This document shows positions 1 through 64,000 of a stretch of 64,000 nucleotides of DNA, one piece after another. The notes beneath the pieces are model-generated. The model saw only the letters and a list, made by a program, of their open reading frames with translations. It ran no database searches and was not told the DNA's origin. Numbering within the stretch: the first letter of the stretch is position 1; every line of letters starts with the position of its first letter. The translations under genes were made by a program, and so were the position numbers. Source of the stretch: an uncultured Pyrinomonadaceae bacterium (GTDB taxonomy: Bacteria; Acidobacteriota; Blastocatellia; Pyrinomonadales; Pyrinomonadaceae); contig CAXSFM010000001.1 in assembly GCA_964236735.1 (NCBI GenBank), positions 122,015 through 186,014 of the forward strand. The letters are read 5' to 3'.

Positions 1-1
1 C

Positions 2-1018
2 GCTGATAAAAACGCGCAAACGCCCGTCGAGTTTTACTGGCACCTCGGCGACTTGCGCGGCATGTTCCGCATAGACTGCGACGTGCTCAAGCGTAAAGAC
101 CCGAACGCCGTGTGCAACGTCAGCCCTTTGGACATGAACAAAGCCGAGCTGCGTCAATACCTCGACGACTTCAACGGCTATCTCAAAATTTCATGGGACG
201 ATTTCATCGAGCATCAGATTGATCCCTTCGGGCAGACGCCTTTCGTCCTCGGCATCGGCAATCACGAACTGATCAACCGGACGCGCGAAGACTTTCGACT
301 CCGCTTCAGCAAATGGCTGACGCAGCCGCTCATCACGTCCGCGTCGAAGTGGGACGCCAAGAATAAAATCACCGCGTCGTCCGGCAACACTTACTTTCAC
401 TTCGTGAAGAACGGCGTGGATTTTATCTATCTCGACAACGCGGGCTACAAAGATGACTTCAGCGCGGAGCAACTCGCGTGGCTCGCGCAGGTGCTCAAGG
501 CTGACGCGAAGGATAAATCAATCAAGACGATTATCGCCGGGATGCACGCCGCGCTTCCGCAGAGTTCAGAGCGCGGGCACGCGATGGATGCGACCTGCGA
601 CGGCCTGTGCAGCGGCCTCACGGCTTACGACCTGCTGTATCAGGCGCAGAATCTTTCCGCGACGAACTCGGCGCAGCGCAAGCACGTCTATGTCTTTTCC
701 AGCCACTCGCATTTTTTCAGAGAGAACATCTACAACACCACGGAGCATCAGGGGAAAGTTCTTAACGGCTGGATCATCGGCACGGGCGGAGCCGAGCAGT
801 ATCTTAGAACTACGACCGAGCGAATTATGTACGGCTACCTGTTGGTTGAAGTGCGCCCCGACGGAACTATCAATCCGCAATTTCGAGAGGTTGGACGCGA
901 CTCACAACCATTAGCGACAGGCCCCGGCGCGACTGAGATTACAGACTTTTGCTTCCAACAGAATTGGCGGAAACCAACTGACAAAGTTGCGGAGAAATGT
1001 ACTTGCCCCTCGCACTGA
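2..1018 (+). CDS. Metallophosphoesterase (calcineurin-like phosphatase), 5' end truncated by the window edge
   Basis: Reading frame is open back to base 2, so the true start lies upstream of the window. GNHE motif (GIGNHELI) and an upstream GD-containing motif (HLGDLRG) are typical of metallophosphatases. Confidence 0.65.
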   Translation, partial: ADKNAQTPVEFYWHLGDLRGMFRIDCDVLKRKDPNAVCNVSPLDMNKAELRQYLDDFNGYLKISWDDFIEHQIDPFGQTPFVLGIGNHELINRTREDFRLRFSKWLTQPLITSASKWDAKNKITASSGNTYFHFVKNGVDFIYLDNAGYKDDFSAEQLAWLAQVLKADAKDKSIKTIIAGMHAALPQSSERGHAMDATCDGLCSGLTAYDLLYQAQNLSATNSAQRKHVYVFSSHSHFFRENIYNTTEHQGKVLNGWIIGTGGAEQYLRTTTERIMYGYLLVEVRPDGTINPQFREVGRDSQPLATGPGATEITDFCFQQNWRKPTDKVAEKCTCPSH

Positions 1019-1032
1019 CCGCTTCGCAAGAT

Positions 1033-2241
1033 TCACGATTCTGACTCGTGTGTGTGCAGGTTGCGAGACGCGCGGAGATGTTTTTCAAGTCGCTGTTCTT
1101 CGACGCCGTAAAAAATTTTAAGCTCACGAATTTTATCCGCCGACGCTTTTCCGTCGCTGCGCCCTTCGCGTTTGACTCCGACGATCATCGTGTTCTTCGC
1201 CGTGTGCTCGGTGGAGATGAACTCGAAAACCTTCGTCGCGTATCCCGCCTCTTCGAGCAGGAGCGCGCGTATCGCATCGGTCAACATTTCAGCCTGCCGC
1301 TCAAGAAAGATGCCGTGTTTGAGAACACTGCGGAGCGCGGCAGGCGCTTTAATCTGCGGCCTCAGTTCGTGATGGCAGCATGGCGCGGTGATGATGATTG
1401 AGGCGTTGGCCGCGATGCCTTTGTAAATCGCGTCGTCTGTCGCCGTGTCGCAGGCATGGAGCGCGATGAGGATGTCTGCGGCATCGACCTCGAAACTTTC
1501 GATGTGGCCGGTGCGGAAAGAGAGTTGATCGAACGCCGCGCGCTGTGCGATGTCGTTACAAAGTCTGACCAATTCCTCACGCGCTTCGACGCCCGTCACG
1601 CGAGCCTTAATTTTCAAGATGCGATTAAAATAATCGTAAATCGCAAACGTCAGATAGCCCTTTCCCGAACCCATGTCAACGATGGAAATTTCGCTTTTGT
1701 CTGCCATCGTGGAATCAGCGAAGAGGCCGCTCACGATCTCAACGAATTTATTTATCTGGCGAAACTTATCGCCCATCTTCTCCCTGATTTCATCACGCTC
1801 GTTCGTCACGCCGAGCGCGCGTAGATAGACGTTGCCCGTCAATTCAATGTGGCGACGTTTGCTTTTTTCGAGCGTAGCGGGTGGAGTCTCGTTAAAAGTT
1901 GCGGCGCGTGAAAGCAGGCGCGCTTCACGTTTGCGATTGAATTCGATTTGAAAATCGCCTTCGAGCGTGAAGAGATGGCCGCTCAAAAACGATTCGCCCA
2001 ACAAGACGCGGAGAGTTTCGAGCGCGTCGGGTATCAAATGATTTTTAACGATGTCTCTCGTTTGATAGCGCGTGAGGAAAGAGAGGTGCTCGCGTTTCTT
2101 AACTTCGACGAGACGGACGTAGATATTTTTCAGTCCTGCTTCGCTGCCGCGATATTTGCCGAGCGTGAGTTTGACGAACGTGCGTGCGGCGACGCTCTTC
2201 GCCAACACTTCCATGAACGTGTCGAGATGAGTTTCATTCAT
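1033..2241 (-). CDS. Class I SAM-dependent methyltransferase
   Basis: 402-aa ORF with Rossmann SAM-binding motif IVDMGSGKGYLT and an acidic loop downstream. No convincing antisense alternative. Confidence 0.7.
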   Translation of the reverse strand: MNETHLDTFMEVLAKSVAARTFVKLTLGKYRGSEAGLKNIYVRLVEVKKREHLSFLTRYQTRDIVKNHLIPDALETLRVLLGESFLSGHLFTLEGDFQIEFNRKREARLLSRAATFNETPPATLEKSKRRHIELTGNVYLRALGVTNERDEIREKMGDKFRQINKFVEIVSGLFADSTMADKSEISIVDMGSGKGYLTFAIYDYFNRILKIKARVTGVEAREELVRLCNDIAQRAAFDQLSFRTGHIESFEVDAADILIALHACDTATDDAIYKGIAANASIIITAPCCHHELRPQIKAPAALRSVLKHGIFLERQAEMLTDAIRALLLEEAGYATKVFEFISTEHTAKNTMIVGVKREGRSDGKASADKIRELKIFYGVEEQRLEKHLRASRNLHTHESES

Positions 2242-2290
2242 CGTTGAATGTGCATTGAAAGCATTGAAATTAACAACACCATCTTAAATC

Positions 2291-2473
2291 TTACAGTCTC
2301 ATGTCCGTCCACACCTGCTCGATGTAGGCGAGGCATTCCTCTTTCGTTCCGCTCATGCCCGCATCCTGCCAACCCCCCGGATTCTTGCGATCAGCAGGCC
2401 AGATCGAATACTGCTTTTCTAAATTGACGACCACTTTGTAGATCGTATCGCCGTGCATCTCAACTGCACTCAT
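2291..2473 (-). CDS. MbtH-like protein
   Basis: 60-aa protein with the MbtH signature: NLEKQYSIWP, P.GW, ...CLAYIEQVWTDMRL (three invariant Trp plus the SxWP motif). Confidence 0.85.
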   Translation of the reverse strand: MSAVEMHGDTIYKVVVNLEKQYSIWPADRKNPGGWQDAGMSGTKEECLAYIEQVWTDMRL

Positions 2474-2591
2474 GCGGCAAATTCTCCTTCATTGAAAATT
2501 CAGAATCAGGGCTTTCGGGATTCTCCACTACTAATCGTCAGACTGAATATGCGCGCACAGCATGAGTAATTCTCACACCGGCGGCGCGACA

Positions 2592-3275
2592 TTAAACGAC
2601 GTGCATGATTTCTTCCAGAGGCTTGCGCTTGATGTCCGGCACTAACGCGCCCTGCGCGGGATACCCGACGGGAATCAACACGAACGGCTTCTCGTTCTTG
2701 GGGCGTCCGAGAATCTCATTGAGGAAACGCATCGGGCTGGGCGTGTGCGTCAGAGTGGCAAGGCCGGCGGCGTGCAGCGACGCAAGCAAGAGACCTGTGG
2801 CAATGCCGACGGACTCCGCCGCGTAGTAGGTCGGCTCCGTCTCATTCGTCTCGCTATCAATAAGATAGTCAACGCGGAACACCACGATGAGATACGGCGC
2901 GATTTCGAGAAACGGCTTGTGCCAGTCCGTGCCGAGCGGCGCGAGACGGCGCAGCCAGCGCGCGGGCATCCGCCCTTCATAACTCGCGCGCTCTTCGGCT
3001 TCAGCAGCCTCGCGGATGCGACGTTTCGTTTCCGTATCGCGCACGACGACGAAATGCCACGGCTGCATGTTCGCGCCCGATGGAGCAGTTCCGGCGGTCG
3101 AGATAGCGCGCTCGATTAACTCGAACAAGACCGGCTCGTCGGAATAATCGCGCACGGTGCGGCGACGGCTCATCAGTTGATGAAAAGCTTGCTGGCCTGC
3201 GGTCTGTTCATCGCTCGCGCGTCGCTCAAAATCAAGCGACGCGAATTTCGGTTCGGGAAAAATAGATTCACTCAT
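2592..3275 (-). CDS. Nitroreductase family protein (NAD(P)H-flavin oxidoreductase-like)
   Basis: RRTVRDYSDEPV motif and nitroreductase-fold conservation. Start set at the internal Met (MSESIF), giving a 4-nt ATGA overlap with the upstream gene's stop. The track's longer N-terminal extension overlaps the neighbouring gene. Confidence 0.7.
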   Translation of the reverse strand: MSESIFPEPKFASLDFERRASDEQTAGQQAFHQLMSRRRTVRDYSDEPVLFELIERAISTAGTAPSGANMQPWHFVVVRDTETKRRIREAAEAEERASYEGRMPARWLRRLAPLGTDWHKPFLEIAPYLIVVFRVDYLIDSETNETEPTYYAAESVGIATGLLLASLHAAGLATLTHTPSPMRFLNEILGRPKNEKPFVLIPVGYPAQGALVPDIKRKPLEEIMHVV

Positions 3276-4186
3276 CTCTTCACACGCTTCGATAATCCTG
3301 ACATCAGCGACGGGATTTCCGCCGGCACTTCGCGCGGCAGATAGCCGAGTTGTCCCATCCGCGCGGCCAGACGGTCGCCCGCTCGCGCGTGCAGATAGAC
3401 GCCCCACACGGCGGCGATGTGCGGCATCGCGCCGCGCGCCGCGAGTCCCGCGACGATGCCGGCCAGCACATCGCCGGAGCCGGAAGCCGCCAGCCCGACG
3501 TTGCCCGCGTCATTGCGAAACGCTTCACCATCCGGCGTCGCGATGAAAGTCTCACGGCCTTTGAGCGCGACGACGGCGCGCAATTCTTTCGCGGCGCGGA
3601 GAGCGATGCGGAGCGAGTCGCGCTCGATCATGGATTTATCCGTCTCATTGATGCCCGCCATCTCGCCCGCATTCGGTGTAATGATGGCGCGTCCCTCGTG
3701 CGCGTGCAGCAATTTTTTGTCAGTGGCGAGACAGGAAATCGCGCCCGCGTCAAGCACCACAATAGATTTATCACAGCAACGCAGGACGGCTTTGACGAAG
3801 CGTCTCACCACAGTCGTGTCCATCAAGCCCGGCCCGATGCAGACAGCCTGCGCTTCTCCCAAATGTTTTTCGAGGCGCGCGACGCCCGCGTGCGAGAGTT
3901 CGCCAGCTTTGGTTTCAGGAAGCGCGAAGACGAGAGACTCCGGCACGTTCGACGCCACGAGAGGCGCGACGCTTTCCGTCGTGGCGATTTGTAATTTCCC
4001 CGCTCCCGCGCGCAAGCCCGCCGTCGCCGCCAGCATAATCGCGCCGGGCATCTCGGAACTGCCGCCGATGATGAGCAGACGCCCGCGCTCTTCCTTGTCG
4101 CCCTCCGCGCCGGGTTGCGGCAGACGAATCTTTTTGAGAAGGCGCGGCGTGATGTGGATTGATTGCTCTATCTTTTTCATTAACAT
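3272..4186 (-). CDS. nnrD: ADP-dependent NAD(P)H-hydrate dehydratase (YjeF C-terminal / Nnr dehydratase domain)
   Basis: YjeF_C-type motifs: LLIIGGS, GAIMLAATAGLRAGAG, GSGDVLAGIVAGL. Start moved to MLMKK at 4186, because the upstream part of the track ORF only translates the 4214-4286 inverted repeat. Confidence 0.75.
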   Translation of the reverse strand: MLMKKIEQSIHITPRLLKKIRLPQPGAEGDKEERGRLLIIGGSSEMPGAIMLAATAGLRAGAGKLQIATTESVAPLVASNVPESLVFALPETKAGELSHAGVARLEKHLGEAQAVCIGPGLMDTTVVRRFVKAVLRCCDKSIVVLDAGAISCLATDKKLLHAHEGRAIITPNAGEMAGINETDKSMIERDSLRIALRAAKELRAVVALKGRETFIATPDGEAFRNDAGNVGLAASGSGDVLAGIVAGLAARGAMPHIAAVWGVYLHARAGDRLAARMGQLGYLPREVPAEIPSLMSGLSKRVKR

Positions 4187-4213
4187 GACGATTCGCGATT
4201 GAATGCGACTCTT

Positions 4214-4286
4214 GTCAGTACCGCCTGCGGTAGCGGGCGGGTACTTACGTTGCAGACACCCGCCCGCTACCGCAGGCGGTACTGAC
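4214..4286. repeat. Perfect 29-bp inverted repeat (15-nt loop) in the spacer between the histidine-phosphatase gene and nnrD
   Basis: gtcagtaccgcctgcggtagcgggcgggt / acccgcccgctaccgcaggcggtactgac are exact reverse complements. No U-tract follows. Confidence 0.9.
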
Positions 4287-4304
4287 TTGTTGCTAAGTTC
4301 GAGT

Positions 4305-5075
4305 TTATTTCGGAGCGACTGGCACATCGCTCGATGTGGTAACGGCCTCGCCGGCCTCTTCGAGCGGGACTGTGAAATTGAAGAGACGCGGCGCGAACTT
4401 TCCTTTCTCGCCCATCGCTTTGTCATATTCGTAAGACGTGACCGAGCAGTTGGCGACATCACATTCGCGGTCGAGCGTCAGAATTTCATCTTCCGTCATC
4501 CGTTCGAGCAGATAACGAAAACAAAAGACGACGACCGAGTGCGCGACGATCAGAACACGCTCGCGCCTGTATTCGCGCGTCACCGTATCTACCACGCTGC
4601 GAAGACGAAGGATTACGTCGCACCAACTCTCGCCGCCCGGCGGGCGATGATAAAACTTGCCGAGCGCGGTGCGAATCTCCGCCTGCTCCGGGTACTTTTG
4701 CTGGACGCCCGATCTGGTCAGGCGGTCGAGGATGCCGAACTCTTTTTCGCGCAGGCGTTCATCCGTCACGAAGATGATTTTCTCCGCATCAATCCCTGCG
4801 GAGGCGAGCATGATTTCCGCCGTCCTGCGCGCGCGAAGATATGGCGAGACGAGCACGACGCGCGGTCGCTCATCTTCATCCATCGCGCCGTACCAGCGAC
4901 CGAGCGCGTCGGCCTGTCTCTCGCCGAGTTGCGACAGCGGCACGTCCACGTCGCGCATCGCGATGTCTATCACGCCCAGCCCGGAAGCTTCCGCGAGGTC
5001 GCGCGCCACATTTCCCGCGCTCTCGCCGTGTCGCACAATCCACAGCACGTCCGGCCACTTTTGCGAGTCGTTCAT
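4305..5075 (-). CDS. Histidine phosphatase family protein (phosphoglycerate-mutase-like)
   Basis: RHGES catalytic motif near the N-terminus (LWIVRHGESAGN) and a second His motif (IVAHS). Confidence 0.75.
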   Translation of the reverse strand: MNDSQKWPDVLWIVRHGESAGNVARDLAEASGLGVIDIAMRDVDVPLSQLGERQADALGRWYGAMDEDERPRVVLVSPYLRARRTAEIMLASAGIDAEKIIFVTDERLREKEFGILDRLTRSGVQQKYPEQAEIRTALGKFYHRPPGGESWCDVILRLRSVVDTVTREYRRERVLIVAHSVVVFCFRYLLERMTEDEILTLDRECDVANCSVTSYEYDKAMGEKGKFAPRLFNFTVPLEEAGEAVTTSSDVPVAPK

Positions 5076-5208
5076 CGGTTAATCTTTCCGTCCTTAAAAA
5101 TTTGAAATAAGCCGTCGGTGACAATCAGGCTTGAGCGTGCTCGTTCAGGGTTACGCATTCATGCGTGTGATTTCATATCCCGAAAGTTTCGCGTCCGAAG
5201 ACGCAACT

Positions 5209-6231
5209 CTAAACCTCGTTATTTTTGAGCGCGGCTTTTTCACTCAACGCAGTCAACATTGAAGGTGAAAGCGCAGACTCGCTCTCACGTCCTTTGGCGC
5301 GACGCTTACCGATGCCTCCCGGCGCGGGCAGCAATTTGTTGACGAGCGCGAGCATGTCCGCCGTCGCTTCGGGAAAGAGCGCGCGAAACTTGGCGGCCAC
5401 AACTGCCTGCGTGCTGATAATTAGTTCCGCATCGCCGCGCCGGCACGCCTCGACGATTTGACGCGCCGCGCGCACGGCGTTGATGGACGAGACCGGCAGC
5501 GCGTCGCCGATGCCGAACCACGCATACTCCGCGCGATGCTGTCCCTTGAAAGTGGCATTGCGCGGGCTGCCCGTCCGCATCAGGCCGGGGCAGACGGTCG
5601 TCACGTAAATTCCATCCTTCACCAATTCCGCGCGCATCGCATCGGAGAGTCCGACGAGCGCAAACTTGCTCGCGCTGTAAGGCGCAAGATGCGGGACGCC
5701 GATCTTGCCGCCGATGGACGAGACGTTGACGATGCGCCCTTCGCGTCTTCGTCGCATCTGCGGCAAGACGGCGAGCGAAGTGTAGAGCGGCCCCCAGAAG
5801 TGGACGCGCATCGCCTCTTCAAAATCTCCGAGCGTCATTTCTTCGAGCGGCCCGACCTCGATCACGCCCGCGTTGTTGACGAGCACATCAATCCCGCCGA
5901 AATGTCTGTTGACGACATCAACCAACTCCGTCACCTGCGACTGCTGCGTCACATCGCATGGGACGGCGAGAACTTCTGCGCCACGCGCCTGCAAATCCTG
6001 TCGCGCCTTTTCCAGTTCATTATGGTCACGCGCGCAAATCGCCACGCGCGCACCCTCGCCCGCGAACTCGCGCCCCAAGACTAAACCCAATCCGCGCGAG
6101 CCGCCTGTGATTAACACCGTCTTGCCGCGCAAATCCACATCGCGCCGGCGTCGCATGAGCGCGCGCGCGACCAGCAACGCGCCCGCGCCGGCGGCGGCCA
6201 GCATCAGGCCATTCTTTTCCCTGTCATCCAT
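5209..6231 (-). CDS. SDR family oxidoreductase (short-chain dehydrogenase/reductase)
   Basis: TGGSRGLG glycine-rich NAD(P)-binding motif, NNAG, and the YSASK catalytic Tyr-x3-Lys. Confidence 0.8.
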   Translation of the reverse strand: MDDREKNGLMLAAAGAGALLVARALMRRRRDVDLRGKTVLITGGSRGLGLVLGREFAGEGARVAICARDHNELEKARQDLQARGAEVLAVPCDVTQQSQVTELVDVVNRHFGGIDVLVNNAGVIEVGPLEEMTLGDFEEAMRVHFWGPLYTSLAVLPQMRRRREGRIVNVSSIGGKIGVPHLAPYSASKFALVGLSDAMRAELVKDGIYVTTVCPGLMRTGSPRNATFKGQHRAEYAWFGIGDALPVSSINAVRAARQIVEACRRGDAELIISTQAVVAAKFRALFPEATADMLALVNKLLPAPGGIGKRRAKGRESESALSPSMLTALSEKAALKNNEV

Positions 6232-6270
6232 CGCCGACTCCCCCCTTAATATTCGCTTTCGCGCATCGCT

Positions 6271-7038
6271 TCAAATGAACGTCGCCACGACCGGCGTGTG
6301 ATCCGACGGTCGCTCCCAACCGCGCGGCTCGCGGTCAATCAGGCAGTCCGTGCAACGCTCGGCCAGAGGCTCGGAGACCCAGACGTGATCAATTCTCAAG
6401 CCCGTGTTGCGTCGAAAAGAACCCGCGCGATAATCCCACCAAGAGTAATGTCCGCTGCCCTTCGTGTGCTGGCGAAACGAATCCACGAAGCCCCACTCTC
6501 TGATTTCTTCGAGCGCGTCACGCTCCGGCTTGCTGCACAAAATCCGACCGCGCCACAACTCCGGGTCATGCACGTCCTCATCTTCCGGCGCGACGTTGAA
6601 GTCACCGCACAGCAACACGTCCGCATCCGTCCAGCATTCTTCGTCGAAGTATTCGCGCAGACGCTTCATCCAGTTGAGCTTAAATTTGTACTTGTCCGCG
6701 CCGACCGACTGGCCGTTCGGGACATAGACGTTGACGACGCGCACGCTTTCAACCGTCGCCGCCAGCAGACGCGCGTGCGCTCCCTCTTCATCATCGGGGA
6801 AACCTCTCTGCACGTCCTCGCAAGGAGCGCGAGAGAGAATCGCCACGCCGTTGTAAGTGCGCTGCCCGTAAATTTCCGAGCGGTAGCCGATGGCGGCAAA
6901 CTCCTGCGCGGGAAAGCGCGCCGCCTCGCATTTGATTTCCTGTAAGCACAGCACGTCGGGTCTGGCTTTCTCAAGCCATTGCAAAACGAGCGGCAGACGC
7001 GCCTGCACGGAGTTGACGTTCCACGTTGCGATTTTCAC
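6271..7038 (-). CDS. xth: Exodeoxyribonuclease III
   Basis: Full-length match to the ExoIII/APE1 family pattern: [22 protein letters not shown]. Confidence 0.9.
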
Positions 7039-7121
7039 GATGGAGACATCTTAGCTTGCCGTCATCTGATTTTGTAAACGGTTTGTGCCGTTGTGAGATA
7101 AATTTGACAACTTGAAGGCGA

Positions 7122-7334
7122 TTAACCGACCTTCACGAGTGATGGGCGTTTGGCGTGGCTCTTTTCATCGGGCGCATGTTTCTCCCACTCGCGCCCGCAG
7201 ACACGACAGCGATAGAGATTTTTGCGCGACGGATCGGTGCGCGATTCATCTTCGAGGAACGCGGCGATGTAAGCGGGCACGCTTGCGCCCTCAAGTTTCT
7301 CAAGTGTCGCGCACGAGCATTGTGGCTGGCTCAA
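7122..7334 (-). CDS. Hypothetical small Cys-rich protein (possible zinc ribbon)
   Basis: 70-aa ORF with CSC...CRVCGREW. It lies on the same strand as its neighbours with tight spacing. No recognisable family. Confidence 0.35.
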   Translation of the reverse strand: MSQPQCSCATLEKLEGASVPAYIAAFLEDESRTDPSRKNLYRCRVCGREWEKHAPDEKSHAKRPSLVKVG

Positions 7335-7347
7335 TGTTTTGTCCTCG

Positions 7348-7779
7348 TTATAGGCAGCGCATCAAATGCGGCTCGCGGCCAAAGTGGAGTTGATACGTGC
7401 CGAGCGTTTGACCCGTCCCCGTTAGCTTCACGGTCAACGTCAACTCGTTGCCGCGCAGCCGTCCGGTATAGCTCGCAGCCTGTGTGCTGTCCGGCTCGTT
7501 GATTCGTATCGGCCCGGCATGTCCTCTGCCGTGCGTCCCCTTAAGAAGGAAACTGCCGCGCCGGTCAACCTTGAGCGGCGCATCAATCGTTCCCGTCCCG
7601 CAGTCATATTCGATTGACGCGCCCATCCGTGTGACGCTCAGGCGAATGTGATCTCCGCCCCAGATGCCCTCCGCGACGCGCCTCGCTCCGCCGGCTTTGC
7701 CGTCCACAGTTTGATTCAACGTCAGCATCAAAACGCAGAGCATGACACCAACCGCCGCTCTCGAAATTATGTGATTCAT
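7348..7779 (-). CDS. Hypothetical secreted protein
   Basis: N-terminal signal-peptide-like hydrophobic segment (AAVGVMLCVLMLTLN) and Gly/Thr-rich beta-type composition. No family recognised. Confidence 0.4.
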   Translation of the reverse strand: MNHIISRAAVGVMLCVLMLTLNQTVDGKAGGARRVAEGIWGGDHIRLSVTRMGASIEYDCGTGTIDAPLKVDRRGSFLLKGTHGRGHAGPIRINEPDSTQAASYTGRLRGNELTLTVKLTGTGQTLGTYQLHFGREPHLMRCL

Positions 7780-7999
7780 CGTCTTTGCTCACTTCCAGCG
7801 TGTGGTCAGACGCCGCACTCCGTCAACTATTTTCACGTAAAAGTCTCAACGTAAACATGCAATTCACCAGAGACGCGCGTGCGGCAATTTACCAAATTGT
7901 CGCAGGATGAGTTAATATTTTCGCCCAACGCATGACAGAGCGCAAAGCGCTTCGCTAAATCAACACGCATTTCGACGCGCACATTTTCGGGAGGACTAT

Positions 8000-8662
8000 T
8001 TGACAGCCGCCGCATTCTACGACCTAGAGGGCACGCTCGTGAGCACCAATCTCGTGCATACGCTCGGCTTCTACGCGCGCAACCAGCAAGGTTTGCTCCG
8101 CAGCATTCGCAAGAGCGCCGCCACGCTCGTCAGCCTGCCCGTCTTCGCCGTCACGGATCAGGTCAGCCGCATGGTCTTCAACGACATGTTTTTCAAACGC
8201 TACAAAGGCGAATCCGAAGACCGTCTCCGTTACTTCGCCGGAGACTTGTTCGAGAAAGTGCTCAAGCCCGCCATCTTTCCCGGCTCGTTCGAGTTGATCG
8301 AAAAGTCGCGCAGCCTCGGACTCCGGCAAGTGGTTGTGACAGGCGCGCTCGACATCTCGGTTGAGCCGCTGATGAAGCACTTGGGAATTGACGACTACGT
8401 GGCAAATCGTCTTGAATTCGTCAACGGCGTCGCGACGGGACGACTGCTCCCGCCCGTGCTCGCCTCCGCGACGAAGGCTTCGTGGATACGCACCTACGCC
8501 GAGCGCGAGAAAATCAATCTCAACGAATCCTTCGCATACAGCGACAGCATGAGCGATTTGCCCATGCTCTCCATCGTCGGACACCCGGCGGCGGTCAACC
8601 CCGACATGCGCCTCAAACAGACGGCGCTTCATCACGACTGGCCGATACTGAATTTGAAGTGA
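8000..8662 (+). CDS. HAD-IB family hydrolase (phosphoserine-phosphatase-like)
   Basis: DLEGTL motif I near the N-terminus and a later HAD motif. TTG start preceded by a GGAGGA ribosome-binding site. Confidence 0.7.
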   Translation: MTAAAFYDLEGTLVSTNLVHTLGFYARNQQGLLRSIRKSAATLVSLPVFAVTDQVSRMVFNDMFFKRYKGESEDRLRYFAGDLFEKVLKPAIFPGSFELIEKSRSLGLRQVVVTGALDISVEPLMKHLGIDDYVANRLEFVNGVATGRLLPPVLASATKASWIRTYAEREKINLNESFAYSDSMSDLPMLSIVGHPAAVNPDMRLKQTALHHDWPILNLK

Positions 8663-8735
8663 TGAGTGATGAGTGATGAGTGATGAGTAAAGAAATTTTG
8701 CTCTCACTCATCACTCATCACTCATCACTCATCAC
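8659..8735. repeat. Intercistronic hairpin: (GTGATGA)x4 arm, 17-nt loop, (TCATCAC)x4 arm
   Basis: Exact 30-nt arms. The left arm contains the TGA stop of the HAD gene; the right arm ends 10 nt before the ATG of the next gene. Same repeat unit as the hairpin at 49114-49188. Confidence 0.9.
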
Positions 8736-8744
8736 TTAATAAAG

Positions 8745-10343
<1,599 letters not shown>

Positions 10344-10367
10344 GGTAAATGCATACGAGACATAGCA

Positions 10368-10940
10368 ATGAGTACGACTCGCATAATTACTGCTGACGAT
10401 TTGTTAGTCATGCCTCATCGTGATAGGCACGGCAATGATTGCCGACTTGAGTTGATTCACGGAGAGGTAAAGACGGCATCGCTCAATTCAATGGCACATG
10501 GCGTACTCTGCGTAAGACTTGCAACCGCCGTCAGTAATTTTGTTGAAGCGCACGAGCTAGGCGTTGTCTTCGCTACAGGGACAGGATTTCTCGTGGAGCA
10601 GAATCCTGATACGGTGTACGGCGTAGATGTCGCGTTTGTGAGCCACAAGCGGTTGAAGGCAGTCAATAATCTCGAAAAGTTCATTCCCTTTGCGCCCGAT
10701 TTAGCTATAGAAGTTTTGGGCATGAACGATACGATTTACGAAATGGATGAGAAGATCGCTTTCTACTTTGCCGCCGGTTCGCGCCTTGTGTGTATCATCA
10801 ATCCGAAGCGTCGCACGGTTGCGGTTTATACTTCGACGCTTGACGTGCGTATTTTCGACGGCAGCGACACGCTCGACGGCGGCGACGTTTTGCCGGGCTT
10901 CAAACTTGAGCTTTCCAGACTATTTGCCAACTTAAAATAG
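10368..10940 (+). CDS. Uma2 family endonuclease (DUF820, restriction-endonuclease-like fold)
   Basis: Typical Uma2 features: PDLAIEVLG... motif region and size (~190 aa). Confidence 0.7.
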   Translation: MSTTRIITADDLLVMPHRDRHGNDCRLELIHGEVKTASLNSMAHGVLCVRLATAVSNFVEAHELGVVFATGTGFLVEQNPDTVYGVDVAFVSHKRLKAVNNLEKFIPFAPDLAIEVLGMNDTIYEMDEKIAFYFAAGSRLVCIINPKRRTVAVYTSTLDVRIFDGSDTLDGGDVLPGFKLELSRLFANLK

Positions 10941-10969
10941 CGAGACGCGGCGCGGCATCCTGAGCCAAC

Positions 10970-13900
10970 ATGAAATTATCTCCGACAGAAATTTATCACG
11001 ATAGGAAAGTCTTCATCATCGGCGCGACCGGCTTCGTCGGCAAAGTCGCGCTCTCGATGCTGCTCGACCGCTTCCCCGGCGTCGGGCGCGTCTATGTCAC
11101 CGTGCGCGCTCGCTCGAAGGAAGAATCCGAGACGCGCTTCTGGAACAACGTCATCACCTCGCCGCCGTTCGATCCGATTCGCACACGCTACGGCGCGGCC
11201 TTCGAGGATTTCATCCGCGACAAAGTCCGCATCGTCAACGGCGACATCGGCGAAGACAATCTTGGCCTTACGGAAGAAGACGCGCAAGCTGTCGCCGACG
11301 ACATTGACGTGATCATCAACAGCGCGGGCAACGTCACTTTCAACCCGACGCTTGAAAGCGCGCTACGCACGAACGTCGTCGGCACACAGAACGTCATCCT
11401 GTTTGCCAAACGGATGAAGCGTCCCGCGCTCGTCCACATCTCGACGTGCTTCGTCGCGGGCAATCGTTCCGGGCCGGTGTGGGAGAGCGATCCGGTCGTT
11501 GGATACTTTCCGCGACGCGAGGAGATTCCCGGCGTCGAGTTTTCGGCGGAGCAGGAAATACGCGACTGCGCGAAACTGGCCGACCGCGTGCGCGAAGAGG
11601 CGCGCGATGCTTTGCAGGCCGCGCGCTTTCGTGAGAACGCGCGCAAGCGCCTTATCGAAGAGGGACGCAACCCCGACGACCTCGACGCGATGGGCTTGGC
11701 CGTCGCGCGCGAGCGCAAAATCTGGACGCGCGAGCGTCTGACGGAACTCGGCATCGAGCGCGCGGAGTTCTGGGGCTGGCCGAATATTTACACCTACACG
11801 AAGAGTCTCGGCGAACAACTCGTCGCCGCCGAGACGGATGTCGTGCGCGCCATCGTGCGCCCGTCCATCGTCGAGTCGGCCATCAAATTTCCCTTCCCCG
11901 GCTGGAACGAAGGCTTCACGACAACCGCGCCGCTCATCTTCATCGCGCTCAAAGGCCAGACGCAGATTCCCGTCAACGAAAAGTTGATTCTCGACATCAC
12001 GCCCGTTGATCAAGTCGCCGCCGTGATGCTCGCCGTCGCGGCGGAAGCGTGCGTGCGCGAGCCGCGCCTCGTCTTTCAGGCCGCGACCGGCGACAGCAAT
12101 CCGAACGACATGGAGCGCATCGTCGGCTTACTCGGTCTCTACAAGCGACAGCATTTCCAGGATAAGGAAACCGGCTTCCGAATCGTCAATGCCATCGCCG
12201 GGCGCATGGAAGCGCGTCCCGTCACGCCTTCGCGTTTTGATAAAACCTCGACGCCGATGGTCAACGCGGCGGCGAAGAAAGTTTCCTCCTTACTCGAACG
12301 CGCGCGCCCGCGTTGGGGCGGCGGTCGCCTGACCGATGTCATTGACAGCGCGCGTCAACAAATTGATCGTCTCGAAGAACTGACGCACGAAACCAAAGAA
12401 GCGTTCGAGATGTTTCGTCCCTTCATGGTCGAGAATGCTTACGTCTTCCGCGCCGACAACGTGCGCTCGCTCTTCGCGCAAATTCGTGCGGACGAGCGGC
12501 AACTGCTGACGTGGAACCCGGACAAGTTCGATTGGTACGACTACTGGATGCACGTCCATTTTCCGGGCTTGCAGAAATGGGTTTTCCCGACGCTCGAAGA
12601 AGACATGCGCGCGCAGCCGAAGCGCGCTTACACCTATCGCGATTTGCTCGAACTCTTCGAGACTTCGACGAAACGTTTCAGCACGCGCGTCGCCATGCGG
12701 ATCGAGCGCGACGGGCAGAAAGAGCAATACACCTACGCCGACTTGCAGGAACTGGCGACGCGCGCCGCCGCCTTCTTCGCCAGTCGCGGAGTCAAGCCGG
12801 CGGACAGAGTCGTGCTCGCCAGCCACAATGCGCCCGAATGGGGCATGAGTTATTTCGGCGTCCTCAAAGCCGGCGCGACGTGCGTGCCGGTTGACCCTGA
12901 AAGCTCGACGGAGGAACTCGTCAACTTCGTGCGCGCGAGCGGCGCGGTCGGAATTATCATCAACGCGAAAGTTGACGAGGCGCACGCAGACCTCGCCGAT
13001 GCGCTGACTCTCGCGGGACTGACAGTGACGCAAATCTGGCGGACGGCTGAGGTTTTCGAGTTAACCGACGAGGCGATGGAAGACGCGCGCATCGCACTGC
13101 TTCCCAGCCGCGTGACGGCGAACACGACGGCCTCTCTCATCTTCACTTCGGGCACGACGGGACAGCCGAAGGGCGTCATGCTCACGCACAAGAATCTGAC
13201 CAACATGGTCTCGATGCTCTCGTCCGTCTTCGACATGGACACGAGCGACGGCGTGCTCTCCGTGCTTCCGCTTTATCACACGTTCGAGTTCTCGACCGGC
13301 TTCCTAACGCCGTTCAGTCGCGGCACGCAGATAACTTATCTCGAAGAATTAAACAGCGACGAACTGGCGCGCGCCGTCAAAGACGGGCACGTCACGGGAA
13401 TGGTCGGCGTGCCCGCTTTGTGGGAGTTGCTGCATCGCCGCATCAACAATCGCTTGCACGAAAACAACGTCTGGGTCGGACGCGCGGCGGACATTATGAT
13501 GAGCGCGAACGGCTGGCTGCGCGACAATACGCCGCTTAATCTCGGACAAATTCTCTTCCGCCCGATTCATCAGGGACTCGGCGGGCACATCCGATATTTC
13601 ATCAGCGGCGGCTCGTCTCTCAATGAAAAAGTGAAGCGCGACATGCACCAACTCGGCTTCACCATCCTCGAAGGCTACGGGCTGACCGAAGCCTCGCCGG
13701 TGCTGACCGTCACGCGCCCGCAGAATCGCCTGATGCGGACGAGCGTCGGCAAGGCTCTGCCCGGCGTTGAACTCCGCATCAACGACGCGGACGCGAGCGG
13801 CGTCGGCGAAGTCGTCGCGCGCGGGCCCAATGTGATGGCCGGTTATTTTCAAAACGAGGAGGCGACCAAACTCGCGCTCATCAATCGCTGGCTCTACACG

Positions 13901-15439
13901 GGCGATCTCGGACGCCTTGATGATGAAGGCAATCTCTATCTCGTCGGACGCTCGAAAGAAATCATCGTTGACACGAACGGCAAGAATGTTTACCCGGACG
14001 AGATCGAAGAGTTGTACAGCGATTCGCCGTTTATCGAAGAGATCGGCGTCGTCGGTTTGACGGAGAGCGTCGGCGAAAAAATCGCCTGCATCGTCGTCCC
14101 GAACTACGATCACGACATCGCACTTTCGCGTGATGAAGTGCGCCGCAAAATCGAAAATCATTTCCGCGACGTGTCTTCGACGCTTCCCTTTTATAAGCGC
14201 GTCAAGTCGCTCTATTTCACGGACAGTGAACTGCCGCGCACGCCGACGAAGAAGGTCAAGCGGCGCGAAGTCGTCAAGATTATCGAATCGCTCGAAGAAA
14301 GTTTGCGTGCGGGATTGCGTGAAGGCGGCGCGGAAACTGCGTCGGCAACAACGTCAGGCAAGCGACAGAGCGATGCGGGTTGGCTCCTTGATGTCGTCGC
14401 CACCGTCGCCAACAAGCCACGCGCGCAAGTCACGCTCGATACGCGCCTCGCCGAACTCGGCTTCGATAGTTTGATGTTCGTCGAGCTTGCTTCTTCAATC
14501 GAAGGCGCGGGAGGCACGCTCACCTCGCCCGACTCGCTCAACGAAGTGCAAACCGTGCGCGAACTGCAAACGGTCGTCACGCGCAAACCGACCGTTGCCG
14601 AGCGACGCGCCGCAGAAGCGCGCGCCGCAGAAGAATTGCGCGAGGACGACGCGGAAATTTTCATTCCTTCCGTTGTCCGCACGGTCGGCAACAAAGGTCT
14701 CGATTATTTACAGAGTCTCTTTTATCAAAAGTTCCTGCACACGCAGGTCGAAGGCGAGACGAACATTCCCGTCCATACGAATTTCATCGTCGCCGCCAAC
14801 CACTCTTCGCACCTCGACATGGGACTCGTCAAAATGGCGCTCGGCGAGCAGGGGCGCGACATGGTGGCGCTCGCCGCCGCCGATTATTTTTTCGACAACA
14901 AATACAAGCGCGCCTACATGGACAACTTCACGAACCTCGTGCCCATTGAGCGTTCGGGCAGCCTTCGCAAGTCGCTCCGCCACGCGCGCTCGTTCCTTGA
15001 GCGCGGCTACACAGCCCTCATCTTCCCCGAAGGCACGCGCTCGATGACGGGCGAGTTGGACGAGTTCAAGCCCATCATCGGCTATCTCGCGCTCTCAACA
15101 CGGACGGGAATTTTACCGCTTCATTTGCAGGGCACTTACGCGGCGATGCCGAAAGGCTCGAACGTTATCAAGAGCCGCGAGGTGGGCGCGCGCGTCGGTC
15201 ATTTCCTTTCCATCGAAGAACTCGAAGACCTAACGCACGGGATGCCGAAGTCAGAGGCGTACCGTCTCGTCGCCGCGCTCGTCCATCACGAGATTGAAAA
15301 CTTGCGCGACGGCACGCGCCACGCTTTCGACGCCAAGTCGCTGCGCCGACGCTGGCGCACGGAGCGACGCGCCGCCGCACACGAAGAGACGGGTGACGAG
15401 ACGACACATGACGACACCTTCATTGCGACCGGCGACTGA
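10970..15439 (+). CDS. Multidomain lipid-biosynthesis enzyme: fatty-acyl reductase (NAD_binding_4) - AMP-dependent ligase - ACP - 1-acyl-sn-glycerol-3-phosphate acyltransferase (ElbD-like)
   Basis: N-terminal IGATGFVGK plus YTYTK reductase motifs. Central AMP-binding LIFTSGTTGQPKGVMLTHKNL. Phosphopantetheine site LGFDSLMFVEL. C-terminal acyltransferase HxxxxD (NHSSHLD) and FPEGTRS. Confidence 0.85.
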   Translation: MKLSPTEIYHDRKVFIIGATGFVGKVALSMLLDRFPGVGRVYVTVRARSKEESETRFWNNVITSPPFDPIRTRYGAAFEDFIRDKVRIVNGDIGEDNLGLTEEDAQAVADDIDVIINSAGNVTFNPTLESALRTNVVGTQNVILFAKRMKRPALVHISTCFVAGNRSGPVWESDPVVGYFPRREEIPGVEFSAEQEIRDCAKLADRVREEARDALQAARFRENARKRLIEEGRNPDDLDAMGLAVARERKIWTRERLTELGIERAEFWGWPNIYTYTKSLGEQLVAAETDVVRAIVRPSIVESAIKFPFPGWNEGFTTTAPLIFIALKGQTQIPVNEKLILDITPVDQVAAVMLAVAAEACVREPRLVFQAATGDSNPNDMERIVGLLGLYKRQHFQDKETGFRIVNAIAGRMEARPVTPSRFDKTSTPMVNAAAKKVSSLLERARPRWGGGRLTDVIDSARQQIDRLEELTHETKEAFEMFRPFMVENAYVFRADNVRSLFAQIRADERQLLTWNPDKFDWYDYWMHVHFPGLQKWVFPTLEEDMRAQPKRAYTYRDLLELFETSTKRFSTRVAMRIERDGQKEQYTYADLQELATRAAAFFASRGVKPADRVVLASHNAPEWGMSYFGVLKAGATCVPVDPESSTEELVNFVRASGAVGIIINAKVDEAHADLADALTLAGLTVTQIWRTAEVFELTDEAMEDARIALLPSRVTANTTASLIFTSGTTGQPKGVMLTHKNLTNMVSMLSSVFDMDTSDGVLSVLPLYHTFEFSTGFLTPFSRGTQITYLEELNSDELARAVKDGHVTGMVGVPALWELLHRRINNRLHENNVWVGRAADIMMSANGWLRDNTPLNLGQILFRPIHQGLGGHIRYFISGGSSLNEKVKRDMHQLGFTILEGYGLTEASPVLTVTRPQNRLMRTSVGKALPGVELRINDADASGVGEVVARGPNVMAGYFQNEEATKLALINRWLYTGDLGRLDDEGNLYLVGRSKEIIVDTNGKNVYPDEIEELYSDSPFIEEIGVVGLTESVGEKIACIVVPNYDHDIALSRDEVRRKIENHFRDVSSTLPFYKRVKSLYFTDSELPRTPTKKVKRREVVKIIESLEESLRAGLREGGAETASATTSGKRQSDAGWLLDVVATVANKPRAQVTLDTRLAELGFDSLMFVELASSIEGAGGTLTSPDSLNEVQTVRELQTVVTRKPTVAERRAAEARAAEELREDDAEIFIPSVVRTVGNKGLDYLQSLFYQKFLHTQVEGETNIPVHTNFIVAANHSSHLDMGLVKMALGEQGRDMVALAAADYFFDNKYKRAYMDNFTNLVPIERSGSLRKSLRHARSFLERGYTALIFPEGTRSMTGELDEFKPIIGYLALSTRTGILPLHLQGTYAAMPKGSNVIKSREVGARVGHFLSIEELEDLTHGMPKSEAYRLVAALVHHEIENLRDGTRHAFDAKSLRRRWRTERRAAAHEETGDETTHDDTFIATGD

Positions 15440-16641
15440 TGAAGCCGGCGACAAACCAAATCAACGACACGATGCCAACCAAACGCCGCGCGCCAACTAA
15501 AACAGCAACGCCGAAAAAAGCGACGAAGGCTCCTATCAAAGCCGCTGCCAAATCCGTCGTCGAATCCACCAAGCGCAAGCCTGCGACGAAAAAATCCGCC
15601 GCTGTCAAGACGCTCGCGAAGCGGCCTCGTCCCGTCACGCTTGTCACGGGCGGGACGGGTTTTCTCGGCCAGCATCTCGTGCGCCTGCTCGTCGCGGAAG
15701 GCGTCGAGAACGTGCGCGTGTTCTCGACCTCGGCTCCTTCGTGGCTCTCGGAAAGCGGCGTCGAATCCATTCAAGGCTCAATCACTTCGCCGCAGGATGT
15801 AGCGCGTGCGGTCGAGGGCGTCGCGGAGATTTATCATCTGGCGGGCCGCGTCTCGCTTAACAAGGAAGACGCGCACGAGATGTTCGCGCTCCACGTCGAA
15901 GGCACGCGCGTACTCTGTCAGGCAGCGGCGACGGCGGGAGTGAAAAGTATCGTCATGGCTTCGACGAGCGGCACGGTGGCTGTCACGGAGACGGGCGATG
16001 TCGTGCCGGATGAAGACTGGCCGACGCCGCTTGAGATTATCTCGCGCTGGCCTTACTACGCGAGCAAGCTGTATCAGGAAACGGTCGCGCGCGAAAAATT
16101 TGCGGGCGACGGGCGGCGGCTCGTGATCGTCAATCCGAGTCTCCTACTCGGCCCCGGCGATGAGCGTCTCAGTTCGACGAAAGTCGTGCTCGATTTTCTC
16201 GCGCGCAAAATTATGTCCGTGCCGAAAGGCGGTCTGAGCTTCGTGGACGTGCGCGATGCGGCGCGCGCGCTGTTGGCGGCGATGGAGCGCGGCGCAGATG
16301 GCGAGCGTTATTTGCTCGGCGCAGCCAACTGGACGTTCAATGATTTTTTCGGACGGCTCGAACGCATCACCAAAGTCGCCGCCCCGCGCCTGACGCTTCC
16401 GTCAAAACTCGCCGTCAACGGCGCGAAAGGTTTGAACGCGCTCTTCCGTCACTGGAAACTCACGCCGCCCGTCGAGCCGGTCGAAGTGGAAATGGCTGAC
16501 TACTTCTGGTATCTGGATGCGTCGAAGGCTGTGCGTGATTTAGCGTTCGCGCCGCGCGATCCATCCGAGACTCTGTTCGAGACTGTCACTTACGTGCGCG
16601 AAAATTTTCTCGATAATGCAGCCTTCAGCCGCGCCGTTTGA
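15439..16641 (+). CDS. NAD-dependent epimerase/dehydratase family (extended SDR) protein with Lys/Ala/Pro-rich N-terminal tail
   Basis: VTGGTGFLGQHLV Rossmann motif and YYASK catalytic dyad. Start codon overlaps the stop of the upstream gene (ATGA), suggesting translational coupling. Residues 1-65 are low-complexity K/A/T/P. Confidence 0.75.
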   Translation: MKPATNQINDTMPTKRRAPTKTATPKKATKAPIKAAAKSVVESTKRKPATKKSAAVKTLAKRPRPVTLVTGGTGFLGQHLVRLLVAEGVENVRVFSTSAPSWLSESGVESIQGSITSPQDVARAVEGVAEIYHLAGRVSLNKEDAHEMFALHVEGTRVLCQAAATAGVKSIVMASTSGTVAVTETGDVVPDEDWPTPLEIISRWPYYASKLYQETVAREKFAGDGRRLVIVNPSLLLGPGDERLSSTKVVLDFLARKIMSVPKGGLSFVDVRDAARALLAAMERGADGERYLLGAANWTFNDFFGRLERITKVAAPRLTLPSKLAVNGAKGLNALFRHWKLTPPVEPVEVEMADYFWYLDASKAVRDLAFAPRDPSETLFETVTYVRENFLDNAAFSRAV

Positions 16642-16648
16642 ACAGAAT

Positions 16649-17593
16649 TTAGAGCGGGCATCTCACGCGCAGCGCGAGCGGCAGAATTTCAAATCGTGCG
16701 GGCAAACGTCCGACTAATTCGCCGTCAACTTCCAACTCAACATCTTCATTTGAAGCCGCACGCACCGCGACTTTTCGCGCGCATGCGTGGCGCACATCTT
16801 TCATTCCGAGATGCGTGCCGAGATAGACGCGGTACGAATTCGCCAGTATCGAAAGCGGGCTGAGATCGCCGATGGCGACGACATCGAACGCGCCGTCGTT
16901 AACTTTCGCTTCGGGCGCGACGCGCATTCCGCCGCCGAAATATTGCGCGTTCGCCACGCAGAAATTCGTCACCGTCAGGCGCGACTCCGCGCCTTCATCC
17001 AAACGCACATGCACCGCAGGCTTCTCGAAGGTCAGCGTCTCCTTGAGCGCCGCCGACGCGAAGGATAATTTGCCGCCGCCGAGCAGTCGCGACGCGCCGG
17101 ACGAGAGCAACTTATCTTCCTTGACGCGCCTGACGACCGCGCCGCCTATTCCGCACGAAGCGACGTTGATAAAGTGTCGCGTCTCTTCCGCGCCCGCCTC
17201 GTTGACAAAAGTGACGCGCCCCGCATCCATCAGTCGCGTCCGCCCATTTTTCAAAACCTGCGCCGCTTCCGCTCCGCGCGTCGCTATTTTCAGAGTGCGA
17301 CGAAAATCTCCGCCCGTCCCGCTCGGCAAGATTCCCAACTCCGCGCCCGCGCCCGATTGAAGAATGCCATCCGCGACTTCCGAGATCGTCCCATCGCCTC
17401 CGCAAGCGATAATGAAGCGACGGCCTGACTCTGCCTCGCGTCGTGCGATAGAAGATGCGTCGCGACTCGCTTTCGTGAAGGCGCAATTAAACGCACCGAA
17501 GTGCCGCCGCAAATCGCTGGCAAGTCCCGGCCATGCCGCGCCGGTCGCGCCGCCTGCGGATGCGGGATTGATGATGACGAGCGGCAGAGGCAT
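16649..17593 (-). CDS. Diacylglycerol-kinase-catalytic-domain lipid kinase (YegS/BmrU-like)
   Basis: IINPASAGG ... ACGGDGT ... GGG motifs of the DAGK_cat family. Start placed at the internal Met (MPLPLVIINP), since the longer track ORF begins inside the 17607-17660 hairpin. Confidence 0.7.
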   Translation of the reverse strand: MPLPLVIINPASAGGATGAAWPGLASDLRRHFGAFNCAFTKASRDASSIARREAESGRRFIIACGGDGTISEVADGILQSGAGAELGILPSGTGGDFRRTLKIATRGAEAAQVLKNGRTRLMDAGRVTFVNEAGAEETRHFINVASCGIGGAVVRRVKEDKLLSSGASRLLGGGKLSFASAALKETLTFEKPAVHVRLDEGAESRLTVTNFCVANAQYFGGGMRVAPEAKVNDGAFDVVAIGDLSPLSILANSYRVYLGTHLGMKDVRHACARKVAVRAASNEDVELEVDGELVGRLPARFEILPLALRVRCPL

Positions 17594-17606
17594 CAAAATT
17601 TTCTTA

Positions 17607-17660
17607 GCGTCTTTGCGCCTTTGCGTGAAAATCATTGCTCACGCAAAGGCGCAAAGACGC
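17607..17660. repeat. Intercistronic hairpin (22-nt arms) between the PlsC-like gene and the lipid-kinase gene
   Basis: gcgtctttgcgcctttgcgtga / tcacgcaaaggcgcaaagacgc are exact reverse complements with a 10-nt loop. Confidence 0.9.
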
Positions 17661-17682
17661 AGTTAAGACACAAGAGAAATCA

Positions 17683-18588
17683 TCAGGAACTGGCGCGAAA
17701 AGTTGACGAGGCGATGGTTGTTTGTCGCTTCGCTTCCGCCAGACGCGCGGCGCGATCCTGCTCGCCGAGTTCGGCGATCTTGCTCATCACGTAGTCCGCG
17801 ATTTCTTTGTACGTGCGGACTGAGTCTCGCCGCTCAAGATAGTCCGCGAAGTCGAGAGCTTCTCCGAAGTGGATGCGTATGTGTTCGCCGCCGCGCCAGT
17901 TGCCGAGCACTTGCTGCGGAAGGTCATTGCTAAGTCCAGCGATGAAGACGGGAATAACCTGCGGGTTCGCTTCCTTGATAAGTTTGCCGATGCCCGGCTG
18001 CGGGCGCAGGTACGTGTACGGGTCGTCGTTTTTGTTGCGCGTGCCTTCAGGGTGAAAGCCGATGATGTGCCCTTCGCCTTCGCGACAGAGTTGCGCCAGC
18101 AGCCGCAGCGAATATTTATCAAAGTCGCGCTTGTCTGTGAGCGGGTTTTCACCCGACGCGAAAAACGGCGGGTACATAGACCACCAGCCCATCAGGAAGT
18201 TGACGATGAGGCCGAGCGGCGAGTCGTAGAAAAAACGCCCGCGCACGGGAAAGAAAAGTTTTTTTCGCCAGCGCGTTCGTCGAAAGAGCACGCTTGAGAC
18301 GGCGTAGAGATCGAAGAATGAGCGATGGTTAGCGACGAGCAGCAGCGGGCGTTCGTGCGAGACGGACTCGACGTGTTCGAGGCCATAGACGCGCATGATG
18401 TTGTAAGTGGCGAGGTGTATCCAGCCCGCGCCGAAGATACGCTGGCAGAAAGTCCAGAGACGTTTCCAACCGCCCTCATTCATCCGGCGCGTGAAGCGGA
18501 AAGCGAAACGCTCGAAGCCCGACAAGACGCGCAGCTCATCCGGCGTCGGCTCTAATCTCTCAATATTTTTCTGCGTTGTGCTCATCAA
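17683..18588 (-). CDS. 1-acyl-sn-glycerol-3-phosphate acyltransferase (PlsC-like lysophospholipid acyltransferase)
   Basis: HxxxxD motif NHRSFFD and HPEGTRN, ~300 aa. Confidence 0.8.
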   Translation of the reverse strand: MMSTTQKNIERLEPTPDELRVLSGFERFAFRFTRRMNEGGWKRLWTFCQRIFGAGWIHLATYNIMRVYGLEHVESVSHERPLLLVANHRSFFDLYAVSSVLFRRTRWRKKLFFPVRGRFFYDSPLGLIVNFLMGWWSMYPPFFASGENPLTDKRDFDKYSLRLLAQLCREGEGHIIGFHPEGTRNKNDDPYTYLRPQPGIGKLIKEANPQVIPVFIAGLSNDLPQQVLGNWRGGEHIRIHFGEALDFADYLERRDSVRTYKEIADYVMSKIAELGEQDRAARLAEAKRQTTIASSTFRASS

Positions 18589-18592
18589 AAAA

Positions 18593-18658
18593 GTTCAAGG
18601 TTCAAGATTCAAAGTTAATGATGCGCCAACTTTGAAGTTTGAACTTTGAACCTTGAAC
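18593..18658. repeat. Intercistronic imperfect hairpin built from GTTCAAG-like heptamers, between metH and the PlsC-like gene
   Basis: gttcaaggttcaagattcaaagtt ... aactttgaagtttgaactttgaaccttgaac. The arms are complementary, with one extra repeat unit on the 3' side. Confidence 0.8.
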
Positions 18659-18664
18659 TCGATT

Positions 18665-21600
18665 CTAATCTATCGAGAAGTATTTCGCTTCCTCGTGATG
18701 CACGATAATCGCGGAAGTAGATTGCTCCGGCACGAGTTGAAACTCCTCGCTCAGTTCTACTTCGATGCGCGCGGGGTCGAGCAACTCGAAGAGTTTGACT
18801 TGATCCTCAAGATTCGGGCAGGCCGGGTAGCCGAAGCTGAAACGCGAGCCTTGATAGCCTTGATGGAAAAGTTTCGTCATCTCTTTCGCGTCGCGCGCGG
18901 CGATGCCGAGTTCTTCGCGGATGCGCTTGTGCCAGAGTTCGGCGAGCGCTTCCGCGCACTCGACCGAGAGGCCGTGAAAGTAGAGATAGTCCGCGTAGTT
19001 GTCAGCCTTGAAAAGTTCCTGCGCGTAATCGCTCGCGCGTCGCCCGACGGTGACGAGGTGAAACGGCACGACATCAACGCGCCCCGAATTTTTTGACGCG
19101 AAGTAATCCGCGAGACACAGGCACTTGCCCGCCGGCTGGCGCGGAAAAGTGAAATGCAAACGCTCGGTGCGCTCGTCGTCTTCGTAGATGATGAGGTCGT
19201 TGCCTTCGGACTGGCAGGGGAAATATCCATAGACGACGCGCGGCGTCAAAAGTTGCTCGCGCTTCGCACGCTCTTTCAATTCTTGATAGACCGGTCGCAC
19301 CTTGCCGCTCACGAGCGCACTGTAGTCTTCCGCCGAACTCCTGCCCTGTTTGAATTGCCACTGGCCTTTGAAGAGCGCGGTTTCGTTGACGAAGGCGAAA
19401 ACGTCGTCGAGCGCGATGTCTTCAACGACACGCGAGCCGTAAAAAGGCGCGCGGGGAATCGGCGCGTCCGGGTTCACGTCGGAGCGCGTCGTGTGCGTCG
19501 TATCGCCGCTGATGCGCGTGGCAGCGCGCGTGCGAGCGACAGGGGCGCGGATGCCGAGTTTCGCGTCCTCGCCCACCAAATCTTCTACATCGTCAGCGAC
19601 GCTCTCGTTCGTCGCGGACGACGCAGCAGAGGCCGCAGCGACTTTCACTTTCTCATCCATCTCTTTGCCGTTCGCCGTGTTCGTCAGTTTGTCCATGACG
19701 TGCAGGCCGTCGAAAGCGTCGCGCGCATAAAAGAGCGTGCCTTTGTAAATCGCGGTCAAATCATCTTCGACATAGCGACGTGTTAATGCCGCGCCGCCAA
19801 GCACGACGGGCACGCCGATGCCGCGCTCGTTCAAGACCGCGAGATTCTCTTTCATCACGAGCGTGGATTTGACGAGCAGGCCGCTCATCCCGATGGCGTC
19901 CGCGCCGTGCTCATCAAAGGCCGCGAGGATGTTTTCCACCGGCTGCTTGATGCCGAGATTGATGACGCGATAACCGTTGTTCGTCAGAATGATGTCCACG
20001 AGATTTTTTCCGATGTCATGCACATCGCCCTTGACGGTGGCAAGCACCATCGTCCCCTTCGCCGTCGCGCCGCCCTTCTTCTCCATGAATGGTTCGAGGA
20101 AGCGCACCGCCGTCTTCATCACTTCCGCCGATTGCAGCACGAACGGGAGTTGCATCTGCCCGCTTCCGAAAAGTTCGCCGACGACTTTCATGCCGTCGAG
20201 CAGAATGTTGTTGATGATGTCGAGCGCGGGATAACTTTCCAGCGCGACTTTCAAGTTGTCTTCGAGTCCGAGTTTCTCGCCGTCAATAACGTGCTGCTTT
20301 AGTTTCTCTTCAACCGGTAGATTGCTCGTATCCTGCTTGACGCTCTTCGTCGTCACGCCCTCAAACAACGTCGTCAGTTCGCCGAGCGGATCATAGATGC
20401 ACACATCGCCCTCGAAACGCCGCTCGTCATAGATAAGTTCGTGCGCCACCGCGCGCTCGCGCTCGCCGATGCGATTAAGCGGCACGATCTTGCTGGCGTT
20501 GACGATGGCCGCGTCGAGTCCGGCTTCGACCGCATCATGCAGAAACACGGAATTGAGCGCGACGCGCGTCGCCGTGTTGAGTCCGAACGAAATGTTCGAG
20601 ACGCCGAGAATCGTGAAGCAGCCAGGCAATTCCGCCTTGATGCGACGAATGCCGTCAATCGTTTCGACCGCGTTGCGGCGGTCTTCCTCAATGCCGGTGG
20701 AGATGGGCAGCGCGAGCGGGTCAAAGAAAATGTCGGATGCAGTGAAACCGAGTTCGCCCGTGGCCTGCTCGTAAGCGCGCTTGGCAATACGCAGTTTTCC
20801 GTCGGCGGTGCGCGCCATGCCTTCCTCGTCAATCGTGCCGATGACGACGCTCGCGCCGTAGGCTTTCGCCAGCTCGATGACTTTTTTGAAACGCTCCTCG
20901 CCGTCCTCATAATTCGTCGAGTTGAGAATGCACTTGCCGCCCGCGTGTTGAAGCCCCGCTTCCATCTTTTGCCATTCGGTCGAGTCGAGCATGAGAGGGA
21001 TTTTCACGTTCGTCACGAGCCGCGAGACGAGCGAGTGCATATCGTCCACACCATCGCGCCCGACGAAATCAACGTTGACATCGAGAATGTGCGCGCCTTC
21101 GCGTTCCTGCTCGCGAGCCAGAGAGACAAGTCCGTCCCAATCCTCCGCGTTGAGCAAGTCTCTCATCTTTTTCGAGCCGGAAGCGTTGACGCGCTCGCCG
21201 ACGATGAGAAACGAAGTGTCCTGTTGGTACGGTTGCTGGATGTAGAGCGACGAGGCGGCGGGAACGTGCGGGACTTCGCGTCTGTGCGGCGTCACGTCGC
21301 GCACGGCTTCGACGACGGCCTTGAGATGCGCGGGCGTCGTGCCGCAACAACCGCCGACGATGGAGACGCCGAGGTCGCGCGCGAAGTGGAGCAGTTCGGA
21401 CGCGAGCGACTCCGGCGTCTCTTTGTAGTGTGCGTGCCCGCCGACGTTTTCCGGGATGCCGGCGTTGGGAATGACAGAGACGGGAAATTTCGAGTTTTCG
21501 CAGAGAAAGCGCACGTTCTCCGTCATCTGCTGCGGCCCGGTCGCGCAGTTCATGCCGACGACATCAATGGCGAACGGCTCAAGCGTGGTCAGCGCGGCGT

Positions 21601-22210
21601 TGATCTCCGTGCCCATCAACATCGTGCCCTGCTGTTCAATCGTGACCTGCGTGATGACGGGCACGCGCCGTTTCGTCGCGGCAAATTCATCGAAGATGGC
21701 GGCCAGCGCGGCTTTCGTCTGCAAGATATCCTGACATGTCTCGACGATTAAAATATCCGCGCCGCCGTCGAGCAGGCCGCGCACTTGCTCGGCGTAAGAG
21801 GCTTTCATGTCGAGAAACGTGATGTGACCGAGACTCGGCAATTTCGTCGTCGGCCCCATCGAGCCGGCGACGAAGCGCGGCTTCTCTGTCGTCGAAAAAT
21901 CGACGGCGACTTTCTTCGCGAGTTGCGCCGCTTTGAAATTCAACTCGTAGGCGAGATGCGCGATGTCGTATTCGGCGAGCACGATGGAGGCCGAGCCGAA
22001 AGAGTCCGTCTCGATCACGTCGCAGCCGACTTCGAGAAAACCCGCGTGGACATTTTCGATAGCCGAAGGTTTCGTGATGAGCAGATATTCGTTGCAGCCG
22101 TCGAGTCCGCCGAAGTCGTCCGGCGTCAGATTCTGCGTCTGGATATTCGTGCCCATCGCGCCATCAAAGACGACGATGCGCTCTTTTAATGTCTTCAGAA
22201 AATCGTTCAT
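18665..22210 (-). CDS. metH: Methionine synthase (cobalamin-dependent), full multi-domain MetH
   Basis: Hcy-binding, pterin-binding, B12-binding (DVHDIGKN) and AdoMet-activation domains are all recognisable. Start set at MNDFLKTL (22210), because the upstream extension only translates the terminator hairpin. Confidence 0.95.
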
Positions 22211-22250
22211 AAGTTGAATGCAGCCAGCGTTCAGCGATGAGCAGCGAGCC

Positions 22251-22285
22251 AAAAAAAACACCCCGCGCCAAACAACGCGGGGCTT
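22251..22285 (-). terminator. Intrinsic-terminator-like hairpin plus U8, about 40 nt upstream of the metH start on the metH strand
   Basis: Minus strand reads ccccgcg-ttgtttgg-cgcgggg then tgtttttttt. Sits inside a ~350-nt leader, so it is a candidate riboswitch/attenuator expression platform. Confidence 0.55.
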
Positions 22286-22586
22286 CATCTCGAAAGCCTG
22301 ATGATCGCGTGCCTTCTCGTGGAAGACTGCGCCGATGCTGTTTAGCGGTTTATTTTACGTGGCCGCAAGTCGCCTTAACTCACCACGTTTGCCCGTTATT
22401 GAAACATCGCGTGCCGGTCATGTCAAGAGAGGCTTTTGATATGGCGAGCCGGTCGTTTGTTTCTCTTTGAGATGAAGTGTCACGTCTTTCGCGCGTGCGT
22501 CTCGACATTGTTCTAGCATCCTTGCCTGTGCTAATTTCCAACTGTTCTTCGGCTTCAAACTTTGGATGAGGTCACCTGCCAAACAC

Positions 22587-23075
22587 ATGCGCCGCGCCAT
22601 CTATCCCGGCTCCTTCGACCCTGTCACCAACGGGCATCTCGACATCATCGAGCGCGGCTGCAAGCTCTTCGACGAAATCATCATCGCCATTCTCGTCCAC
22701 CCGGAAAAGAAACCGCTCTTCACCGTCGGCGAGCGTCAGGAGATGCTCGAAGATGTGTTGACGAAAATCAAAAGCGGCAACTGTCAACTTCACGTTGATT
22801 CGTTTCAGGGACTTTTGGTGAAGTATGCAATCGAGCGTGAAGCCGACGCCATCGTGCGTGGCATCCGCGCGATTTCCGACTACGAATACGAGTTGCAGAT
22901 GGCCTTGATGAACCGTCGTCAAGAGCCGGGCATCGAGACGGTCTTTATGATGGCGGCAGAGGCTTATTCTTACGTCAGTTCGCGCCTCGTCAAAGAGGTC
23001 TATCAACTCGGCGGCACTATCGAGGGACTCGTCCCTGCCACTGTCGAAGAGCAGATGAAACAAAAGTTTAATTAG
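22587..23075 (+). CDS. coaD: Phosphopantetheine adenylyltransferase
   Basis: [18 protein letters not shown] (HxGH nucleotidyltransferase motif), ~160 aa. Start at MRRAIYPG. Confidence 0.9.
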
Positions 23076-23153
23076 CTTGAAATCATCCTTCGAGTGTGCG
23101 TGTTATAATTCGCTCGCGCTCACTTAATCATTCAACCGGCTTTTTCAATTTGT

Positions 23154-24389
23154 GTGAAGACAAACAACGAAACAATGTCCGTTCAACCTATCAACAGTAA
23201 AGAAGCGAAATTTCCAATCTCGGAAAACGTCTCGCGAATGCAGCCGTCCTCGACGCTCGCCGCGATGCAGGCCGCGATGGCGATGCGCGCGACAGGCGTT
23301 GACGTGTTCGACTTCGGCGCGGGTGAGCCTGACTTCGACACGCCGGAGCACATCAAGACCGCCGCCATCGAAGCCATGCGCGCCGGCCAGACGAAGTACA
23401 CGCCGACCGCCGGCACGCGCCATCTTCAACAGGCCATCATCAATTATTACGAGCGCGAGTTCGGCACGAGCTATGCGCCAAACGAAGTGATGGCGACCGC
23501 CGGCGGCAAGCAGGCGATCTTCAATGCCGTCGTCACACTGACGGGCGCGGGCGACGAGGTCTTGATTCCTAAACCGTACTGGGTAACGTTCCCCGAAATC
23601 GTCACCTTCGCGGGCGCGACGCCGGTCTTCATCGAAACGGAAGAGACAGACTTTCAACTCACCGCCGAGCAGGTCGCGCGCGCCATCACTCCGCGCACGC
23701 GGCTCATCATCATCAACTCGCCATCGAATCCTTCGGGGCGCGTCATTCCGCCCGATGAGTTTCAGAAGATCATGGAACTCGTCGTCGAGCGCGGCATCTA
23801 CGCCATCTCGGATGAATGTTACCTGCGCTTCGTCTATCCGCCAGCGGAGGTTTTCAGCGTGGCGCAACTAGCGCCGGAGATTCGCGCGCGGCTGTGCATC
23901 GCCGGTTCTTTCTCGAAGACTTACGCGATGACGGGCTGGCGCATCGGCTATTCGCTCGCGCCCGCCGCATGGACGAAGGCGATGCTCAAAGTGCAGAGCC
24001 ATTCGACGAGCAACCCGACTTCGATTTCGCAGGCGGCGGCCACAGAAGCTTTCAGCGCGTCGCAGGATTGCGTCGCCGTGATGCTTGAGGAATATCGTCA
24101 ACGGCGCGACTGGATCGTCAAAGCTCTCGGCGACATTCCCGGCCTCAAATGCATCGAGCCGGAGGGCGCGTTCTATGCTTTCCCGGACGTGCGCGGGTGT
24201 CTCAACGGTGAAGTGAAAACTTCCGGCCAGTTCGCCGACAAACTTTTGCATGAAGCTCAGACGGTCGTGACGGACGGCGCGGGCTTCGGAGCCGAAGGCT
24301 TCGTGCGGGTTTCCTACGCCACCTCGCTCGACCGCATCGAAGAAGGCGTGCGACGCATCCGTCGCGTCGCCGAACAACTCGCGCGATAA
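23154..24389 (+). CDS. Aspartate/aromatic aminotransferase (class I PLP-dependent)
   Basis: GEPDFDTP motif, SFSKTYAMTGWRIGY (PLP-Lys region) and overall AspAT architecture. The start may be the downstream Met (MSVQP). Confidence 0.85.
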   Translation: MKTNNETMSVQPINSKEAKFPISENVSRMQPSSTLAAMQAAMAMRATGVDVFDFGAGEPDFDTPEHIKTAAIEAMRAGQTKYTPTAGTRHLQQAIINYYEREFGTSYAPNEVMATAGGKQAIFNAVVTLTGAGDEVLIPKPYWVTFPEIVTFAGATPVFIETEETDFQLTAEQVARAITPRTRLIIINSPSNPSGRVIPPDEFQKIMELVVERGIYAISDECYLRFVYPPAEVFSVAQLAPEIRARLCIAGSFSKTYAMTGWRIGYSLAPAAWTKAMLKVQSHSTSNPTSISQAAATEAFSASQDCVAVMLEEYRQRRDWIVKALGDIPGLKCIEPEGAFYAFPDVRGCLNGEVKTSGQFADKLLHEAQTVVTDGAGFGAEGFVRVSYATSLDRIEEGVRRIRRVAEQLAR

Positions 24390-24430
24390 GATTGACCGCT
24401 CACGACATTGATTCGCGTGTGCCATCTCAA

Positions 24431-24472
24431 ATCAAAGAGGCTGCCCAGATGGAACGGGCAGCCTCTTTGATT
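24431..24472. terminator. Bidirectional intrinsic terminator between convergent genes
   Basis: aaagaggctgccc-agatggaac-gggcagcctcttt with flanking T/A runs, lying between the aminotransferase (+) and the TonB-C protein (-). Confidence 0.6.
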
Positions 24473-24494
24473 TAATTAATCAGCTTTCGCGCTT

Positions 24495-25934
24495 TCAGTA
24501 AATATTGAAATTGTATTCGAGCGCGATGTATTGCGAGACGTTGCGCCCGTCCTTCTGCGCGGGCTGGAACTTGATACTCTTCGCCGCCGTGATGGCGCGC
24601 TCCGTCAATCCGTCCGGCAAGCCCTGTATGACGCTGATGCTCGTCACCGTTCCCGTCGCGCTCAACACGACGCGCAGCCTGACGAGGCCGGTGACGCCGT
24701 TCTTGCGCGCCTCTTCGGTGAAGCCCGGCTCCGGCCTCGACGTGATGACAGCCTTGCGCGTCACTTCATCTCGCCTGAAAACGCGATGATAGTCTTCCGG
24801 TGCGCTGCCACCCGGCCCGCCGGGGCCGCCCGTTCCGTATTGTGGGTCGCCACCACCTGTGTTCTCGCCGCGACCGTGGCCGTAGCCTTTGCCCTGCCCT
24901 GCCCCCTGCCCGCTCCCGTCGCCTGTGCCCTGACCGCCGCCCGTCCCCGAACCATCCGAAGGAATTTGCGAAAGCGATTTCGGGTCGCCGAAGGGAATCT
25001 GTCGCGGGTCTTCCGGCAACAGCAACGGATCGCCCTTGAGCGTCGGCATGACCGCGAGCGCAGGATTCTTGACCGTCGGCTGTCGCACGTTCGGCGCGAT
25101 GAGTTGATCGCTCATGCTGCCGGGCGCGATCTTGCCCTTTGAGGTCGGCAGCGAGTTGAGATTGCCGCCGCCACCGCCGCCTCCCGGTCTTTCATGGTTT
25201 TGCATCGAGCCGCCGCCCTTGCCATGACTCAGCCCGGCTGCGCCCGTCTCCGGCGTCGCTTGTTCTTTCGGGATGATGTTGCCGTTCACCCACTCGACGA
25301 CTTCCAAATCGTTTCGCTTTGTGTCGGCGTAAAACTGCTCGCAACGCCCGCCGAAATGAGACATGAACAGGCAACGATTGGCGACGGCCATCCAGACGCT
25401 GCCGATAAAAAGCAGCAGGCACATCGGGACGAGCAGCGCGGGCGCGGTATGCTCGCGCGCGAGAAAGCTTGCCCCAAGTTGGCCGTAGCCGGCGAACATG
25501 CGCCCCGTGAATCCGAACGGGTCGCGCTTAAATTCAGGCCACGTCAATTCCGATGAGCGCGCCACCGATGTGAGTTCGACGACGAGTCGCCGCAGCAGTC
25601 CTGTGTCTTCGAGAATGGTCAGACTGTAATCACGACGCGCGACAAAAACGGCGGCGTGCGCCGTCTCTTGCCAGAGGTTTAGTTGAATCTCTTGTGCCAT
25701 ACGTTTCGACAACCTTTCTTCATAACCCGTCCAGAAATTTTCCGCAGGGGAGACCGCTTCAATCGCATGGTCGAAAACTCTCAACGTCTGTGACAGCGAA
25801 CGATACTGGCTGAGACAAGCAGGACACTGTGACGCCTCCGCGAGCAGATGCCGCCCGCGCTCCGCGTCAAGCTCATCGAAGAGCATGTCAACCAACTTTT
25901 CCTGCGTCTCTAAGCAAACGTGCATCTTTATCAC
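24495..25934 (-). CDS. Anti-sigma factor (zf-HC2-like N-terminus, single TM, Gly-rich linker) fused to a TonB C-terminal domain
   Basis: N-terminal H-x3-C...CPAC zinc-finger pattern, one hydrophobic helix (ALLVPMCLLLFIGSVWMAV), a long G-rich linker, and a C-terminus (VTGLVRLRVVLSATGTV...QYIALEYNFNIY) matching the TonB_C fold pattern. Immediately downstream of an ECF sigma gene. Confidence 0.65.
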   Translation of the reverse strand: MIKMHVCLETQEKLVDMLFDELDAERGRHLLAEASQCPACLSQYRSLSQTLRVFDHAIEAVSPAENFWTGYEERLSKRMAQEIQLNLWQETAHAAVFVARRDYSLTILEDTGLLRRLVVELTSVARSSELTWPEFKRDPFGFTGRMFAGYGQLGASFLAREHTAPALLVPMCLLLFIGSVWMAVANRCLFMSHFGGRCEQFYADTKRNDLEVVEWVNGNIIPKEQATPETGAAGLSHGKGGGSMQNHERPGGGGGGGNLNSLPTSKGKIAPGSMSDQLIAPNVRQPTVKNPALAVMPTLKGDPLLLPEDPRQIPFGDPKSLSQIPSDGSGTGGGQGTGDGSGQGAGQGKGYGHGRGENTGGGDPQYGTGGPGGPGGSAPEDYHRVFRRDEVTRKAVITSRPEPGFTEEARKNGVTGLVRLRVVLSATGTVTSISVIQGLPDGLTERAITAAKSIKFQPAQKDGRNVSQYIALEYNFNIY

Positions 25935-25941
25935 TCCGGCA

Positions 25942-26574
25942 TCAACGACTCTCTAAAACAATCAACGCCCCGTCTTCCGACTCTTCGGCGACGACGCCCA
26001 ACGTTGCGCGCAACTTCAGCACCGCGCGGAACAGAGACTTCTTGACGCTGCCCGTCGAGCAACCGAGCGATTCGGAAATCTCCTGATACGTCATGCCCTC
26101 TTCATGCTTCAGCAAAAACATCAGACGCTGCTGCGGAGTCAACCCGGACAACGCGCCCATCACACGCCCCGCGAGTATCTTCCGTTGAAAGATGTCCTCC
26201 GTCTCCGCCAACTGTGAGCCGTGCGAGCGCATAGGCATCGCATCAACTTCGTCGAGATTCTCGAACCTGATGGGCGCACGCACATTTCCCTGCGACAACG
26301 TTTCCGCGCGACGGTCGTTGAGGAAAGTGTGAATCGTGATGCGTCGCAGCCATGTGTAGAAACTCGCTTCCGCGCGAAAGCCGCCGAGCGCTTTGAAGGC
26401 TTTCAGCCAGACATCCTGCGACAAATCTTCCGCGTCGTGCCGGTCGCGGCAATAGTGCAGCGCGAGCGTGTAGATGCGCCGCTCGTAATGTCTTGCGAGT
26501 TGGCAGAACGCCTCGGCGTCGCCCTCTTGCGCGCGCCTGATGAGATCGTCTTCGCCCGTAATGACCATGAACAT
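25942..26574 (-). CDS. RNA polymerase ECF-type sigma-70 factor
   Basis: Region 2 (DLSQDVWLKAF, YTWLRRI) and region 4 (TYQEISESLGCSTGSVKKSLFRA) motifs, ~200 aa. Confidence 0.85.
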   Translation of the reverse strand: MFMVITGEDDLIRRAQEGDAEAFCQLARHYERRIYTLALHYCRDRHDAEDLSQDVWLKAFKALGGFRAEASFYTWLRRITIHTFLNDRRAETLSQGNVRAPIRFENLDEVDAMPMRSHGSQLAETEDIFQRKILAGRVMGALSGLTPQQRLMFLLKHEEGMTYQEISESLGCSTGSVKKSLFRAVLKLRATLGVVAEESEDGALIVLESR

Positions 26575-26589
26575 CCCTTCGCGTCAGGT

Positions 26590-26627
26590 TGTCTCTATAG
26601 ACACCTGCTGCGCGAATTTGGTTGGCG
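26590..26627. promoter_or_regulatory. 9-bp-arm palindrome about 20-60 bp upstream of the ECF sigma start codon
   Basis: gacacctgc ... gcaggtgtc separated by ~20 nt. Possible regulator binding site. No confident -35/-10 assignment. Confidence 0.25.
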
Positions 26628-26707
26628 TGCAGGTGTCAAATGATTTTCAAGGCGTGCTGTGCAGAAAAATTGTGAGGCTATTTTGAAGTTTGTGCGGACG
26701 CAAAAGA

Positions 26708-26746
26708 GAAGCGTGCTGACGCTTTATCACAAACGTCAGCACGCTT
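26708..26746. terminator. Hairpin terminator downstream of the exported-protein gene, separating it from the sigma/anti-sigma unit
   Basis: gaagcgtgctgacg-ctttatcacaaa-cgtcagcacgcttttc with T-rich runs on both sides. Confidence 0.5.
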
Positions 26747-26773
26747 TTCTTCAACTTTGCTATCTGTCGAGCT

Positions 26774-28462
26774 TTACTCTGCGCCGGCTTCCGTCTTCTT
26801 CTCTCCAAGCTTCGACGTAATCGCCGTCAACAATCTTGGGAACGTGCCGAGCGGCGTGTGGCTCTCGACATAGAAACCGTCCGCTCGCGAGACGCCATAG
26901 GCGAAACTCGGTGGCAACGCCGCGCCCTGTCCCGAAGTCTTAAACTCGCTGCCCTCGCTCGTCAGCATCCTTCCCAGATGGTTCAGATAGTCGGCGTTCG
27001 AGTTGAAGTAGATGAACTGCGGCGCGCCCTGTAGCGACGCGCTCGCCGCAACATAAGCGCCGTTGGCCGAGAGTGCGCGGCCACCATCCTGCGACGTGTC
27101 AATGACACGCTCGACGATGTTCGCCTCGCCGCTCGCGATGAAGTTGCCGCCGAGATAAGCGTAGTTGAGCGCGTGCCCGTTCTCGCCCGTCATCTGCCGC
27201 ACCGTCACGCCTTTGTAATCGCGTGTGGTGACAGTTCGCTTTTTGGCCTGCGCCAATTTTTCAAGCGACTGCTCGAATCTCCCCTCGTCTTTCAAATTGA
27301 GAATGAAGACGCCGCGCCGCTCTTCGCCTGCGGGAAGTTGCGCGAGACACAATTCCGTGCCGAGCGAGTTGACGATGTCGTCGCGCAGATTGATGTTCGT
27401 CTTGCTCGAAACTTCGTTGAGCAAATCGTCAAAACTTTTCTTCCCCGTCTGCTCCGCGATGCCGTTGACGAGCGACGCCACTTGCTCAAACGTCTGCGGC
27501 GCATTGACGATGGAGATGTCGAAGACCTGCAAGGCATCTTCCGGCACGAGCGCGACGAGCGTCTGCTTCGTCGGCGCATTATCTCCAAGCGTGCGAATGA
27601 GTCCCGCAGACTTTTCAGGTGCGACGACGACAAAATGCTCGACGACGCGCCCGTTCACGAAGTTGCTCGTGAAGGCGACCGACTGCACGTCGCCCGCTCC
27701 GCTGTCGTGAAAAAATTGACGGAACGCCGCGATGCCCGCCTCCGTGCGCCCCGGCGTGCTATCAACGAGACGTGTCAGCGCGGCTCCATCGAGAAAGCCG
27801 AAGATGCCATCGTCTGCTCCGGCAGTAGCTCTGGCTTTGGCTAAAACTTCATTCGATTCAAGTGACTTCGTCTTGCCCGCGCGCACGTCGAGCAACTTTT
27901 TCACAGCCTCGCCCGTGTTCGACAGAAAGAGCGTCGTGCCCGCCTGCGCGTAAGTGAAGCCGTGCCCGTTCGCATCCGCAATCACGTTGATGGTCGCGTC
28001 ACCGAACTTCTCCGTCTTCGTCGTCGTGCCTTTATCCTTCGACTCGCGCACGAGCCGCAAAGCGCGATTCTCAAAAGTGCGTTGCGCGCTTCGCCCGTTG
28101 AACTCGGCGATGAGCGCGAACTGCGGCTGCGGCTTGCCTTCGGCGTTCGTGCCCGTGCCGATGAGCGCCAGCGCGTAACTTGCGTCGAGCGCGCCCGCGT
28201 GATTCGCGCCCATCATAAACAGCGAACTTGCCGCTTGATTCTCTTTCGTGAACGCGCGCCACGCTTCCGAGTCTATGACCTTCAGAGCCTGCGCGCGCAG
28301 ATTATTGACTTGCACGAAACCGATGGTCTCGGCGGGCAACTCGCGCTCAAAGCGCACCCCTTCTGCCGCCGACGGCCTCGCCAGCATCCAGCCCGTGAGC
28401 ACGAGCGCCAACACAACCACGCCCATTCCGATGAGGAACGATCTGCTTTTTAATTTCAACAC
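26774..28462 (-). CDS. Hypothetical exported / membrane-anchored protein (possibly DUF3352-like; family assignment uncertain)
   Basis: N-terminal TM/signal anchor (FLIGMGVVVLALVLTGWML) and a 562-aa soluble domain. An N-terminal paralog begins at 63502. Confidence 0.45.
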   Translation of the reverse strand: MLKLKSRSFLIGMGVVVLALVLTGWMLARPSAAEGVRFERELPAETIGFVQVNNLRAQALKVIDSEAWRAFTKENQAASSLFMMGANHAGALDASYALALIGTGTNAEGKPQPQFALIAEFNGRSAQRTFENRALRLVRESKDKGTTTKTEKFGDATINVIADANGHGFTYAQAGTTLFLSNTGEAVKKLLDVRAGKTKSLESNEVLAKARATAGADDGIFGFLDGAALTRLVDSTPGRTEAGIAAFRQFFHDSGAGDVQSVAFTSNFVNGRVVEHFVVVAPEKSAGLIRTLGDNAPTKQTLVALVPEDALQVFDISIVNAPQTFEQVASLVNGIAEQTGKKSFDDLLNEVSSKTNINLRDDIVNSLGTELCLAQLPAGEERRGVFILNLKDEGRFEQSLEKLAQAKKRTVTTRDYKGVTVRQMTGENGHALNYAYLGGNFIASGEANIVERVIDTSQDGGRALSANGAYVAASASLQGAPQFIYFNSNADYLNHLGRMLTSEGSEFKTSGQGAALPPSFAYGVSRADGFYVESHTPLGTFPRLLTAITSKLGEKKTEAGAE

Positions 28463-28532
28463 AACTAACCTCCATTTACTTCAAACCGAAACGTACTTTC
28501 AATTCATGCGCGCCGCTCTCTAAGAAGCTGAG

Positions 28533-29339
28533 TCACCTCATTTCCTTGCGCGCGAACACATATTGCGAGGCGAAGTAGAAACTCGCCGACACCAGCAACA
28601 TAATGATGATCGGCACAGGATCAAGCTGGCTGTAGAACTCAAGCTTGACGCCGTCACCGTTCGGATTTCTCGTCGCCTGACTAATCACCCAGTCAAAGAG
28701 CATCCCGCCGAAGAAATAAAACATTGCGACGAGCGAGATCGCGCCGCCGATCACTGCGATCCACCATTTCTCGAACAACACGGAAAAAAGAAACGTCGCC
28801 GAATAAACCATCAGCGCGATAATCATCGTCCACACCGTCCCGCGCACGCCGTTCGAGATGACATTGAGGAAAGCATCACGCGAGCCTGCCAGCGTCACGT
28901 TGGTCGCCGCCGCCGCCATCGCCACATAGACGATTGCCACCGTGCTCAACACCGACAGGCCGACACACGTCATCGTCTGCACTGCGCCGACGACGAACTT
29001 CGTCAACAATACGTGCCAGCGTTTGAGCGGGCGTTCAAAAAGAAAAAAGATGCTCTGGTTATCAAGCTCCGCACCGACCGAGCCGACCGCGAAGAAAGCG
29101 AGCAGGAAGAGTCCCGCCGTGATTAAAAATCCAGACTGCATGACGAGCGCGACTTCCAACACTTGACCCGCCACCGCATCGCTCAACGCCAGCAAATCGA
29201 ATCGCGCGCTCTCGCGAAAGCTGACGACGAAGCCCGCGACGAGCAGCGGCAGATGAAATCCGACGGCGAACGCCGCCCACTTCCACCGCGTCTCGCGCCA
29301 TTCCTTCCAGAGCAGAGCCTTCAACATTTCCTTGTTCAC
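28533..29339 (-). CDS. ABC-transporter-associated polytopic membrane protein (ABC-2-type permease-like)
   Basis: Six predicted hydrophobic segments. 4-nt overlap with the upstream ABC ATPase gene. Confidence 0.5.
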   Translation of the reverse strand: MNKEMLKALLWKEWRETRWKWAAFAVGFHLPLLVAGFVVSFRESARFDLLALSDAVAGQVLEVALVMQSGFLITAGLFLLAFFAVGSVGAELDNQSIFFLFERPLKRWHVLLTKFVVGAVQTMTCVGLSVLSTVAIVYVAMAAAATNVTLAGSRDAFLNVISNGVRGTVWTMIIALMVYSATFLFSVLFEKWWIAVIGGAISLVAMFYFFGGMLFDWVISQATRNPNGDGVKLEFYSQLDPVPIIIMLLVSASFYFASQYVFARKEMR

Positions 29340-30265
29340 AAACTCACACTCCTCTCGCGCTCGCCGCGCACGATGTCCACGAAAATTTCTTCCAGAGACA
29401 TCGGCACGATTTCCGGGTCGGCGATGCCACGCTTATTGAGCGCGCAGATCATTTCGTCGCCCCAATCCTGCACCGTGAGAAGCTGCTCGTGCCGCCCGTT
29501 CTCGACGCCCAGCACGCCGGCGATGCCCGACAAATCCGGCCTCGTCCCATTGGTCGCGTAGCGGATGCGCTTGTGCGACGCTTTCAACTCGTCAACCGAT
29601 GAAGTGAGCAACAGGTTGCCGTCGTTGATGATGCCGACGGCGTCCGCCACGCGCTCGACTTCTTCGACGATGTGCGATGAAAAGAGCACGGTCTTCCCTT
29701 CCTGCCCTATTTCCGCCACGATGTTTTCGATGAAGTCGCGCCGCACAATCGGGTCAAGGCCGGAAGTCGGCTCGTCGAGAATTATCAACTCAGGGTTGAA
29801 CGAAAGCGCGAGCAACAGGCACAGCCGCGCGCGATTGCCGCGCGACAATTGCCGCACGCGCTTGCCCGGCGGCAGGCAAAATCTTTTCAGTAAAGCCGTC
29901 GCCTTCGCATCGTCCCACGTCGCATGAAACGCTCTCGTGAACTTGATGCTCTCGGCCACCGTCATCCATTCATAGAGATAACGATTCTCGGAGACGTATG
30001 CGACGCGGCGACGTATCTCGATGAGGTCAGCGCCGAGCGTGCGTCCAAGCACGCTCGCGTGCCCGGCGGTCGGTCGCAGATGGCCGACGAGCATTTTGAT
30101 GATCGTTGACTTGCCCGCGCCATTGACGCCGAGCAAGCCGAAGACCGTCCCGCGCAGCACTTTCAAGTTGACGTTTCGCACGGCCTCGAACGCGCCGAAG
30201 TTGCGCGACAGATTTTCCGTCTCGATGGCATAATCGCCCTGATATAAATCGTCTTGCACGTTCAT
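29336..30265 (-). CDS. ABC transporter ATP-binding protein
   Basis: Walker A GVNGAGKST, signature LSRGNRARL, Walker B LIILDEPTSGLD. Confidence 0.85.
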   Translation of the reverse strand: MNVQDDLYQGDYAIETENLSRNFGAFEAVRNVNLKVLRGTVFGLLGVNGAGKSTIIKMLVGHLRPTAGHASVLGRTLGADLIEIRRRVAYVSENRYLYEWMTVAESIKFTRAFHATWDDAKATALLKRFCLPPGKRVRQLSRGNRARLCLLLALSFNPELIILDEPTSGLDPIVRRDFIENIVAEIGQEGKTVLFSSHIVEEVERVADAVGIINDGNLLLTSSVDELKASHKRIRYATNGTRPDLSGIAGVLGVENGRHEQLLTVQDWGDEMICALNKRGIADPEIVPMSLEEIFVDIVRGERERSVSL

Positions 30266-30295
30266 AAAAATATTTCCATCTGAACTTCTTTCTCA

Positions 30296-30703
30296 TCATT
30301 TACCGACAACTTCCGCCTGCCGCGCCGTCAACATTTTTTCCAGCACGCGGTTAAAAATATCGCGCAACTCTCGTTCGTCGAGTCCGAGATTGAAGCCCTC
30401 CACGAGCGACTTTTCCAGATGCTCGCTCAGTAACTTGCGCCGCTCATTCTTCGACATCTCAACGCCCTGACTTGAAACGAATGTGCCGTGCCCCTGCCGC
30501 TTGTAAATGATGCCTTCGTATTCAAGTTCGAGATACGCGCGCGCCACCGTGTTCGGGTTGACCGTCAAATCAAGCGCGAGTTGCCGCACCGAAGGCAAAG
30601 AATCCTCCGGCAACAAACGTCCCAACGCGATGCCGGTCTTAATCTGGCTGATGATCTGCATGTAGATCGGCACTCCGCTCGCCGGATTGATCTGTATGAA
30701 CAC
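30296..30703 (-). CDS. GntR family transcriptional regulator, YtrA subfamily (short C-terminal domain)
   Basis: LPSVRQLALDLTVNPNTVARAYLELEYEGII wHTH, 135 aa. Followed by ABC ATPase and permease genes, as in ytr-type operons. Confidence 0.8.
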   Translation of the reverse strand: MFIQINPASGVPIYMQIISQIKTGIALGRLLPEDSLPSVRQLALDLTVNPNTVARAYLELEYEGIIYKRQGHGTFVSSQGVEMSKNERRKLLSEHLEKSLVEGFNLGLDERELRDIFNRVLEKMLTARQAEVVGK

Positions 30704-30721
30704 TGTATCCCCCGCCCCGCA

Positions 30722-30745
30722 ACTGTATTAACTGACTGATACAGT
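30722..30745. promoter_or_regulatory. Candidate GntR operator: ACTGTAT-N10-ATACAGT perfect palindrome 19 bp upstream of the regulator start
   Basis: actgtattaactgactgatacagt, read directly from the sequence. Confidence 0.5.
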
Positions 30746-30763
30746 AAAGACCATTACGCGCCC

Positions 30764-30806
30764 TGTCAAATAAAAGTTTCGGGCGTCTGAAAAATTTTAT
30801 TTGACA
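30764..30806. promoter_or_regulatory. 12-bp-arm palindrome carrying TTGACA hexamers on both strands (candidate -35 / second operator)
   Basis: tgtcaaataaaa-N19-ttttatttgaca. The minus-strand TTGACA sits 17 nt from TACTGT, which lies inside the 30722-30745 palindrome. Confidence 0.4.
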
Positions 30807-30899
30807 ACGCGAGAAGGCCGCACGAGACGGCGAAGTTTCGTTCGCGCTCGTGCGGCCTCGTTTGCTTTTAGGTTCTGAAACGCTCGAATCGGCGACGGT

Positions 30900-33101
30900 T
30901 TATTTGCCCGTCACCTTCGACCCGTTGGTTGACGCCGGAGGCTCGATGTTCAAACGCTCCTTGAACAAATTGAGCAGCAGGAGCGTGCCGATGTTGCCCG
31001 CGCCGTCGCCGCTGCCGCCAGATGCCATCACGTCGGGCGTGATGCGGACGTTTTTCTCGCCGATGACCTTCAAGGTTTCGACGAGCGCGACACCCTGCGC
31101 GCCGAGCGCGTTGACTTGCTCGTGGTACGCGACGCCCTGCGCTTCGCCCATCAGACGCACCTTCTCGGCTTCGGCCTTGCCGGTCGCGAGGATGTAATGC
31201 GCCTCGCCGTCGGCTTCCGCCTTGCGCTGCTCGCTCCGCTTACCGGCAATTTCGACGCCGACGTGCGCGGCCATCAATTCTTTCTGGATGTCGGCCTGAG
31301 CGCTGATTCTCGCCAGTTGAATGCGCTTCTCTTCCGCCTCGCGTTGCGCGTCATACATGTTTTGTCGCTGCTCCGCGAGAATTTTTTCGGTCTGCGTCTT
31401 CATCAATTCTTCCGGCAAATGAATGTGGCAGATGAGCACGTTGACGACATCAACGTGATACTTCAGCAAGTGCGCGCGGACGCGAGCCTCTGCGCGTTCC
31501 TGCTCTTCATGGCGATTTTGCAAATACGCCATCGCCGACGACTCGGACGCCTGATTGCGGAAGATGGAATCAATGAGCGGGTGCATCACGTTCTGGATGA
31601 GACGGTCAATGCCGCCGATCTTGGCGACCATGAAGGGCGCGTCCTCCGGCTTGACGCGGAAGACGACGCGCACTTCAAGTTGCATCGTGAAGCCATCTTT
31701 CGAGATGACCTCGAACGGGTTGAAAGTGTTGGCGACTTCGCCCGCCGTCCATTCAACCGTCTGGTTCGTCGTCGGGATGATGATCGGCGTCATCGCCAGC
31801 GTGTTGATGTAGTAGCGTCCGGGGCCGACGACCGTCTCCTGAATGCCGCGATAACCTTCGGGCACGACGTAAGCCTCGTGCGCGCCTTCATCGAGACGAC
31901 GGTCGGCGGGGTCTGTGGAGAGCAAGTCTTCTTGTATCTCGGCCATCGAGCGGCTTTCGTTGTCGAGCTTGTCGAGACGCGCCGACGCATCGGTGACGTG
32001 TTGCTGCTCTTGACGCTCCATCCTCGCGCGGACTTTGTTCGCCATCTGGCGGCGAATTTCTTCCGAAGGGTCTTTGCCGACGTTCGAGACGATGACAGCC
32101 ACTTCGCCCGGCTTCACTTCCTTCGCCATCTCCGGGATGACTTTGAAGACGAGCGGGTTGATGTAGTAAGTGCCGGGCAGCAGGATGTCTTTCTGCGGGC
32201 CGCGCTGGCCGCCGGCACGAATGAATTTATTGCTGTCCTGAAAATTGTCGTGGCCTTCGACCGGTGTCGCGACGTAATCGCGCGGGTCGAGCGGCGTTCC
32301 GTCGAGCGCCTCGACGAGTCCAATTTGATTTTCGTTAATCACCGTCGCGTCGTAAAAACGCAAAGTGAAGAGGCCGGGCTTGACCTCCGTCCCGCCTTCG
32401 AGCGGCGCGGACTGCGTCAGGATGCGATACGTGCCCGGCGTGAGGACTTCGACCTGCGGCCCCTTTTGCCCGCCGTTGGCGATGTATTGCTCCGCGTCCT
32501 GAAAGTTGCGGTGTCCTTCGATGGCTTTACCATGCAGGCGTCCGGCGTCGAGTTGGTCACCGTCGGCTGACATGACGATGCCGATCTTGCCCTGCGGAAT
32601 CACCGTCACCTTCGCCACCGAGACGCGAAACAGGTAAGGGTGAATCGGCCACAGACCGGGCGGCAGCGTGCGAAGTTGGATACCCTTGACGCCGCCGCGT
32701 TTGATGAAGGCGATGGGGTCTTGAAAGTTATTGTGCGCGTTCTGCGCGCGGTCGGGCGCGAAGATGCGACCGGGAGGCATCGGCTCGCCGTCAATCGCTT
32801 CGATGACGCCGAGTTCATCCGCGCCGATTTCGATGAGCGGCACTTTTCGCACGACGCGCTCGAACGGATACTTGATGAAATGCAGTCCGGGCTTAAGCAC
32901 GTCGGCCTGTATGCCGACTTCGCCTTCAGTCGCGACGACTCTGCCGGGAGGCATCTTCGCGCCGAAGTAGCGACGCTCTTTGATGGCGATCTCACGCGCG
33001 CCGACGTTGACGAGCACGCGGCTCAACACGACCGCGACGAAGATAAAAAGAATAATCCCGATGATTAGATATGGTGCAAAACTGACAACAGTTTCATTCA
33101 T
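30900..33101 (-). CDS. SPFH (band-7/flotillin-like) domain membrane protein with three tandem ~95-aa N-terminal modules
   Basis: N-terminal TM (YLIIGIILFIFVAVVL). Three repeats each contain H(D/R/N)NFQD...GG(Q/V)(K/R)G(P/I)Q motifs. C-terminal SPFH core plus an Ala/Glu/Lys-rich coiled coil typical of flotillins. Start set at MNETVV, preceded by GAGGGG. Confidence 0.75.
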   Translation of the reverse strand: MNETVVSFAPYLIIGIILFIFVAVVLSRVLVNVGAREIAIKERRYFGAKMPPGRVVATEGEVGIQADVLKPGLHFIKYPFERVVRKVPLIEIGADELGVIEAIDGEPMPPGRIFAPDRAQNAHNNFQDPIAFIKRGGVKGIQLRTLPPGLWPIHPYLFRVSVAKVTVIPQGKIGIVMSADGDQLDAGRLHGKAIEGHRNFQDAEQYIANGGQKGPQVEVLTPGTYRILTQSAPLEGGTEVKPGLFTLRFYDATVINENQIGLVEALDGTPLDPRDYVATPVEGHDNFQDSNKFIRAGGQRGPQKDILLPGTYYINPLVFKVIPEMAKEVKPGEVAVIVSNVGKDPSEEIRRQMANKVRARMERQEQQHVTDASARLDKLDNESRSMAEIQEDLLSTDPADRRLDEGAHEAYVVPEGYRGIQETVVGPGRYYINTLAMTPIIIPTTNQTVEWTAGEVANTFNPFEVISKDGFTMQLEVRVVFRVKPEDAPFMVAKIGGIDRLIQNVMHPLIDSIFRNQASESSAMAYLQNRHEEQERAEARVRAHLLKYHVDVVNVLICHIHLPEELMKTQTEKILAEQRQNMYDAQREAEEKRIQLARISAQADIQKELMAAHVGVEIAGKRSEQRKAEADGEAHYILATGKAEAEKVRLMGEAQGVAYHEQVNALGAQGVALVETLKVIGEKNVRITPDVMASGGSGDGAGNIGTLLLLNLFKERLNIEPPASTNGSKVTGK

Positions 33102-33109
33102 ATTTCCCC

Positions 33110-33844
33110 TCAATGTGAAGGCGGCGTCTGTGCGTCGGCTTCGTTGCTATGCGTTATTTCACGCGGCTTAGACGCGGCGATTTGGCGGCGTAGTCCGGCG
33201 AGTTTATCTCTCAGGATGAACCCCTCGCCGGAACGCCTCGCTTCGCCGGAGAGTAACCAGTGCTCGCTTTCAAAAAGCGCGTGCAATTGATCGGCTCGCA
33301 GTTGCGGCAAGCGTCCCTCTTTCCATAAATTGAAGACCGCGACGACGGCGCGCTGATACATCCCGGCATCGTCTGAGAGTGCGGCGATGCGGAGGAGGTC
33401 GGCGATTGAGATTTCTGCTGGTGACAACTCCCAATTCTCTAAGAGTCGTCCGGCGAGGAGAGGTGTGGAGCGTAACTCTTCGCCCTTTGTGATGCACGAG
33501 GACAGGTCGCGCACGGTGTCTGGACTTCCCGCGCCTCGCATAATCAGTGTATCAAGAATCTCTCGATAAAGGCTCGTGTCGCCGGTCAGGTGCGCGTCGC
33601 GCAAAACCGTGAGGTCTCCGGCGGCGGCGCGCGCACGAAGTTCCGACGCGCGTAATGAGTTTAAGTTTTGATGAATTGCTTCGTCATCTTCCGTCGTGCT
33701 GTCGAGAGGCGCATCAAACAATCCGCGACTTTGCGTCGGCAGCAACTCTCTGGCTTCGGCACGAGGCGACAGCCGTTTCGTGAGATAGATCGCGAAAAAA
33801 GCGGCGACGAGCAGGAAAATCGAAATGAGCAGGATGGAGATCAC
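33110..33844 (-). CDS. Hypothetical membrane-anchored protein (start uncertain)
   Basis: The track ORF's first ~135 codons run through the 33951-34125 repeat element. A GTG at 33844, preceded by GAAGG, immediately before a TM helix (ISILLISIFLLVAAFFAIYL) is proposed as the start. Confidence 0.3.
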   Translation of the reverse strand: MISILLISIFLLVAAFFAIYLTKRLSPRAEARELLPTQSRGLFDAPLDSTTEDDEAIHQNLNSLRASELRARAAAGDLTVLRDAHLTGDTSLYREILDTLIMRGAGSPDTVRDLSSCITKGEELRSTPLLAGRLLENWELSPAEISIADLLRIAALSDDAGMYQRAVVAVFNLWKEGRLPQLRADQLHALFESEHWLLSGEARRSGEGFILRDKLAGLRRQIAASKPREITHSNEADAQTPPSH

Positions 33845-33950
33845 GGTATGCGCCTTCGACACCACGCGACAACTTCGCTCCGGCTTGATTTGCTTTGTGC
33901 CGCCTGACACTGGTGTATGGCAACATATAATACGTGGCGCGTTTCTGAAA

Positions 33951-34125
33951 GTTCTAGAGCGGTTTGCGAATGAGTGCGACATGAGAGAAAGACTTTTCAC
34001 CACAGAGGACTCAGAGAGACACAGAGAAAAGAGCGGAGGTTTGATTGTCCTCTCTGGTCTGCCTCTGTGCCCCTCTGAGTCCTCTGTGGTTAATCTCCGG
34101 TCACATTCATTTGCAACCCGCAGTA
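33951..34125 (+). repeat. 175-bp structured repeat element, copy 1 (MITE-like or small-RNA-like)
   Basis: Shares the 5' block (t)agcggtt.gcga.tgagtgcgacatgagagaaaga.ttttcaccacagaggac and the 3' block cctctgtggt.aat.tc..g..cattcatttgcaacccgcagta with copy 2 at 43577-43751. Has an internal long hairpin. Confidence 0.7.
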
Positions 34126-34455
34126 GCCGCTCCCTGTCGTGCAGAATAATGATTGGAAAACTGCTCACGACTTTGAGATTGTGGAAATTAACGCGCACGA
34201 TATAGTGCCGCGCCTGCACCATCTCGCATGAAGCGTCATCCTGTTTCAAAATCTTTCACGCAAACTTATCCGCACACTTCATCCTTAACTCGGCCTGTGC
34301 AAGCGAGGGCACGCGCTTTGCACTCGCGGCGTGTACCGGATCAAAGCCCTCGCCAGAGATTTCTCCCCGAAAACCTCGGTTGATCCACGCGCGTCTGCTT
34401 CGATTGCGTTTGTACGTCTCTTCGTCTCTAACATTTTTCAGGAGGGTCTGGCCCC

Positions 34456-36618
34456 ATGCGTCCACTCAAAACCTTTAGCTTGTTGTCTCTGATCTTCGCT
34501 TGTCTGTTGTTGCAGACGACGGCCCGCGCCGACGACACGGATGGAACGGATGGAAACGAATACGACGAGCACGCGCGCGTCATGCGCGTCAGCCTGCTCA
34601 AGGGCGAAGTCAGCCTCCAACGCTCCGGGAGTTTGGAATGGGAACACGCGAAGCTGAATCTTCCGCTCGTCGAAGGCGACACGCTCGCGACGGGTCAGGA
34701 CGCGCGTCTGGAACTTCAAATAGACGCGCGCAACTTCGTCCGCGTCGGCGAAAACTCCGTGCTCAAGGTGATCACGCTGCGCGATGAAGGCGTCGCACTC
34801 AGCCTCTCCGAAGGCACGGCGACGGTACGGCTCGCGCGTTTTGATCACGAGCACGAATACTTCGAGATTGACGCGCCCAAGACGACCATCGCCGCCGAGC
34901 AGCGCGGCCTCTATCGTCTCGACGTGGCGCGCGACGGAAGTGTCCGCGTCTCCGTCCGCGACGACGGGCGCGCGCGTCTCTATTCCGAAAGCTCCGGCTT
35001 CGTGCTGCGTAGCAACAAAACGGCGCGGCTCACTTATGCGGGCGATGCGGACGGCGATTGGGATTTGACTTCCGCCGCGTCTCTCGATGAATGGGACAAT
35101 TGGAACGACGAGCGCGAACGTGATCTCGCCTCGCGCCTGCATTACGAAGAGCGCGAACGCTACTACGATGCGGAAGTGTTCGGTGCGGAAGAACTCGACG
35201 CTTATGGCGACTGGGAGAACACGCGGCAATACGGCTACGTCTGGCGTCCGCGCATGGCCGTCATCAACAACTATAACGACTGGGCTCCGTATCGCTACGG
35301 GCATTGGAGTTGGTGTCCGCCGTATGGTTGGACTTGGGTCGCGGACGAGGAATGGGGCTGGGCGCCGTATCACTACGGACGCTGGATTTATTACAACAAC
35401 AATTGGTGCTGGGCGCCGCGCGGCTACGGTTACACGTATCATCATGCGTGGTGGCGTCCCGCGCTCGTCGCCTTCATCTATGTCCCGACATCCTTCGGCG
35501 AACACGTCGCGTGGTATCCGCTCACCTACGGCCAGCGCGACCCGCGCGGTCGTTATTATCCACGCGGTGATGACCGGCGCTGGCCGCAGCGTGGAAATGA
35601 AATCGGCAACTTTCACCGCACCCATCCCGCGTTCCTGCGCGCCGTCACGACCGCACGCGCGCGCGATTTCGGCGTTGACAGTTTACGCCCGCGCGCCGCG
35701 CCAACTGACATCGCGCAGAGAGCTTTAACTGGCGAGCCGGTGCGCGGTCGCCTCCCCATCTCGCCGACAGATGCGGGACGTGTCGCGACGCCGGGCATGG
35801 CTCCCGGAACTGGCCGCAACAATCCAACGGGCGCGCATAGAACTAACGCGGATGGGCGTGCCGGTCTGAACATCACACGTCCCGCGCCGGTTTTGCCGCC
35901 GCGCAATATCCCTCAACGTCCAACCGGCGCAGCCACCCGCGCGCCCGGCGTCGCGCTTGATGAACCGCTCAGGCGCGAGCGCATTTTCAACAATCGTGAG
36001 CCGCGTGCGCCATCGCCTTCGCGTGTCAACGGGGGCGAACGCACAAACGACGAAGGCATGGGAGCCGTCACGCGGCCTGCGGTGCGACCCGGCAGGCGTG
36101 CGCCGAATGATGGCGGCGGAACAGTCGAGAACCGGAACAACGATGGCTCCGCGCCATCCACGCGCACGCGCCCTGTAACTACTCCACCAACAACCAGCGT
36201 TGACGGCAGTGCGCGGGAAGATAAGAACGACAGGCCTGTGCATACGCCCGGATCGCGTGATCGCGACGATGGCACTCTGCGAGTGCGCCCCGTCAGGCCG
36301 TTAAATGATGATCGCCCGGCATCACCGTCACCAACAATCAACGAGCGACCCGAACCGCGCGTGCGCCGGCCAGAGCCGGAGGAACGCGCGCAACCCCAGC
36401 CGCGACGTGAGGAGCCTCCTCCCGTCCGGCCTGAGCGGCACAGAGAGGAGCAAACACCCCCTCCTGCGCGCGAGCAACAACCGCCCGCGCGCGTGGAGCG
36501 TTCGTCACCTCCGCCCGAACGCACTGCTCCCTCTGCGCCGCAGCCCACACATCACGACGCGCCGCGCGAGCATCACGAACAAGTGAGGCCGCCCGCCGCG
36601 CGCGCGCAGCGCGACTAA
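34456..36618 (+). CDS. Secreted FecR-domain protein with Trp/Tyr-rich central domain and long Pro/Arg/Glu-rich C-terminal tail (DUF6600-like)
   Basis: Signal peptide (LLSLIFACLLLQTTARA). FecR-like beta region (GDTLATGQDARLELQID...VRVGENSVL). W/Y-rich block (YGYVWRPR...WGWAPYHYGRWIYYNNNWCWAP). ~330 aa of low-complexity P/R/E. Confidence 0.55.
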   Translation: MRPLKTFSLLSLIFACLLLQTTARADDTDGTDGNEYDEHARVMRVSLLKGEVSLQRSGSLEWEHAKLNLPLVEGDTLATGQDARLELQIDARNFVRVGENSVLKVITLRDEGVALSLSEGTATVRLARFDHEHEYFEIDAPKTTIAAEQRGLYRLDVARDGSVRVSVRDDGRARLYSESSGFVLRSNKTARLTYAGDADGDWDLTSAASLDEWDNWNDERERDLASRLHYEERERYYDAEVFGAEELDAYGDWENTRQYGYVWRPRMAVINNYNDWAPYRYGHWSWCPPYGWTWVADEEWGWAPYHYGRWIYYNNNWCWAPRGYGYTYHHAWWRPALVAFIYVPTSFGEHVAWYPLTYGQRDPRGRYYPRGDDRRWPQRGNEIGNFHRTHPAFLRAVTTARARDFGVDSLRPRAAPTDIAQRALTGEPVRGRLPISPTDAGRVATPGMAPGTGRNNPTGAHRTNADGRAGLNITRPAPVLPPRNIPQRPTGAATRAPGVALDEPLRRERIFNNREPRAPSPSRVNGGERTNDEGMGAVTRPAVRPGRRAPNDGGGTVENRNNDGSAPSTRTRPVTTPPTTSVDGSAREDKNDRPVHTPGSRDRDDGTLRVRPVRPLNDDRPASPSPTINERPEPRVRRPEPEERAQPQPRREEPPPVRPERHREEQTPPPAREQQPPARVERSSPPPERTAPSAPQPTHHDAPREHHEQVRPPAARAQRD

Positions 36619-36843
36619 CAAACTTGAGAGCGTTAGAGGTTAAGTCCTGATCGTTCGTTTAATCACGTCCCCATCTTTCGTTTCGTCAACGCCGTGAGAT
36701 TGCGGCTGTCTCATGCTGTGTTCGTCTCCAACGCGCACGGGCGTTTGACACGCTTTCCGCTGGTTGCACCTGCACGGGACATCTGCTACATCAGCTTTCG
36801 TCTTTCTAATGTGCATTGAACGAGCGGGAGAGGTGAAGCGGCC

Positions 36844-37452
36844 ATGAGACGAAAACCATTTATCAATCTCGATCCTCTCAACGAGGACTCGCGCGAAATC
36901 AACGTCATCATCGAAACGCCCAAAGGCAGCCGCAACAAATTCAATTACGACGAAGAACTAGACATCTTCAAGCTCGCCGGTGTGCTGCCTGCCGGCGCGG
37001 TTTTCCCCTTCGATTTCGGTTTCGCGCCTTCGACGCAGGGCGGAGACGGCGACCCGTTAGACGTGCTCGTCCTGATGGATGAGCCAGCATTTACCGGATG
37101 CCTCGTGCCTTCGAGATTGCTCGGCGTGATCGTTGCGGAGCAGACCGAAAAGGATGGCGAGACGATGCGTAACGACCGTCTCATCGCCGTCGCGTCAAAA
37201 GCGCATCAGTATGCGGACGCGCGCACGCTCACAGACCTCGGCGAGAATCTCGTCGCGGAGATCGAGCATTTCTTCATCTCTTACAATGTGGCGAAGGGAA
37301 AAGAGTTCAAGCCGCTTGGGCGATTCGGGCCGCAGAAAGCGCGTCAACTTCTCGAAGAAGCCATCGCGGTTTTTCGCCGAGAGACATCGAAGACGAGCGG
37401 TAAGAAGAAACGCGCTGTCGTGAAAAGTTCAGCCGGAAAGAAGAAGCGTTAA
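36844..37452 (+). CDS. ppa: Inorganic pyrophosphatase (family I) with Lys-rich C-terminal tail
   Basis: IIETPKGSRNKFNYDEE, DGDPLDVLVL, soluble PPase fold. C-terminal KTSGKKKRAVVKSSAGKKKR extension. Confidence 0.9.
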   Translation: MRRKPFINLDPLNEDSREINVIIETPKGSRNKFNYDEELDIFKLAGVLPAGAVFPFDFGFAPSTQGGDGDPLDVLVLMDEPAFTGCLVPSRLLGVIVAEQTEKDGETMRNDRLIAVASKAHQYADARTLTDLGENLVAEIEHFFISYNVAKGKEFKPLGRFGPQKARQLLEEAIAVFRRETSKTSGKKKRAVVKSSAGKKKR

Positions 37453-37497
37453 GCTTGAAGTTAGTTGTGTTGATGAGTGAAGCGCGTGCTTCAACAA

Positions 37498-38103
37498 CTA
37501 CTGCGTCTCAGACCACATCCCGGCTTTTCTGTGTTCGCCGAGCATGTTGCAAAAAAGCGCGCCCTGCGAAAGCGCGTCGTCGAGCGCTTGATGCGTGTAG
37601 GGCAAATCGTCGAACCAGCGGCGCGGCATATTTCGTTTGACGGCGTCGAGGAAGTTGGTGTTGAGAATCGCCATCGCGAGCGTTTTGATGTCGAGCGCCC
37701 ACCAGCCGAAAGGATTCTCGCCCGTGAACTTGTTGAGATACCAGCAGACGTACATGAAATCGAACGCTGCCGGATACGCGACGAAGATCGGCTTTCCCGG
37801 CAGAGCCTTGATCCACGTCACATAATCGCGCATCGCCTGCTCCGGCGGCTGCACGTTCTTTCGGCACGCTTCCCACGCCTTCGGTTGCTGATTCTTCCAC
37901 CACGCCATCGTTTCAGGATGCCCCGTCGCCCCCGGCAGCGTTTCGAGGTTGACGGTGAAAGTCCCAAGCAAAGTCTTGTCGGCGCGATAGGCGGCGGAGC
38001 CGAGACTGAGCATCGAGTGTGGGCCGGGAATCGGCCCGTCGGTTTCCACATCAGTGCTCACATAAATTTCGACCATCGTATCTGTCCCCGAATTCGTAAA
38101 CAT
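37498..38103 (-). CDS. DEDDh-type 3'-5' exonuclease domain protein
   Basis: [11 protein letters not shown] (Exo I motif DxE), internal acidic motif, and [10 protein letters not shown] (Exo III H-x4-D). Confidence 0.5.
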
Positions 38104-38521
38104 ATCAATGCGTCCAAACTTTTATAGCATGAATGCCTCTCGATTTGTCCGTCAGGGTTGAATAACATCTGAATGTTGCTCGTTTAATCGTCAAGTGTCA
38201 TCACCCAGCCAAGCTGCCGCCAAACGAGAGTTTGAAGGGTTTCCCGGCATCGCTCAGAATCCACGCAACTTGCACAAATCCTTTTAATAGTGCATTATAG
38301 CTTCGTTATTCCCCTCTCTCGCGCATCAATGGTGATGCGCCCCGCGCTCCGAAGATAGCGGTGGCGTTTTTGTTAAGGTTCGAGAGTTGTTGGAAAGAAT
38401 TTCGCGGAAGTTGCTCTCTACAGAGAATATCCGAACCGGTGCTATCGCCATTATCGTTTCTCCGAAGATCAAAAATTTCGAGTAACATTCAACACTCCGC
38501 GCGCGGAGAGGAAAACTTTTT

Positions 38522-38842
38522 ATGAGCATGAAACTATACGTCGGCAACCTTTCGTTCCAGACATCCGCTGATGACTTGCAGGAATTTTTCGCGCAAGCCG
38601 GAACGGTCGTCTCATCCAACATCATCGAAGATCGTGAGACGGGTCGCTCGCGCGGCTTTGGCTTCGTCGAGATGTCCAGCAAAGAAGAGGGCGAGGCGGC
38701 GATTCAGCAATTCAACGGGAAAGACCTCAACGGTCGTAATCTGACGGTCAACGAAGCTCGCCCGCGCGAAGATCGTGGCGGCGGCGGCGGTGGTAATCGC
38801 GGCGATTATGGCGGCGGCGGTAATCGAGAGTCACGCTGGTAA
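38522..38842 (+). CDS. RRM-type glycine-rich RNA-binding protein
   Basis: RNP2 (LYVGNL) and RNP1 (RGFGFVEM) motifs with a GGGGGGNRGDYGGGGN C-terminal tail. Preceded by a ~400-nt leader. Confidence 0.9.
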   Translation: MSMKLYVGNLSFQTSADDLQEFFAQAGTVVSSNIIEDRETGRSRGFGFVEMSSKEEGEAAIQQFNGKDLNGRNLTVNEARPREDRGGGGGGNRGDYGGGGNRESRW

Positions 38843-38975
38843 TTGACGGCGCGTTTAAGTTTTCAAACCACCCCCTGGCAGAAATTAAGCCGCCGGGGGT
38901 TTCGCTTGAGAGCAATGCACTTGCTCACAGGCGACATGCGGAAATCAGAGCATTTTTTTCTGAGGAGATATTTGT

Positions 38976-39197
38976 TTGGCAAAAGAAGATTTAATCCCCG
39001 CCGAGGGAGTCATCGTGGACAAACTGCCCAACGCCTTTTTCAAGGTTAAGTTGGACGGCAGCCAGCATGTCGTGCTGGCACAGATTTCCGGCAAGATGCG
39101 TAAGAACTTTATCCGCATCCTGCCCGGTGATCGCGTCTCGGTCGAGTTGTCACCGTATGATTTGACCAGAGGCCGGATCACTTACAGATACAAATAA
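38976..39197 (+). CDS. infA: Translation initiation factor IF-1
   Basis: 73 aa with the canonical IF-1 S1-fold sequence ([53 protein letters not shown]). Confidence 0.95.
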
Positions 39198-39300
39198 CTC
39201 TGCCGTTAATGACGAGCAGCGACGGCAGTGAGACGTTTTAGTCAACCGCCAGCCGGCATCCTTTTGTGCGAGCGGCATCGAGATCGAAGGAGAGACAATT

Positions 39301-39714
39301 ATGGAGAAAGTTGTTACGGAGAAACCCACCTACGCCGTCGGTGATCGCGTAGAAAAGTTGTGCGCCGTCTGTGGCGAAGAGCGCGGGCATGTCGTCGCCA
39401 CCGTCACCAAGCAGGGGCGCATTTCTCGTGTCCAGTGTCCGCAATGCAGCACGCGCAGTTCTTTCAAAAGCACGAAGGGCAAGACCACGACTTCCAGCAC
39501 CGGCGCGAAAACCGGCTCCGCCTACGACCGCACGCGCACGTATCGCGTCGGCCAGTCCATGCTTCACGCGCAGTACGGTTACGGCGAGGTGACGGCGTTG
39601 ATCGAGCCGAAGAAGATTGACGTGCTTTTTGAGGATCGTATGCGCCGCCTGATTCACGCGCAGATGCCTGTCCAGAGCGAGGCATTGTCGGCGGCCAGCG
39701 CGTTGAAAGCTTAA
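39301..39714 (+). CDS. Hypothetical protein: N-terminal CxxC...CxxC zinc ribbon plus C-terminal small beta-domain (DUF3553-like pattern)
   Basis: CAVCGEERGH...CPQCSTRS, then YRVGQSMLHAQYGYGEVTAL. Located between infA and rpsU. Confidence 0.45.
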   Translation: MEKVVTEKPTYAVGDRVEKLCAVCGEERGHVVATVTKQGRISRVQCPQCSTRSSFKSTKGKTTTSSTGAKTGSAYDRTRTYRVGQSMLHAQYGYGEVTALIEPKKIDVLFEDRMRRLIHAQMPVQSEALSAASALKA

Positions 39715-39917
39715 GACTCAACCGGCTAACTTGCCATCAACTTTGAAGTCCGGCAAGGTAGCATTCGCATTTGATGCGACACACACATTTGAGAGGCAGG
39801 TGGTTGCCCTTTTATCGAATTTAGAAATTGAGTAAGTCCAACTAACGCATTCGCAAATTTTCGCGGGAGATAAAATGCCCGCGAGTTTCTTTGTCACGTT
39901 GAGAATGGAGAACAGAA

Positions 39918-40121
39918 ATGGCAGTCATCAATATTAATCAGGGCGAATCAATCGAGAGCGCGCTACGTCGCTTCAAGCGCAAGGTGATGTCGGAAGAGAT
40001 TATCAAGGACGCGAAGAAGCACGCCTTCTTCATGTCGAGCGGCCAGAAGGCCAAGCTCAAGTCCGCCCTCGCGCGCAAGCGTAACAAGCGCAAGGCACGC
40101 CCGCCGCGCCCGCGCACCTAA
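39918..40121 (+). CDS. rpsU: 30S ribosomal protein S21
   Basis: MAVININQGESIESALRRFKRKV... is canonical bS21, with a Lys/Arg-rich C-terminus. Confidence 0.9.
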   Translation: MAVININQGESIESALRRFKRKVMSEEIIKDAKKHAFFMSSGQKAKLKSALARKRNKRKARPPRPRT

Positions 40122-40143
40122 ATCGCTCGCTCGTGCAAAAATC

Positions 40144-40185
40144 AAAGAGGAGACCGTCTTAACGACCGTCTCCTCTTTTTTTGTT
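40144..40185 (+). terminator. Rho-independent terminator after rpsU
   Basis: aaagaggagaccgtc-ttaa-cgaccgtctcctcttt followed by ttttttt. Confidence 0.8.
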
Positions 40186-40203
40186 CGTGCGGTTGAGCAT
40201 CGC

Positions 40204-42150
40204 TCACAGGTTTTCGATTTCGACAGGCTCTACTTCGTCGGCGAGTTTGAAGTCAAAGACGCGCGAGTAAAAATAGAGTTCGCCATCAAGAGCGCGCTTG
40301 ATATTTTCGGCGCGACGAAAGCCGTGCTGCTCGCCCTCGAACGGAACATAGGCGACGGGCAGACCTTTCTTTCTTAACGCCTCCACCATCAACTCCGCCT
40401 GATTTGGTGGCACGATCTTGTCTTCAAGTCCCTGAAAAAAGATGACCGGACAAGACAGTTGCTCTGTGAAGTTGATGGACGAGCGTTCGTGATAGAGATT
40501 CGCCTTTTCGGGATATGCTCCGATTAAATTGTCGAGATAGCGCGACTCGAATTTGTGCGTGTCGCCGAGAAAAATCGTCAGGTCGCTGATTCCGTAATGG
40601 CTCGCGCCCGCTTTGAAGAGGTCGCGGAAAGTGAGCGCGTTGAGCGTTGTGTAGCCGCCCGCGCTGCCGCCCGTGATGACGCAACGCGCTCCATCCACCA
40701 GACCGCGCTCGATCAGATAACGCGCGCCGTTCACGCAATCGTCAACATCCACGACGCCCCACTCGCCGTTCAGTCGCGTGCGATATTCACGCCCGTAGCC
40801 GGTGCTTCCGCCATAGTTCACGTCGAGGACGGCGATGCCGCGACTCGTCCAATATTGTGTCTCCAGACGCAGCGTGGTGGTCGTCGCGGCGGTCGGCCCG
40901 CCGTGGCATTTGACGATGAGCGGCGGACGTTCATCGCCGGCAGCCGCAAAGTCTCGATTGCACGGCGGATAAAAAAAGGCGTGCGCCGTCAATCCTTTCT
41001 CCGTCGGAAATTCGATGGCCTGCGGGCGCGACAGATAGCCATCATCAAGCACCAGTTCGCTTGAGCGTCGAAGCACATTGAACTTTCCCGTATCAAGATT
41101 GAATTCGACAATCGCCATTCGCTCGGTCGGTGAACCGGCGCGAAAGACGGCGCGTTGCGGCGACGCTTTGAGAAATGAAATTTCCGTGTATGGCGTTTCG
41201 ATGATGTCGAATTTTTTGGTCTTCGTGTCGAGGCTCGCCAGATGCCAGTTGCCGCGCTTGTTGAAAGCGCACATGATTCGCGTGTCGGAAGCAAACGAGT
41301 AAGTTGACATCGCGAAGACCCATTGCGGCATCCCGAACTCGGCGTCCATCTCGTGCAGCGACTCAATCTCGCCATCAGCGTTCAGCCGGTACAAATTCCA
41401 CCAGTTGCTCTTGTCCGAGGCGAAATACAGCGCGCCGTCCGGCGACCACTCCGGCTGAAAGATTGACTCTTCCGCGCCGCCCGCCACTTTCCGCGTCGCG
41501 CCGAGCGTGGCGTCTTCGTTTATTTCGCCGACCCACAATTCGCACCCATCCCACGGCAGATTGGGATGATTCCACGTCAGCCACGCCAGACGCGAACCAT
41601 CGGGACTGAGACGCGGCGAAGAATAAAAGTCGCCGCCGGAGACCAGCACGCGACCGCCGTCCGCATTAGCTTCAACTCCGTCTAGTGCAAGACTCACAAT
41701 GGTGTTGATGGCCTCGCGCCCTTCAATCGTATGGTCTTCTCTGACGGCGATGAGACGCCCGTGCGTGTCGTCAAGCACGCCGTCGGTGTAACGCAAGTCT
41801 TTCGCCGGCGTGAGCGGCAGAGGTGACTCGCCGACCGCCTGACGATAGAGCCGCTGGTCTTTGAAGTTGGAAAAATAGACGGCCCGATCACGGACGATAA
41901 AATCGCCGCCGCCGTATTCGTGGACGCGCGTGCGCGCGTTGAACTCTGGCGGCGTCACATCGCTTGCGACGCCGTCGGGCGTGTACCTGACGATGCAGTT
42001 GCGCCCGCCTTCGGAGGGGCGCAGTTCGATCCAGTAAATGTCTTCACCGTCGAGCGCGATTTGACCGAGACCGACCGTCGCCGAAACGATGAGGTCTGAG
42101 GTAATCGGCGATTTCCACGAGCCGTAAGGTTTATTTTGAGTCTGTGGCAT
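40204..42150 (-). CDS. S9 family serine peptidase (prolyl-oligopeptidase/acylaminoacyl-peptidase type, beta-propeller plus alpha/beta hydrolase)
   Basis: C-terminal catalytic GGSAGG nucleophile motif with Asp and His downstream. N-terminal propeller-type repeats. Confidence 0.85.
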
Positions 42151-42227
42151 TCATCCCTCCAAAAGATTTTGTGAAGTCAGAGAACTTTTCCCATCGCGTC
42201 GTTTGATGCGATCTTTGATGATTTCAT

Positions 42228-43466
42228 TCAACGTCCGATGCGCTCCTTCGGCGGCACGACCGCGCTAAAATCCGCAGCGAAGCGTTTTGTGTATTGCGCG
42301 AGAAGTTCCTCGACGCGCTCAAGTTTCGGAGAGCGCACGACCAGCCCGACGTGATGCGACTTCTCAACGCGGTAACTGATTTCCGTGTCGTCGTAAGCCG
42401 AAGTGTCCGGGCGTTCCTGCCGCGCCAACGAAAGCGCGATGCCGCCGTAATCACGCCGCCTGTCGGGTGCGCCGAGCGTCTCGCCGCGCGCGTGCGCCAC
42501 TTCCAGACGCGCCCATTCGCGCCAGAGATTGACGCCGCTCGCGGCTTCGAGCGTCTCGGCTGTGTACGCTCCGCCGACGCGCGCCGCGACTTCGAGAAAA
42601 TAGAAACGCCCGTCCGTCTCGCTCTTAATAAATTCGGCGTGTGTCGCGCCGTTTTCCATGCCGAGGCTTTTGAGCAGCTTGCTGTTGAGCGCAACCAGTT
42701 CTGTGTGGTCTGCGGAATCATACTCGACGGTGTAAGAAGTGAAGATGCCGCCGCCGTGCGCCACTTCCATCGGCGGTCGCCCGTAACGGCTCGCTCCCGC
42801 GAAGATGACTTCCCCACCCTCGACGAGCGAATCAACGTGAAAGACCTCGCCCGGCACATACTTTTCGAGCAGATAATATGTAGATCGCTCAGGCAAAACA
42901 TCGCGCCCGTCGAGCGATTCAATCGCGCGCCAGACGTGCTCCGCTTCGTGCAGCTTCTTGATGCCGGCGGCGGACACATCCGAGCGCGGCTTGAGCATCC
43001 ACGGCGGCGCGACGCGCTCCATAAATTCGCCGACTTCCTGATGATTGAGGACGTGAACGAAATCCGGGACGAGTATGTCAGCCTCGCGCGCCGCGCTTCG
43101 CATGTTTAGTTTATCGCGGAAACGTCGCGCCGCGTTCGTATGCATTCCGGGCAGGCGCAAATGCTCGCGTATGTGCGCGGCGTTGTTGACATCGAACTCT
43201 TCGAGCGCGACGAGGCGATGAAGTTTTCGCGGACGCGCCAGTTCGCTGACGACGTGCGTAAAAATATCCGTCGAGGCATCGTCGGGGACGACGATAATGT
43301 CGTCGAGTGATTCGCGCGGCCACTTTTCGCCCAGCGTCTGTTGCAGCGTCACCAACTCGACGCGCGCGCCCTGCCTTTTGCACTCGCGCAAAAATTCGAC
43401 GCCCTTAAAATAACTGGCGAGGCAGACGATGTGAACCTGTGGTGCGGCGGGTTGCGCTTCAGACAC
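42228..43466 (-). CDS. ATP-grasp domain protein
   Basis: ATP-grasp pattern (MLKPRSDVSAAGIKKL..., EKYVPGEVFHVDSL..., FLEVAARVGG), ~410 aa. Confidence 0.65.
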   Translation of the reverse strand: MSEAQPAAPQVHIVCLASYFKGVEFLRECKRQGARVELVTLQQTLGEKWPRESLDDIIVVPDDASTDIFTHVVSELARPRKLHRLVALEEFDVNNAAHIREHLRLPGMHTNAARRFRDKLNMRSAAREADILVPDFVHVLNHQEVGEFMERVAPPWMLKPRSDVSAAGIKKLHEAEHVWRAIESLDGRDVLPERSTYYLLEKYVPGEVFHVDSLVEGGEVIFAGASRYGRPPMEVAHGGGIFTSYTVEYDSADHTELVALNSKLLKSLGMENGATHAEFIKSETDGRFYFLEVAARVGGAYTAETLEAASGVNLWREWARLEVAHARGETLGAPDRRRDYGGIALSLARQERPDTSAYDDTEISYRVEKSHHVGLVVRSPKLERVEELLAQYTKRFAADFSAVVPPKERIGR

Positions 43467-43576
43467 GAAGGCGTCCTCGAAATAAAAAATGTTGACTTCG
43501 CTATCAGTATATAACGCGCGCCAGCAACTATCATCTTTTCGTCACGCTTATCTTGAGGCGCGACATCGTGCGAGTA

Positions 43577-43751
43577 TCTTTATAGCGGTTGGCGATTGAG
43601 TGCGACATGAGAGAAAGAATTTTCACCACAGAGGACACGGAGGGGCACAGAGGCAGAACAGAGGAGACCATCAAACCTTTGTCTTTCCTCTGCGCCCCTC
43701 CGTGTCCTCTGTGGTCAATTCTCTGGCCGCATTCATTTGCAACCCGCAGTA
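43577..43751 (+). repeat. 175-bp structured repeat element, copy 2
   Basis: Same 5' and 3' terminal blocks as copy 1. The internal hairpin arms carry compensatory substitutions relative to copy 1. Confidence 0.7.
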
Positions 43752-43833
43752 ACATTCCTTGAGTCACAAAAAGCCGTCGAGAATTAAGTTAATATTCTCG
43801 ACGGCTTTTACTTCTGCTTAACTGCGGACGCGC

Positions 43834-45273
<1,440 letters not shown>

Positions 45274-45641
45274 CTTCTTCCTCGTTGCTGCCGATTTGTC
45301 TGTCTGACCGTAATGCCGGACACGCTCGTCTCCGGCAACCTCAACCTCTGTCTGACGGAGCGAATTATATCAAACGTTGCATCAGCTTGCGTACTACGCG
45401 CGAGCGTCCGCCGCGCGCGAGACTTCCTCGAAACGGTGTTTGGATGCAGTATAAACTGAAACGGTGCGCTATCAAATTCAACAGTTTGCATCAAAGTCAG
45501 CCGGTTGACGCCTTGCCATGTGGCATCTAAACTGGCCGGGCGGTCGGCTCCCCGTAACATGCTCCCCAACGAGGCAGAATATATTCCAAATCTGCGACCG
45601 GACAACCCCGTCGCCGTCATCCAAAAGAGCTTTTCAGCACG

Positions 45642-47090
45642 ATGAAAAAGTTACAGCCAGACTTAACTCGACGCTTGCCCGCGCTGTTCTTGGCCGCCGC
45701 CATGTTGCTGCTTCCGCTGTTCACAGCCCGGAGCCAGTCTCTGCCTGCGCCACGCCACGAGCAATTATTAAACGGCCTCAAACTTCTCCTCGTCACGCGA
45801 ACGGGCGACCCCGATGTGCTGCTCAGGCTGCGTATTCACAGCGGCGCGGCCTTCGATTTGTCCGGCAAGGAAGGCTTGATTTCCCTGCTCGGCGACGCGC
45901 TTTTCGATGCCGAGACACGCGCTTTCGTCAAAGATGAATTGGGCGGACGGCTTGAAGTTTCGACTAATTACGATGCGATTGATGTCACGCTGGCCGGCAA
46001 AGCGACGGACTTTGAGCGTCTCGCCGAACTGCTCCGCAACGCCGTCCTCAACACGCAACTGACGCTCGATGTAGTCACACGCCTGCGCGACGCGCGCATC
46101 AAGACCGTCCGTGAATTGAATCTCGCGCCCGACATGATCGCCAACCGCGCCGTCTCTGCCAGACTCTTCGGCACGCACCCTTACGGGCGGCTCATCGCCG
46201 GCTCGCCGGAGACACTGGCGCGCGTCGAGCGTCCCGACCTGATGCAGGCGCGCGAGCGTTTCCTGAATCCGAACAACGCGACGCTCGTCCTCGTCGGCGG
46301 CATCGAAGCGCAACGCGCGCTGCGCGTCTTTCGACAATTTCTCGGCTCGTGGCGCAAGAGCGACCGCACGATACCTGCCACCTTTCGCCAGCCCGACGCG
46401 CCCGACGCGCGCACGCTGCTCATTGATCTGCCCGCGATGCCGGACGCCGAAGTCCGTCTCGCCGTGCGCGGCCTCGCACGCGCGGATCGCGACTACGCCG
46501 CCGCGCAGGTGCTCGCCACGCTCGCGCGCGAGCGTTGGTTGAAGTCGTCGCCGGAACTGAAAGGCGGCGCGCTCTCCGTCACACACGACGCGCACGCGCT
46601 CGGCGGTATCTTTCGACTCGGCACTTCCGCCGCTTCGCCCATCGCGGCGGCGCAGGCTCTGGAATCGGCGCGCGGCATCCTGCGCGCGCTCGCCAACACC
46701 GCGCCCACTGCCGTTGAACTCGAAAACGCCAAACGCTCGACAATCGCGACGCCTAGCAATGGAGCGCGCGAACTTGATTCGCTCACAGACATCTGGCTCG
46801 ACGAGCAAACTTATAAACTTGAGCCGTCTGGCGGGACGGAATTCGCGCGCGAGATAAATGCTTTGACACCGTCGGACGTGCAGCGCGTCGCCGCCAGATT
46901 GTTTCTCAACGTGCCCGCCGCCACCGTCGTCGTCGGAAACGCCGAGAGACTCCGCGCCGAACTGTCGCGCGTCGGCGGCGTGCAAGTTTATGGCGAGACT
47001 TCGATGCCCGCCGCTTCGCCCGTTCAACCAAAGCCGTCTGAGCCGAAGACGCAGCAACCCGGCGCGACGCTGCAACTCAAACGACCGTAG
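45642..47090 (+). CDS. M16 (pitrilysin/insulinase) family protein, probably a non-catalytic homolog
   Basis: Signal peptide and M16-like fold, but the HxxEH zinc motif position reads LLGDALF. Confidence 0.6.
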   Translation: MKKLQPDLTRRLPALFLAAAMLLLPLFTARSQSLPAPRHEQLLNGLKLLLVTRTGDPDVLLRLRIHSGAAFDLSGKEGLISLLGDALFDAETRAFVKDELGGRLEVSTNYDAIDVTLAGKATDFERLAELLRNAVLNTQLTLDVVTRLRDARIKTVRELNLAPDMIANRAVSARLFGTHPYGRLIAGSPETLARVERPDLMQARERFLNPNNATLVLVGGIEAQRALRVFRQFLGSWRKSDRTIPATFRQPDAPDARTLLIDLPAMPDAEVRLAVRGLARADRDYAAAQVLATLARERWLKSSPELKGGALSVTHDAHALGGIFRLGTSAASPIAAAQALESARGILRALANTAPTAVELENAKRSTIATPSNGARELDSLTDIWLDEQTYKLEPSGGTEFAREINALTPSDVQRVAARLFLNVPAATVVVGNAERLRAELSRVGGVQVYGETSMPAASPVQPKPSEPKTQQPGATLQLKRP

Positions 47091-47150
47091 CGAATTCGCA
47101 AACCAATCATCATTCAACTGCAACCAACTCCCGTCTCAATTAACTAAAGA

Positions 47151-47885
47151 TTGTCCCGAACAACAGCACACACGGAAGCCGACGCGAAGTCGGAACACGC
47201 GCGCCGTGTCCGCGAAATGTTCGCTGGCATCGCCGGACGCTACGATCTTTTGAATCACCTTTTGTCGGGCAACATTGACAAAAGATGGCGACGCATCGTG
47301 GCGGATAAGCTGAAGCCGACGCTTCATGCAAATGCGCGCGTCCTCGATGTGGCGTGCGGGACGGGCGACCTTTCCCTCGTGCTGGCTAAGGCGGGCGAGG
47401 CTCAAGTCACCGGCATTGATTTTTGTCGCCCGATGCTCGAACTTGCCGCGCGCAAAGCCGCAGAGACTTCTCAACGCATCCCTTTCATCGAGGGCGATGC
47501 GCTGCGCCTGCCTTTCGCTGAAAAGTCTTTCGATGCGGTGACGATTGCCTTCGGGCTGCGTAATTTGTCGAGCGTCGAGGGCGGCCTCGTCGAGTTGTGC
47601 AGAGTTTTGAAACCGGCGGGGCGCGTCGTGATACTGGAATTTTCCAGACCATCCGTGCCGGGCTTGCGCGCTCTGTTTCAGTTTTATTTTACGCGCGTGC
47701 TGCCGCGCATTGGCGGATTTTTGAGCGGCTCGCGCGGGGCTTACGAATATCTGCCGGATTCCGTGTCGAGGTTTCCCGACCAGAAAACTCTGGCAGACTT
47801 GATGCGAAAAAACGGATTCGCGGAAGTTGAGTTTCAAAACCTGACGGGCGGCATCGCGGCGATTCACACCGGCACGCGAGCCTGA
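47151..47885 (+). CDS. ubiE: Demethylmenaquinone / ubiquinone C-methyltransferase (UbiE/MenG)
   Basis: MFAGIAGRYDLLN, VLDVACGTGDL, and overall UbiE length and motifs. Confidence 0.85.
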   Translation: MSRTTAHTEADAKSEHARRVREMFAGIAGRYDLLNHLLSGNIDKRWRRIVADKLKPTLHANARVLDVACGTGDLSLVLAKAGEAQVTGIDFCRPMLELAARKAAETSQRIPFIEGDALRLPFAEKSFDAVTIAFGLRNLSSVEGGLVELCRVLKPAGRVVILEFSRPSVPGLRALFQFYFTRVLPRIGGFLSGSRGAYEYLPDSVSRFPDQKTLADLMRKNGFAEVEFQNLTGGIAAIHTGTRA

Positions 47886-47904
47886 GTGTGATAAGTTTTG
47901 GATT

Positions 47905-48011
47905 GGTCGCATCTCAAGTGAGACGCGACCACAAACGTAGCTCGATGGAATCGCTTGCTGGTGGCTGTCGGGGCTAACAGCAGGATCAAACGGCTCCATC
48001 GGGCTACGTTT
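47905..48011 (+). other. Multi-stem structured element downstream of ubiE (possible terminator or small RNA)
   Basis: ggtcgc-N14-gcgacc stem, followed by a 17-bp stem (aaacgtagctcgatgga / tccatcgggctacgttt) enclosing an inner gctg/cagc helix, then TATTTACG. Confidence 0.35.
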
Positions 48012-48106
48012 ATTTACGTCAACTCGCCTCTCTGAATCCTCAAAGCTGACGCGCGCGCGCTTCGGATGCTATCATCCCACACGACTTTTCAAACTGAGAT
48101 TCCAAT

Positions 48107-49117
48107 TTGCCACGCACCTTCCTGATGAAGCGCAAGCTGCTCAACGTCACACGCCGAATTTTGATTCTGCTGCTCGTCGTGTGGACGGTGGTGTCTCTGG
48201 TGACTCTGCTGATAGAACTCGTGCCGGGCGATCCGGCGACGGCGATTCTCGGCGATCAAGCTCCGCCCGAAGCCATCGCGCAATTCCGCCACAAGCACGG
48301 ACTCGACCGCCCCGCTTTCTTTTTTACTTTTGACGAAGACGCGGCGGGCGCGAAACATCTGCGCTGGCACGGCGCGGACAATCGTTACGTCGAATACTGG
48401 CGCGCGCTGCTGCACGGCGACATGGGCAACTCGTTTCGCACAGACCGCCCCGTCCTCAATTTAATTCTGGCGCGCTACGCGGCGACGATTCAACTCGCCA
48501 TCGCCGCGCTGCTTGTCGCCGTCGCCATCGCCGTCCCGCTCGGAGTCGTCGCCGGAACGCATCACGGGAAACTGCTCGACAACTTTCTCTCCGTCGTCGC
48601 GCTCATCGGCATCAGCCTGCCGAGCTTCGTCATCGGGCCGTTTTTGATTTACCTCTTCGCCGTCTGGCTGGGCTGGCTCGACCCTTCAGGACGCTTCAGT
48701 TGGTCGAGCATCATCCTGCCCGCCGTCACGCTCGGTGCGGCGCTCTCCGCTTTGCTCACGCGCATGGTGCGCTCGTCCGTCATTGAAGAGATGGGCGAAG
48801 ACTACGTCCGCACGGCGCGCGCGAAAGGCTTGAGCGAGCGGAAGGTCGTGTACAAGCACGTCCTGAAAAATGGTTTGATTCCGGTCGTGACGATTCTCGG
48901 ACTGCAACTCGGCGTGCTGCTCGCCGGCGCGATCATCACCGAAAAGATTTTCAACTGGCCGGGACTCGGCCTCTTGCTCGTTGACGACGGCATCGGCAAA
49001 CGCGATTACCGTCTCGTGCAGGGCTGCGTCCTCGTCATCAGCGTCACATACATTCTGGCGAACTCGCTGACCGACATGCTTTATCGCCGGCTCGACCCCA
49101 GAATACGAATACAGTGA
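48107..49117 (+). CDS. ABC transporter permease, DppB/OppB-like (binding-protein-dependent type)
   Basis: Six TM segments, EAA-like loop region (ARAKGLSERKVVYKHVLKN) and LIELVPGDPA N-terminal motif typical of OppB/DppB. True start may be the Met at 48125. Confidence 0.8.
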   Translation: MPRTFLMKRKLLNVTRRILILLLVVWTVVSLVTLLIELVPGDPATAILGDQAPPEAIAQFRHKHGLDRPAFFFTFDEDAAGAKHLRWHGADNRYVEYWRALLHGDMGNSFRTDRPVLNLILARYAATIQLAIAALLVAVAIAVPLGVVAGTHHGKLLDNFLSVVALIGISLPSFVIGPFLIYLFAVWLGWLDPSGRFSWSSIILPAVTLGAALSALLTRMVRSSVIEEMGEDYVRTARAKGLSERKVVYKHVLKNGLIPVVTILGLQLGVLLAGAIITEKIFNWPGLGLLLVDDGIGKRDYRLVQGCVLVISVTYILANSLTDMLYRRLDPRIRIQ

Positions 49118-49188
49118 TGAGTGATGAGTGATAAGTGACAAGATAAAACCTGTCTTTCACTCATCACTCATCACTCATCACTTATCAC
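49114..49188. repeat. Intercistronic hairpin built from GTGATGA units, between the two permease genes
   Basis: gtgatgagtgatgagtgataagtgacaag ... cactcatcactcatcactcatcacttatcac. The left arm includes the TGA stop of the upstream permease; the right arm ends 9 nt before the next ATG. Confidence 0.85.
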
Positions 49189-49197
49189 TGCTTTCAT

Positions 49198-50013
49198 ATG
49201 AACCGTCTCGCCATCGCCGGACTCGTCTTCATCGCCCTGCTCGTCGTGGTGGCTCTGTTCGCGCCGCTCATCGCGACGCATGACGTGGGAGCGACAAATC
49301 TCGCCGCGCGTTACCTTTCGCCTTCCTCGGCGCACTGGCTTGGCACTGATGCGACCGGGCGCGACATTTTTTCGCGCGTCGTCTTCGGTGCGCGAATCTC
49401 GCTGCGCGTCGGCGTCGTCGTCGTGCTCGTCTCCGGCATCATCGGCACTGTTATCGGCGCGCTCGCGGGTTATTACGGCGGGTGGATTGACAGCATCGTT
49501 TCGGGTTACGTCTTCAACGTCTTTCTCGCGTTTCCCGGCTTGCTGCTGGCGATTGCGATGGTGGCTTTTCTCGGCGCGGGCTTGAACAAATTGATCCTCG
49601 CGCTGTGCGTGATCGGTTGGGTCGGCTACGCGCGCCTGATTCGCGGGCAAGTGCTGAAGGTGCGCGAGTACGACTTCGTGCAGGCCGCACGCGCGCTCGG
49701 CGCACGCGACTGGCGAATCATCTTCGTCCACATTCTGCCGAACGCGATTCAACCGCTCATCGTGCAAGCGAGCCTCGGCATGGCGGGCGCGGTTCTGTCT
49801 GAGGCGTCGCTTTCGTTTCTCGGTCTTGGCGTGCCGCCGCCCGCTCCATCGTGGGGCGTGATGCTCGAAGAGGCGCGCGACTTGACGACTTTACGCATCG
49901 CTCCGCACGCGCTCATCGTGCCCGGCCTCGCGATTGCGCTGACTGTGCTGGCCTTCAACTTTCTCGGCGACGGGCTGCGCGAATATCTCGACCCGCGACA
50001 ACGACGGCGTTAA
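49198..50013 (+). CDS. ABC transporter permease, DppC/OppC-like
   Basis: N-terminal extracytoplasmic segment then five TM segments. ARALGARDWRIIFVHILPNA EAA-motif region. Confidence 0.8.
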   Translation: MNRLAIAGLVFIALLVVVALFAPLIATHDVGATNLAARYLSPSSAHWLGTDATGRDIFSRVVFGARISLRVGVVVVLVSGIIGTVIGALAGYYGGWIDSIVSGYVFNVFLAFPGLLLAIAMVAFLGAGLNKLILALCVIGWVGYARLIRGQVLKVREYDFVQAARALGARDWRIIFVHILPNAIQPLIVQASLGMAGAVLSEASLSFLGLGVPPPAPSWGVMLEEARDLTTLRIAPHALIVPGLAIALTVLAFNFLGDGLREYLDPRQRRR

Positions 50014-50055
50014 ATCTCATCACAGGCACACGCTTTCTCATCACTTCAATTTTTA

Positions 50056-51138
50056 ATGACATCAACTGCCCTTAACGAAAGTCAGCGTGTTTCGACGGAG
50101 ACGATGCGTGTGCCTCGCGTGAGCGAAGATACGCCGGTCGCGCTCTCGATTGACCGGCTCTCAAAGACTTATCCGATTCCTCTCACTCGCTTCAAACAAT
50201 TCTTCCGGCTCAAGACCAAAACTCCCGTCGTCGCGCTGACCGATGTTTCATTCAAAATTCGCGAAGGCGAAATTTTCGGCCTCATCGGGCGCAACGGGGC
50301 GGGCAAAACGACGCTCGCGAAAATCGTCGCGACGCTCGTGCAGCCGACCTCCGGGCAAGTTACCGTGCGCGGTTACGACAGCGTGCGCGAAGAGGAAAAC
50401 GTGCGCTCGCAAATTGGTTTGGCGAGCGCGGAAGAGCGAAGTTTCTATTGGCGTCTGACCGTCGAGCAGAACATGACTTTCTTCGCGCGACTCTTCGGCC
50501 TCAACGCGCGCGACGCCGCGCGGCGCATCACCGAACTGCTCGCGCAATTTGAGATGGAAGATTTGCGGCGCAGGCGTTTCGGTGAACTCTCGACCGGAAA
50601 CAAACAGCGTCTCGCCGTCGCGCGCGCGCTGCTCAACTCGCCGCCCGTGCTTCTGCTCGACGAGCCGACGCGCTCGCTCGACCCCGTCGCGGCGGCACGT
50701 ATGCGCGCGCTCATCGGCTCGCTCGCGCGCCGGACGCCGCCCGTCACCGTGCTGCTCACGTCGCACAATCTGGCCGAGATTGAAGAATTGTGCGAGCGCG
50801 TCGCGGTCATCAGTCGCGGGCGTATCCGCGCGATTGATACGCCGCAGAATCTCAGACAGCTTCACCGGCAACACGTCAGCGTGCGTCTCATCGTGCGCGG
50901 CATCATGGATGAGATTGTCCGGCGACAACTCTCCGGCGACTTCGAGCACGTCGAAACCTCGTCCGAAGCGGATCATGTTGTCGTGAGGTTCACGCGCGAA
51001 GCGGGCGACGACAGACTCGACCGCACGCTCCGTCGTCTGCTCGAAGCGGGCGCGGAAATCATCAGTTGCGAGACGGAGAATAGCACACTGCTCGACGTGC
51101 TGGAGAGTTTCGAGAGCGAAGATGAAACACCGCGATAA
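50056..51138 (+). CDS. ABC transporter ATP-binding protein (ABC-2/DrrA-like, with C-terminal extension)
   Basis: Walker A GRNGAGKTT, signature LSTGNKQRL, Walker B LLLDEPTRSLD. Confidence 0.85.
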   Translation: MTSTALNESQRVSTETMRVPRVSEDTPVALSIDRLSKTYPIPLTRFKQFFRLKTKTPVVALTDVSFKIREGEIFGLIGRNGAGKTTLAKIVATLVQPTSGQVTVRGYDSVREEENVRSQIGLASAEERSFYWRLTVEQNMTFFARLFGLNARDAARRITELLAQFEMEDLRRRRFGELSTGNKQRLAVARALLNSPPVLLLDEPTRSLDPVAAARMRALIGSLARRTPPVTVLLTSHNLAEIEELCERVAVISRGRIRAIDTPQNLRQLHRQHVSVRLIVRGIMDEIVRRQLSGDFEHVETSSEADHVVVRFTREAGDDRLDRTLRRLLEAGAEIISCETENSTLLDVLESFESEDETPR

Positions 51139-51162
51139 TAAAGTGGAAACAGGGAGCGTGAT

Positions 51163-51993
51163 GTGAATAATTTATCACTGCGGCTCAACCGCGTGCGCGC
51201 TTTCGTCGTGCGCGACTTTCAACTGGCGATTAGCTATCGCCTCGAATTTTTCATGCGTATCTTGAGCATCCTCTTCGTCGTGACGACGCTCTTTTTTATC
51301 TCGCAGATTTTTGCCGGACGCTTCGACACGCCTTACGCGCAGTGGCGCGATCCTTTTCTCGCGTGGATTACGGGGCTGCCCTTCCTTAATTATTTCATGG
51401 TTGGATTTTCGAGTCTCGCCAATTCCATCCGCGCCGAGCAGTCGCAGGGCACGCTTGAAAGCGTCTTGATGTCGCCGATTAACTTGCCGACGTTCATCGT
51501 CGCCAGTTCCGGTTGGGATTTCGCGCAGGCCACTTTTCACTCGTCGCTCTATCTTTTCTTCGGCTGGCTTTTTTTCGGCGTGCAATATCGCGGAAACTTT
51601 CTGCTGGCGTTGCTGTTTTTGTTTTTGACGACGCTCGTGCTGGCATCCGTCGGGATTCTGTCGGCGAGTTTCGCGATGGTCTTCAAACGCGGCGACCCGT
51701 TCGGCGTCATCATCGGCACAGGCTCTGCGCTCTTCTCCGGCGTCTTCTTCCCCGTTCAACTTCTCTCCCAAGCGGGAGGAAAAAGCGTCGGCAACATCTC
51801 GCGCCTGTTCCCCACCACTTACGGACTCGACGGCATCCGTCGCGTGCTCATCGAGGGGCAGGGACTCTCCGAGACGCGCGAACCGCTCTTCACGCTGCTG
51901 CTCTTTCTCGCCGCGCTCATGCCATTCTCGCTCTGGGTCTTTTCCCGCGCCGTGCGCCGCGCCAAACGCGAGGGCAGCTTGATTCAATACTGA
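51163..51993 (+). CDS. ABC-2 family transporter permease
   Basis: Six hydrophobic segments. GTG start preceded by GGGAG. Immediately follows the ABC-2-type ATPase. Confidence 0.6.
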   Translation: MNNLSLRLNRVRAFVVRDFQLAISYRLEFFMRILSILFVVTTLFFISQIFAGRFDTPYAQWRDPFLAWITGLPFLNYFMVGFSSLANSIRAEQSQGTLESVLMSPINLPTFIVASSGWDFAQATFHSSLYLFFGWLFFGVQYRGNFLLALLFLFLTTLVLASVGILSASFAMVFKRGDPFGVIIGTGSALFSGVFFPVQLLSQAGGKSVGNISRLFPTTYGLDGIRRVLIEGQGLSETREPLFTLLLFLAALMPFSLWVFSRAVRRAKREGSLIQY

Positions 51994-51997
51994 ACGG

Positions 51998-52087
51998 CAG
52001 TGGGCAGTGGCTAGTGGTCAGTAGTTACGTGACTTGCAAAATTGAAACAACTGCTCTACTCACTGACCACTAGCCACTGTCCACTGT
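51998..52087. repeat. Intercistronic imperfect hairpin built from CAGTGG(G/C) units, between the ABC-2 permease and the HDAC-like gene
   Basis: cagtgggcagtggctagtggtcagtag ... ctactcactgaccactagccactgtccactg. Starts 5 nt after the upstream stop and ends 6 nt before the next ATG. Confidence 0.85.
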
Positions 52088-52092
52088 AATTT

Positions 52093-52989
52093 ATGCACGT
52101 CTTCTACACGCCACGCTATTACGCCGACATCGGCGACGCGCACGTCTTTCCGATTCGCAAATTCGAGTTGGTGCGCGAGCGTCTGTTGCGTGAAGGGACG
52201 CTTGCGCCGGCGGAGATCGTCGAACCGCAACCCGCGCCTCTCGCTGACGTGTTGCTCGTGCATACGGAAGATTACGTGACACGTCTGCGCGCGGGAGCAT
52301 TGACGGCGCGCGAGTTGCGGCGTCTGGGTTTGCCCTGGTCGAAGAGTCTCGTGCGACGCTCGTTTCTGGCGGCGGGTGGGACGCTTGGTGCGGCGCGCGT
52401 GTCGCTCGTGGAGGGCGTCGCCTCGAACCTCGCGGGCGGGACGCATCACTCCTTCGCGGATCGCGGCGAAGGCTTCTGCGTGCTCAACGATGTCGCCATC
52501 GCTATCCGCGTGCTCAAGCGTGACGGGGCGATTCGTCGCGCCGCCATCGTTGATTGCGACGTGCATCAGGGCAACGGCACAGCGACGATCTTCGTGGAAG
52601 ACGCGGATGTGTTCACCTTCTCGATGCACGGCGCGAAAAATTATCCGCTCTTCAAAGCGCAATCATCCCGCGATGTTGAGTTGCCCGATGGCACGGGCGA
52701 CGACTTTTATCACGAGACGCTCGCATCCGAGTTGCCCGGAGTCTTCGCGCACGAGCCTGACGTGGTTTTTTATCTCGGTGGCGCAGACCCCTTCACCGGC
52801 GACAAACTGGGACGGCTCGCGTTGACGATTGAAGGCCTGCGCGCGCGCGACGAAATCGTCTTACGCGAGTGTCGCAGCAGGAACGTGCCGGTCGTGACGG
52901 TGATGTCCGGCGGTTATGCTGCCGACATTAACGATACGGTCGAGATTCACTGCAACACGATTCGCGCGGTCAAGCACGTCTTCGCGTGA
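52093..52989 (+). CDS. Histone-deacetylase-family (arginase/deacetylase superfamily) protein, AcuC/Aph-like
   Basis: GGTHHSFADRGEGFCVLNDVAI, DCDVHQGNGT, GGADPF motifs of class I/II HDAC-like amidohydrolases. Confidence 0.85.
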   Translation: MHVFYTPRYYADIGDAHVFPIRKFELVRERLLREGTLAPAEIVEPQPAPLADVLLVHTEDYVTRLRAGALTARELRRLGLPWSKSLVRRSFLAAGGTLGAARVSLVEGVASNLAGGTHHSFADRGEGFCVLNDVAIAIRVLKRDGAIRRAAIVDCDVHQGNGTATIFVEDADVFTFSMHGAKNYPLFKAQSSRDVELPDGTGDDFYHETLASELPGVFAHEPDVVFYLGGADPFTGDKLGRLALTIEGLRARDEIVLRECRSRNVPVVTVMSGGYAADINDTVEIHCNTIRAVKHVFA

Positions 52990-53039
52990 GCGTCGCGCCT
53001 TGTACTTTGCAGGTTGTGCTTTTATCTTTGGCGTGAGCT

Positions 53040-53804
53040 ATGTGGAGAATCATCAAAACGGGCGCGCTCGTCCTCATGGCGCTGGTCACGCTGTTCATCG
53101 TCTATGAAGTGGCGACGTTTCCGCGCGTCGCGGATTTGCGGACGAAGAATCCTGAGACGACGAGCATGATCGAAACGCGCATCGAAGAAGCGAAGCGCGA
53201 CGGGCGCGAGCCTCGGCGCGTGCAGGTGTGGGTTCCCCTCAACCGCATCTCGCCGCATCTCGTCCGCGCGGTGATGGCGGGCGAAGACACGAACTTCGCG
53301 ACGCATCACGGCTTCGACTACGAGGCCATCCAGCGCGCGTGGGACGAAGCGCGACGCGACTCGGAGAAGGAAGCGAAGGAAGAGGGCGACTCGGATCAGT
53401 CCGACTGGATTCCCGACATGCCCAACTTCAAGCGCGGCGCTTCGACCATCTCGCAGCAGCTTTCCAAAAATCTTTATCTTTCTTCGGAGCGCAATTTCGG
53501 GCGCAAGGCGAAGGAAGCCTTCATCACATACTTTCTCGAACGCTCTTTGACGAAGTGTCGCATCCTCGAAATCTATCTCAACGTCATCGAGTGGGGCGAC
53601 GGCATCTACGGCGCGGAGGCTGCGGCGCGCACCTACTTCAACAAATCCGCCGCCGACCTCAACCCGCGCGAGGCAGCTTACCTGTCAGCGATGATTCCCA
53701 GCCCGCTCAACGTCTTCAACCCGCAGAAGAATCTCCGCCGCGTCCAACGCCGCCAGCGCGTCATCATGCGCGGAATGCCTTACGTCAAACCGCCGCCTTG
53801 CTGA
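53040..53804 (+). CDS. mtgA: Monofunctional biosynthetic peptidoglycan transglycosylase (GT51)
   Basis: N-terminal TM, EDTNFATHHGFD, GASTISQQL and ILEIYLNVIEWG GT51 motifs. Confidence 0.85.
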   Translation: MWRIIKTGALVLMALVTLFIVYEVATFPRVADLRTKNPETTSMIETRIEEAKRDGREPRRVQVWVPLNRISPHLVRAVMAGEDTNFATHHGFDYEAIQRAWDEARRDSEKEAKEEGDSDQSDWIPDMPNFKRGASTISQQLSKNLYLSSERNFGRKAKEAFITYFLERSLTKCRILEIYLNVIEWGDGIYGAEAAARTYFNKSAADLNPREAAYLSAMIPSPLNVFNPQKNLRRVQRRQRVIMRGMPYVKPPPC

Positions 53805-53956
53805 AAAGTGGAACAGCCGGCAACGAAAGCTTGCGAGACAGCCATACACGAACTTCGTGCGATTTTACGGGCTTTCGCGTTTGACGATTTTCCTCGCATC
53901 AACTTCGCAACTACATTAGAATCCGGCGAGATTCGAGCAACCGCAAGGAGCTTTCC

Positions 53957-56800
53957 ATGTCCTCAAAAGGTCTCACCAAATCTGCACTGGCCGTGCTTGG
54001 ATGCGCTGGTGCATCCGTTGCCGCGCCGCTCATCGCGCCGTATCTGGCGACGATCTCGCTTCCCTTCTTTGGAGCGATGCTGGCAGGCGTCATAACCAAT
54101 GAACAGCTTCAGGATAAATTAGTTGATGCCATCGGCAACACGGCTGCCGGATTCCTGACCAACATCGGCAGCTACGTTGCGACGGATAAACTTCCCGGCG
54201 CGTTGTCGCCCGATCACAACTTTCATCTCGAAAGAATGCTGGCAACGGCTTATCTCATCTCGCTCAAAGCAATCGAGCAGGAGTTCAAGGCAGATGCGGA
54301 CGAGAAGTTGCAGGTGCAGGCCGCGCAAATTTTCCCGTCCCTCAAAGCCAGAATCGAAAGAGGCTTGAAGCAGAAAGACCTTTCCGCGCTCTTTCCTGTG
54401 CAGGCCATCAACCAGCCAACTGGCACGGCCTTCGCCAATCGCTTTTCAGCGGAGAACGTGACGCTGCTCATCGCGGACGAAGAGAAATGGCACGAGCAGC
54501 TTGGTGAGGAAGTCGAGACGACACTGCGCCGGTGGCTCGACGAAGAGCGCGACACGGAAGCGCAGGTCGCGCCCATCACACAACTTTCGCTGGCAAGAGA
54601 CACACAACTGCCTGAGCCGCTGCGCTCGCGCCTGCGCGCGGAGATGCCGCACAGCATCGCGCATCAGATCAGCGAACTCGTCAAACACGATGAGTTCAAA
54701 GAGTCGTGGATTGCCTTTCAACGGGCGCACCTGCAAGGAATCGGGCGCGTCGTCGAGAGAATCGAAACCTCGCAGGAGGACATCCGGGAGAGCGTCGTCG
54801 CGCTGGCGCAACGGATCGAAGGCTTCGCCAGTCAGGACGAGTTCGTCGCGGCGATTGCCGATAAGCTACAAGTATTCCTGAGCCAGACCACTCTGCCACC
54901 GGACGAGTTGGCGCGACTGCTCGAACGCCAAAGCGAAGAGTTGCGCGGCCTCGAAGAACGGCTCGGCGCGAAGTTTGAGCAAGGCACTGAACGGCTTTCA
55001 ACCGAAGGCAAAGAAAACACCGCGCAGCTTTCTGAGCAAATCCAATCGCTCGACAAAAAGGTTGAACAGGTTAAAGAGGAGATTCTGCAAAGCGCGGTAA
55101 GAGCAGCCCGTAACAGGTTGAAGCAACTGCCCGCGCCGCCGCGCGATTTCACCGGGCGCGAGACGGAATTGAGAGAGTTACGGCAAGCTCTGCGGCAGGG
55201 CGGCGCGACGATTTCGGGCGTGCAGGGCATGGGCGGCGTGGGTAAGACCGCGCTGGCATTAGTGCTGGCGGATGAATTCAAAGACCAGTACCCGGAAGCG
55301 CAAATCTACCTCGATCTGCGCGGCACGAGCAAACAACCGCTTCCACCTGCCGAAGTGATGTGGCACGTCGTCAGTTCCCTTCAACCCGAAACGAAGCGCC
55401 CCGACGATGATCAATTGCCCAGCTTGTTCAATTCCGTACTCGACGACAAGCGTGTCCTGTTGTTCTACGACAATGCGGGAGACCCCGCGCAAATCGCGCC
55501 CCAATTACGGTGGCTGCCGCCTCGACAGTGTTTACTTCTGGTCACTTCACGAAAGCGTCTGGGTTTGCGCGGTATGTCTGAAAAGAATCTGGATGAGATG
55601 AGCAAGGAGGACGCAAACGCGCTGCTGCTCAAAATCGAGCCGCGCATCGGCGGGCACGCACCGGCGATTGCGGAGCAGTGCGGTTATCTCCCCATCGCGT
55701 TGTGCGCTGCCGCCAGCGTGTTGAAAATCAAAACCGCGCTGGCTCCCGAAGATTACCTGAATCGTTTGCGAATCAGAAAAGAGCGACTTTCCCTATATGA
55801 TGTAGAAAGAGACCTCAGCGTCGAAGCTTGTTTCGGCGAGAGCTACGACTTGCTGAACGAAGAACTGCCACGACGCTGGCGAATGCTGGCAATCTTCCCG
55901 ACCGACTTCGACGCGCCTGCGGCGGCAGCCGTGTGGCAGACGGACGTTGAGGCTGCGAAAGACTCGCTGGCGGAGCTTGAAGAATACAGCCTGCTCGATT
56001 GGGAAGAAGCCGCACAGCGTTACACCCTGCACGACCTCGCGCGTGATTTCGCGGACACGCGCTTGAGCGCAGCCGAACGCGAACAGGCAGGCTTGCTGCA
56101 CGCGACGCATTATTTACAGATTCTCTCGACGGCTGATGATCTTTTCCAAAAAGGCGGTGCAGCGATTGCCGGAGGGCTTTCGCTTTTCGACAACGAGCGC
56201 GTCAACATTGAAGCCGGTCAGGAATGGGCAGCCGTGCGCTTCGCCGGCAACGAGCAAGCCGCTCAATTGTGCAACATGTATCCCGATGCAGGCGCTTTCG
56301 TTCTCAGCCTGCGCCAACATCCACGCGATCTTATTCGCTGGCTTGAAGCCGCGTTGCCGGCTGCACAGCAACTCAGAGACGCGCGCGCCGCCGAAGGAAG
56401 ACACTTAGGCAATCTGGGCAACGCCTACGTCCGCTTGGACGAGACGCGCCGTGCCATCGAATTCCACGAGCAGTATCTCAACATCACCCGCGAGATCGGC
56501 GACCGGCGCGGCGAGGGCAACGCGCTGGGCAACATGGGAGTTGCCTACGCCGACTTGGGAGAGACGCGCCGTGCCATCGAGTTCTACGAGCAGGCTTTGG
56601 TCATCTCACGCGAGATCAGCGACCGGCGCGGCGAGGGTGCGGACTTGGGCAACTTAGGCATTGTTTATAAAGACTTGGGTGACACGGAACAGGCGATAGG
56701 ATATATGGAAGAGGCGGTGAAGATTTTAGAAGAGATTGAGTCGCCGAATGCCAACGTCGTGCGGGGCTGGCTGGAAAAGTTGCGCGGCAAGAGCGGGTGA
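53957..56800 (+). CDS. STAND NTPase: uncharacterised hydrophobic/helical N-terminal module + coiled coil + NB-ARC ATPase + C-terminal TPR repeats
   Basis: P-loop GMGGVGKTALALVLA within an NB-ARC-like region. At least four TPR-like repeats (LGNLGNAYVRLDETRRAIEFHEQ... repeated). First ~60 aa strongly hydrophobic. Confidence 0.8.
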   Translation: MSSKGLTKSALAVLGCAGASVAAPLIAPYLATISLPFFGAMLAGVITNEQLQDKLVDAIGNTAAGFLTNIGSYVATDKLPGALSPDHNFHLERMLATAYLISLKAIEQEFKADADEKLQVQAAQIFPSLKARIERGLKQKDLSALFPVQAINQPTGTAFANRFSAENVTLLIADEEKWHEQLGEEVETTLRRWLDEERDTEAQVAPITQLSLARDTQLPEPLRSRLRAEMPHSIAHQISELVKHDEFKESWIAFQRAHLQGIGRVVERIETSQEDIRESVVALAQRIEGFASQDEFVAAIADKLQVFLSQTTLPPDELARLLERQSEELRGLEERLGAKFEQGTERLSTEGKENTAQLSEQIQSLDKKVEQVKEEILQSAVRAARNRLKQLPAPPRDFTGRETELRELRQALRQGGATISGVQGMGGVGKTALALVLADEFKDQYPEAQIYLDLRGTSKQPLPPAEVMWHVVSSLQPETKRPDDDQLPSLFNSVLDDKRVLLFYDNAGDPAQIAPQLRWLPPRQCLLLVTSRKRLGLRGMSEKNLDEMSKEDANALLLKIEPRIGGHAPAIAEQCGYLPIALCAAASVLKIKTALAPEDYLNRLRIRKERLSLYDVERDLSVEACFGESYDLLNEELPRRWRMLAIFPTDFDAPAAAAVWQTDVEAAKDSLAELEEYSLLDWEEAAQRYTLHDLARDFADTRLSAAEREQAGLLHATHYLQILSTADDLFQKGGAAIAGGLSLFDNERVNIEAGQEWAAVRFAGNEQAAQLCNMYPDAGAFVLSLRQHPRDLIRWLEAALPAAQQLRDARAAEGRHLGNLGNAYVRLDETRRAIEFHEQYLNITREIGDRRGEGNALGNMGVAYADLGETRRAIEFYEQALVISREISDRRGEGADLGNLGIVYKDLGDTEQAIGYMEEAVKILEEIESPNANVVRGWLEKLRGKSG

Positions 56801-56894
56801 TTTGTGCCGACGGGTTCGCGCGTCATGTCATGGATTATCTTTATTGCTTAAGCAGCAACGACGTGAGCGGTGCGCCAGCTATTTTCAGGCAATA

Positions 56895-56952
56895 GCAAAA
56901 AGGCAAAAGTGAAGATGGAGAGCGAACTCCTTCTCTTCACTTTTGCCTTTTT
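56895..56952. terminator. Bidirectional hairpin terminator between the convergent STAND and roadblock genes
   Basis: gcaaaaaggcaaaagtgaaga ... tcttcacttttgccttttt with T/A runs on both sides. Confidence 0.6.
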
Positions 56953-56981
56953 ACTTCTGCCTTAAAGGAAAGCAGCTTTGC

Positions 56982-57347
56982 TTACAGTGCGAACTCGCGC
57001 GAGAGTTCGAGTTCGGCTTTGCGTAGCTCGTATCTGCCGCGTCCGAGATTGCCGTCGGGATGCATCGTGAGGACGACGAAGTAGTCAGCCGTGAAGAGAC
57101 GCGCGATAATCTGCGTGCCTTCAAAGGCGACGACCATCTCGCGCAGGACGCCGAGACCCGTCGCGCCTCCCGCGCGCATCGCGCTTCGCACGAGCGAAGT
57201 CACTTCAGCGGCGGCGACATCCATGTTCGACTCGCTGCCTTCCGGCAGAAAGACCTTTTCAACCGCGATGCCGTCCGTGCCCATGATGAGCGCGCCGGTC
57301 GCGCCTTCCGTCCGCTCGACGATGTTGGTGAGAGCTTCCTTAAACAT
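56982..57347 (-). CDS. Roadblock/LC7 domain protein (MglB-like)
   Basis: 121 aa with a roadblock-fold pattern (GATGALIMGTDGIAV..., FVVLTMHPDGNLG). Confidence 0.65.
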   Translation of the reverse strand: MFKEALTNIVERTEGATGALIMGTDGIAVEKVFLPEGSESNMDVAAAEVTSLVRSAMRAGGATGLGVLREMVVAFEGTQIIARLFTADYFVVLTMHPDGNLGRGRYELRKAELELSREFAL

Positions 57348-57361
57348 TGTTCGATCCTCCT

Positions 57362-59197
57362 TTAGGGGCGCGTGCCGGGATTGGCGCGCGGTGAGTTGGA
57401 CGGGACTAAGTCGCGTCCAGCCGGTTCAGTCAGTTGCTGTTGCGGCTGAACCTGTTGCTGCTGCTGCGAAGGTGAATTCGCCGGTGTGTTGGAGTCGGGA
57501 TTGCCGAGCGGCACGGGCTGCGAGATTTGCACCGAGCGCGTAGTGGTCGCGGGCGCGGAGTCCGTGCGACGACCCTGATAGTCAGGCCGGTAGATGCGCG
57601 GAGTGATGAAGAAAAGTATCTCGTCCGTGTTGCGCGAGATGGACTTGCGCTTGAAGAGATTGCCGATGACGGGTAAGCCGCCGAGTCCGGGCGTGCGATT
57701 CGTGACCTCGCTCTCGCGGTCGTTGAGCACGCCGCCGACGACGGTCGTTCCGCCATCCGGCACGAGCACTTCGGTCTGCATCCGCTGCGTGTCAATGCCC
57801 GGCGTGCCGAGCGAATTGGTGAGCGTCCCGTTGACGCTGTTGTTCTCCATCACGACGCGCAGGACGACCGTACCCGCGTCCGTGATCTGCGGAGTGATTG
57901 AGAGACGAAGCGGGACGGAGACGAACGTCGTCGTGAAGACGCCGCTCGCGCCCGACGCGCTGGCCTGCGGCGTGACGACAGGAATCTGCGAGCCGCTTTC
58001 AATCTGCGCCGGGCGATTGTTGAGCGCCGTCACGCGGGGCGTCGCGACGATCTTCGCCTGCCCTCTGGCTTCCGCCGCCGTGATGAGCGCGCTGATCTGC
58101 GCCGTGCCGATGGCTCCCGTCGTCAGACCGATGACGGTGCTGGCCGCCGTCGCGGCGAGCGACGAAAGCGGTTGATTCGTGTTGCCGAGTCCGCCCGGAA
58201 TACTCTGCGGGTTGACGCCTGAATTGATGGTGGTGTTTCCCGGCAGAGTGCTGAACGAGCCGAGCGCGCCGCGATTCGCGTTCAGCGCGACGGCTCCAAG
58301 CTGGACGCCGAGGTCGCGGCTGAAGCTGCGATTGGCGATGACGATGCGCGTCTCGATCTCGACTTGCGGCTCCGGTTGATCGAGGAGCGTGACGAGTTGG
58401 CGAACAGCGTCAATATTTTCTTTCACGTCGGTGACGATGAGCGTGTTGCTGCGCCCGTCAACTTCGACGCTGCCGCGCTTCGACAGGCGGCGCTGGATGA
58501 TCGGCAGGATGCCGATGCTGGAAGGGTTCGACTGGATTTCACGTCCCGCGTTGCCCTGCTCATATCCCGTGTCGGCAGTGTTCCCCGCTCCGCCCTTAAA
58601 AACCGCCGTGCCTTCGGAGGCCGCGCCGAGCGTGCCGAGAGCGCGCGCGTAGTTGAGCCGGATGATTTCCGTGACGAGCGCGGAGTTATTGAGTTGCGCC
58701 TCGCGGAGTCTCTGCTTCGCGGCCTCTTCGGCGGCGCGGCTCTTCGACTCTTCGACTAAGACTTCCTGCGTCGCCACGCGCAGAATATTTCCCGTCACTT
58801 CGATGCCGAGACGGTTGGCTCTGAGAATCGCATCAAGCGCGAAGTTCCAGGGCACTTCCGTCACGTTGATGGTGACGGGCACTTTGCCCACCGACGAGTC
58901 AACGACGAAGTTCACGCCGTACTGCTCGGTGATGTAGTTGAGAATGTCGCGGATGTCGGCGTTGACGACGTTGAGATTGATCGGCTCGCCGACGAATCCC
59001 TGCTGGCCGTAACGCTGCCCCTGCGAAGCCTGCGGCGTAGTGTTCGGCGATCCTGCGAGTTGCGCCTGCGCTGTAGAATGCTGACGCGACGCGCCGCCGT
59101 GGACGCCTGCGAACGCGACTGCGTGCAGCGAGCAGATGAAAATGAGGACGAGCGCTCCCATTTTTATGATCGCTGAAAGTTGTTTGTGATAAGTCAT
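57362..59197 (-). CDS. pilQ: Type IV pilus secretin PilQ
   Basis: C-terminal secretin domain (GGLPVIGNLFKRKSISRNTDEILFFITPRIY) and N0/AMIN-like N-terminal regions. Start set at MTYHKQ, preceded by GAAGGA. Confidence 0.85.
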   Translation of the reverse strand: MTYHKQLSAIIKMGALVLIFICSLHAVAFAGVHGGASRQHSTAQAQLAGSPNTTPQASQGQRYGQQGFVGEPINLNVVNADIRDILNYITEQYGVNFVVDSSVGKVPVTINVTEVPWNFALDAILRANRLGIEVTGNILRVATQEVLVEESKSRAAEEAAKQRLREAQLNNSALVTEIIRLNYARALGTLGAASEGTAVFKGGAGNTADTGYEQGNAGREIQSNPSSIGILPIIQRRLSKRGSVEVDGRSNTLIVTDVKENIDAVRQLVTLLDQPEPQVEIETRIVIANRSFSRDLGVQLGAVALNANRGALGSFSTLPGNTTINSGVNPQSIPGGLGNTNQPLSSLAATAASTVIGLTTGAIGTAQISALITAAEARGQAKIVATPRVTALNNRPAQIESGSQIPVVTPQASASGASGVFTTTFVSVPLRLSITPQITDAGTVVLRVVMENNSVNGTLTNSLGTPGIDTQRMQTEVLVPDGGTTVVGGVLNDRESEVTNRTPGLGGLPVIGNLFKRKSISRNTDEILFFITPRIYRPDYQGRRTDSAPATTTRSVQISQPVPLGNPDSNTPANSPSQQQQQVQPQQQLTEPAGRDLVPSNSPRANPGTRP

Positions 59198-59463
59198 ATT
59201 TTCATCCTTCAAGGCATCACCGGCAGAAAACCGCCACGCGCTAACGCTCGTTCGAGCGACTACCCTTGTCACCCTTCTAAGCGCGCGCCGCACAATGCGG
59301 AACGCTGCAAGTCATGTTGTCAAAAAAGACTCACTGGCAGCGGGGCTGAATCGCCCCTGACTGTTTCGTGGAGTGTTGGAATGAGGGACAGTCGTCCGGG
59401 CAGCCGTTGTCGCCTGGGCGCAAGTTCTCAGGCTTTTTCGCGCGACCACACGGCTTGAAAAAC

Positions 59464-60135
59464 TTAAGGCTTTTTGGTCTCCGACGTTTTCACTACTTTC
59501 AGTGCGGCAGAGTCTGTTGAAGCGTCCTCTTCTTTTGCAGAACGCTCTTCCTTCTTGGCTTTGGTCTCGGTCATCGAATCCGCGACGGCATCGGCCTGAC
59601 GCAGAGGTTTCGTGTCCACCGCGACTTCATGGCGACCGTCATTCCAGACTGTCTCGCGTCGAAAGACGAGACGTGTTTCTTCGATGGCGACCAGCATCCC
59701 GTCGTAAAACTTTTCACCCGGATAGATCACGTAAGAGAGATTGATCGGCGTGGCCTGCACCATCGCGGCGTAACCGCGCGGCGTGCGGAAAATTCCCGTC
59801 ACCTGTATCTCCGCGAGCGTGATGGCCGTCGTCGGCTTCGGCGCGGGTTGCTGCATGTTCATCGCCGCCAGCTTCTTCGCTTTGTACTGCGCGATCCGTA
59901 CCTGGATGTCGGGAACCGGAATCGGCGCGACGACTTTTTTCGCGACGGCGCGCTTGACGGGCGGTTTGTATTTTTTGAACGGATCATTCTTCGCTGAACT
60001 GTAAGGCTTGTTCGCCGCATCCTGCGCGCTGGCGGCGGTCGCTCCGCAAAGGACGAGCACACCGGCGGTGAAAATTCCGTAGAGCGTCTGGCGCAACTTG
60101 TTATTGTTTTCTTTCATGTTTTTTGTTCCTGACAA
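59464..60135 (-). CDS. pilP: Type IV pilus assembly protein PilP-like
   Basis: Signal peptide, beta-rich core (ITLAEIQVTGIFRTPRGYAAMV), and its position between pilO and pilQ. Confidence 0.5.
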   Translation of the reverse strand: MSGTKNMKENNNKLRQTLYGIFTAGVLVLCGATAASAQDAANKPYSSAKNDPFKKYKPPVKRAVAKKVVAPIPVPDIQVRIAQYKAKKLAAMNMQQPAPKPTTAITLAEIQVTGIFRTPRGYAAMVQATPINLSYVIYPGEKFYDGMLVAIEETRLVFRRETVWNDGRHEVAVDTKPLRQADAVADSMTETKAKKEERSAKEEDASTDSAALKVVKTSETKKP

Positions 60136-60165
60136 TTGTTCTCTCTTCGGGCTGGCAGCGAAAAT

Positions 60166-60819
60166 TTACTTGGCCGCGACGGGCGGCACAGCGACTGCCG
60201 GCGCGGGCACAACAGCCACGGCGGGCGTTGCCGCTTGCAGTTTTTCCGGCGAGACGTAGTAAGCAGTGAGAAGGAATTGCGCGTTGACGGTCTTGCCCTG
60301 CATCTTGTCGCGCGTCACGGCGTCGCCGAGTTTCACAATCTTGAAATCGCTGATCGAGACGATGCGCTGGTAAGACGCCATCTGCGCGAAGAACTGGCCG
60401 ACGTTGTTGTACGTGCCGGAGACTTCAATCTCGATGGGCTTGCCGGAATAAAAGTCCTGCTGGATGTCATCCTTCGGCGTGAAGCGACGCACGGAGAGTC
60501 GTCCGCTCGCGCGTTCTTCAATGCCGGAGAGCACCGTCGTCAATTCACGCTGCTCCGGGAGCAGAGCTTTCAAGTCGTCGTAGTCGGCTTGCGCCCGCGC
60601 GTAGGATTCCTTGAATTCGTTGAGACGCTGCGAGGCGATCTGCGCGCGCGCGTTGTCTTGCTGCAACTTGGCGATCTGCTCTTCGAGGTCTTTCGTCTCG
60701 GCGCGCGTGCCGCTCGTGACGAAGTACCAGAATCCCGCGTAGAGCAGGACTGCGACCACGCCAAACAAGGCGAGTTGGACGTACCAGGGTTTTTCCTGGA
60801 GGGCTTCGATGTTCATCAT
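60166..60819 (-). CDS. pilO: Type IV pilus assembly protein PilO
   Basis: N-terminal TM, coiled coil, and C-terminal PilO fold pattern. Synteny within pilMNOPQ. Confidence 0.75.
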   Translation of the reverse strand: MMNIEALQEKPWYVQLALFGVVAVLLYAGFWYFVTSGTRAETKDLEEQIAKLQQDNARAQIASQRLNEFKESYARAQADYDDLKALLPEQRELTTVLSGIEERASGRLSVRRFTPKDDIQQDFYSGKPIEIEVSGTYNNVGQFFAQMASYQRIVSISDFKIVKLGDAVTRDKMQGKTVNAQFLLTAYYVSPEKLQAATPAVAVVPAPAVAVPPVAAK

Positions 60820-60864
60820 TGCTTTTATGTTCCTTTTCGGACTCGTGTCGAGTGCCCCGGATGC

Positions 60865-61584
60865 TTATTTCTGGGCGACCTGATTGGCCGCCGGTGGCGC
60901 GGCAGGATTCGCGGCCTGCGCGGCGACGGGCGGGGCGGGCGGCGGGGGCGGGACGAGCGGGCCGTACTTACATTTCACTTTGAACTTCACCGTTTCGGGC
61001 GCGGGCACGGTCGTATCAATCGGCCCTTCGCTGGCGTTGTAGTCAGCCGGGTTAATCTGCATTGGCTTGCGCTCGGTGTCCAGATTCACATTGAGGAAGA
61101 GGCCGGACGAAAATTCGAGGCTGCGTCCGAACTGCGTGACGGCGGCTTCGTTCGGCGAGTGGCCTTCGATGATCAGGTCGCCGTTCTTCTGCTCGATTGA
61201 TTCGAGACGGAAGTCCGCGACGAGCGGCAGGCGCTGGTTGATGTCAGAGAGGACGGCGACCGGCCCCTGCTGCGAAGCGCGCAGTTTCTTAATCGCCTCA
61301 ATGCGTACCTGAATGTCGCTGATGCGCTTTTGCAGTTCGGCCTGCTCGGCGTTGATGACCGCCATCTGCGCGGCGATCTGCTTTTGTTTTTCCAACTCGG
61401 CCTGCGCCGAGACGTTCGCCGAATTCGCGCTCACGTAATCGAAGACCATCACGAGCGCCATCAGTCCGAACACCGCCGTGAGCAGCACCCAGAAGCGCGT
61501 GCGCGGGTCTGAGACGCGCTCTTCGACGACGGCGACGCTGCGGTCTATGTCTGTGACGGAATTTAGTAAGTTGACCTTAATCAT
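60865..61584 (-). CDS. pilN: Type IV pilus assembly protein PilN
   Basis: MIKVNLL N-terminus, single TM, coiled coil. Directly abuts pilM. Confidence 0.75.
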   Translation of the reverse strand: MIKVNLLNSVTDIDRSVAVVEERVSDPRTRFWVLLTAVFGLMALVMVFDYVSANSANVSAQAELEKQKQIAAQMAVINAEQAELQKRISDIQVRIEAIKKLRASQQGPVAVLSDINQRLPLVADFRLESIEQKNGDLIIEGHSPNEAAVTQFGRSLEFSSGLFLNVNLDTERKPMQINPADYNASEGPIDTTVPAPETVKFKVKCKYGPLVPPPPPAPPVAAQAANPAAPPAANQVAQK

Positions 61585-62646
61585 TTACGCCTCCACTCCT
61601 CTCAAGGCCAGTCCGACAGCGACCGCCATCTCCGGCACAACTTCACGCATGTAATCAGGATCGAAACGCCGCGCGTCAACCTTGATGCGCCGGAACGGAT
61701 CGAGGTGCTCGACGGGAATCTCGAAGCGGCTCGTTAAAAATTGCGGCAGCGATTTGAGCTTCGAGCCGCCGCCTGAAATCAGAATCTTTTGCACGCCCGC
61801 ATCCGTCTCTTCCGCCGTCGCGCGATAGAAATCAAACGTCTTGGAAATTTCCAGCGCCAGCATGTCGGAGACCGTCTCTAACACGCCGTCAACATCAGAC
61901 GTGTCCACTCCTATCGGAGCCGCGCCGCCGCGTTTGACCGCTTCGGCCTGCTCGAAAGTCAATCCGAGTTCTTTTTGCAGGAGCGACGTGTACTGATTGC
62001 CGCCGACCGAAACGTCGCGCGTGAAGACGCTGCGGACGCCCTTGAGGATGTTGATGTTCATCGTCGTGGCTCCGACGTTGAGGAGCGCCACGACTGTGTC
62101 GTCCGTCGGCTGGTAGTTGACCTCGTAGCAGTTCTGGAGCGCGAAGGCGTCAACATCAATCACGACCGGCTGGCGTCCGGCGAGTTGAATCGCCTGCTTG
62201 ATGTTCGCCACAAACTCGCGTTTGCAGGCCGCCATCAAAACGTGTAGAGAGTCGGGGCCAGAGCCGACGATTTGATAATCGAGGCTCACGTCCGCGATGT
62301 CGAAAGGAATGTGCTCTTCGGCGTGCCAGTCAATAGACTCTTCCAACTCGGCCTGCGACATCTGCGGGACGATGATGTTTTTGACGATCACGGAGCTTCC
62401 CGAAACGCCCGCCGCCACGCGCTCGGTCTTAAACTGATGGCTTTTGAAAACGCCTGCGATGACGTTCGACACGTCGTTGAGTTCCATGATCTGTCCGTCC
62501 ACGACTGTGTCCGGTTGAAGATGCTCGAAACCGAGATTGGCGAGCGAGAGGTTGCCGGGCTTGCCCTGCAATTCGACGGCCTTCACCGAACTGGAACCGA
62601 TGTCCAGACCGACGAGACCTTTTTTGCCGAGACTTCTTTTGAACAT
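61585..62646 (-). CDS. pilM: Type IV pilus assembly ATPase-like protein PilM
   Basis: Actin/FtsA-like pattern (LVGLDIGSSSVKAVEL). First gene of the pilMNOPQ operon. Confidence 0.9.
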   Translation of the reverse strand: MFKRSLGKKGLVGLDIGSSSVKAVELQGKPGNLSLANLGFEHLQPDTVVDGQIMELNDVSNVIAGVFKSHQFKTERVAAGVSGSSVIVKNIIVPQMSQAELEESIDWHAEEHIPFDIADVSLDYQIVGSGPDSLHVLMAACKREFVANIKQAIQLAGRQPVVIDVDAFALQNCYEVNYQPTDDTVVALLNVGATTMNINILKGVRSVFTRDVSVGGNQYTSLLQKELGLTFEQAEAVKRGGAAPIGVDTSDVDGVLETVSDMLALEISKTFDFYRATAEETDAGVQKILISGGGSKLKSLPQFLTSRFEIPVEHLDPFRRIKVDARRFDPDYMREVVPEMAVAVGLALRGVEA

Positions 62647-63501
62647 AATTTATTTGTTCCTTACGATCTTCGCCTGGCTCTTGCCATGTAGCTGTCTCAG
62701 ACGACGGCGCGCGCGGCGCACTCTGGCGCGGGTGGAACGCAACTGTTGCGGCGGCGTCTGTGTGTTGACGGAGGGGACGGATTTCATGTCGTAGTGAATT
62801 AGCTCAAGCGAGCTTCAGGGGAGCAAAGACGTGCCACTGTCGTGACAGGAGAAGTGGAAGAGTTGAATCGAAACGGACTCTCTCTTGGGTGGAGATGAAA
62901 AGCAGGAAGGTCGTGACAGTTCGGAACACGCGCGCAGGCGAAGTTGCTCCTCTTCGATGCGGCGAATTCGGCTTGGCCGACTCTCCTTCGGTAACCCGGC
63001 CAAGTCAAAATCGCGCGTCGCTTTTCTGACTCCCGTCGGCTTTGCGGCCCACGCTCGCGCGTGGTGTGCCTTTATCGGTTGAGTTTCAAAGAAAGGGGCG
63101 CAAGCCTGATCTGGTTTCAGTGAAACCGCCATCTCGCACCTCTTTTCAATCGCCGGTGGATTTGCTCGACCCTCTCATGTCTGCACAGAGAATCTTTTCA
63201 AGTCCCATCCGACAATGAAGAATATAGACTATCGTGTTTGCCCCTGTCAATCGTTAATTTACATTGTTTAATCTTAATTATTTATACACTTACAGGCAAG
63301 AGATCGTCTGATTCCGAGTTTATTGGAAAGTTGCCGGACGATTTCCATAAATTCTTTCAACGCTTTTTTCTTAACTTTAAGGCCCGACGGCCAATTTTGG
63401 AGCGCATCTTTTTCTTTATTTCAACCTTCTTTTAAGACACGAGAAGCGCGTCAAGTATGGAGTCTTGCCACTTAACCGTGCGGCAGTTAGGATGCTGCCT
63501 T

Positions 63502-64000
63502 ATGAAATTGACTCGCAAATTTCTTCTGGCGATAGCCATCCTCGCGCTGGCGTTAATTTCGTGGTTGTGGTGGAACCGTTACGAGCGTGTTGACATGGCG
63601 GCATACGTGCCGGCTGATTCACTCATTTTCATCGAAGCGCAGAGCCTGCCGAATATTCTTAACGCGCTCACCTCCACAAAATCCTGGCGTGAACTCGCGC
63701 CCGTCGCTGGCGTCAAGTCTGATTACGGAAAATACGATTGGCTCACGCGACTCTCCGCGCAAACCGGCATCGGGCCGAGCGATCTGGTCGTCCTTTCGCG
63801 CGCGCAGGTCGCGGTGACGATCATGGGTTTCGACGCGGCGGAAGAATCAAGCGAGACGCTCAAGATTACTCCGCGCGTCGCGCTCGTCTGTGAGACTCAT
63901 TCGAGCGCGTGGCGCGTCCGTGCGGCGTTGGAAAAACTCGTCGGCAATTTCGCGCGTCAGACTTACAAAACGCCGAGCGTCGAGCGTAAAGAGATGGACG
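63502..64000 (+). CDS. Hypothetical membrane-anchored protein, 3' end beyond the window (N-terminal paralog of 26774-28462)
   Basis: Open frame from the ATG at 63502 to the window end. TM (FLLAIAILALALISWLW), then a region alignable with the 26774-28462 protein (...LP...IGFV/IFIEAQ...L.....W...). Confidence 0.45.
   Translation, partial: MKLTRKFLLAIAILALALISWLWWNRYERVDMAAYVPADSLIFIEAQSLPNILNALTSTKSWRELAPVAGVKSDYGKYDWLTRLSAQTGIGPSDLVVLSRAQVAVTIMGFDAAEESSETLKITPRVALVCETHSSAWRVRAALEKLVGNFARQTYKTPSVERKEMD

Follow-up and report, generated by a model that had tools for sequence, protein, structure and literature searches.

Cyanobacteria possess 7-bp STRR repeats that give rise to hairpins in spacers such as the one separating hupS from hupL; their function is unsettled, with transcript stability, translational coupling, or termination having been proposed (PMC2670836). 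The hairpins analyzed here, from a 64,000-nt stretch of DNA of an uncultured Pyrinomonadaceae bacterium (the window) and from related sequences, resemble the STRRs of heterocystous and filamentous cyanobacteria (hupS-hupL, nif cluster) in being intergenic tandem 7-bp units that form a hairpin with an inverted array. The hosts differ, i.e., Pyrinomonadaceae and one Candidatus Poribacteria contig versus cyanobacteria, and it is the architecture that is common to both, not the repeat families. The classical STRR units are CCCCAGT, TTGGTCA, and CAACAGT; AGT occurs in two of these three (CCCCAGT and CAACAGT) and in 17 of the 32 units found here. According to a 1995 study by Jackman and Mulligan (cited in PMC2670836), the spacers reportedly vary between close relatives yet stay structured. 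To our knowledge, G-rich-5'-arm polarity, stop-codon overlap, and near-saturated operon spacers, all seen here, have not been reported for STRRs. No STRR-type hairpin was present in the first 50 kb of Nostoc pCC7120alpha.

REP/BIME/REPIN elements of Enterobacteria and Pseudomonas (PMC3116915) are likewise extragenic, palindromic, hairpin forming, and present in many copies, with several families per genome and inverted doublets of about 70 to 110 nt. They often lie at gene 3' ends in operons, where they can stabilize the upstream mRNA, and the placement of the hairpins here is alike. The preliminary description had called the window hairpins REP-like, which is right only in the broad sense of dispersed families of extragenic palindromes with the same arms at many unrelated loci and in many genomes; for the GTGATGA hairpins, none of the defining features was found. 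The REP combination of GTAG with a GC-rich palindrome is found in the family of the hairpin at position 4214 (GGTAGCGGGCGG), and units of the CAGTAGG type also have GTAG, but the motif is missing from the AGTGATG (GTGATGA), AGTTCAA, and CTTTGCG arms. REP arms are unique sequences of 20 to 40 nt whereas the arms here are tandem heptamers, and, unlike in REPINs, the loops are unconserved between copies. There are also far more hairpin families than a few RAYTs should serve, and no RAYT was detected: tblastn with Escherichia coli RayT and Nostoc IS200 TnpA against 2.1 Mb of fragmentary DNA, on which a single-copy gene could easily be missed, returned nothing significant, the two best weak hits being spurious (an acyltransferase/DAGK locus and a permease).

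Direct TAACTGA repeats of marine Beggiatoaceae, some Cyanobacteria, and Bacteroidetes (PMC4679880) also consist of tandem intergenic heptamers; as here, they are nearly always intergenic, stop a few nucleotides before starts, and are patchily distributed across phyla. AGT is also present in their reverse complement, TCAGTTA. However, those repeats are direct and chosen for lack of structure, with one inverted pair reported, whereas here the inverted partner is the rule.

Long near-perfect helices between cistrons are known from the RNase III hairpins of the phage T7 early region and from mRNA stabilizers of the REP type, and these represent the likeliest mode of action for the RNA form of the hairpins, if there is one. 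Those sites are individually conserved and strand specific, whereas the present hairpins are DNA symmetric, turn over fast, and also occupy nonoperon spacers. Integron attC sites share the conserved structure, variable sequence, and location in spacers between codirectional ORFs, but the flanks here are, judging by gene content, syntenic housekeeping genes in many genomes rather than cassettes, and there was no integrase among the roughly 40 window proteins scanned. We found no literature description of such hairpins in Acidobacteriota, Blastocatellia, or Chloracidobacterium.

Long hairpins in the window

The window contains nine long hairpins, i.e., the six of the preliminary description, all present with coordinates off by 1 to 3 nt at most, and three more at positions 33996 to 34093, 43622 to 43718, and 56883 to 56966. 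All nine are intergenic and have arms of 22 to 33 bp and loops of 10 to 39 nt. RNA folding, a check proposed in that description, gave dG values of -30 to -72 kcal/mol (z-scores, -4.6 to -11.7), with 0 of 200 shuffled sequences folding equally well. Hairpins scoring 16 or more numbered 11 in the window and 0 in ten dinucleotide-preserving shuffles (maximum shuffle score, 14). Tandem Repeats Finder reported period-7 arrays at 8658, 8704, 18593, 18628, 49113, 49157, 51996, and 52061. The AGTGATG and AGTTCAA hairpins have a GC content of 35 to 39%. At the gathering threshold, Rfam 15 gave no family at any window hairpin; its only matches in the window, both away from the hairpins, were a c-di-GMP-I riboswitch and a SAM_alpha riboswitch. 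No tRNAs were found in the window.

The hairpin at 8657 to 8737 has perfect 32-bp arms, (AGTGATG)4.4 and (TCACTCA)4.7, i.e., (AGTGATG)n/(CATCACT)n, around a 17-nt loop (dG, -59.2 kcal/mol; z = -11.7). According to Pfam it is flanked by a HAD hydrolase gene (8000 to 8662, plus strand) and a LarA-like gene (8745 to 10343, plus strand). The TGA stop of the HAD gene (8660 to 8662, plus strand) lies within the 5' arm as part of the first unit, AAG-TGA-TG, and the HAD C terminus, ILNLK followed by the stop, is kept in five genomes. The ATG of the LarA-like gene (8745 to 8747, plus strand) is separated from the stem by an AT-rich linker, TAATAAAG, which carries no Shine-Dalgarno motif. The second AGTGATG hairpin, at 49113 to 49189, has (AGTGATG)n arms of 26 bp with one mismatch as far as 49182, beyond which a degenerate outer unit extends to 49189; the loop is 18 nt long, and weaker pairing reaches 49103 to 49199 (dG, -45.4 kcal/mol; z = -9.9). 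It lies between oppB-like (48107 to 49117, plus strand) and oppC-like (49198 to 50013, plus strand) genes, two BPD_transp_1 (OppB/OppC-type) permeases, and so, as had been claimed, sits between two permease genes inside an apparent operon; the oppB TGA stop (49115 to 49117) is inside the stem. The two TGA codons occupy positions 3 to 6 of their stems and the next ATGs (8745 and 49198) follow 7 and 15 nt past the stem, respectively, which agrees with the earlier observation that GTGATGA-type stems take in the upstream stop codon at both loci.

The remaining hairpins differ in sequence. At 4214 to 4286, a GC-rich hairpin whose arms contain GGTAGCGGGCGGG lies between a His_Phos_1 gene (4305 to 5075, minus strand) and an NnrD-like gene (3272 to about 4186, minus strand); its arms are perfect over 29 bp and, as first described, not built from tandem short units. 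It is one member of family C, which is dispersed, with related copies at L090 684, L090 3038, L123 1592, L103 9, and L204 4114 and two more in L156. The hairpin at 17607 to 17660, whose 22-bp arms are perfect and have a period of 8 nt (GCGTCTTT/GCGCCTTT, then GCGTGA), lies between an acyltransferase gene (17683 to 18585, minus strand) and a DAGK/YegS-like gene (16649 to 17593, minus strand), and similar CTTTGCG-type arms are found at L009 4544. Next to it, at 18592 to 18659, (AGTTCAA)n-type arms of 25 bp with 3 mismatches separate metH (18665 to 22288, minus strand) from the acyltransferase gene, with an ATG 6 nt past the stem; the AGTTCAA unit recurs at L083, L204, L109, and L117. In the hairpin at 51998 to 52086 (39-nt loop), the arms (25 bp, 1 mismatch) mirror each other in their CAGTGGG/CAGTGGC/TAGTGGT units; the hairpin is flanked by an ABC-2 permease gene (51163 to 51993, plus strand), whose stop is 4 nt upstream of the stem, and a deacetylase gene (52093 to 52989, plus strand), whose ATG is 6 nt downstream.

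Placement between codirectional genes, the arrangement first described, does not hold as a general rule. The hairpin at 56883 to 56966 (AAGGCAA-like, A/T-flanked arms; 33 bp, 4 mismatches) lies between convergent genes, i.e., a TPR/NB-ARC gene (53957 to 56800, plus strand) and a Roadblock-like gene (56982 to 57347, minus strand), and arms like it are present at L011 1755 and L087 3145. The hairpin at 33996 to 34093, in turn, occupies a divergent spacer on the 5' side of a minus-strand ORF. Its arms form the inner arms (TTCACCACAGAGGAC...CACAGAG) of a roughly 170-nt palindromic element (family B; 33955 to 34125, minus strand), a second copy of which (43581 to 43752, minus strand; inner arms at 43622 to 43718) lies between a TonB-like gene with its terminator (43769 to 43809) and an ATP-grasp gene (42228 to 43466, minus strand). 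The central loops of the two copies are mutually inverted, and their flanks are co-oriented.

Distribution and polarity of the hairpin families

A survey of 709 kb (window, relatives, and metagenome loci) yielded 166 hairpins, 121 of which (73%) have period-7 arms made of 32 distinct units. In 1.13 Mb of control loci from outside Blastocatellia there were 8 long hairpins, just 1 or 2 of them with period-7 arms. The window has a density of 1.4 hairpins per 10 kb; the metagenome loci, which were chosen for having a hairpin, reach 3.5 per 10 kb. By extrapolation from these figures, a genome would hold hundreds. At least 120 metagenome stretches, one of them a contig of a different phylum, Candidatus Poribacteria, contain the exact AGTGATG hairpin, and its loops and flanks differ every time. 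Compared with 2.9 million viral contigs, the pattern gave no exact match, and a phage origin thus found no support there. Families with complex arms, such as GTACCGC..GCGGTAGCG.GCGG and TTAACCACAGAG.., recur between genomes; since such arms could hardly arise twice, the recurrence indicates dispersed families. Four AGTTTTC copies within one ribosomal-protein cluster have similar loops and a common 15-nt tail, GCGAACGGAGTGAGC, which points to copying within a genome.

The arms follow a polarity rule. Outside the AGTGATG family, the 5' arm has more G than C in 39 of 41 period-7 hairpins, and AGT outnumbers ACT by 96 to 1; the polarity, i.e., a G-rich, AGT-containing 5' arm, is constant on both strands.

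Turnover at orthologous junctions

In relatives, the same gene junctions carry hairpins with other 7-nt units or no hairpin. The HAD-LarA junction has a hairpin in 5 of 5 genomes, made of four different units. Four units, different or decayed, occur at the oppB-oppC junction; in five close relatives this junction is empty, its spacer being 0 to 10 nt, and the hairpin is therefore dispensable there. Conversely, an epimerase/NRPS-like junction holds a hairpin in four relatives, while in the window the two genes overlap.

Probable maintenance at the DNA level

On balance, we favor, if with modest confidence, the interpretation that the hairpins are STRR/REPIN-like extragenic palindromic repeats of multiple families, which are maintained as DNA and tolerated by virtue of folding back. 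The class probably extends over the Pyrinomonadaceae and their relatives among the Blastocatellia, with at least one occurrence in Candidatus Poribacteria, and is probably of the same kind as the STRR hairpins.

Several observations favor upkeep of the hairpins at the DNA level. The genes flanking 121 hairpins are codirectional in 70%, divergent in 17%, and convergent in 12% of cases, compared with 73, 12, and 15%, respectively, for background gene junctions in the window. Mismatches in the stems show no sense-strand preference for G·U, with 36 G·U versus 48 A·C overall and 14 versus 22 in the high-confidence subset, in what is a small test (84 and 36 informative mismatches) whose genes were called crudely, by longest ORF. 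In the 51998 hairpin, L003, and L207, the two arms carry mirrored variant units, so the arms copy or constrain each other. The loops of the family-B copies are inverted, as described above, and in the AGTGATG family, where arms range from 15 to 45 nt, the lengths of the two arms correlate at only r = 0.5. Telomerase-like repeat addition to the two ends of a break that are then joined would account for the polarity and for centers that vary, but is disfavored by the mirrored units.

Under such a mechanism, the palindromes would arise and stay symmetrical within the DNA itself. Slippage during replication, 7 nt at a time, would make the arms longer, shorter, or more homogeneous, and intrastrand template switching between them (quasipalindrome correction) would copy variant units across and possibly invert the loops; new sites would be colonized through copying of whole elements. 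Within operons the elements would be transcribed passively. They may be tolerated because the insert folds back, leaving the stop and the next start a few nucleotides apart in the folded RNA, and C-poor 5' arms such as AGTGATG, which give stop codons in three frames, may also help. Any effects on the mRNA, such as an exonuclease block, RNase III cleavage of 22- to 33-bp helices, or unmasking of the downstream start by a terminating ribosome that opens the stem base, would be secondary.

Alternative explanations

The hairpins could instead be RNA devices selected by the host, i.e., intercistronic stem-loops on polycistronic mRNA that set the relative expression of neighboring cistrons, an explanation that we consider somewhat unlikely. 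Such devices could act as 3'-exonuclease barriers, as RNase III sites like those of the phage T7 early genes, or as structural bridges, in which the stop and start would be held together or the start masked until the upstream ribosome opens the stem base. The geometry is what one might expect of them: hairpins begin at the stop codon of the upstream gene, or on it, and finish 5 to 15 nt ahead of the next start. In 68% of cases the 5' arm contains the stop codon or lies no more than 20 nt from it, and in 54% the distance between the 3' arm and the first ATG is at most 20 nt; in the AGTGATG family, the stop is inside the arm or at most 20 nt before it in 60 of 64 copies and the ATG is within 15 nt in 39 of 59. 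The HAD-LarA hairpins of the five genomes have exactly the same boundaries despite their differing sequences. On a contig from a related member of the Pyrinomonadaceae, hairpins fill 13 of the 19 spacers in the S10-spc ribosomal-protein cluster, and four of these hairpins have a GGAG-containing tail 8 to 10 nt ahead of the ATG. With 22 to 33 bp, the perfect helices have the length needed for RNase III substrates. Similar roles have been suggested for the cyanobacterial STRR hairpins (PMC2670836). On the other hand, the orientation of the flanking genes is that of the background, with convergent and divergent spacers also filled, the sense strand shows no G·U preference, five close relatives do without the oppB-oppC hairpin, and insertion into an originally very short spacer would give the same tight geometry.

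The preliminary description had suggested a translation-coupling or mRNA-processing device, and nothing shows the hairpins to be a dedicated coupling device: the suggestion gained no specific support from either orientation or G·U content, and the tabulation by orientation, set beforehand as the test that could refute it, matched the genomic background. A passive effect on coupling is plausible, as the geometry (stop in the stem base, ATG 5 to 15 nt past the stem) is real and general. The regular order of stop, hairpin, linker, and ATG, together with the near-saturated ribosomal-protein operon, could equally fit selection for an RNA function.

The hairpins might also have arisen in place, with no mobility, a stop-overlapping heptamer having been amplified by slippage and copied in inverted form via a strand switch; we regard this as unlikely, and as equally doubtful the corollary that units recur since stop-codon contexts are alike (AG+TGA, AG+TAG). 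The first unit often fits the local stop-codon context (AAG-TGA, AAG-TAG, AAA-TAG-T) and matches the genome's own stop, TGA in the window and TAG in L207 and L204, and in L003 the first unit, TCGTAAA, prolongs the native gene end TCGTGA. This match points to in-place seeding or microhomology-guided insertion, not classical transposition. Comparison of the filled (L003) with the empty (L006) oppB-oppC junction revealed an insert between the stop and GTTT-ATG and no target-site duplication; flanking duplications being a feature of MITEs, the insert in L003 differs from these as well. Heptanucleotides are, moreover, reported to be the commonest long simple-sequence-repeat unit in prokaryotes (as summarized in PMC4679880). 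Loops are unrelated among copies: similar loops were seen in 5 of about 3,500 pairs of AGTGATG copies, versus 0 in shuffles, and these weak similarities are partly due to a common (T)AAAG...CTTT(A) motif that lengthens the stem. Loops that are nearly all different would be odd for recent whole-element transposition and fit an in-place origin or very fast loop turnover. Against an in-place origin, families B and C, with nontandem arms of about 30 nt, occupy like sites at unrelated loci in different genomes and so are not local inventions, the AGTTTTC copies have common tail and loop motifs, the identical AGTGATG unit is present in another phylum, and the AGTTCAA and GGATTTT units contain no stop codon.

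That the hairpins are unusual long-stem Rho-independent terminators or attenuators lacking a U-tract is very unlikely. The hairpins differ from intrinsic terminators, which consist of a short GC-rich stem, a small loop, and a U-tract, and the preliminary description is supported in setting them apart from terminators. A consensus scan for terminators ran at background level and flagged none of the hairpins. The absence of a U-tract, also part of that description, holds for most of them, a T-rich tail being present in about 15% of 117 period-7 hairpins, but not for the 18592 hairpin, which is followed by UUUUU on the coding strand. The stems are very stable and lie at gene 3' ends, the heptamer arms in L008 surround a canonical GC-rich terminator, and the 56883 hairpin, flanked by A/T runs between convergent genes, may be a bidirectional terminator. 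However, canonical A/T-flanked terminators are present elsewhere in the window (24429, 40137, and 43769), divergent spacers are occupied too, and hairpins lie inside oppBC and throughout the S10-spc cluster, which in studied bacteria gives rise to long polycistronic mRNAs.

An origin as assembly or sequencing artifacts, e.g., chimeric fold-back reads, is of negligible probability: although the independent Logan assembly of run ERR10807079 breaks within the 8657 hairpin, as short-read assemblers tend to do at long inverted repeats, it is identical to window positions 8708 to 18934 (0 mismatches), including the 17607 and 18592 hairpins, and hundreds of equivalent hairpins come from unrelated projects and assemblers and lie at orthologous junctions, so the concern about artifacts raised in the preliminary description did not materialize.

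Implications

Returning to upkeep at the DNA level, one may speculate, at low probability, that a putative structure-specific DNA system acting across phyla makes and spreads the heptamer hairpins, installing "stop codon-foldback-start" modules exactly at gene boundaries and preserving their symmetry. A single-strand transposase recognizing hairpins or AGT/ACT, or a template-switching repair activity, would be candidates. If real, such a system would explain why the AGT-N4 polarity is strict, why Acidobacteriota and Poribacteria have identical AGTGATG arms, why different families fill one junction, and why essential operons are saturated, and would provide a handle on the origin and function of the cyanobacterial STRRs, unexplained since 1990.

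Intergenic hairpin-forming heptamers have been known for more than 30 years in filamentous cyanobacteria, with no accepted origin or function. Their high density in soil Acidobacteriota and the AGTGATG hairpin in Poribacteria indicate that the phenomenon is not peculiar to cyanobacteria. The comparative material assembled here, i.e., empty, differently filled, and decaying junctions, the polarity rule, the stop overlap, and the tolerance of hairpins in ribosomal-protein operons, makes the competing ideas of a selfish DNA palindrome, an RNA stabilizer or processing site, and translational coupling testable.

On the practical side, the hairpins break short-read assemblies and lead gene callers astray. 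The start called for the DAGK-like gene, at 17635, falls in a hairpin loop; the lengths of orthologues favor a start at 17593.

Long hairpins in the gene spacers of the window

Nine long hairpins, with arms of 22 to 33 bp and loops of 10 to 39 nt, lie in the window, which has a G+C content of 58%. Six, at 4214-4286, 8657-8737, 17607-17660, 18592-18659, 49113-49182, and 51998-52086, had been listed in the preliminary description and were recovered by our scan; the other three (33996-34093, 43622-43718, and 56883-56966) had been overlooked. Eleven hairpins scored at least 16 in the window scan, and the best score in 10 dinucleotide-preserving shuffles was 14, with none reaching 16. RNA folding, proposed in that description as a check, showed the window hairpins to be very stable (-30 to -72 kcal/mol, z scores of -4.6 to -11.7) and revealed nothing unusual in the other window spacers of 40 to 350 nt. 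Tandem Repeats Finder independently detected period-7 arrays on both arms of the 8657, 18592, 49113, and 51998 hairpins and a period of 8 at 17607. A separate Logan assembly of run ERR10807079, which ends inside the 8657 hairpin, matched positions 8708-18934 exactly, the 17607 and 18592 hairpins included, which rules out that the hairpins are an artefact of a single assembly, a concern raised at the outset.

According to a gene map built from ORFs, Pfam, and GC3-based selection, seven of the nine occupy co-directional spacers: 4214 (His_Phos_1 to NnrD-like), 8657 (HAD to LarA-like), 17607 (acyltransferase to DAGK-like), 18592 (metH to acyltransferase), 43622 (TonB-like plus its terminator to ATP-grasp), 49113 (oppB to oppC), and 51998 (ABC-2 permease to deacetylase). 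One of the remaining two lies in a divergent spacer (33996) and the other between convergent genes (56883). All six hairpins first described are co-directionally placed, as claimed, but they almost exactly fill the spacer in only five cases (8657, 17607, 18592, 49113, and 51998), not at 4214. The 49113 hairpin does separate two permease genes, of OppB and OppC type. At both loci with GTGATGA arms (AGTGATG in another register), the upstream TGA stop (8660-8662 and 49115-49117) indeed lies within the stem, at positions 3 to 6. The next ATG, said to follow within ~10 nt, does so at 8745, 7 nt after the 8657 stem, but lies 15 nt beyond the 49113 stem, at 49198. The pre-ATG linkers are short and AT-rich (TAATAAAG, TAATTT, TTTTTG, and TAAGAAAATTTTG), and none of these carries a Shine-Dalgarno motif.

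Hairpins of this kind can mislead start-codon calls. For the DAGK/YegS-like gene (16649-17635, minus strand), both the longest ORF and the Logan call place the start inside the hairpin loop (ATG at 17635), for a protein of 328 aa; the orthologues have 311 to 314 aa, which fits the ATG at 17593, 13 nt beyond the 17607 hairpin. The 42-nt spacer between oppC and the ABC ATPase gene (50014-50055) holds CTCATCAC twice (ATCTCATCACAGGCACACGCTTTCTCATCACTTC), as isolated units that lack a complementary arm; a GTGATGA hairpin that decayed or was half deleted may have left them behind.

Conservation of position across relatives

The nearest relatives of the OppC-like protein (84 to 89% identity) were found in Pyrinomonadaceae and Blastocatellia MAGs, and the acyltransferase homologues carry the name Pyrinomonadaceae. 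Related loci (fetched loci are designated L plus a number) showed the same hairpin architecture with other units, among them TGGTGAA, TTGCCGA, CAGTAGA, CTTTGCG, GCCAGTT, CAGTTTT, CGTGAAT, and AGTTCAA. Control loci from other phyla, retrieved with the same protein query and totaling 1.13 Mb, contained eight long hairpins, only one or two with period-7 arms. A Chloroflexota MAG (Anaerolineales UBA4826; L080, 595-720) has a hairpin with 34-bp arms of (CAGATTT)-type heptamers, so the architecture occurs sporadically outside Acidobacteriota too.

At the HAD-LarA junction, all five genomes examined have a hairpin, with four different units in all: AGTGATG in the window, AGTTCAA in L083 and L204, CGTGAAT in L206, and CAGTAGT in L207. 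The HAD protein keeps its C terminus (...ILNLK*), and the stop codon and first repeat unit overlap (AAG|TGA|TG, AAG|TAG|TC, or AAA|TAG|TTCAA). The 3' arms all end in ACT, and an AT-rich linker of 5 to 8 nt separates them from the ATG. Four hairpin types were found across four genomes at the metH-acyltransferase junction, and four relatives have hairpins at an epimerase/NRPS-like junction where the two window genes overlap (15439). Between oppB and oppC, the units are AGTGATG in the window and GTGAATG/GTAAATG in L003, with decayed hairpins in L005 and L010 (GGTCTTT and TTTACCG); five relatives without a hairpin have spacers of 0 to 10 nt or overlapping genes, and three remoter ones have long spacers with no clear hairpin. 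The OppBC tree places the long spacers at its base and nests the empty sites among the filled, a distribution for which loss through deletion would be at least as parsimonious as repeated gain. Together, the junctions indicate that hairpin position is far more conserved than hairpin sequence and that permissive junctions are highly occupied.

The GTGATGA family and other families

At least 120 metagenome stretches matched the pattern GTGATGAGTGATGAG-N3-33-CTCATCACTCATCAC; an exact match was not found among 2.9 million viral contigs. In the 83 copies examined from 80 fetched loci plus the two from the window, the arms are alike and the loops and flanks all differ, on contigs with a G+C of 0.35 to 0.74. 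Only 5 of ~3,500 pairs have similar loops; loops often begin with (T)AAAG and end with CTTT(A), lengthening the stem. Whole elements measure 68 ± 12 nt, with pure arms of 25 ± 7 nt (left) and 24 ± 6 nt (right; r = 0.50). Of 64 genes that run into the hairpin, 34 have the stop inside the 5' arm and 26 have it 0 to 20 nt ahead of that arm, so the "swallowing" of the stop codon is a trait of the whole family; on either strand, two AGTGATG units suffice to supply TGA in each of the three reading frames. Of 59 genes that run out of the hairpin, 39 start no more than 15 nt away. Exact-protein look-ups assigned L090, L098, L111, and L135 to Pyrinomonadaceae or Acidobacteria, and L114 (G+C 0.43; AGTGATG hairpin at 13351-13405) to Candidatus Poribacteria, a different phylum from that of the window's organism. 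The AGTGATG hairpin is carried by further low-GC contigs (L091, L104, L105, and L157).

We surveyed 709 kb comprising the window, relatives, and metagenome loci, the last chosen for having a GTGATGA hairpin. Of 166 hairpins, 121 have period-7 arms, with 32 distinct consensus units. The metagenome loci also hold 63 hairpins of other families, many recurring between contigs and matching those of the window (AGTTCAA, CAGTAGG, AAGGCAA, TTAACCACAGAG... at 33996/43622, and GTACCGC..GCGGTAGCG.GCGG at 4214). Polarity is a strong rule, the 5' arm being G-rich on both strands: leaving the GTGATGA family aside, G exceeds C in 39 of the 41 hairpins with period-7 arms (p = 8e-10); the same holds for 33 of 38 nonperiodic hairpins. 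AGT outnumbers ACT 96:1 in 5' arms and occurs in 17 of the 32 units, ACT in none. The junctions suggest that AGT often consists of the end base(s) of the last sense codon and the stop's T, or arises where a T comes after TAG.

The 33996 and 43622 hairpins belong to imperfect palindromes of ~170 nt (33955-34125 and 43581-43752, both on the minus strand), with flanks ~89% identical, inner arms TTCACCACAGAGGAC...CACAGAG, and outer arms GCGGGTTGCAAATGAATG.../...CATGTCGCACTCATTCGCAAACCGC. Both lie 5' of minus-strand genes. Differences between them are compensated in both arms, and their central loops (~35 nt) are mutually inverted (flip-flop) though the outer flanks are co-oriented. Related TTAACCAC...GTGGTTAA elements occur in L036, L085, L092, L103, L151, and L207. 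The GC-rich 4214-4286 element, with perfect 29-bp arms, represents a dispersed family with a conserved core (further copies at L090 684 and 3038, L103 9, L123 1592, L156 5025 and 12756, and L204 4114). It is the most REP/REPIN-like element of the window because GTAG precedes a GC-rich palindrome within it and each of its arms is itself partly palindromic.

Nature and maintenance of the hairpins

The hairpins are STRR-like palindromic heptamer repeats, an already known kind of element; the earlier label "REP-like" holds only in the broad sense of resemblances to REPINs. STRR sequences of filamentous cyanobacteria are usually 7-bp repeats able to form hairpins, as between hupS and hupL in several strains; no function has been established for these hairpins, with increased transcript stability, translational coupling, and transcription termination proposed (PMC2670836). 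Direct TAACTGA heptamer repeats are likewise intergenic, end just before start codons, and are patchy across phyla (PMC4679880), and REPINs and their RAYT transposases have been described (PMC3116915). Our literature search turned up no account of hairpins like these from Acidobacteriota, where they appear to be undescribed.

Several features favor processes at work on the palindromic DNA itself: arms that mirror each other's variant units (51998, L003, and L207 13550), together with the compensated changes and inverted loops of the ~170-nt palindromes. Slippage in repeat steps and intrastrand template switching between inverted repeats (quasipalindrome correction) are candidate processes for such palindromes; here, heptamer-step slippage may act on the arms, and template switching between them would correct one arm to the other. 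Four AGTTTTC copies in a Pyrinomonadaceae S10-spc ribosomal-protein cluster (L135, 1-13635, rplC to map), which also contains GGATTTT, AGTGATG/AGTGATA, GGGATGA, and GTAAATG units, have in common both a 15-nt tail, GCGAACGGAGTGAGC, whose GGAG lies 8 to 10 nt before the next ATG, and motifs in the loop (GCRAAAAGCTTTT). These shared parts are good evidence for whole-module copying within one genome. Spread by local seeding at stop codons and spread by copying of whole elements both have support; no mobilizing gene was found in the fetched DNA fragments.

The preliminary description offered, as the alternative to a REP-like element, a translation-coupling or mRNA-processing device placed between cistrons. 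From the geometry, a passive role in keeping stop and start close is plausible. Orientation, judged for 121 hairpins from crude longest-ORF calls, was 70% co-directional, 17% divergent, and 12% convergent, versus a background of 73, 12, and 15% at the window's gene junctions; hairpins in divergent spacers typically hug one start codon and those in convergent spacers both stop codons. Upkeep for sense RNA should bias mismatches to G·U on the transcribed strand, and this bias was absent from 85 co-directional hairpins (36 G·U versus 48 A·C) and from a high-confidence subset of 41 (14 versus 22). Because orientation matches the background, wobble bias is absent, and close relatives can dispense with the hairpin, the argument for a dedicated device is weak. 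Termination, already discounted in that description, is rejected: a T-rich tail follows just 15% of the period-7 hairpins, and heptamer hairpins in 13 of the 19 intercistronic spacers of the L135 cluster rule out efficient termination.

Terminators, riboswitch matches, and an apparently lineage-specific gene

Ordinary terminators with A and T tracts stand apart in the window (24429, 40137, and 43769). Two of them, canonical and bidirectional (24429-24473 and 43769-43809), follow paralogous 479-aa TonB_C proteins (24495-25934 and 43834-45273) that share 71 to 77% DNA identity over three segments totaling ~520 nt. In L008 (3037-3159), between convergent transglycosylase and Roadblock-like genes, 33-bp (CAGTAGA)n arms flank a 57-nt loop that itself holds a GC-rich hairpin and T-run of canonical terminator type; apparently, the arms formed or inserted around a preexisting terminator.

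A match to the SAM_alpha (SAM-II type) riboswitch (22321-22396, minus strand; Rfam 41.2 bits, gathering threshold 36) lies directly upstream of metH (18665-22288) in this acidobacterium; the family is named for Alphaproteobacteria. A c-di-GMP-I riboswitch match (62987-63080, minus strand; 54.4 bits) lies upstream of a small minus-strand ORF (62815-63132 region). The gene at 53957-56800 encodes a 947-aa NB-ARC/AAA plus TPR protein with an internal 120-nt tandem repeat (56434-56686). It looks like a lineage-specific insertion, since the syntenic loci of all relatives lack it, the Roadblock-like gene there coming immediately after the transglycosylase gene.

Follow-up and report, generated by a model that had tools for sequence, protein, structure and literature searches.

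The window analysed here, a stretch of 64,000 nucleotides, comes from a soil-dwelling Pyrinomonadaceae bacterium of Acidobacteria subdivision 4. It carries the following genes, domains and structural elements.

8000-8662, plus strand: elbB-like HAD-IB phosphatase, 220 aa (Pfam HAD PF12710, 9.6e-32)
8657-8737: (AGTGATG)n heptamer-repeat hairpin in the elbB/elbC gap, 32-bp perfect stem (-59.2 kcal/mol, z -12.7)
8745-10343, plus strand: LarA / nickel-pincer-nucleotide superfamily protein, 532 aa (Pfam Lar_N PF09861, 1.5e-37)
10368-10940, plus strand: Uma2-family nuclease-like gene, 190 aa (Pfam Uma2, 1.2e-25)
10970-15439, plus strand: elbD-like multifunctional enzyme, 1489 aa, a single uninterrupted ORF assigned by Pfam and motifs
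11018-12028: ElbD reductase (FAR), NAD_binding_4, residues 17-353 (1.2e-55)
12335-12586: ElbD reductase, Sterile, residues 456-539
12656-13849: ElbD ligase, AMP-binding, residues 563-960 (1.5e-79)
14000-14254: ElbD ligase, AMP-binding_C, residues 1011-1095
14381-14566: ElbD carrier, PP-binding, residues 1138-1199 (9.8e-11), Ser1167
14741-15121: ElbD acyltransferase, Acyltransferase, residues 1258-1384 (5.4e-20), H1278/D1283
15472-16641, plus strand: elbE-like extended SDR, ORF opening at 15439 (Pfam Epimerase 1.9e-31, 3Beta_HSD 6.6e-21)
16649-17593, minus strand: YegS/DgkB-type soluble lipid kinase (Pfam DAGK_cat PF00781 5.3e-25, YegS_C PF19279 1.6e-29)
17607-17660: hairpin between acyltransferase and kinase, 22-bp perfect stem (-46 kcal/mol, z -9.9)
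17683-18585, minus strand: PlsC-family acyltransferase, ~300 aa (PF01553, 3.9e-13), with NHRSFFD (HX4D) and HPEGTR
18590-18659: (GTTCAAR)n hairpin, then a T-run on the minus strand (-28.2 kcal/mol, z -4.6)

The first-pass annotation attributed four modules to one 1489-aa chain, and the Pfam domain search indeed recovered all four in an intact ORF. The motifs quoted at that stage are all present as well, namely GATGFVGK (residues 18-25), YTYTK (274-278), TSGTTGQPKG (726-735), GFDSLMF (1164-1170), NHSSHLD (1277-1283) and FPEGTRS (1352-1358). More generally, the catalytic motifs are intact (GxxGxxG, YxxxK, TSGTTGQPKG, the Lys motif near the C-terminus of the ligase, the serine of DSL, HX4D and EGTR). 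In an 18-sequence alignment at 28-60% identity, each of the four domains keeps its catalytic residues either invariant or at least 90% conserved. The nearest solved structures to the individual domains are a fatty acyl-CoA reductase (7eoz), FadD13 (3r44) and PlsC (5kym). Approximately residues 2-1460 align full-length to Myxococcota MAG loci with 38-54% identity among the tblastn matches listed, where 38-39% is found for Polyangiaceae (L009, L016), 43% for Myxococcales (L011) and 40% for Bradymonadaceae (L008), these being MAG orthologues and not Q1DC43 / MXAN_1528, the M. xanthus protein that has been characterised. The FAR-ACS-ACP-AGPAT architecture is also that of M. xanthus ElbD, in which a FAR1-like domain is N-terminal (PMC9131029), in agreement with the initial designation as ElbD-like. 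The reductase-first arrangement had been regarded as a departure from Myxococcus; since the reductase of M. xanthus ElbD is N-terminal too, the domain order in the window is canonical.

As proposed, the gene 3' of elbD encodes an extended SDR, with Pfam matches to both Epimerase and 3Beta_HSD and with the motifs GGTGFLG at residue 71 and YYASK at residue 206. In the PDB, it is neighboured by 3wj7 and by reductases of cinnamoyl-CoA, dihydroflavonol and methylglyoxal. Two details of the original description need correction. Regarding the supposed ATGA overlap with elbD, the sequence reads TGATG, with the stop codon at 15437-15439 and an ATG at 15439, i.e., an overlap of 1 nt. Because related SDRs all begin M-x-T-K/T-K/R, Met12 (ATG 15472) is the likelier start, and translation probably begins there, 32 nt past the elbD stop. 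Regarding the histone-like K/A-rich tail, the stretch rich in K/A/T/P occupies residues 1-66, at the N-terminus and not the C-terminus; the basic N-terminal extension, rich in K/T/A/P and about 55 aa long, is found only in Pyrinomonadaceae-type orthologues.

The 1489-aa gene was initially considered to head the locus, but two conserved partners, the HAD phosphatase and LarA-family genes, lie upstream of the span flagged in that annotation. The four elbB-E-type genes are colinear on the plus strand (8000-8662, 8745-10343, 10970-15439 and 15439-16641, from Pfam matches and window ORFs). The nearest solved structures to the HAD protein are SerB phosphoserine phosphatases, and its counterpart in the Pyrinomonadaceae locus L001 is 84% identical, the ElbD proteins of the two loci sharing 74%. 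The order HAD-LarA-ElbD-SDR is kept in at least 10 loci from three phyla, Acidobacteriota, Gemmatimonadota and Myxococcota: in Pyrinomonadaceae (L001, L004, L010) and other Acidobacteriota (L006), in Gemmatimonadaceae (L086), and in Polyangiaceae (L009, L016), Myxococcales (L005, L011) and Bradymonadaceae (L008). An independently rearranged Gemmatimonadota cluster reads kinase-ElbD-HAD-ZnADH-Lar_N. When 17 full-length ElbD loci were compared with 67 control ligase loci, a HAD gene was found within 10 kb of ElbD in 13, a LarA-family gene directly 5' in 12, an SDR 3' in 10 and a YegS-type kinase beside it in 7, against 0-2 of the 67 controls (none for HAD, LarA or kinase). These four partners are specific to ElbD loci. 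The block matches the published order elbB (HAD)-elbC-elbD-elbE (NAD epimerase), orthology being based on the myxobacterial MAG loci together with that gene order.

The second NAD-dependent epimerase gene, elbA, was not found upstream of elbB at this locus, where a 143-aa ORF without assignment, an Exo_endo_phos protein and an opposite-strand classical adh_short SDR are present instead. Since ElbA is dispensable in M. xanthus (PMC9131029), its absence does not exclude membership of the elb group. The Uma2 gene at the elbC/elbD junction is absent from all other loci compared; the same junction holds an ORF6N gene in L001 and three other small genes in L088. The Uma2 gene is a lineage-specific insertion that splits elbC from elbD and lies outside the pathway.

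By position, the LarA-family protein would correspond to elbC. It scores 791 bits against NCBIfam NF052592 LarAH14/15/16 (cutoff 740), its best PDB matches are the LarA-like NPN enzymes 9q2u and 9q3j, and its homologues at the elbC position are 55-69% identical across phyla. When the residue roles established for LarA (R75, H108, H174, K184 and H200; PMC7583248) are transferred to 12 elbC-type orthologues, K205 (LarA K184), H221 (H200) and H130 (H108) are invariant. The equivalent of R75 is M91 in the window and M, L or V among the orthologues, and that of the second catalytic histidine, H174, is Y195 and otherwise Y, I, V, L or T. Racemisation or epimerisation requires both catalytic histidines (H108 and H174), and because H174 is replaced, the protein is classified as a LarA superfamily member and not as a racemase. 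None of the cofactor genes larB, larC and larE is found within the 64-kb window.

On the opposite strand, a YegS-type kinase and a PlsC-type acyltransferase follow, as first annotated; DAGK_cat with YegS_C and PF01553, respectively, are matched on the minus strand. The kinase scores 137.1 bits against TIGR00147 (cutoff 118.65). The listed kinase ORF reaches an ATG at 17635, inside a hairpin loop, and 17593 is the likely start. No NCBIfam equivalog was reached for the second acyltransferase (17683-18585). Both genes lie downstream of metH, on the strand opposite the elb genes, and could belong to a metH unit. In L001, metH, acyltransferase and kinase lie on one strand with a spacing of 33-40 nt. 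A SAM-II riboswitch is found upstream of metH.

Long hairpins were said to separate the kinase and acyltransferase genes. Two such structures do occur in the flagged span, but not between every gene: none is present between the convergent SDR and kinase genes, which are 7 nt apart. The position of the 17607-17660 hairpin is not conserved, the corresponding junction in L001 being only 33 nt, and the 18590-18659 hairpin is probably the metH terminator. The (AGTGATG)n motif of the elbB/elbC gap is found again at 49103-49199, and similar hairpins occupy about six other intergenic sites of the window, at positions that differ in relatives. The hairpins of the locus are members of a class of heptamer-repeat elements that is spread over the genome.

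The preferred reading, to which a probability of about 0.72 can be given, is that the locus is the Pyrinomonadaceae orthologue of elbB-elbC-elbD-elbE, interrupted by Uma2 and followed by the lipid kinase and PlsC-type acyltransferase, and that its likeliest product is 1-O-alkyl glycerolipids. A candidate ether-lipid pathway had already been suggested, and this is supported by the domain architecture, the full-length myxobacterial homology, the elb gene order and the subdivision-4 host; the accompanying statement that acidobacterial ElbD homologues have been proposed for ether lipids without biochemical proof agrees with the literature. In M. xanthus, disruption of elbD or elbE lowers alkyl and vinyl ether lipids, with a minor effect of AGPS loss (PMC9131029). 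Cultured subdivision-4 members produce glycerol ethers with iso-C15 chains as well as iso-diabolic acid in ether linkage, and their ether and membrane-spanning lipids exceed 40%; a search found no Ger homologue in these species. The product would most likely be monoalkyl glycerol ethers of iso-C15/C17 chains, possibly of iso-diabolic acid. The host has no reported CarF-type desaturase, and alkyl ethers would therefore be expected instead of plasmalogens. Branched GDGTs and allied ether lipids serve as proxies for palaeotemperature and pH.

A pathway can be envisaged in which the ElbD ligase would adenylate a long-chain fatty acid and load it onto its own carrier, two activities that M. xanthus ElbD displays in vitro. 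The N-terminal reductase would then turn part of the carrier-bound acyl pool into aldehyde, a step suggested by the disappearance of iso-C15 aldehyde in M. xanthus elbD mutants, and the SDR ElbE might reduce this aldehyde to the alcohol or, alternatively, reduce an alkyl-DHAP ketone. The C-terminal acyltransferase would acylate glycerol-3-phosphate or DHAP, after which a non-AGPS enzyme would swap acyl for alkyl; the LarA-like ElbC is the only conserved member without an assigned role, and the window ORFs scanned include no AGPS-type (FAD-linked oxidase) protein. Finally, the HAD phosphatase, the kinase and the second acyltransferase may adjust the phosphate and the sn-2 chain.

That the LarA-family protein is itself an AGPS-independent ether-bond-forming enzyme, acting through hydride borrowing by a tethered nickel-pincer cofactor, is a rather unlikely proposal with speculative chemistry, based on its ElbD-specific linkage in three phyla, its exceptional conservation and its residue pattern. 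The cofactor would take the C2 hydride of 1-acyl-glycerol-3-phosphate to give a transient ketone, which would permit the acyl chain to be swapped for the fatty alcohol from ElbD/ElbE before the hydride returned to the same face. The clade-wide loss of the second catalytic histidine would fit such a retention of configuration, and not racemisation. A LarA-type ether-forming enzyme, if real, would account for the way in which aerobic bacteria make ether lipids without AGPS. The residue pattern, as a speculative lead to the ether-forming step, may be new.

It is also possible, at somewhat less than even odds, that the functional unit comprises elbB-E only, the kinase and PlsC-type acyltransferase being ordinary phospholipid genes whose adjacency reflects family-level synteny. 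The acyltransferase and metH neighbours are syntenic only in the Pyrinomonadaceae loci L001, L003 and L004, which makes the link of the acyltransferase to elb weak, and both the tight packing in L001 and the riboswitch 5' of metH point the same way. The kinase speaks against this reading: besides its frequency of 7/17 against 0/67 controls, it is the immediate same-strand neighbour of ElbD in L083 (Gemmatimonadota) and L013 (a distant Acidobacteriota lineage) and is found nearby in L015 (Phycisphaerae), all three being rearranged clusters. Moreover, elb clusters of sponge symbionts also have DAG kinases and glycerol-phosphate acyltransferases as neighbours.

An ElbD serving in fatty-acid salvage or lysophospholipid re-acylation, as a permuted Aas-like fusion whose reductase would supply fatty alcohols or aldehydes, destined for wax esters or for detoxification, without any ether bond, is unlikely. 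Its ligase and acyltransferase halves do match PRK08633, the NCBIfam model of acyl-[ACP]--phospholipid O-acyltransferase, with 209 bits where the cutoff is 1221; Pontiella has elbD homologues without detected ether lipids; and no ElbD, that of M. xanthus included, has been shown to act as a reductase or as an acyltransferase (PMC9131029). However, M. xanthus elbD mutants lose their ether lipids and regain them when elbD is restored (PMC9131029). Re-acylation would have no need of a cross-phylum linkage to a phosphatase, an SDR/ADH and a LarA-type enzyme, and the clade of the host is rich in glycerol ethers while lacking Ger.

TG-1 is a developmental ether triglyceride of Myxococcus. That the locus is an NRPS-like specialised-metabolite cluster for a low-abundance signalling or storage lipid comparable with TG-1, and not for bulk membrane ethers or brGDGT precursors, is most improbable: the adenylation-carrier-reductase logic is NRPS-like, elb clusters are retrieved as BGCs via antiSMASH (MIBiG BGC0000871), adenylation-domain specificities appear clade-dependent in the literature and no membrane-spanning-lipid synthase (Tes or Mss) is found within the window, but essentially all the Pyrinomonadaceae homologue sets examined contain the cluster, it is flanked by genes of housekeeping type (metH, coaD-like, aminotransferase) with stable synteny, and ether lipids are major membrane components of cultured relatives.

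Among the known systems with which the locus can be compared, the anaerobic ester-to-ether reductases PlsA/PlsR and Ger likewise lead to alkyl or alkenyl glycerol ethers in bacteria, but the proteins are unrelated, being oxygen-sensitive and of benzoyl-CoA reductase or HAD-activase type, and none is encoded within the window; subdivision-4 species are reported to lack them. E. coli Aas (2-acyl-GPE acyltransferase / acyl-ACP synthetase) also unites an acyl-ACP-forming ligase and a PF01553 acyltransferase in one protein, although in reversed order and with neither a fused ACP nor a reductase. In the eukaryotic peroxisomal ether-lipid pathway (FAR1, GNPAT, AGPS and alkyl-DHAP reductase), as proposed here, a reductase provides the alkyl donor, an acyltransferase primes the glycerol backbone and an SDR reductase takes part, and in FARAT (fused FAR-GNPAT) reductase and acyltransferase are similarly joined in one protein. 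Unlike these, ElbD has its own ligase and carrier, and no AGPS is present in the cluster or window; the M. xanthus elb route is itself largely AGPS-independent (PMC9131029). With LarA lactate racemase, the elbC-position protein shares the Lar_N fold, the cofactor-tethering lysine, the nickel-binding histidine and one catalytic histidine, while it is about 100 residues longer and is found in a context of lipid synthesis and not of hydroxyacid metabolism.

The myxobacterial counterpart is elbABCDE of M. xanthus (MXAN_1531-1527; Lorenzen et al., 2014, here after PMC9131029 and PMC13012113). Both systems have FAR, ACS, ACP and AGPAT in the same N-to-C order, and both have a HAD phosphatase, a gene without assignment, ElbD and an NAD-dependent epimerase-family SDR in the same gene order; the ElbD of the window is homologous to myxobacterial orthologues over its full length. 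The window differs in having no adjacent elbA-type gene, a Uma2 gene between elbC and elbD, a basic N-terminal extension on ElbE, and an appended lipid kinase and second acyltransferase. Since elb clusters were reported in subdivision-4 Acidobacteria in 2018 (Sinninghe Damste et al., as related by citing papers), their occurrence in this clade is already known, and the present locus, from the same clade and with the same cluster, is another instance. As elb is the field's standing candidate for ether-bond formation in subdivision 4, the window adds an instance and not a discovery. What the comparison does provide is a more precise list of the parts needed for reconstitution: a core of four genes, for phosphatase, LarA-type enzyme, ElbD and reductase, that is common to Acidobacteriota, Gemmatimonadota and Myxococcota and in which the LarA-type member has an atypical active site, together with a lipid kinase that recurs beside ElbD in distant phyla.

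The open reading frame at 10970..15439 (+) is a single unbroken frame of 1489 codons. A frameshift or pseudogene can be ruled out, as the frame is intact and a protein 100% identical to its product is encoded on a separately assembled contig of a public sequencing run. The first-pass annotation had recognized four catalytic modules in this one ElbD-like polypeptide, and a Pfam domain search recovers all of them in the one intact ORF, with every catalytic motif quoted at its expected position.

Domains of the ElbD-like protein and the residues conserved in an 18-sequence alignment
Residues 17-353 (NAD_binding_4, 1.2e-55) and 456-539 (C-terminal 'Sterile'), FAR module: G18, G21, S158, Y274, K278
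Residues 563-960 (AMP-binding, 1.5e-79) and 1011-1095 (AMP-binding_C), ligase module: core motifs
Residues 1138-1199 (PP-binding), carrier module: D1166, S1167
Residues 1258-1384 (PF01553), acyltransferase module: H1278, D1283, P1353, E1354, G1355

The closest solved structures are the fatty acyl-CoA reductase 7eoz, FadD13-type ligases and the PlsC acyltransferase 5kym. That the reductase comes first had been presented as a departure from ElbD; however, a FAR1-like domain also stands at the N-terminus of M. xanthus ElbD, ahead of its ACS, ACP and AGPAT-like domains (PMC9131029), which rules out a novel domain order and makes that of the window protein canonical. The 119 next-best homologues share 73-88% identity, measure ~1408-1510 aa and have an identical Pfam set, those that are named being labelled Pyrinomonadaceae or Acidobacteriota. 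Among 1.84 billion cluster representatives, dozens of proteins of 1350-1800 aa match query residues 1-1200 at 28-61% identity, and by profile search the same architecture can be found in Gemmatimonadota, Planctomycetota, Latescibacteria, Handelsmanbacteria and other Acidobacteriota. With a profile of GC-rich ElbD homologues, Gemmatimonadota, Acidobacteriota and Planctomycetota were among the matches listed, none of which was named Myxococcus. In the 18-sequence alignment, which spans the 28-61% identity range, every one of these catalytic residues in the four domains is either invariant or at least 90% conserved, and each of the four activities is thus under selection.

The elb locus is larger than the span initially flagged (10970-18588), since three more genes on the same strand lie upstream of elbD:

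8000-8662, + strand, HAD-IB phosphatase with SerB-like PDB neighbours
8745-10343, + strand, LarA-superfamily protein of 532 aa (Pfam Lar_N; NCBIfam LarAH14/15/16, 791 bits vs a cutoff of 740)
10368-10940, + strand, Uma2 nuclease-like gene

The window proteins were compared by tblastn with 84 loci, drawn from a genome-collection scan keyed on the generic ligase motif EGYGLTE, with at least 17 full-length ElbD loci among the matches listed, and from contigs encoding individual homologues. The order HAD - LarA-like - ElbD - SDR on one strand is found in Pyrinomonadaceae (loci L001, L004 and L010), in another Acidobacteriota lineage (L006), in Myxococcales MAGs (L005 and L011) and in Polyangiaceae (L009 and L016). 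The Bradymonadaceae locus L008 and the deltaproteobacterial MAG locus L018 carry HAD - LarA-like - ElbD; tblastn found no SDR at either, L018 stopping within elbD. The LarA-like protein as query recovers this block again in Gemmatimonadaceae (L086), and a 4.5-Mb genome (L088) has the four elb genes in order with many small genes inserted between them. Among the 17 full-length ElbD loci in the matches listed, the HAD partner is present in 13, the LarA-like partner in 12, the SDR in 10 and the kinase in seven, vs 0, 0, 2 and 0, respectively, of 67 control loci that have only a generic ligase, the two controls with an SDR being truncated ElbD loci. The contrast is clear, although the loci are phylogenetically non-independent and Fisher tests on these counts therefore exaggerate significance. 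The Uma2 gene, absent from all other loci among the 84 searched by tblastn, is an insertion; in L001 an ORF6N gene (9318-9818) takes its place at the elbC/elbD junction. In Blastocatellia-type genomes, elb gene junctions are hot spots for small unrelated genes, elb order being kept throughout; the inserts of L088 (4854-8731, 10609-12868 and 17276-19410) include a methyltransferase, a Y1 transposase, aspartic-protease-like ORFs and NspV.

As had been proposed, the gene 3' of elbD encodes an extended SDR (Epimerase/3Beta_HSD), but the coupling by an ATGA overlap does not hold, the junction reading TGATG with a 1-nt overlap. Because the N-termini of the Pyrinomonadaceae orthologues, all of which start M-x-T-K/T-K/R, align with Met12 of the window ORF, the true start is probably at 15472, 32 nt past the elbD stop. 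The K/A-rich stretch described as a histone-like tail does exist, but as an N-terminal extension (15439-15636; 14 K, 12 A, 10 T and 8 P in 66 residues). This strongly basic, low-complexity extension of ~45-55 aa, whose character but not sequence is kept across orthologues, is restricted to those of Pyrinomonadaceae type, with no counterpart in orthologues from Myxococcota or other acidobacteria; membrane or polyanion binding would be a guess at its role. PDB neighbours of the ElbE-like protein include cinnamoyl-CoA, dihydroflavonol and methylglyoxal reductases. In the Gemmatimonadota locus L083 a zinc alcohol dehydrogenase replaces the SDR, an apparent non-orthologous displacement that points to simple carbonyl reduction as the possible role of ElbE.

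Both enzymes announced on the opposite strand are borne out, namely a YegS-type lipid kinase (DAGK_cat and YegS_C, exceeding the TIGR00147 cutoff) and a PlsC-type acyltransferase (PF01553 with HX4D and HPEGTR). The minus-strand pair is syntenic, together with metH, in Pyrinomonadaceae only (L001, L003 and L004). A YegS-type kinase is encoded immediately 5' of ElbD, and co-directionally with it, in L013, from a distant Acidobacteriota lineage, and in L083 (7111-15906), where the rearranged order is kinase-ElbD-HAD-ZnADH-Lar_N with genes overlapping or abutting; a kinase also lies near ElbD in L005 and in the Phycisphaerae locus L015. A 2026 preprint describes DAG kinases and glycerol-phosphate acyltransferases beside the elb clusters of sponge symbionts. 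Judging from gene neighbourhoods, the kinase is likely tied to elb, and the second acyltransferase possibly so. Directly 5' of metH, which starts at 22288 (-), lies a SAM-II (SAM_alpha) riboswitch (22321-22396, -; 41.2 bits vs gathering 36); the acyltransferase and kinase are downstream on the same strand, set off from metH by hairpins. A 169-aa cytidylyltransferase-like protein (PF01467; 22566-23075, +), probably CoaD-type by its size, is encoded beside an aminotransferase, and synteny of these two genes with the elb/metH region is shared by L001 and L088.

The kinase and acyltransferase genes had each been described as separated by a long hairpin. Two very stable hairpins are present in the flagged span, at 17607-17660 (-46 kcal/mol, z -9.9) and 18590-18659 (-28 kcal/mol, z -4.6), but the SDR and kinase genes, which converge, have none in the 7 nt that part them. 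About six more occupy intergenic positions elsewhere in the window (4214-4286, 8657-8737, 43622-43718, 49103-49199, 51998-52086 and 56883-56966), and relatives have them at other junctions of the same locus (L001, 14434-14506 and 15632-15767; L003, 6807-6874; L004, 16600-16681), which rules out locus-specific regulators. Their arms are mostly tandem heptamers (AGTGATG, AATGATG, AGTGCTG, GTTCAAR and GGCGCAA-type), some being plain perfect inverted repeats, e.g., 4214-4286, and stems are as long as 32 perfect base pairs and as stable as -59 kcal/mol. The hairpins are a genome-wide class of elements outside the design of the elb locus, and as their positions differ among related Pyrinomonadaceae genomes, mobile or fast-turnover REP-like elements are suggested. 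They resemble the STRR heptamer repeats of cyanobacteria. They produce spurious N-terminal extensions on called genes; the kinase ATG listed at 17635 falls within a hairpin loop, the likely, conserved start being 17593. In a promoter and terminator scan, counts were no higher than shuffle expectation. Elsewhere in the window, a c-di-GMP-I riboswitch (62987-63080, -; 54.4 bits vs gathering 35) lies upstream of a pilM-pilN...secretin set for a type IV pilus (57362-62646, -). Two 479-aa TonB_C-domain paralogues with glycine-rich linkers (24495-25934, -, and 43834-45273, -) are 59% identical over 384 residues, the first coming after an ECF-type sigma factor gene (25942-26574).

No other member of the block is as well conserved as the LarA-like protein, which has 55-69% identity where ElbD has 38-54% and shares 67-72% identity with proteins from Gemmatimonadaceae and Polyangia. 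Its residues were mapped by HMMER alignment to L. plantarum LarA (6c1w), with roles taken from PMC7583248.

LarA residues and their window equivalents
D72: D88, conserved in orthologues
H108: H130, conserved in orthologues
K184 (cofactor-tethering Lys): K205, conserved in orthologues
H200 (nickel-binding His): H221, conserved in orthologues
H174 (second catalytic His): Y195; Y/I/V/L/T in 12/12 orthologues from three phyla
R75: M91; M/L/V, Arg missing in 12/12 orthologues from three phyla

NCBIfam places the protein with LarAH15, a gluconate 2-epimerase, but this function was set aside, as the clade lacks an equivalent of H174. A nickel-pincer enzyme with a single catalytic base would not racemise, but could carry out borrowed-hydride chemistry that retains configuration, an option that would make the LarA-like protein a speculative candidate for AGPS-independent acyl/alkyl exchange.

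In the scheme proposed for the locus, some carrier-bound acyl chains would be reduced by the FAR domain and others transferred by the AGPAT domain to glycerol-phosphate or DHAP. ElbE would reduce a carbonyl, either from aldehyde to alcohol or from alkyl-DHAP to alkyl-G3P, which fits its reductase PDB neighbours and its replacement by ZnADH in L083, while the HAD phosphatase, kinase and second acyltransferase would manage the phosphate and the sn-2 chain. No enzyme is assigned to the ether-forming step. None of the window ORFs of at least 180 aa encodes Tes, Mss, AGPS, PlsA/Ger or larBCE.

The M. xanthus operon elbABCDE (MXAN_1531-1527) encodes the dispensable NAD-epimerase-family protein ElbA, the HAD phosphohydrolase ElbB, the protein of unknown function ElbC, ElbD and a second NAD-epimerase-family protein, ElbE (PMC9131029, PMC13012113). 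The window block pairs with elbB-elbC-elbD-elbE gene for gene, and from the Polyangiaceae and Myxococcales loci and the published gene order, ElbC is the positional counterpart of the LarA-like protein. Consistent with this, a survey of the LarA superfamily finds a homologue in 80-100% of Myxococcota species. In vitro, M. xanthus ElbD adenylates a fatty acid and loads its own carrier domain; alkyl and vinyl ether lipids fall when elbD or elbE is disrupted, iso-C15 aldehyde is present in the wild type and missing in elbD mutants, and removing AGPS changes little (PMC9131029). Pyrinomonadaceae belong to the class Blastocatellia, the former subdivision 4, and in the cultured type species of the family iso-branched glycerol ethers and membrane-spanning iso-diabolic acid make up >40% of membrane lipid. 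The elb clusters of subdivision-4 Acidobacteria have been published since 2018 and are repeatedly cited as a proposed, unproven ether-lipid route. The first-pass observation is sound overall, though not in its details, and its ElbD-like reading is supported, the function in Acidobacteria being a proposed one. The locus is an instance of the cluster already published for this clade, with canonical architecture, to which the present analysis adds a corrected boundary, a cross-phylum core, the kinase linkage and an atypical LarA-type member.

Follow-up and report, generated by a model that had tools for sequence, protein, structure and literature searches.

What is a palindromic repeat that lies twice between the genes of an uncultured Pyrinomonadaceae bacterium: a gene for an RNA, a mobile unit of DNA or a site kept for its function? 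We addressed this question in a window of 64,000 nucleotides, by which we mean the whole stretch of DNA analysed. The original prediction, made from the letters alone, had described a repeat with compensatory changes in its internal hairpin; it had missed the inversion of the core in one copy, the composite architecture, in which outer arms specific to the lineage enclose an inner hairpin, and the wide family to which the inner hairpin belongs.

Two copies of a composite palindrome

A 175-bp repeat in two copies of equal length and orientation had been claimed. Pairwise alignment with 50-nt flanks confirmed the repeat, its single orientation and the equal length of the copies, but the shared block is 170 nt rather than 175. 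The copies lie at 33956-34125 and 43582-43751, both on the + strand and each 170 bp long; their likeness starts at TA(G/T)AGCGG and stops at CCCGCAGTA. Aligned directly, they are identical in 140 of 175 columns, and BLAST returned a 5' block of 53 nt (94%, E 7e-18) and a 3' block of 65 nt (88%, E 1e-10). Within the window, the conserved 21-22-nt words occur only in copies 1 and 2 (0 expected from shuffles), and an HMM of the copy pair found no third copy in the 64 kb. The parts of the element are listed below.

33956..34125, + strand: copy 1, whole 170-bp composite palindrome, TAGAGCGG...CCCGCAGTA (alignment, fold, BLAST, HMM)
33956..33995, + strand: copy 1, 5' outer arm, an imperfect terminal inverted repeat with the asymmetric internal loop ATGAGAGAAAGACTT
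33996..34093, + strand: copy 1, inner 98-nt hairpin, TTCACCACAGAGGAC...GTCCTCTGTGGTTAA, with an apical loop that contains GGTTTGAT
34094..34125, + strand: copy 1, 3' outer arm, TCTCCGGTCACATTCATTTGCAACCCGCAGTA
43582..43751, + strand: copy 2, whole 170-bp composite palindrome, TATAGCGG...CCCGCAGTA
43582..43621, + strand: copy 2, 5' outer arm
43622..43718, + strand: copy 2, inner 97-nt hairpin, reverse-complemented relative to copy 1 in its interior and loop (ATCAAACC)
43719..43751, + strand: copy 2, 3' outer arm

The element is two-layered, with about 72 nt of outer sequence (~40 + 32 nt) placed around the inner hairpin of 98 or 97 nt. The outer ends are imperfect inverted repeats (TA(T/G)AGCGGTT(T/G)GCGA(A/T)TGAGTG against TACTGCGGGTTGCAAATGAATG) that pair over about 20 nt in both copies (GCGG.TTGCGAATGAGTG with CATTCATTTGCAA.CCCGC), with 2 G-T pairs, 1-3 mismatches and the asymmetric internal loop on the 5' side of the stem. 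The inner hairpin is near-perfect: it starts with TTCACCACAGAGGAC, finishes with GTCCTCTGTGGT(T/C)AA and has arms made of CACAGAGG-like units.

A check for target-site duplications had been proposed. The dinucleotide TA is present at either end of copies 1 and 2 and, by back-translation, of a third copy (P0001, described below); it is conserved with the element and may be its own terminus rather than a target-site duplication. Apart from TA, the flanks of copies 1 and 2 hold no direct repeat.

One further site in the window resembles an outer arm.

4195..4286, + strand: possible distant relative, GCGATTGAATGCGAC followed by an unrelated perfect 29-bp hairpin (pair HMM, E 4.3)

Here GCGATTGAATGCGAC is identical at 14 of 15 positions to the outer-arm motif GCGATTGAGTGCGAC of copy 2 and matches exactly only the degenerate pattern GCGAWTGARTGCGAC; with no 3' arm at the site, its kinship to the element is uncertain. 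An element-like match at 1933-1947 was dismissed, as it lies inside a coding sequence and has 2 mismatches.

The core is inverted between the copies

In copy 2, the central ~60 nt of the element, including the apical loop, are inverted relative to copy 1. A repeat finder reported 88% complementarity along 57 nt between the 3' half of the inner hairpin of copy 1 and the 5' half of that of copy 2. When the inner regions were aligned directly, 71 of 97 columns were identical and five gap stretches were needed; with copy 2 reverse-complemented, the alignment had 77 identical columns out of 94 and 1 internal gap. Copy 1 has GGTTTGAT and copy 2 has ATCAAACC in the apical loop, which is 11 nt long and non-palindromic. 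The outer arms stay direct between the copies, as do the bases at either extreme of the inner hairpin, and the inner termini are unflipped (5' TTCACC in both, 3' GGTTAA and GGTCAA, respectively).

The arrangement differs from an invertible promoter (inverton): the flipped interior is ~60 nt long, against 100 bp or more for such elements, and no recombinase gene was found in the window. Another pair of loci, L016 and L025, was looked at as a second case of flipping and rejected, L025 being the L016 contig reversed.

Open frames across the element

Open frames run through both copies on both strands, and public data hold two proteins called there: P0124 (370 aa), of which about the first 126 residues pass through copy 1, and P0002 (74 aa), which lies across copy 2. 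That the element is protein-coding as annotated, forming the N-terminal part of the first and the second as such, has in our view next to no chance of being right. Being stop-poor, a palindrome is expected to be open on both strands. One-base indels break the agreement of the frames between the copies, the same strand giving RLTTEDSEGHRG in copy 1 and RIDHRGHGGAQR in copy 2. Translated-profile searches (5.8 billion proteins by word index and 1.84 billion representatives exhaustively) returned P0124, P0002, P0001 and generic hairpin ORFs from other organisms, and among the 1.84 billion representative proteins the extension through copy 1 had no homologues beyond the element copies. Its GC by codon position is also atypical: GC3 is 0.56, against 0.62 in the remainder of the ORF and mostly 0.64-0.80 in the candidate genes of the window.

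The extension takes up 135 codons of a 379-codon ORF in the track and had been called spurious, which the shifted frames in copy 2 and the restriction of homologues to element copies make very probable. The further claim that both copies are intergenic holds on the present reading, but not in the source annotation, where P0124 and P0002 run across them. For the public annotation, this would mean that the 126 N-terminal residues of P0124 and the whole of the 74-aa P0002 are artefacts of the palindrome.

Genomic surroundings and related loci

The window is ordinary chromosome. For the S9 peptidase nearby, homologues reach no more than 75-81% identity; those with a name are mostly labelled Pyrinomonadaceae or Acidobacteriota MAGs, and one (70% identity) Anaerolineae. 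A scan of 44 of the 49 candidate ORFs in the window revealed no transposase, recombinase, RAYT or reverse transcriptase. Copy 1 lies between divergent genes, that of a hypothetical membrane protein (- strand) and a FecR/DUF6600 gene (+ strand), and copy 2 is flanked by signals of two - strand genes, with the terminator of TonB_C on one side and the promoter of ATP-grasp on the other. The signals around them are as follows.

33904..33931, + strand: sigma-70-like site CTGACA-16-TATAAT (11/12), 25 nt before copy 1 and in its unique flank
34196..34455, + strand: conserved promoter and leader of the FecR/DUF6600 gene, ACGATATAGTGCC..CCTGCACCATCTCGCAT..., also present in relatives without the element
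43506..43534, - strand: promoter-like site of the ATP-grasp gene, with a -10 box TATACT conserved in relatives, about 70 nt from the 5' end of copy 2
43769..43809, - strand: intrinsic-terminator-like hairpin of the TonB_C gene

Both copies thus occupy promoter-distal spacer DNA, and their orientation relative to the nearest downstream promoter is opposite.

We compared these regions with four related Pyrinomonadaceae loci (L010-L013). The gene order TonB_C, ATP-grasp, S9 peptidase is kept in L010, L012 and L013, and the fourth locus, L011, begins at ATP-grasp. The spacer between TonB_C and ATP-grasp measures 367 nt in the window, against 135 nt in L010, 206 nt in L012 and 144 nt in L013, so that the spacers of the relatives are 160-230 nt shorter; they hold the terminator and the TATACT -10 box. 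On the other side, the block ACGATATAGTGCC..CCTGCACCATCTCGCAT upstream of FecR/DUF6600 is kept in all relatives compared and begins about 70 nt beyond copy 1, and likeness to L010 resumes about 20 nt past the end of copy 1. No traces of the element were found in the syntenic intergenic regions of the four loci. This absence could reflect loss as well as gain, the relatives being so distant (75-81%) that no exact empty site can be drawn. Contigs with identical IF-1 proteins are short metagenome contigs, none of which spans the insertion sites.

The source genome and its relatives also contain many other intergenic hairpins with stems of tandem 7-9-mers, some of them syntenic.

A third copy

A further copy of the element was recognised by back-translation of a protein, P0001, a 65-aa ORF on a 55.8-kb contig different from the source contig. 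Its 5' outer arm is intact (SSVVKSLSLMSHSFANRY), its stem is canonical (ACACAGAG) and its loop is oriented as in copy 1 (TIKPPLF); about 14-15 nt are missing from the core of the 3' outer arm. Exact outer-arm words of 19 or 20 nt gave one chance match each with no element around it, GTGCGACATGAGAGAAAGA in 185,579 species genomes and CATTCATTTGCAACCCGCAG in JGI metagenomes (L002 and L003). As these words had no true matches there, the outer part may be confined to one lineage. In viral contigs, one outer-arm word had 0 matches and the other had 1 (L014). The ends of Logan contigs were also considered as evidence of a repeat: L001 ends inside both copies, but its neighbour L033 starts and ends inside genes, and such breaks are uninformative.

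Fold, compensated pairs and the possibility of an RNA gene

Each copy folds as a single long imperfect hairpin (-93.2 kcal/mol and z -10.0 for copy 1, -100.6 kcal/mol and z -12.1 for copy 2) whose stability no shuffle matches. The minus strands are as stable (-92.7 and -99.9 kcal/mol, respectively), and both copies keep the hairpin under DNA parameters. The consensus fold of copies 1 and 2 has 55 pairs. Two pairs of the main stem are compensated between the copies: T34011-A34078 in copy 1 is A43637-T43703 in copy 2, and A34013-T34076 is G43639-C43701. With respect to the canonical arm, this amounts to one compensated substitution in each window copy. Neither is touched by the inversion, because flipping a perfectly paired position leaves the sequence the same. 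Two more apparent compensatory pairs near the apex, seen in the direct alignment, are artefacts of the core inversion. The covariation claimed for the central stem therefore survives in these two main-stem pairs and not at the apex, and the interior as a whole is inverted rather than simply diverged.

The original prediction took the covariation to imply selection on structure, of RNA or of DNA. For RNA this does not follow: the two pairs are not diagnostic, because templated repair can keep the arms of a DNA palindrome complementary. The more general lesson of method is that compensated stem changes can arise without an RNA gene, and that checking the orientation of the loop reveals a flip at the DNA level.

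We weighed the possibility that the copies represent a family of small structured RNA genes or a cis-regulatory RNA, made from the + strand, with the hairpin as functional RNA, and find it improbable. The very stable fold and the compensated pairs would suit it, as would the near-consensus sigma-70-like site 25 nt upstream of copy 1, given which copy 1 may well be transcribed. However, that site is in unique sequence next to copy 1, copy 2 has no counterpart of it, and the two copies have no promoter or terminator in common; no U-tailed terminator follows copy 1 or copy 2, and neither inspection by eye nor a promoter scan found outward promoters in the element ends. The copies also face opposite ways with respect to the nearest promoter, which speaks against an RNA gene, as does the lack of the 3' outer-arm core in the third copy. 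Two G-U pairs of the outer stem occur on the + strand only, in both copies, and would favour that strand; against this, the minus strands are as foldable as the plus strands, and three A-C mismatches of the inner stems are G-U on the opposite strand. A strand call from these G-U pairs and A-C mismatches was dropped, since the events are too few and outer and inner stems conflict. In several phage loci, single arms of the inner motif lie on the sense strand 15-45 nt upstream of start codons, as an RNA signal might (see below). The inversion points in the other direction: with loop and inner arms inverted, strand-specific RNAs from the two copies would be mutually complementary, and a strand-specific RNA gene is therefore unlikely.

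Rfam 15 gave no match to the element at the gathering score. At E<=10, nearly every match that overlaps the element is to a generic miRNA-precursor model, 30-80 bits under threshold, which is the noise of long hairpins in general; two matches outside the miRNAs, just as weak, were to the sRNA Ocean-V and the snoRNA snoR116. The small-RNA gene family that the original prediction had offered as one option thus finds no backing in a shared promoter or terminator, in strand preference of the fold, in a constant core or in Rfam. Two other classes were rejected: a retron msr-msd, as the neighbours are the hypothetical membrane protein, FecR/DUF6600, ATP-grasp and TonB_C genes, with no reverse transcriptase and no msr match, and an integron attC site.

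The inner hairpin in bacterial and phage contigs

Judged by its sequence, the inner hairpin is part of a widespread family of hairpins, with members in bacteria as well as phage contigs. A search with the pattern TTCACCACAGAGGACNCNGAG hit 18 viral contigs, which span 42-70% GC, and its reversed control hit 0. The HMM of the window element matches viral loci over model positions ~37-144 only and never in the outer arms. Members of the family are hairpins of 98-188 nt with shared termini and unrelated interiors (L016, L018, L021, L022, L028, L029, L030); the HMM added more copies, three in L030 and two in L018, in which both arms carry CGCAGAGG in place of CACAGAGG. The motif also occurs as a single arm whose 5' edge is sharply set at TTCACC (L015, three times; L020/L023; L024; L031); often, a ribosome-binding site and start codon follow it on the same strand at a distance of 15-45 nt.

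The termini read TTCACCACAGAGGAC...GTCCTCTGTGGT.AA (TTCACC...GGTGAA), and each arm carries three phased C-R-CAGAGG boxes. The boxes CAGAGG / C.C.GAG are invariant and spaced 9-10 nt; variation falls at the purine positions and is compensated in the partner arm. We measured this covariation in the first and last 36 nt of 12 aligned hairpins, both window copies included, over 22 pairs. In these stems 91% of the cells are paired, and double changes affect 6 of the 22 pairs (13 cells). Covariation scored 0.177, whereas shuffles scored 0.088, with 0 of 500 as high as the real alignment, and slid partners 0.04-0.12. The pattern or model used to find the instances was derived from the window element, and instances were chosen if they had a partner arm; the covarying positions lie outside that selection. 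Rfam gave no match to the hairpins of five viral loci, and the literature searched by sequence and by peptide words of the spurious ORFs does not describe the inner family.

The conservation of the boxes across hosts of 42-70% GC suggests a function such as protein binding rather than pure selfishness. Taking the hairpins, the single arms just upstream of gene starts and the IS110-type element of the next section together, we tentatively propose, as a possibility that may well prove wrong, an undescribed family of structured palindromes across phyla, defined by TTCACC...GGTGAA, three C-R-CAGAGG boxes per arm about one helical turn apart and variable interiors, and apparently targeted in a programmed way by at least one bridge-RNA element of the IS110 type. 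If so, near-identity across such genomes would mean conserved recognition by a protein or RNA or a very recent and broad horizontal spread, and the core flip with automatic compensation between arms would be the signature of propagation or repair through a single-stranded hairpin intermediate.

The occurrence of the inner hairpin alone, without outer arms, in many other genomes also bears on how the flip arose. An independent inner hairpin of 98 nt might be mobile and have re-inserted, inverted, into a preferred site of an older outer palindrome, which would give a flip without recombination; the outer 5' arm motif that stands once beside a different hairpin (4195-4286) could be read in the same sense. 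We regard such nesting as very improbable. Only the interior is inverted and the inner termini are not, and the junctions with the outer arms are at identical positions in the two copies, so that an inversion within the stem fits better than excision and re-insertion.

An IS110-type element at the inner motif

Insertion of IS110/IS1111 elements is programmed by a guide RNA, and REP sequences are frequent targets. One viral locus of the family, L022, has an IS110-family transposase gene (2716-3717) with a complete hairpin on one side (1664-1788) and a solo 3' arm on the other (3786-3809); the gene has matches in Pfam (DEDD_Tnp_IS110, Transposase_20) and to a PHROG transposase family. Six 8-mers are common to the 315 nt that precede this gene and the 51 nt that surround the right-end junction of the IS110-type element, among them the junction word AATTCCGTG (opposite strand) and GTGTCCTCT; random 51-nt segments of L022 share 0.46 on average, and 0.65% of them reach six. 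Given what is known of such elements, the IS110-type element of L022 appears to be aimed at the inner motif.

The nature of the element

A palindromic repeat of the MITE/REP kind, acting at the DNA level, fits the data better than an RNA gene. We prefer it because the element has inverted ends with TA, dispersed intergenic copies including a decayed one, no counterpart in syntenic relatives, strand symmetry and a flipping interior; that it is a non-coding composite DNA palindrome of this kind seems to us somewhat more probable than all else together. The MITE-like mobile element suggested originally agrees with the imperfect terminal inverted repeats, the TA ends and the dispersed copies, of which the third lies elsewhere, and with the absence from syntenic sites. 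Mobility itself is the step that we infer, because no transposase partner was found in the window, TA may be the terminus, the relatives are too distant and the known copies are three; the same four observations stand against the MITE/REP reading as a whole, and so do the possible confinement of the outer part to one lineage, the promoter-like site ahead of copy 1 and the conserved boxes of the inner hairpin.

On this preferred reading, the 170-bp unit would be dispersed by an enzyme acting in trans on the inverted ends and inserting at TA, and a partner insertion sequence would have ends starting TATAGCGGTTTGCGAATGAGTG. Template switching or conversion within long inverted repeats is known to yield flips and arm-to-arm compensation, as in quasi-palindrome mutagenesis and flip/flop hairpins. 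The arms of the present element could be kept complementary, and its core flipped, by such DNA-level processes, the candidates being intra-strand template switching, gene conversion between arms and a hairpin intermediate. A read-through transcript would form a double-stranded RNA hairpin of ~75 bp, which might act at most as a passive roadblock or as a substrate of RNase III between neighbouring transcription units.

A second DNA-level possibility is that the element is a domesticated, REP-like functional site, whose hairpin, as a DNA cruciform or in read-through RNA, is kept for protein binding or for insulating or stabilising transcripts, dispersal being secondary. We hold this to be unlikely, yet give it substantial weight because the inner boxes are conserved across very different genomes, with CAGAGG / C.C.GAG invariant and purine variation compensated in hosts of 42-70% GC. 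The positions of the copies, between a terminator and the next promoter and between divergent genes, would suit such a role, and so would the other intergenic hairpins of tandem 7-9-mers in this genome and its relatives, some of them syntenic, and the IS110-type element apparently aimed at the motif, as for REP. On the other hand, the outer arms are not conserved beyond the source genome, relatives do without the element in both intergenic regions, and the lack of a U-tail after the hairpin means that it is not a classical intrinsic terminator. We know of no binding protein or phenotype for such a site.

Whichever of these holds, the core hairpin ties an acidobacterial repeat to a conserved motif found again in contigs of phages and bacteria whose base composition differs widely, and apparently used by an IS110-family element as its landing site. 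If the family is real and undescribed, it would offer a tractable REP-like element common to hosts and viruses, a natural target set for bridge-RNA recombinases and a candidate protein-binding or translation-proximal signal in phage operons.

Comparison with known systems

MITEs are elements of 50-800 bp with terminal inverted repeats of at least 10-15 bp, target-site duplications of 2-10 bp and no transposase (PMC11602168). The present element is 170 bp long and non-coding, its frames being unconserved and the only proteins matched being its own ORFs, and its outer arms pair over about 20 nt.

Correia elements of Neisseria (CREE/NEMIS) resemble it in being non-coding, intergenic, 100-170 bp long and bounded by TA at both ends, with terminal inverted repeats of about 20-26 nt and an entire unit that can be folded as a long hairpin. 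Over its first 8 nt, TATAGCGG, the element agrees with the Correia repeat TATAGTGG in all but one position (7 of 8; repeat sequence as given in PMC5039591). Past these 8 nt, however, the inverted repeats are unrelated, and the 26-bp repeat TATAGTGGATTAA(C/A)... is not found. Correia elements number about 100-250 copies per Neisseria genome (PMC5039591), whereas the copies of the present element are apparently few (3 known). It also differs in that no outward promoters were found and in its core, which is a separate, widely distributed hairpin that is inverted between copies.

Cyanobacterial STRR heptamers and small nested dispersed repeats form intergenic hairpins with tandem stem units of 7-9 nt, small repeats being nested in larger palindromic ones. 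The present element seems to share the tandem units and the nesting in a larger palindrome; it belongs to another phylum and has other units, and its inner family has three fixed, phased boxes and defined termini instead of a variable, microsatellite-like array.

The terminal hairpins of parvoviruses, such as the AAV ITR, occur in flip and flop forms, that is, with the interior of a long hairpin in two reverse-complementary orientations and unchanged flanks, as here. The present element differs in being chromosomal and internal, not the end of a replicon, and we know of no hairpin-primed replication for it. We take the comparison as a mechanistic analogy only, in which flips would be a DNA-level signature.

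REP sequences and REPIN doublets, which are associated with RAYTs, are also similar in form. Like the present element and its inner family, they are extragenic palindromes with maintained arm complementarity that occur as doublet hairpins of about 100 nt alongside single-arm singlets. REP sequences are also insertion targets of IS110-family elements, which is what L022 suggests for the inner motif. In contrast, the arms of the present element are not short palindromes themselves, and no RAYT gene was seen in the window. REP units carry a GTAG/CGTC tag at one end (PMC3733652); the present element has no such tag and ends in TA(T/G)AGCGG and CCCGCAGTA, with TTCACC / GGTGAA as inner termini. Finally, the inner motif hardly varies among contigs that range from 42 to 70% GC, unlike REP families, which are lineage-specific.

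Sequences around the two copies of the element

Upstream of the FecR/DUF6600 gene, close to copy 1 of the 170-bp composite palindrome, about 240-260 nt carry blocks (ATATAGTGCC, CCTGCACCATCTCGCAT and GGGCACGCGCTTTGCAC) that are strongly conserved in all four lineages, that of the window and those of three syntenic loci of related Pyrinomonadaceae (L010, L012 and L013):

window 34196-34455: FecR/DUF6600 upstream region
L010 20509-20754: same region
L012 18996-19233: same region
L013 20612-20844: same region

RNAalifold gave no convincing consensus structure for this region across the four lineages (-7 kcal/mol). The region is probably a promoter plus an operator or leader.

The strong promoter-like site that precedes copy 1 has its TATAAT (33926-33931) within a near-palindrome, ACATATAATACGT. 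Because this hexamer could just as well serve as the -10 element of the divergent gene on the minus strand, transcription of copy 1 from the promoter-like site is not assured.

Both ORFs derived from the palindrome are present in public protein collections, where they are probably annotation artefacts:

33110-34249 (-): ORF across copy 1, entry P0124 (370 aa)
43531-43767 (-): ORF across copy 2, entry P0002 (74 aa)

Copy 2 lies just downstream of the second of two paralogous TonB_C-domain genes (24495-25934, -, and 43834-45273, -), which encode 479 aa each. Their DNA is 71-77% identical in blocks, and the first of them comes directly after the gene for an ECF-type sigma factor (25942-26574).

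Hairpins, repeats and riboswitches elsewhere

At 4195-4286, in the spacer that separates the genes for a histidine phosphatase and an NAD(P)H-hydrate dehydratase, GCGATTGAATGCGAC is similar to the motif of the element's 5' outer arm (14/15 identity with copy 2) and matches exactly the degenerate outer-arm pattern GCGAWTGARTGCGAC. A matching 3' arm is absent there, and an unrelated perfect 29-bp hairpin starts 4 nt after GCGATTGAATGCGAC.

Intergenic hairpins whose stems consist of tandem 7-9-nt units (AGTGATG, GTTCAAG, CTTTGCG, CAGTGGN, GATTTCG) are numerous in this genome and in its Pyrinomonadaceae relatives:

window 8657-8737, 17607-17660, 18590-18659, 49103-49199, 51998-52086 and 56883-56966: tandem-unit hairpins
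L010 4351-4451: tandem-unit hairpin
L012 3097-3171: tandem-unit hairpin
L013 2075-2171, 3120-3216 and 4265-4356: tandem-unit hairpins

Some occupy syntenic positions, such as the spacer separating two peptide-permease genes, where the unit is GTGATGA in both the window and L012 but GATTTCG in L013. Repetition also occurs within a 947-aa TPR-containing ORF (53957-56800), in which a tandem 120-nt direct repeat (56408-56647, 76% identity) precedes the Pfam TPR matches (residues 855-926).

A SAM-II (SAM_alpha) riboswitch match at 22321-22396 (-), scoring 41 bits against a gathering threshold of 36, is located immediately 5' of the B12-dependent methionine synthase gene (18665-22288, -) of this apparent acidobacterium, and a c-di-GMP-I riboswitch is found close to the window end (62987-63080, -).

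The inner-arm motif in viral contigs

The motif forming the arm of the element's inner hairpin, TTCACCACAGAGGACACAGAG..CACAGAGG, was found in 18 viral contigs of IMG/VR (L015-L032; GC 42-70%), against 0 for the reversed control pattern. It occurs there as hairpins and as single arms immediately 5' of gene starts, and in L015 the arms are also arranged inside-out (…CTCTGTGGTGGAAA-9 nt-TTCACCACAGAGG…) in two instances, both preceding a gene. In another of these contigs, L017 (around 150-230), the motif read in reverse complement codes for the hydrophobic core of an apparently genuine signal peptide (MKKLLLFSVFLCVLCGEG...), which suggests that coding sequence can absorb the motif.

An IS110-type element next to the motif

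One viral contig, L022, which also holds an RT-3 RNA (Rfam RF03068, 147 bits) at 8743-8892, contains an IS110-type element:

L022 1664-3809: region with a complete motif hairpin on one side and a solo 3' arm on the other
L022 2716-3717: IS110-family transposase gene, between the hairpin and the solo arm

The non-coding region upstream of the transposase gene has 8-12-nt words in common both with the motif and with the right-end junction of the IS110-type element itself. Such sharing would be expected if the region specified a guide (bridge) RNA that has the motif as its programmed target.

Follow-up and report, generated by a model that had tools for sequence, protein, structure and literature searches.

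A STAND gene inserted beside the pil cluster

We analyzed a stretch of 64,000 nucleotides (the window) from an uncultured Pyrinomonadaceae bacterium. One of its genes encodes a bacterial NLR-like (NB-ARC + TPR) switch protein that is intact and stands alone. The first-pass annotation had placed a 947-aa open reading frame at 53957-56800, and these coordinates proved exact. The ATG start position is common to all orthologues, and an identical protein is encoded on an independent assembly contig, where the neighbors are also the same. The gene and its parts are as follows.

53945..53950, + strand: ribosome-binding site AAGGAG, read directly, 6 nt before the ATG
53957..56800, + strand: whole gene (947 aa, ATG start, stop included), an NLR-like STAND protein with N-terminal module (N-module), coiled coil, NB-ARC and TPR
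53981..54100, + strand: hydrophobic tip, aa 9-48; uncharged, rich in small residues (Gly/Ala/Pro), with period-4 prolines
54101..54208, + strand: amphipathic Gly/Ala/Ser/Thr-rich helix and linker, aa 49-84, from the alignment and a low-confidence model helix at 49-73
54209..54742, + strand: predicted helical-bundle core of the N-module, aa 85-262
54743..55141, + strand: coiled-coil-like stalk, aa 263-395, connecting the N-module with the NTPase; long helices predicted at 273-390
55142..56086, + strand: NB-ARC NTPase, aa 396-710; nucleotide-binding domain, ARC1 and ARC2/winged helix, from Pfam and motifs
56087..56398, + strand: helical linker, aa 711-814; possibly degenerate TPR-like repeats, spanned by an alignment to a PH0952-type TPR sensor
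56399..56758, + strand: three 40-residue TPR units, aa 815-934 (Pfam TPR_12, TPR_7, TPR_10 and others)
56897..56952: likely bidirectional terminator hairpin with flanking A- and T-tracts, in the gap between the STAND gene and the convergent roadblock gene

The terminator hairpin has a minimum free energy of -36.5 kcal/mol (z-score -7.4 against shuffles). A promoter scan, which is uninformative for Acidobacteriota, returned no σ70-like promoter upstream of the gene. All domains gave dN/dS values of 0.18-0.44, so the gene is not a pseudogene; these are crude NG86 estimates, and excluding a pseudogene was their only use. We rejected an arms-race signature, as the values overlap those of the housekeeping neighbors (0.13-0.37) and are not clearly above them.

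The surroundings are as the first-pass annotation described them, with mtgA upstream and a convergent Roadblock/LC7 gene downstream, followed by pilQ/P/O/N/M. Approximately 50 metagenomic loci with an orthologue of the roadblock gene (63-79% identity) keep the arrangement pilQ-roadblock><mtgA-HDAC-ABC2-ABC, and none of them has the STAND gene. In the closest of these STAND-less loci, only 66-231 bp separate roadblock from mtgA. Orthologues of the STAND gene sit elsewhere, among unrelated neighbors. The STAND gene is an accessory gene inserted into an otherwise conserved housekeeping neighborhood. Its insertion boundaries could not be placed by aligning the window flanks with the "empty" sites, the intergenic DNA having diverged too far. 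A search for neighboring defense genes, suggested in the first-pass annotation, found none flanking the gene in the window and no conserved partner beside the N-module gene at about 10 loci; one orthologue adjoins a Tn7-like TniQ gene.

Domains of the protein

The P-loop NB-ARC core noticed in the first pass was borne out by a Pfam match and a complete set of motifs. Pfam NB-ARC covers aa 402-593 and passes marginally (24.5 bits against a cut-off of 23.5), a better result than that of the NACHT profile, which stays below its cut-off (17.3 against 26.7 bits). We found the Walker A motif GMGGVGKT at aa 424-431, Walker B (LLFYDN) at aa 501, the sensor-I arginine motif LLVTSR at aa 527, a GLPL-like motif (GYLPIA) at aa 576 and an MHD-like LHD at aa 691. 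Judged by its motifs, the NTPase is complete, with every one that is diagnostic of the NB-ARC (AP-ATPase) clade. There were 277 NB-ARC homologues at E<=1e-10, and the nearest solved NTPase relative is the NOD of Streptomyces AfsR (E 2.7e-37). NCBIfam gave partial matches only, to AfsR and HaaT, far under the family cut-offs (188 vs 1430 bits and 194 vs 1125 bits) and confined to the NOD/TPR part; the AfsR match is limited to aa 347-711.

At the C-terminus, the region aa ~815-930 is recognized by TPR_12 and related families (E 7.6e-20), with repeat cores LGN[LM]G..Y at aa 817, 857 and 897. The repetition is visible in the DNA as a tandem repeat of 120 nt in 2.1 copies (56434-56686). This array is presumed to be the ligand sensor. 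Where "at least four" TPR repeats had been proposed, three are explicit; further ones are plausible in aa 711-814, a linker with no explicit TPR call and with 76-79% identity in close orthologues.

Residues 1-390 fall outside every Pfam, NCBIfam and PADLOC family. The first-pass annotation had described about 380 aa with no obvious catalytic signature, consisting of hydrophobic helices and then a coiled coil. The lack of a catalytic signature stands, and both structural elements are present, but a globular helical bundle between them (aa 85-262, confidently predicted by modeling) had been missed. The bundle has the conserved motifs HNxDLE..LAxAY, LFP, LRRW, LPxPL and SWIAFQRxHLQ. Residues N88, L91, A98, L145, F146, R192, W193, L222, W251, A253 and Q255 are near-invariant across the N-module family and mostly structural. 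An AlphaFold2 run with 8 close sequences was unusable (mean pLDDT 44.8); a rerun with 26 diverse family sequences reached a mean pLDDT of 71 and a pTM of 0.70. Block means were mostly 85-96 over aa 90-140, 180-200 and 220-250. The structure prediction proposed earlier served well for the bundle and poorly for aa 1-83 (pLDDT 36-61, unreliable). The bundle matched nothing in the PDB or among viral folds, and the N-terminus had no fold match to DNA-binding domains. A sequence-profile search of the PDB with the N-module gave nothing below E 0.1. The stalk had only weak coiled-coil-type matches (ZorA tail, LmuB, ApoLp-III). We judged the PADLOC matches to ZorA and LmuB, in which the stalk aligns with the ZorA tail, to be compositional and not homology. 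Weak Pfam matches to DUF7686, DUF456 and C19orf12 were below threshold and inconsistent between family members, and we rejected them.

The tip (aa 9-48) is the best-conserved part among orthologues, with 21 of 40 positions invariant and a dN/dS of 0.18. It has no charged residues, 20 small and 16 large hydrophobic ones. Its period-4 positions are P24, P28, T32 and P36, and prolines 24 and 28 are conserved across the family. The hydrophobic stretch reported in the first pass is real but marginal: its 19-residue Kyte-Doolittle maxima are 1.86 and 1.71, below the values of true transmembrane segments in membrane proteins of the window (mostly 2.2-3.1). Most family members have maxima of 1.6-2.1, and the two most distant (P0043 and P0047) keep the bundle without a strongly hydrophobic tip. 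Such marginal hydropathy is equally compatible with a latent inserting segment, for which values lower than those of true TM helices would be expected, and with a constitutive anchor in the form of a helical hairpin. The tip is more conserved than a membrane anchor requires.

The N-module family and its chassis

Word-indexed searches with the N-terminus returned just 7-8 close Acidobacteriota fragments, and an exhaustive HMMER profile search was needed. Among 1.84 billion proteins (E<=1e-3), the N-module was found in 42 cluster representatives, invariably at the N-terminus. It is fused to NB-ARC/TPR, NACHT-like, nSTAND5, nSTAND6, AAA_16-type and Avs1b-like NTPases and to pentapeptide repeats; a few members have non-P-loop C-termini (P0013, 1474 aa, no P-loop; P0024, 554 aa). 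The number of TPR units in the family ranges from 3 to more than 15. Almost all members seen so far come from soil Acidobacteriota and unnamed metagenomic lineages, and there were no relatives on IMG/VR viral contigs. One protein from Pyrinomonadaceae (L006) is 58% identical in module and stalk and 27% identical in the NTPase, and has more than 15 NPHP3-type TPRs; this comparison suggests a recent swap of the N-module between chassis within Pyrinomonadaceae. The N-module is a rare helical module, modularly shuffled and filed under no known family.

We also compared the N-terminal slot of NB-ARC relatives. At 41-53% identity, the slot holds TIR (aa 7-115), SEFIR/TIR, HNH (aa 26-66), EAD10 (aa 1-60) or DUF4062 (aa 7-80). 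The N-module occupies this effector slot, in which relatives carry known death domains (TIR, nuclease). None of the 120 NB-ARC relatives listed has a SARP/BTAD domain. The closest one among the matches listed (P0049, 63% identity) has an HTH_28/HTH_32 N-terminus, so the NOD clade also serves DNA-binding outputs.

Possible functions of the protein

The tests run place the window protein outside the Avs, bNACHT, Bell and SARP families. The first-pass annotation had seen an Avs/NLR-like architecture and proposed comparison with Avs and bNACHT. The NLR-like NB-ARC/TPR reading held, and recognizable Avs membership did not: Avs models in PADLOC v2, a library that does not extend to Avs6-21 of a 2026 study, gave no match at E<=1, the hits being limited to a generic TPR model and to noise from coiled coils, and the PADLOC bNACHT models did not match. 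Like Avs/AVAST and NLR-related proteins, the window protein is the product of a single gene and has three parts: an N-terminal output that varies, a STAND NTPase, and TPR-like repeats at the C-terminus. The likeness extends to outputs swapped modularly between chassis, to accessory status with variable genomic location, and to the one N-module family member with an Avs1b-like NTPase. Unlike Avs, it has an AfsR-like NB-ARC NTPase, lies outside a defense island and carries an N-module that is not among the catalogued effectors.

A membrane-inserting N-terminus, which had been thought an unusual effector, has precedents. The Extended Data legend of PMC13581612 lists TM effectors in Avs proteins. 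Passages of 10.1101/2024.11.07.622273 describe Bell/Babybell domains in which a hydrophobic helix 1, cupped by four helices in Bab/Babybell, belongs to an executioner of cell death that moves to the cell periphery; its section 8 reports a related N-terminal motif in Avast2 that is functional and required for defense. Some execution domains of this kind occur in direct fusion with NB-ARC/TPR proteins (10.1101/2020.01.06.895854; 10.1101/2024.11.07.622273). Bell/Babybell, HeLo, MLKL and plant CC-NLR (ZAR1) domains resemble the N-module in being all-helical N-terminal domains with no catalytic site; in them, the work is done by a conserved hydrophobic helix at the N-terminus, and activation is by oligomerization or templating. 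An acidic residue at position 2-3, a Bell/HeLo feature, is present in 11 of 26 family members. However, we found no sequence or fold homology of the N-module to Bell, HeLo, HELL, SesA, RPW8 or Rx_N. It does have a hydrophobic, highly conserved tip, which may or may not pack against the bundle, the tip being modeled at pLDDT <62; the domain is 2-3 times larger than those of the Bell/HeLo type. As to a Bell-type amyloid signaling motif shared with an adjacent partner, no small partner gene is conserved at orthologous loci.

Three observations argue for an NLR-like protein of the defense type: the module is shuffled between unrelated STAND chassis; many close NB-ARC relatives have TIR, SEFIR, HNH, EAD10 or DUF4062 in the same slot; and about 50 loci with the synteny otherwise in common lack the gene. 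The analysis shows the domain anatomy, how rare and how modularly shuffled the N-module is, its place in the effector slot and the accessory status of the gene; a role in defense, a ligand, oligomerization and membrane attack are inferred, with each step modeled on the workings of characterized STAND/NLR proteins. The C-terminal TPR array would maintain auto-inhibition until it bound its specific ligand, for which a foreign protein from a phage or mobile element is the likeliest candidate. The NB-ARC module would then exchange nucleotide and oligomerize, and the coiled-coil stalks would gather the N-terminal modules, whose cluster would be the output. Because the module lacks a catalytic signature and its most conserved part is an uncharged, weakly hydrophobic tip, we propose that it may insert into the membrane. 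Clustering would expose or align the tip segments, leading to insertion into the cytoplasmic membrane, permeabilization and an outcome like abortive infection, comparable to what is brought about by resistosomes of plant CC-NLRs, by fungal HeLo and by the Bell/Babybell executioners of bacteria.

Our confidence differs between the parts of this proposal. The protein is probably a conflict-type NLR with the N-module as its output. The whole reading, in which a single-gene conflict receptor of the NLR/Avs-like kind attacks the membrane through its clustered N-modules, is one that we hold tentatively, as slightly less likely than not. Permeabilization specifically is more doubtful. It seems unlikely, if worth stating, that the N-module is a new, independently evolved membrane-executing domain family for bacterial NLRs, in which a ~270-residue bundle would release its 40-residue (PxxxP)n tip on NB-ARC oligomerization to form a pore or lesion. 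Such a bacterial "resistosome" would be akin in neither sequence nor fold to Bell/HeLo/CC domains or to gasdermins.

The tip could instead be a permanent N-in/C-in helical hairpin that tethers a signaling STAND receptor to the inner membrane, with bundle and stalk relaying a signal (an unlinked partner, envelope status) without killing the cell. AlphaFold2 draws helices of about 20 residues at 3-22 and 27-46 with a proline-rich turn between them, lysines ahead of the hydrophobic stretch match the positive-inside rule, the hydropathy of most family members would suit such a hairpin, and the iSTAND and DO-GTPase sections of PMC7159879 describe membrane-proximal conflict systems with N-terminal TM segments. 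We nevertheless consider constitutive anchoring rather improbable: in hydrophobicity the tip ranks below most of that genome's true TM helices, it is conserved far beyond the needs of an anchor, three to four period-4 prolines are unusual in a stable TM helix, no conserved partner gene adjoins the gene at any of about 10 loci, and the most distant members have the bundle without the hydrophobic stretch.

We give even less weight to a Death/CARD- or EAD-like adaptor that would not itself kill and would recruit, by homotypic contact, a separately encoded effector bearing the module. P0013 and P0024, with the module on non-NTPase C-termini, are possible partners, and among related NB-ARC proteins there are some with EAD10 in this slot. 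In addition, part of the module and stalk weakly resembles PF22735 NNH3 (NACHT N-terminal helical domain 3), a helical region recurrent directly before NACHT NTPases. Five family members match NNH3 over the last module helix (SWIAFQRxHLQ) and stalk with 14-24 bits against a gathering score of 27; the window protein has no match. NNH3 spans at most ~90 of the ~395 N-terminal residues and its function is undescribed, our literature search finding only chemistry papers. Against an adaptor, there is a single module copy per locus (window and 9 related loci) with no adjacent partner found, the module has ~270 aa plus stalk where EADs and Death-like domains have 60-100 aa, and the conserved hydrophobic tip is left unexplained.

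A regulatory role, called equally possible in the first pass, is weakened. In an AfsR/MalT/GutR-type transcriptional or metabolic regulator, the STAND core would gate an output controlling housekeeping genes. The SARP regulator AfsR does provide the closest solved NB-ARC + TPR core, with the same length and post-N-terminal domain order; NCBIfam partially matches AfsR and HaaT, and P0049 has its HTH N-terminus. But AfsR has an N-terminal OmpR-type DNA-binding domain and BTAD, and the window protein has neither: Trans_reg_C, BTAD, HTH, SARP and OmpR-type domains gave nothing at E<=1. Its N-terminus is hydrophobic and helical, the AfsR and HaaT scores are low and restricted as described above, and no target operon is conserved. 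The first-pass annotation had held that a SARP-like fold together with conserved housekeeping synteny would refute its defense or signaling reading; we found no DNA-binding domain and no conserved synteny with pil or mtgA, and such a regulator is very improbable. A functional partnership with the type IV pilus or Roadblock (MglB-like) neighbors, for example in polarity or motility, is hardly credible, since the position of the gene, convergent to roadblock at the end of the pilMNOPQ cluster, is offset by its absence from all of the ~50 loci with this arrangement, by orthologues that are all in other contexts, and by the strong bidirectional terminator dividing the two transcription units.

STAND proteins of the NLR-like type are now counted among the pattern-recognition receptors of bacteria. 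Their N-terminal slots contain a catalogue of cell-death tools, and many of these slots are still unnamed. We found no characterized defense system of this kind from Acidobacteriota. The N-module is cleanly delimited. Its sequence signatures are clear, it has no relative of solved structure, and its conserved hydrophobic tip with periodic prolines is unusual. Should it prove to be a membrane tether or adaptor and nothing more, the list of STAND N-terminal domains would gain one ordinary entry. As a membrane executioner, it would add a new non-enzymatic killing module and a further parallel of bacterial NLRs with those of plants, fungi and animals.

Gene, NTPase and putative sensor of the STAND protein

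The STAND gene is a single open reading frame of 947 codons at 53957-56800 (+), as judged from the ORF listing and its translation. It has an RBS-like AAGGAG 6 nt 5' of the ATG, and the start methionine is common to all orthologs of the window protein. In Pfam, aa 402-593 matched NB-ARC, slightly over the gathering score, and aa ~815-930 matched TPR families. There were three explicit 40-residue TPR units, visible in the DNA as a 120-nt repeat (2.1 copies), and the full set of NB-ARC landmarks was found.

NB-ARC landmarks of the window protein
aa 424: Walker A, GMGGVGKT
aa 501: Walker B, LLFYDN
aa 527: LLVTSR
aa 576: GYLPIA
aa 691: LHD

The ORF, the Pfam matches, the complete landmarks and the TPR units establish that the NB-ARC/TPR STAND protein proposed in the first-pass annotation is real. 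With dN/dS ratios of 0.18-0.44 in its domains, the gene is under purifying selection; the housekeeping neighbors had 0.13-0.37, so it is not outstanding in this respect.

A search with the NB-ARC NTPase part alone recovered 277 homologs. Relatives at 41-53% identity carried N-terminal TIR, SEFIR/TIR, HNH nuclease, EAD10 or DUF4062 domains. By coordinates, these domains lie within aa 1-130, before the NB-ARC. None of the 120 relatives listed (of 277) had a SARP/BTAD domain.

Anatomy and spread of the N-terminal module

No model in Pfam, NCBIfam or PADLOC matched aa 1-390 of the window protein. The initial description of this region, two hydrophobic helices followed by a coiled coil, was right about the hydrophobic segment and the coiled-coil-like stalk, but it was incomplete, as the N-terminus has four parts.

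Parts of the N-terminal 395 residues
aa 9-48: tip, with 0 charged, 20 small and 16 large hydrophobic residues
aa 49-84: amphipathic helix rich in Gly/Ala/Ser/Thr, plus linker
aa 85-262: helical bundle
aa 263-395: long helical stalk, coiled-coil-like

The tip is the best-conserved stretch among orthologs, with 21 of 40 positions invariant and a mean entropy of 0.53 bit. Its hydropathy is marginal (19-residue Kyte-Doolittle values of 1.86 and 1.71, compared to 2.2-3.1 for most TM segments in membrane proteins encoded in the window), and its unweighted Hessa sums were positive. The tip has prolines at 24, 28 and 36. P24 and P28 are near-universal across the family, and a full period-4 run occurs in several branches, e.g. 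TLPVIAPFAAPFVVPLM. We know of no described motif that resembles this period-4 proline motif, PxxxPxxxPxxxP (tip at window 53981-54100; family alignment A3).

The bundle was predicted by AlphaFold2 with a mean pLDDT of 71 and a pTM of 0.70, and block-mean pLDDT was mostly 85-96 in the best-predicted stretches. A confident prediction required 26 diverse family sequences; 8 close sequences were insufficient. Bundle signatures found family-wide were HNxDLE..LAxAY, LFP, LRRW, LPxPL and SWIAFQRxHLQ. The near-invariant residues of the module are mostly structural, with no catalytic-looking set among them.

The stalk gave weak matches of coiled-coil type only (ZorA tail, LmuB, ApoLp-III). Weak PADLOC matches to ZorA of Zorya, in its long C-terminal tail, recurred at aa 166-389 of the window protein and aa 171-428 of the L004 ortholog, the latter being the best (E 1.8e-5). 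These probably reflect coiled-coil composition, and the layout of ZorA, a hydrophobic head with a long helical tail, is superficially like that of the module and stalk.

Word-indexed searches with the N-terminus recovered just a few fragments, from Acidobacteriota or Pyrinomonadaceae. When 1.84 billion cluster representatives were searched exhaustively with a profile, the module was found in 42 proteins at E<=1e-3 (30 at E<=1e-10), at the extreme N-terminus in every case. Most family members are singletons from metagenome assemblies, and three species-representative Pyrinomonadaceae MAGs carry full-length versions. The parts found downstream of the module were diverse.

Partners found downstream of the module
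NB-ARC/TPR
NACHT-like NTPases
nSTAND5
nSTAND6
AAA_16-type P-loops
Avs1b-like NTPase (P0022, E 5.8e-12)
pentapeptide repeats
two proteins without any P-loop

The last two, P0013 (1474 aa) and P0024 (554 aa), join the module to a large C-terminal region without a P-loop or Pfam match, and could be alternative sensors or partner proteins. The module-bearing STAND protein of locus L006 is 58% identical to the window protein in both module and stalk and only 27% identical in the NTPase, and its sensor is a different TPR array (15 units, NPHP3-type). The pattern is one of recent swapping of the module.

Searches of the module against known families gave a single recurrent lead. There was no match below E 0.1 in a profile search of the PDB, and none below E 0.27 with Foldseek against PDB and BFVD. 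PF22735 NNH3 ("NACHT N-terminal helical domain 3") matched 5 of the 26 aligned members scanned, at 14-24 bits (cut-off 27); the matches span the module's final helix and the beginning of the stalk. No NNH3 match was found for the window protein itself, and a literature search for NNH3 found no description of it. We treat this sequence resemblance as a lead and not as a classification of the module.

Genomic setting of the gene

The gene content around the STAND gene confirmed the housekeeping neighborhood noted earlier (mtgA, the pil operon and a convergent roadblock gene). On the 5' side are Opp-like permeases, an ABC ATPase, an ABC-2 permease, an HDAC-family protein and MtgA, and on the 3' side are the convergent Roadblock/LC7 gene and then pilQ-P-O-N-M.

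Features at and beyond the 3' end of the STAND gene
56897-56952: strong hairpin with A- and T-tracts between the convergent STAND and roadblock genes (-36.5 kcal/mol, z -7.4)
56982-57347 (-): Roadblock/LC7 (MglB-like) gene, directly after pilQ at the end of pilM-N-O-P-Q
57362-59293 (-): longest PilQ ORF, 643 aa with a GTG start

On an independent contig (L007) the PilQ gene was called at 599 aa, which is 44 residues shorter than the longest ORF here, and translation probably begins at the downstream site. We saw no gene for an MglA-like GTPase beside roadblock. Elsewhere in the window, G+C dips to 0.524 at 38001-40000, compared to 0.57-0.62 in the rest.

We retrieved 80 metagenomic loci (L010-L089) through the roadblock protein (63-79% identity). 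In about 50 of these soil-metagenome loci, those with enough flank, the order pilQ-roadblock><mtgA-HDAC-ABC2-ABC was kept, with roadblock directly after pilQ. None of the ~50 loci sharing the pilQ-roadblock><mtgA order had the module, NB-ARC or TPR parts of the STAND gene. The closest loci have 66-231 bp and no gene between roadblock and mtgA. More distant lineages carry other cargo at the junction: a secreted SNase-like protein (~385-420 aa) encoded in the same direction as roadblock, and proteins of 224 aa (membrane), 173 aa (zinc-ribbon) and 278 aa. Because it is empty in the closest loci and holds other genes in distant lineages, the convergent roadblock|mtgA junction (window 56801-56981; L010-L089) is a variable spot. 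The intergenic DNA is too diverged for the insertion boundaries to be mapped by alignment with empty sites.

The contexts of the orthologs are unrelated to that of the window. No conserved partner gene was found beside them across the loci compared, and there was one module copy per locus.

Neighbors of the orthologs in related loci
L001 and L004: Vgb-lyase-like propeller, adjoining
L002: PQQ propeller, adjoining
L005: dipeptidase, nearby
L006: Tn7-like TniQ gene and dUTPase, nearby
L008: toxin-antitoxin genes, nearby
L009: PcfJ, nearby

In L006, a 911-aa TniQ + HTH_17 protein (Tn7-like targeting component; 1816-4551, +) is encoded upstream of the module STAND (10001-14344), and a radical-SAM/HMPTM gene also lies within 8 kb, which suggests that this paralog is in or beside a transposon cargo region. 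In L002 (2918-5611), the ortholog is split by a frameshift into two ORFs (P0005 and a TPR ORF), and about eight small ORFs, none with a Pfam match, come after it. Contig coverage is 1.4x, and the split is probably due to misassembly and not to pseudogene formation. In L008 (13069-17272), toxin-antitoxin genes (a CopG-like antitoxin, HicA/HicB) are interleaved with those for E1, E1-beta and E2 in a 2-oxoacid dehydrogenase cluster.

Proposed mode of action

Four features agree with single-gene conflict receptors of the NLR/Avs type: the anatomy, the position of the module in the effector slot, its shuffling between chassis, and the accessory distribution of the gene. To this extent the Avs/NLR-like candidacy proposed in the first-pass annotation holds; membership in the described groups that were compared does not, since the PADLOC Avs families gave no match to the window protein, and its NTPase is NB-ARC, unlike the NACHT of bNACHT proteins. 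Its working mode would be like that of Avs/NLR-type receptors: the TPR sensor would release NTPase-driven oligomerization, which would activate the N-terminal output.

That output is non-enzymatic, and clustering of the modules may lead to membrane attack. We favor this reading because of the non-enzymatic output and because the conserved, weakly hydrophobic tip at the extreme N-terminus recalls the working helix of plant CC-NLRs, fungal HeLo and bacterial Bell/Babybell domains; in addition, the effectors listed for Avs proteins include TM types (PMC13581612). Bell/Babybell domains have been shown to move to the cell periphery and cause cell death, and Avast2 requires a related motif at its N-terminus (10.1101/2020.01.06.895854; 10.1101/2024.11.07.622273). 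We found no sequence or fold similarity between the module and Bell/HeLo, from which it also differs in size and in having no amyloid partner.

It is possible that the tip is instead a permanent hairpin anchor, or that the module is a homotypic adaptor. A regulatory role, earlier considered equally possible, has lost ground. The closest solved NTPase is that of Streptomyces AfsR (E 2.7e-37), and the single closest NB-ARC relative, at 63% identity, carries HTH_28/HTH_32 at its N-terminus; the clade thus includes DNA-binding outputs too. However, an AfsR-like transcriptional role is poorly supported, as the window protein lacks a DNA-binding domain such as heads SARP regulators. A role with the neighboring pilus or roadblock genes is poorly supported as well, given the absence of the STAND gene from the syntenic loci and the hairpin, a likely terminator, that separates it from roadblock.

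Membrane attack on clustering remains our favored reading, and the more novel proposal that the module represents a new family of membrane-executing domains, forming a bacterial analog of the resistosome, is tentative and somewhat doubtful. The NTPase and sensor chassis is ordinary, and the N-terminal module represents a rare family that is not yet filed, with an unusual motif.
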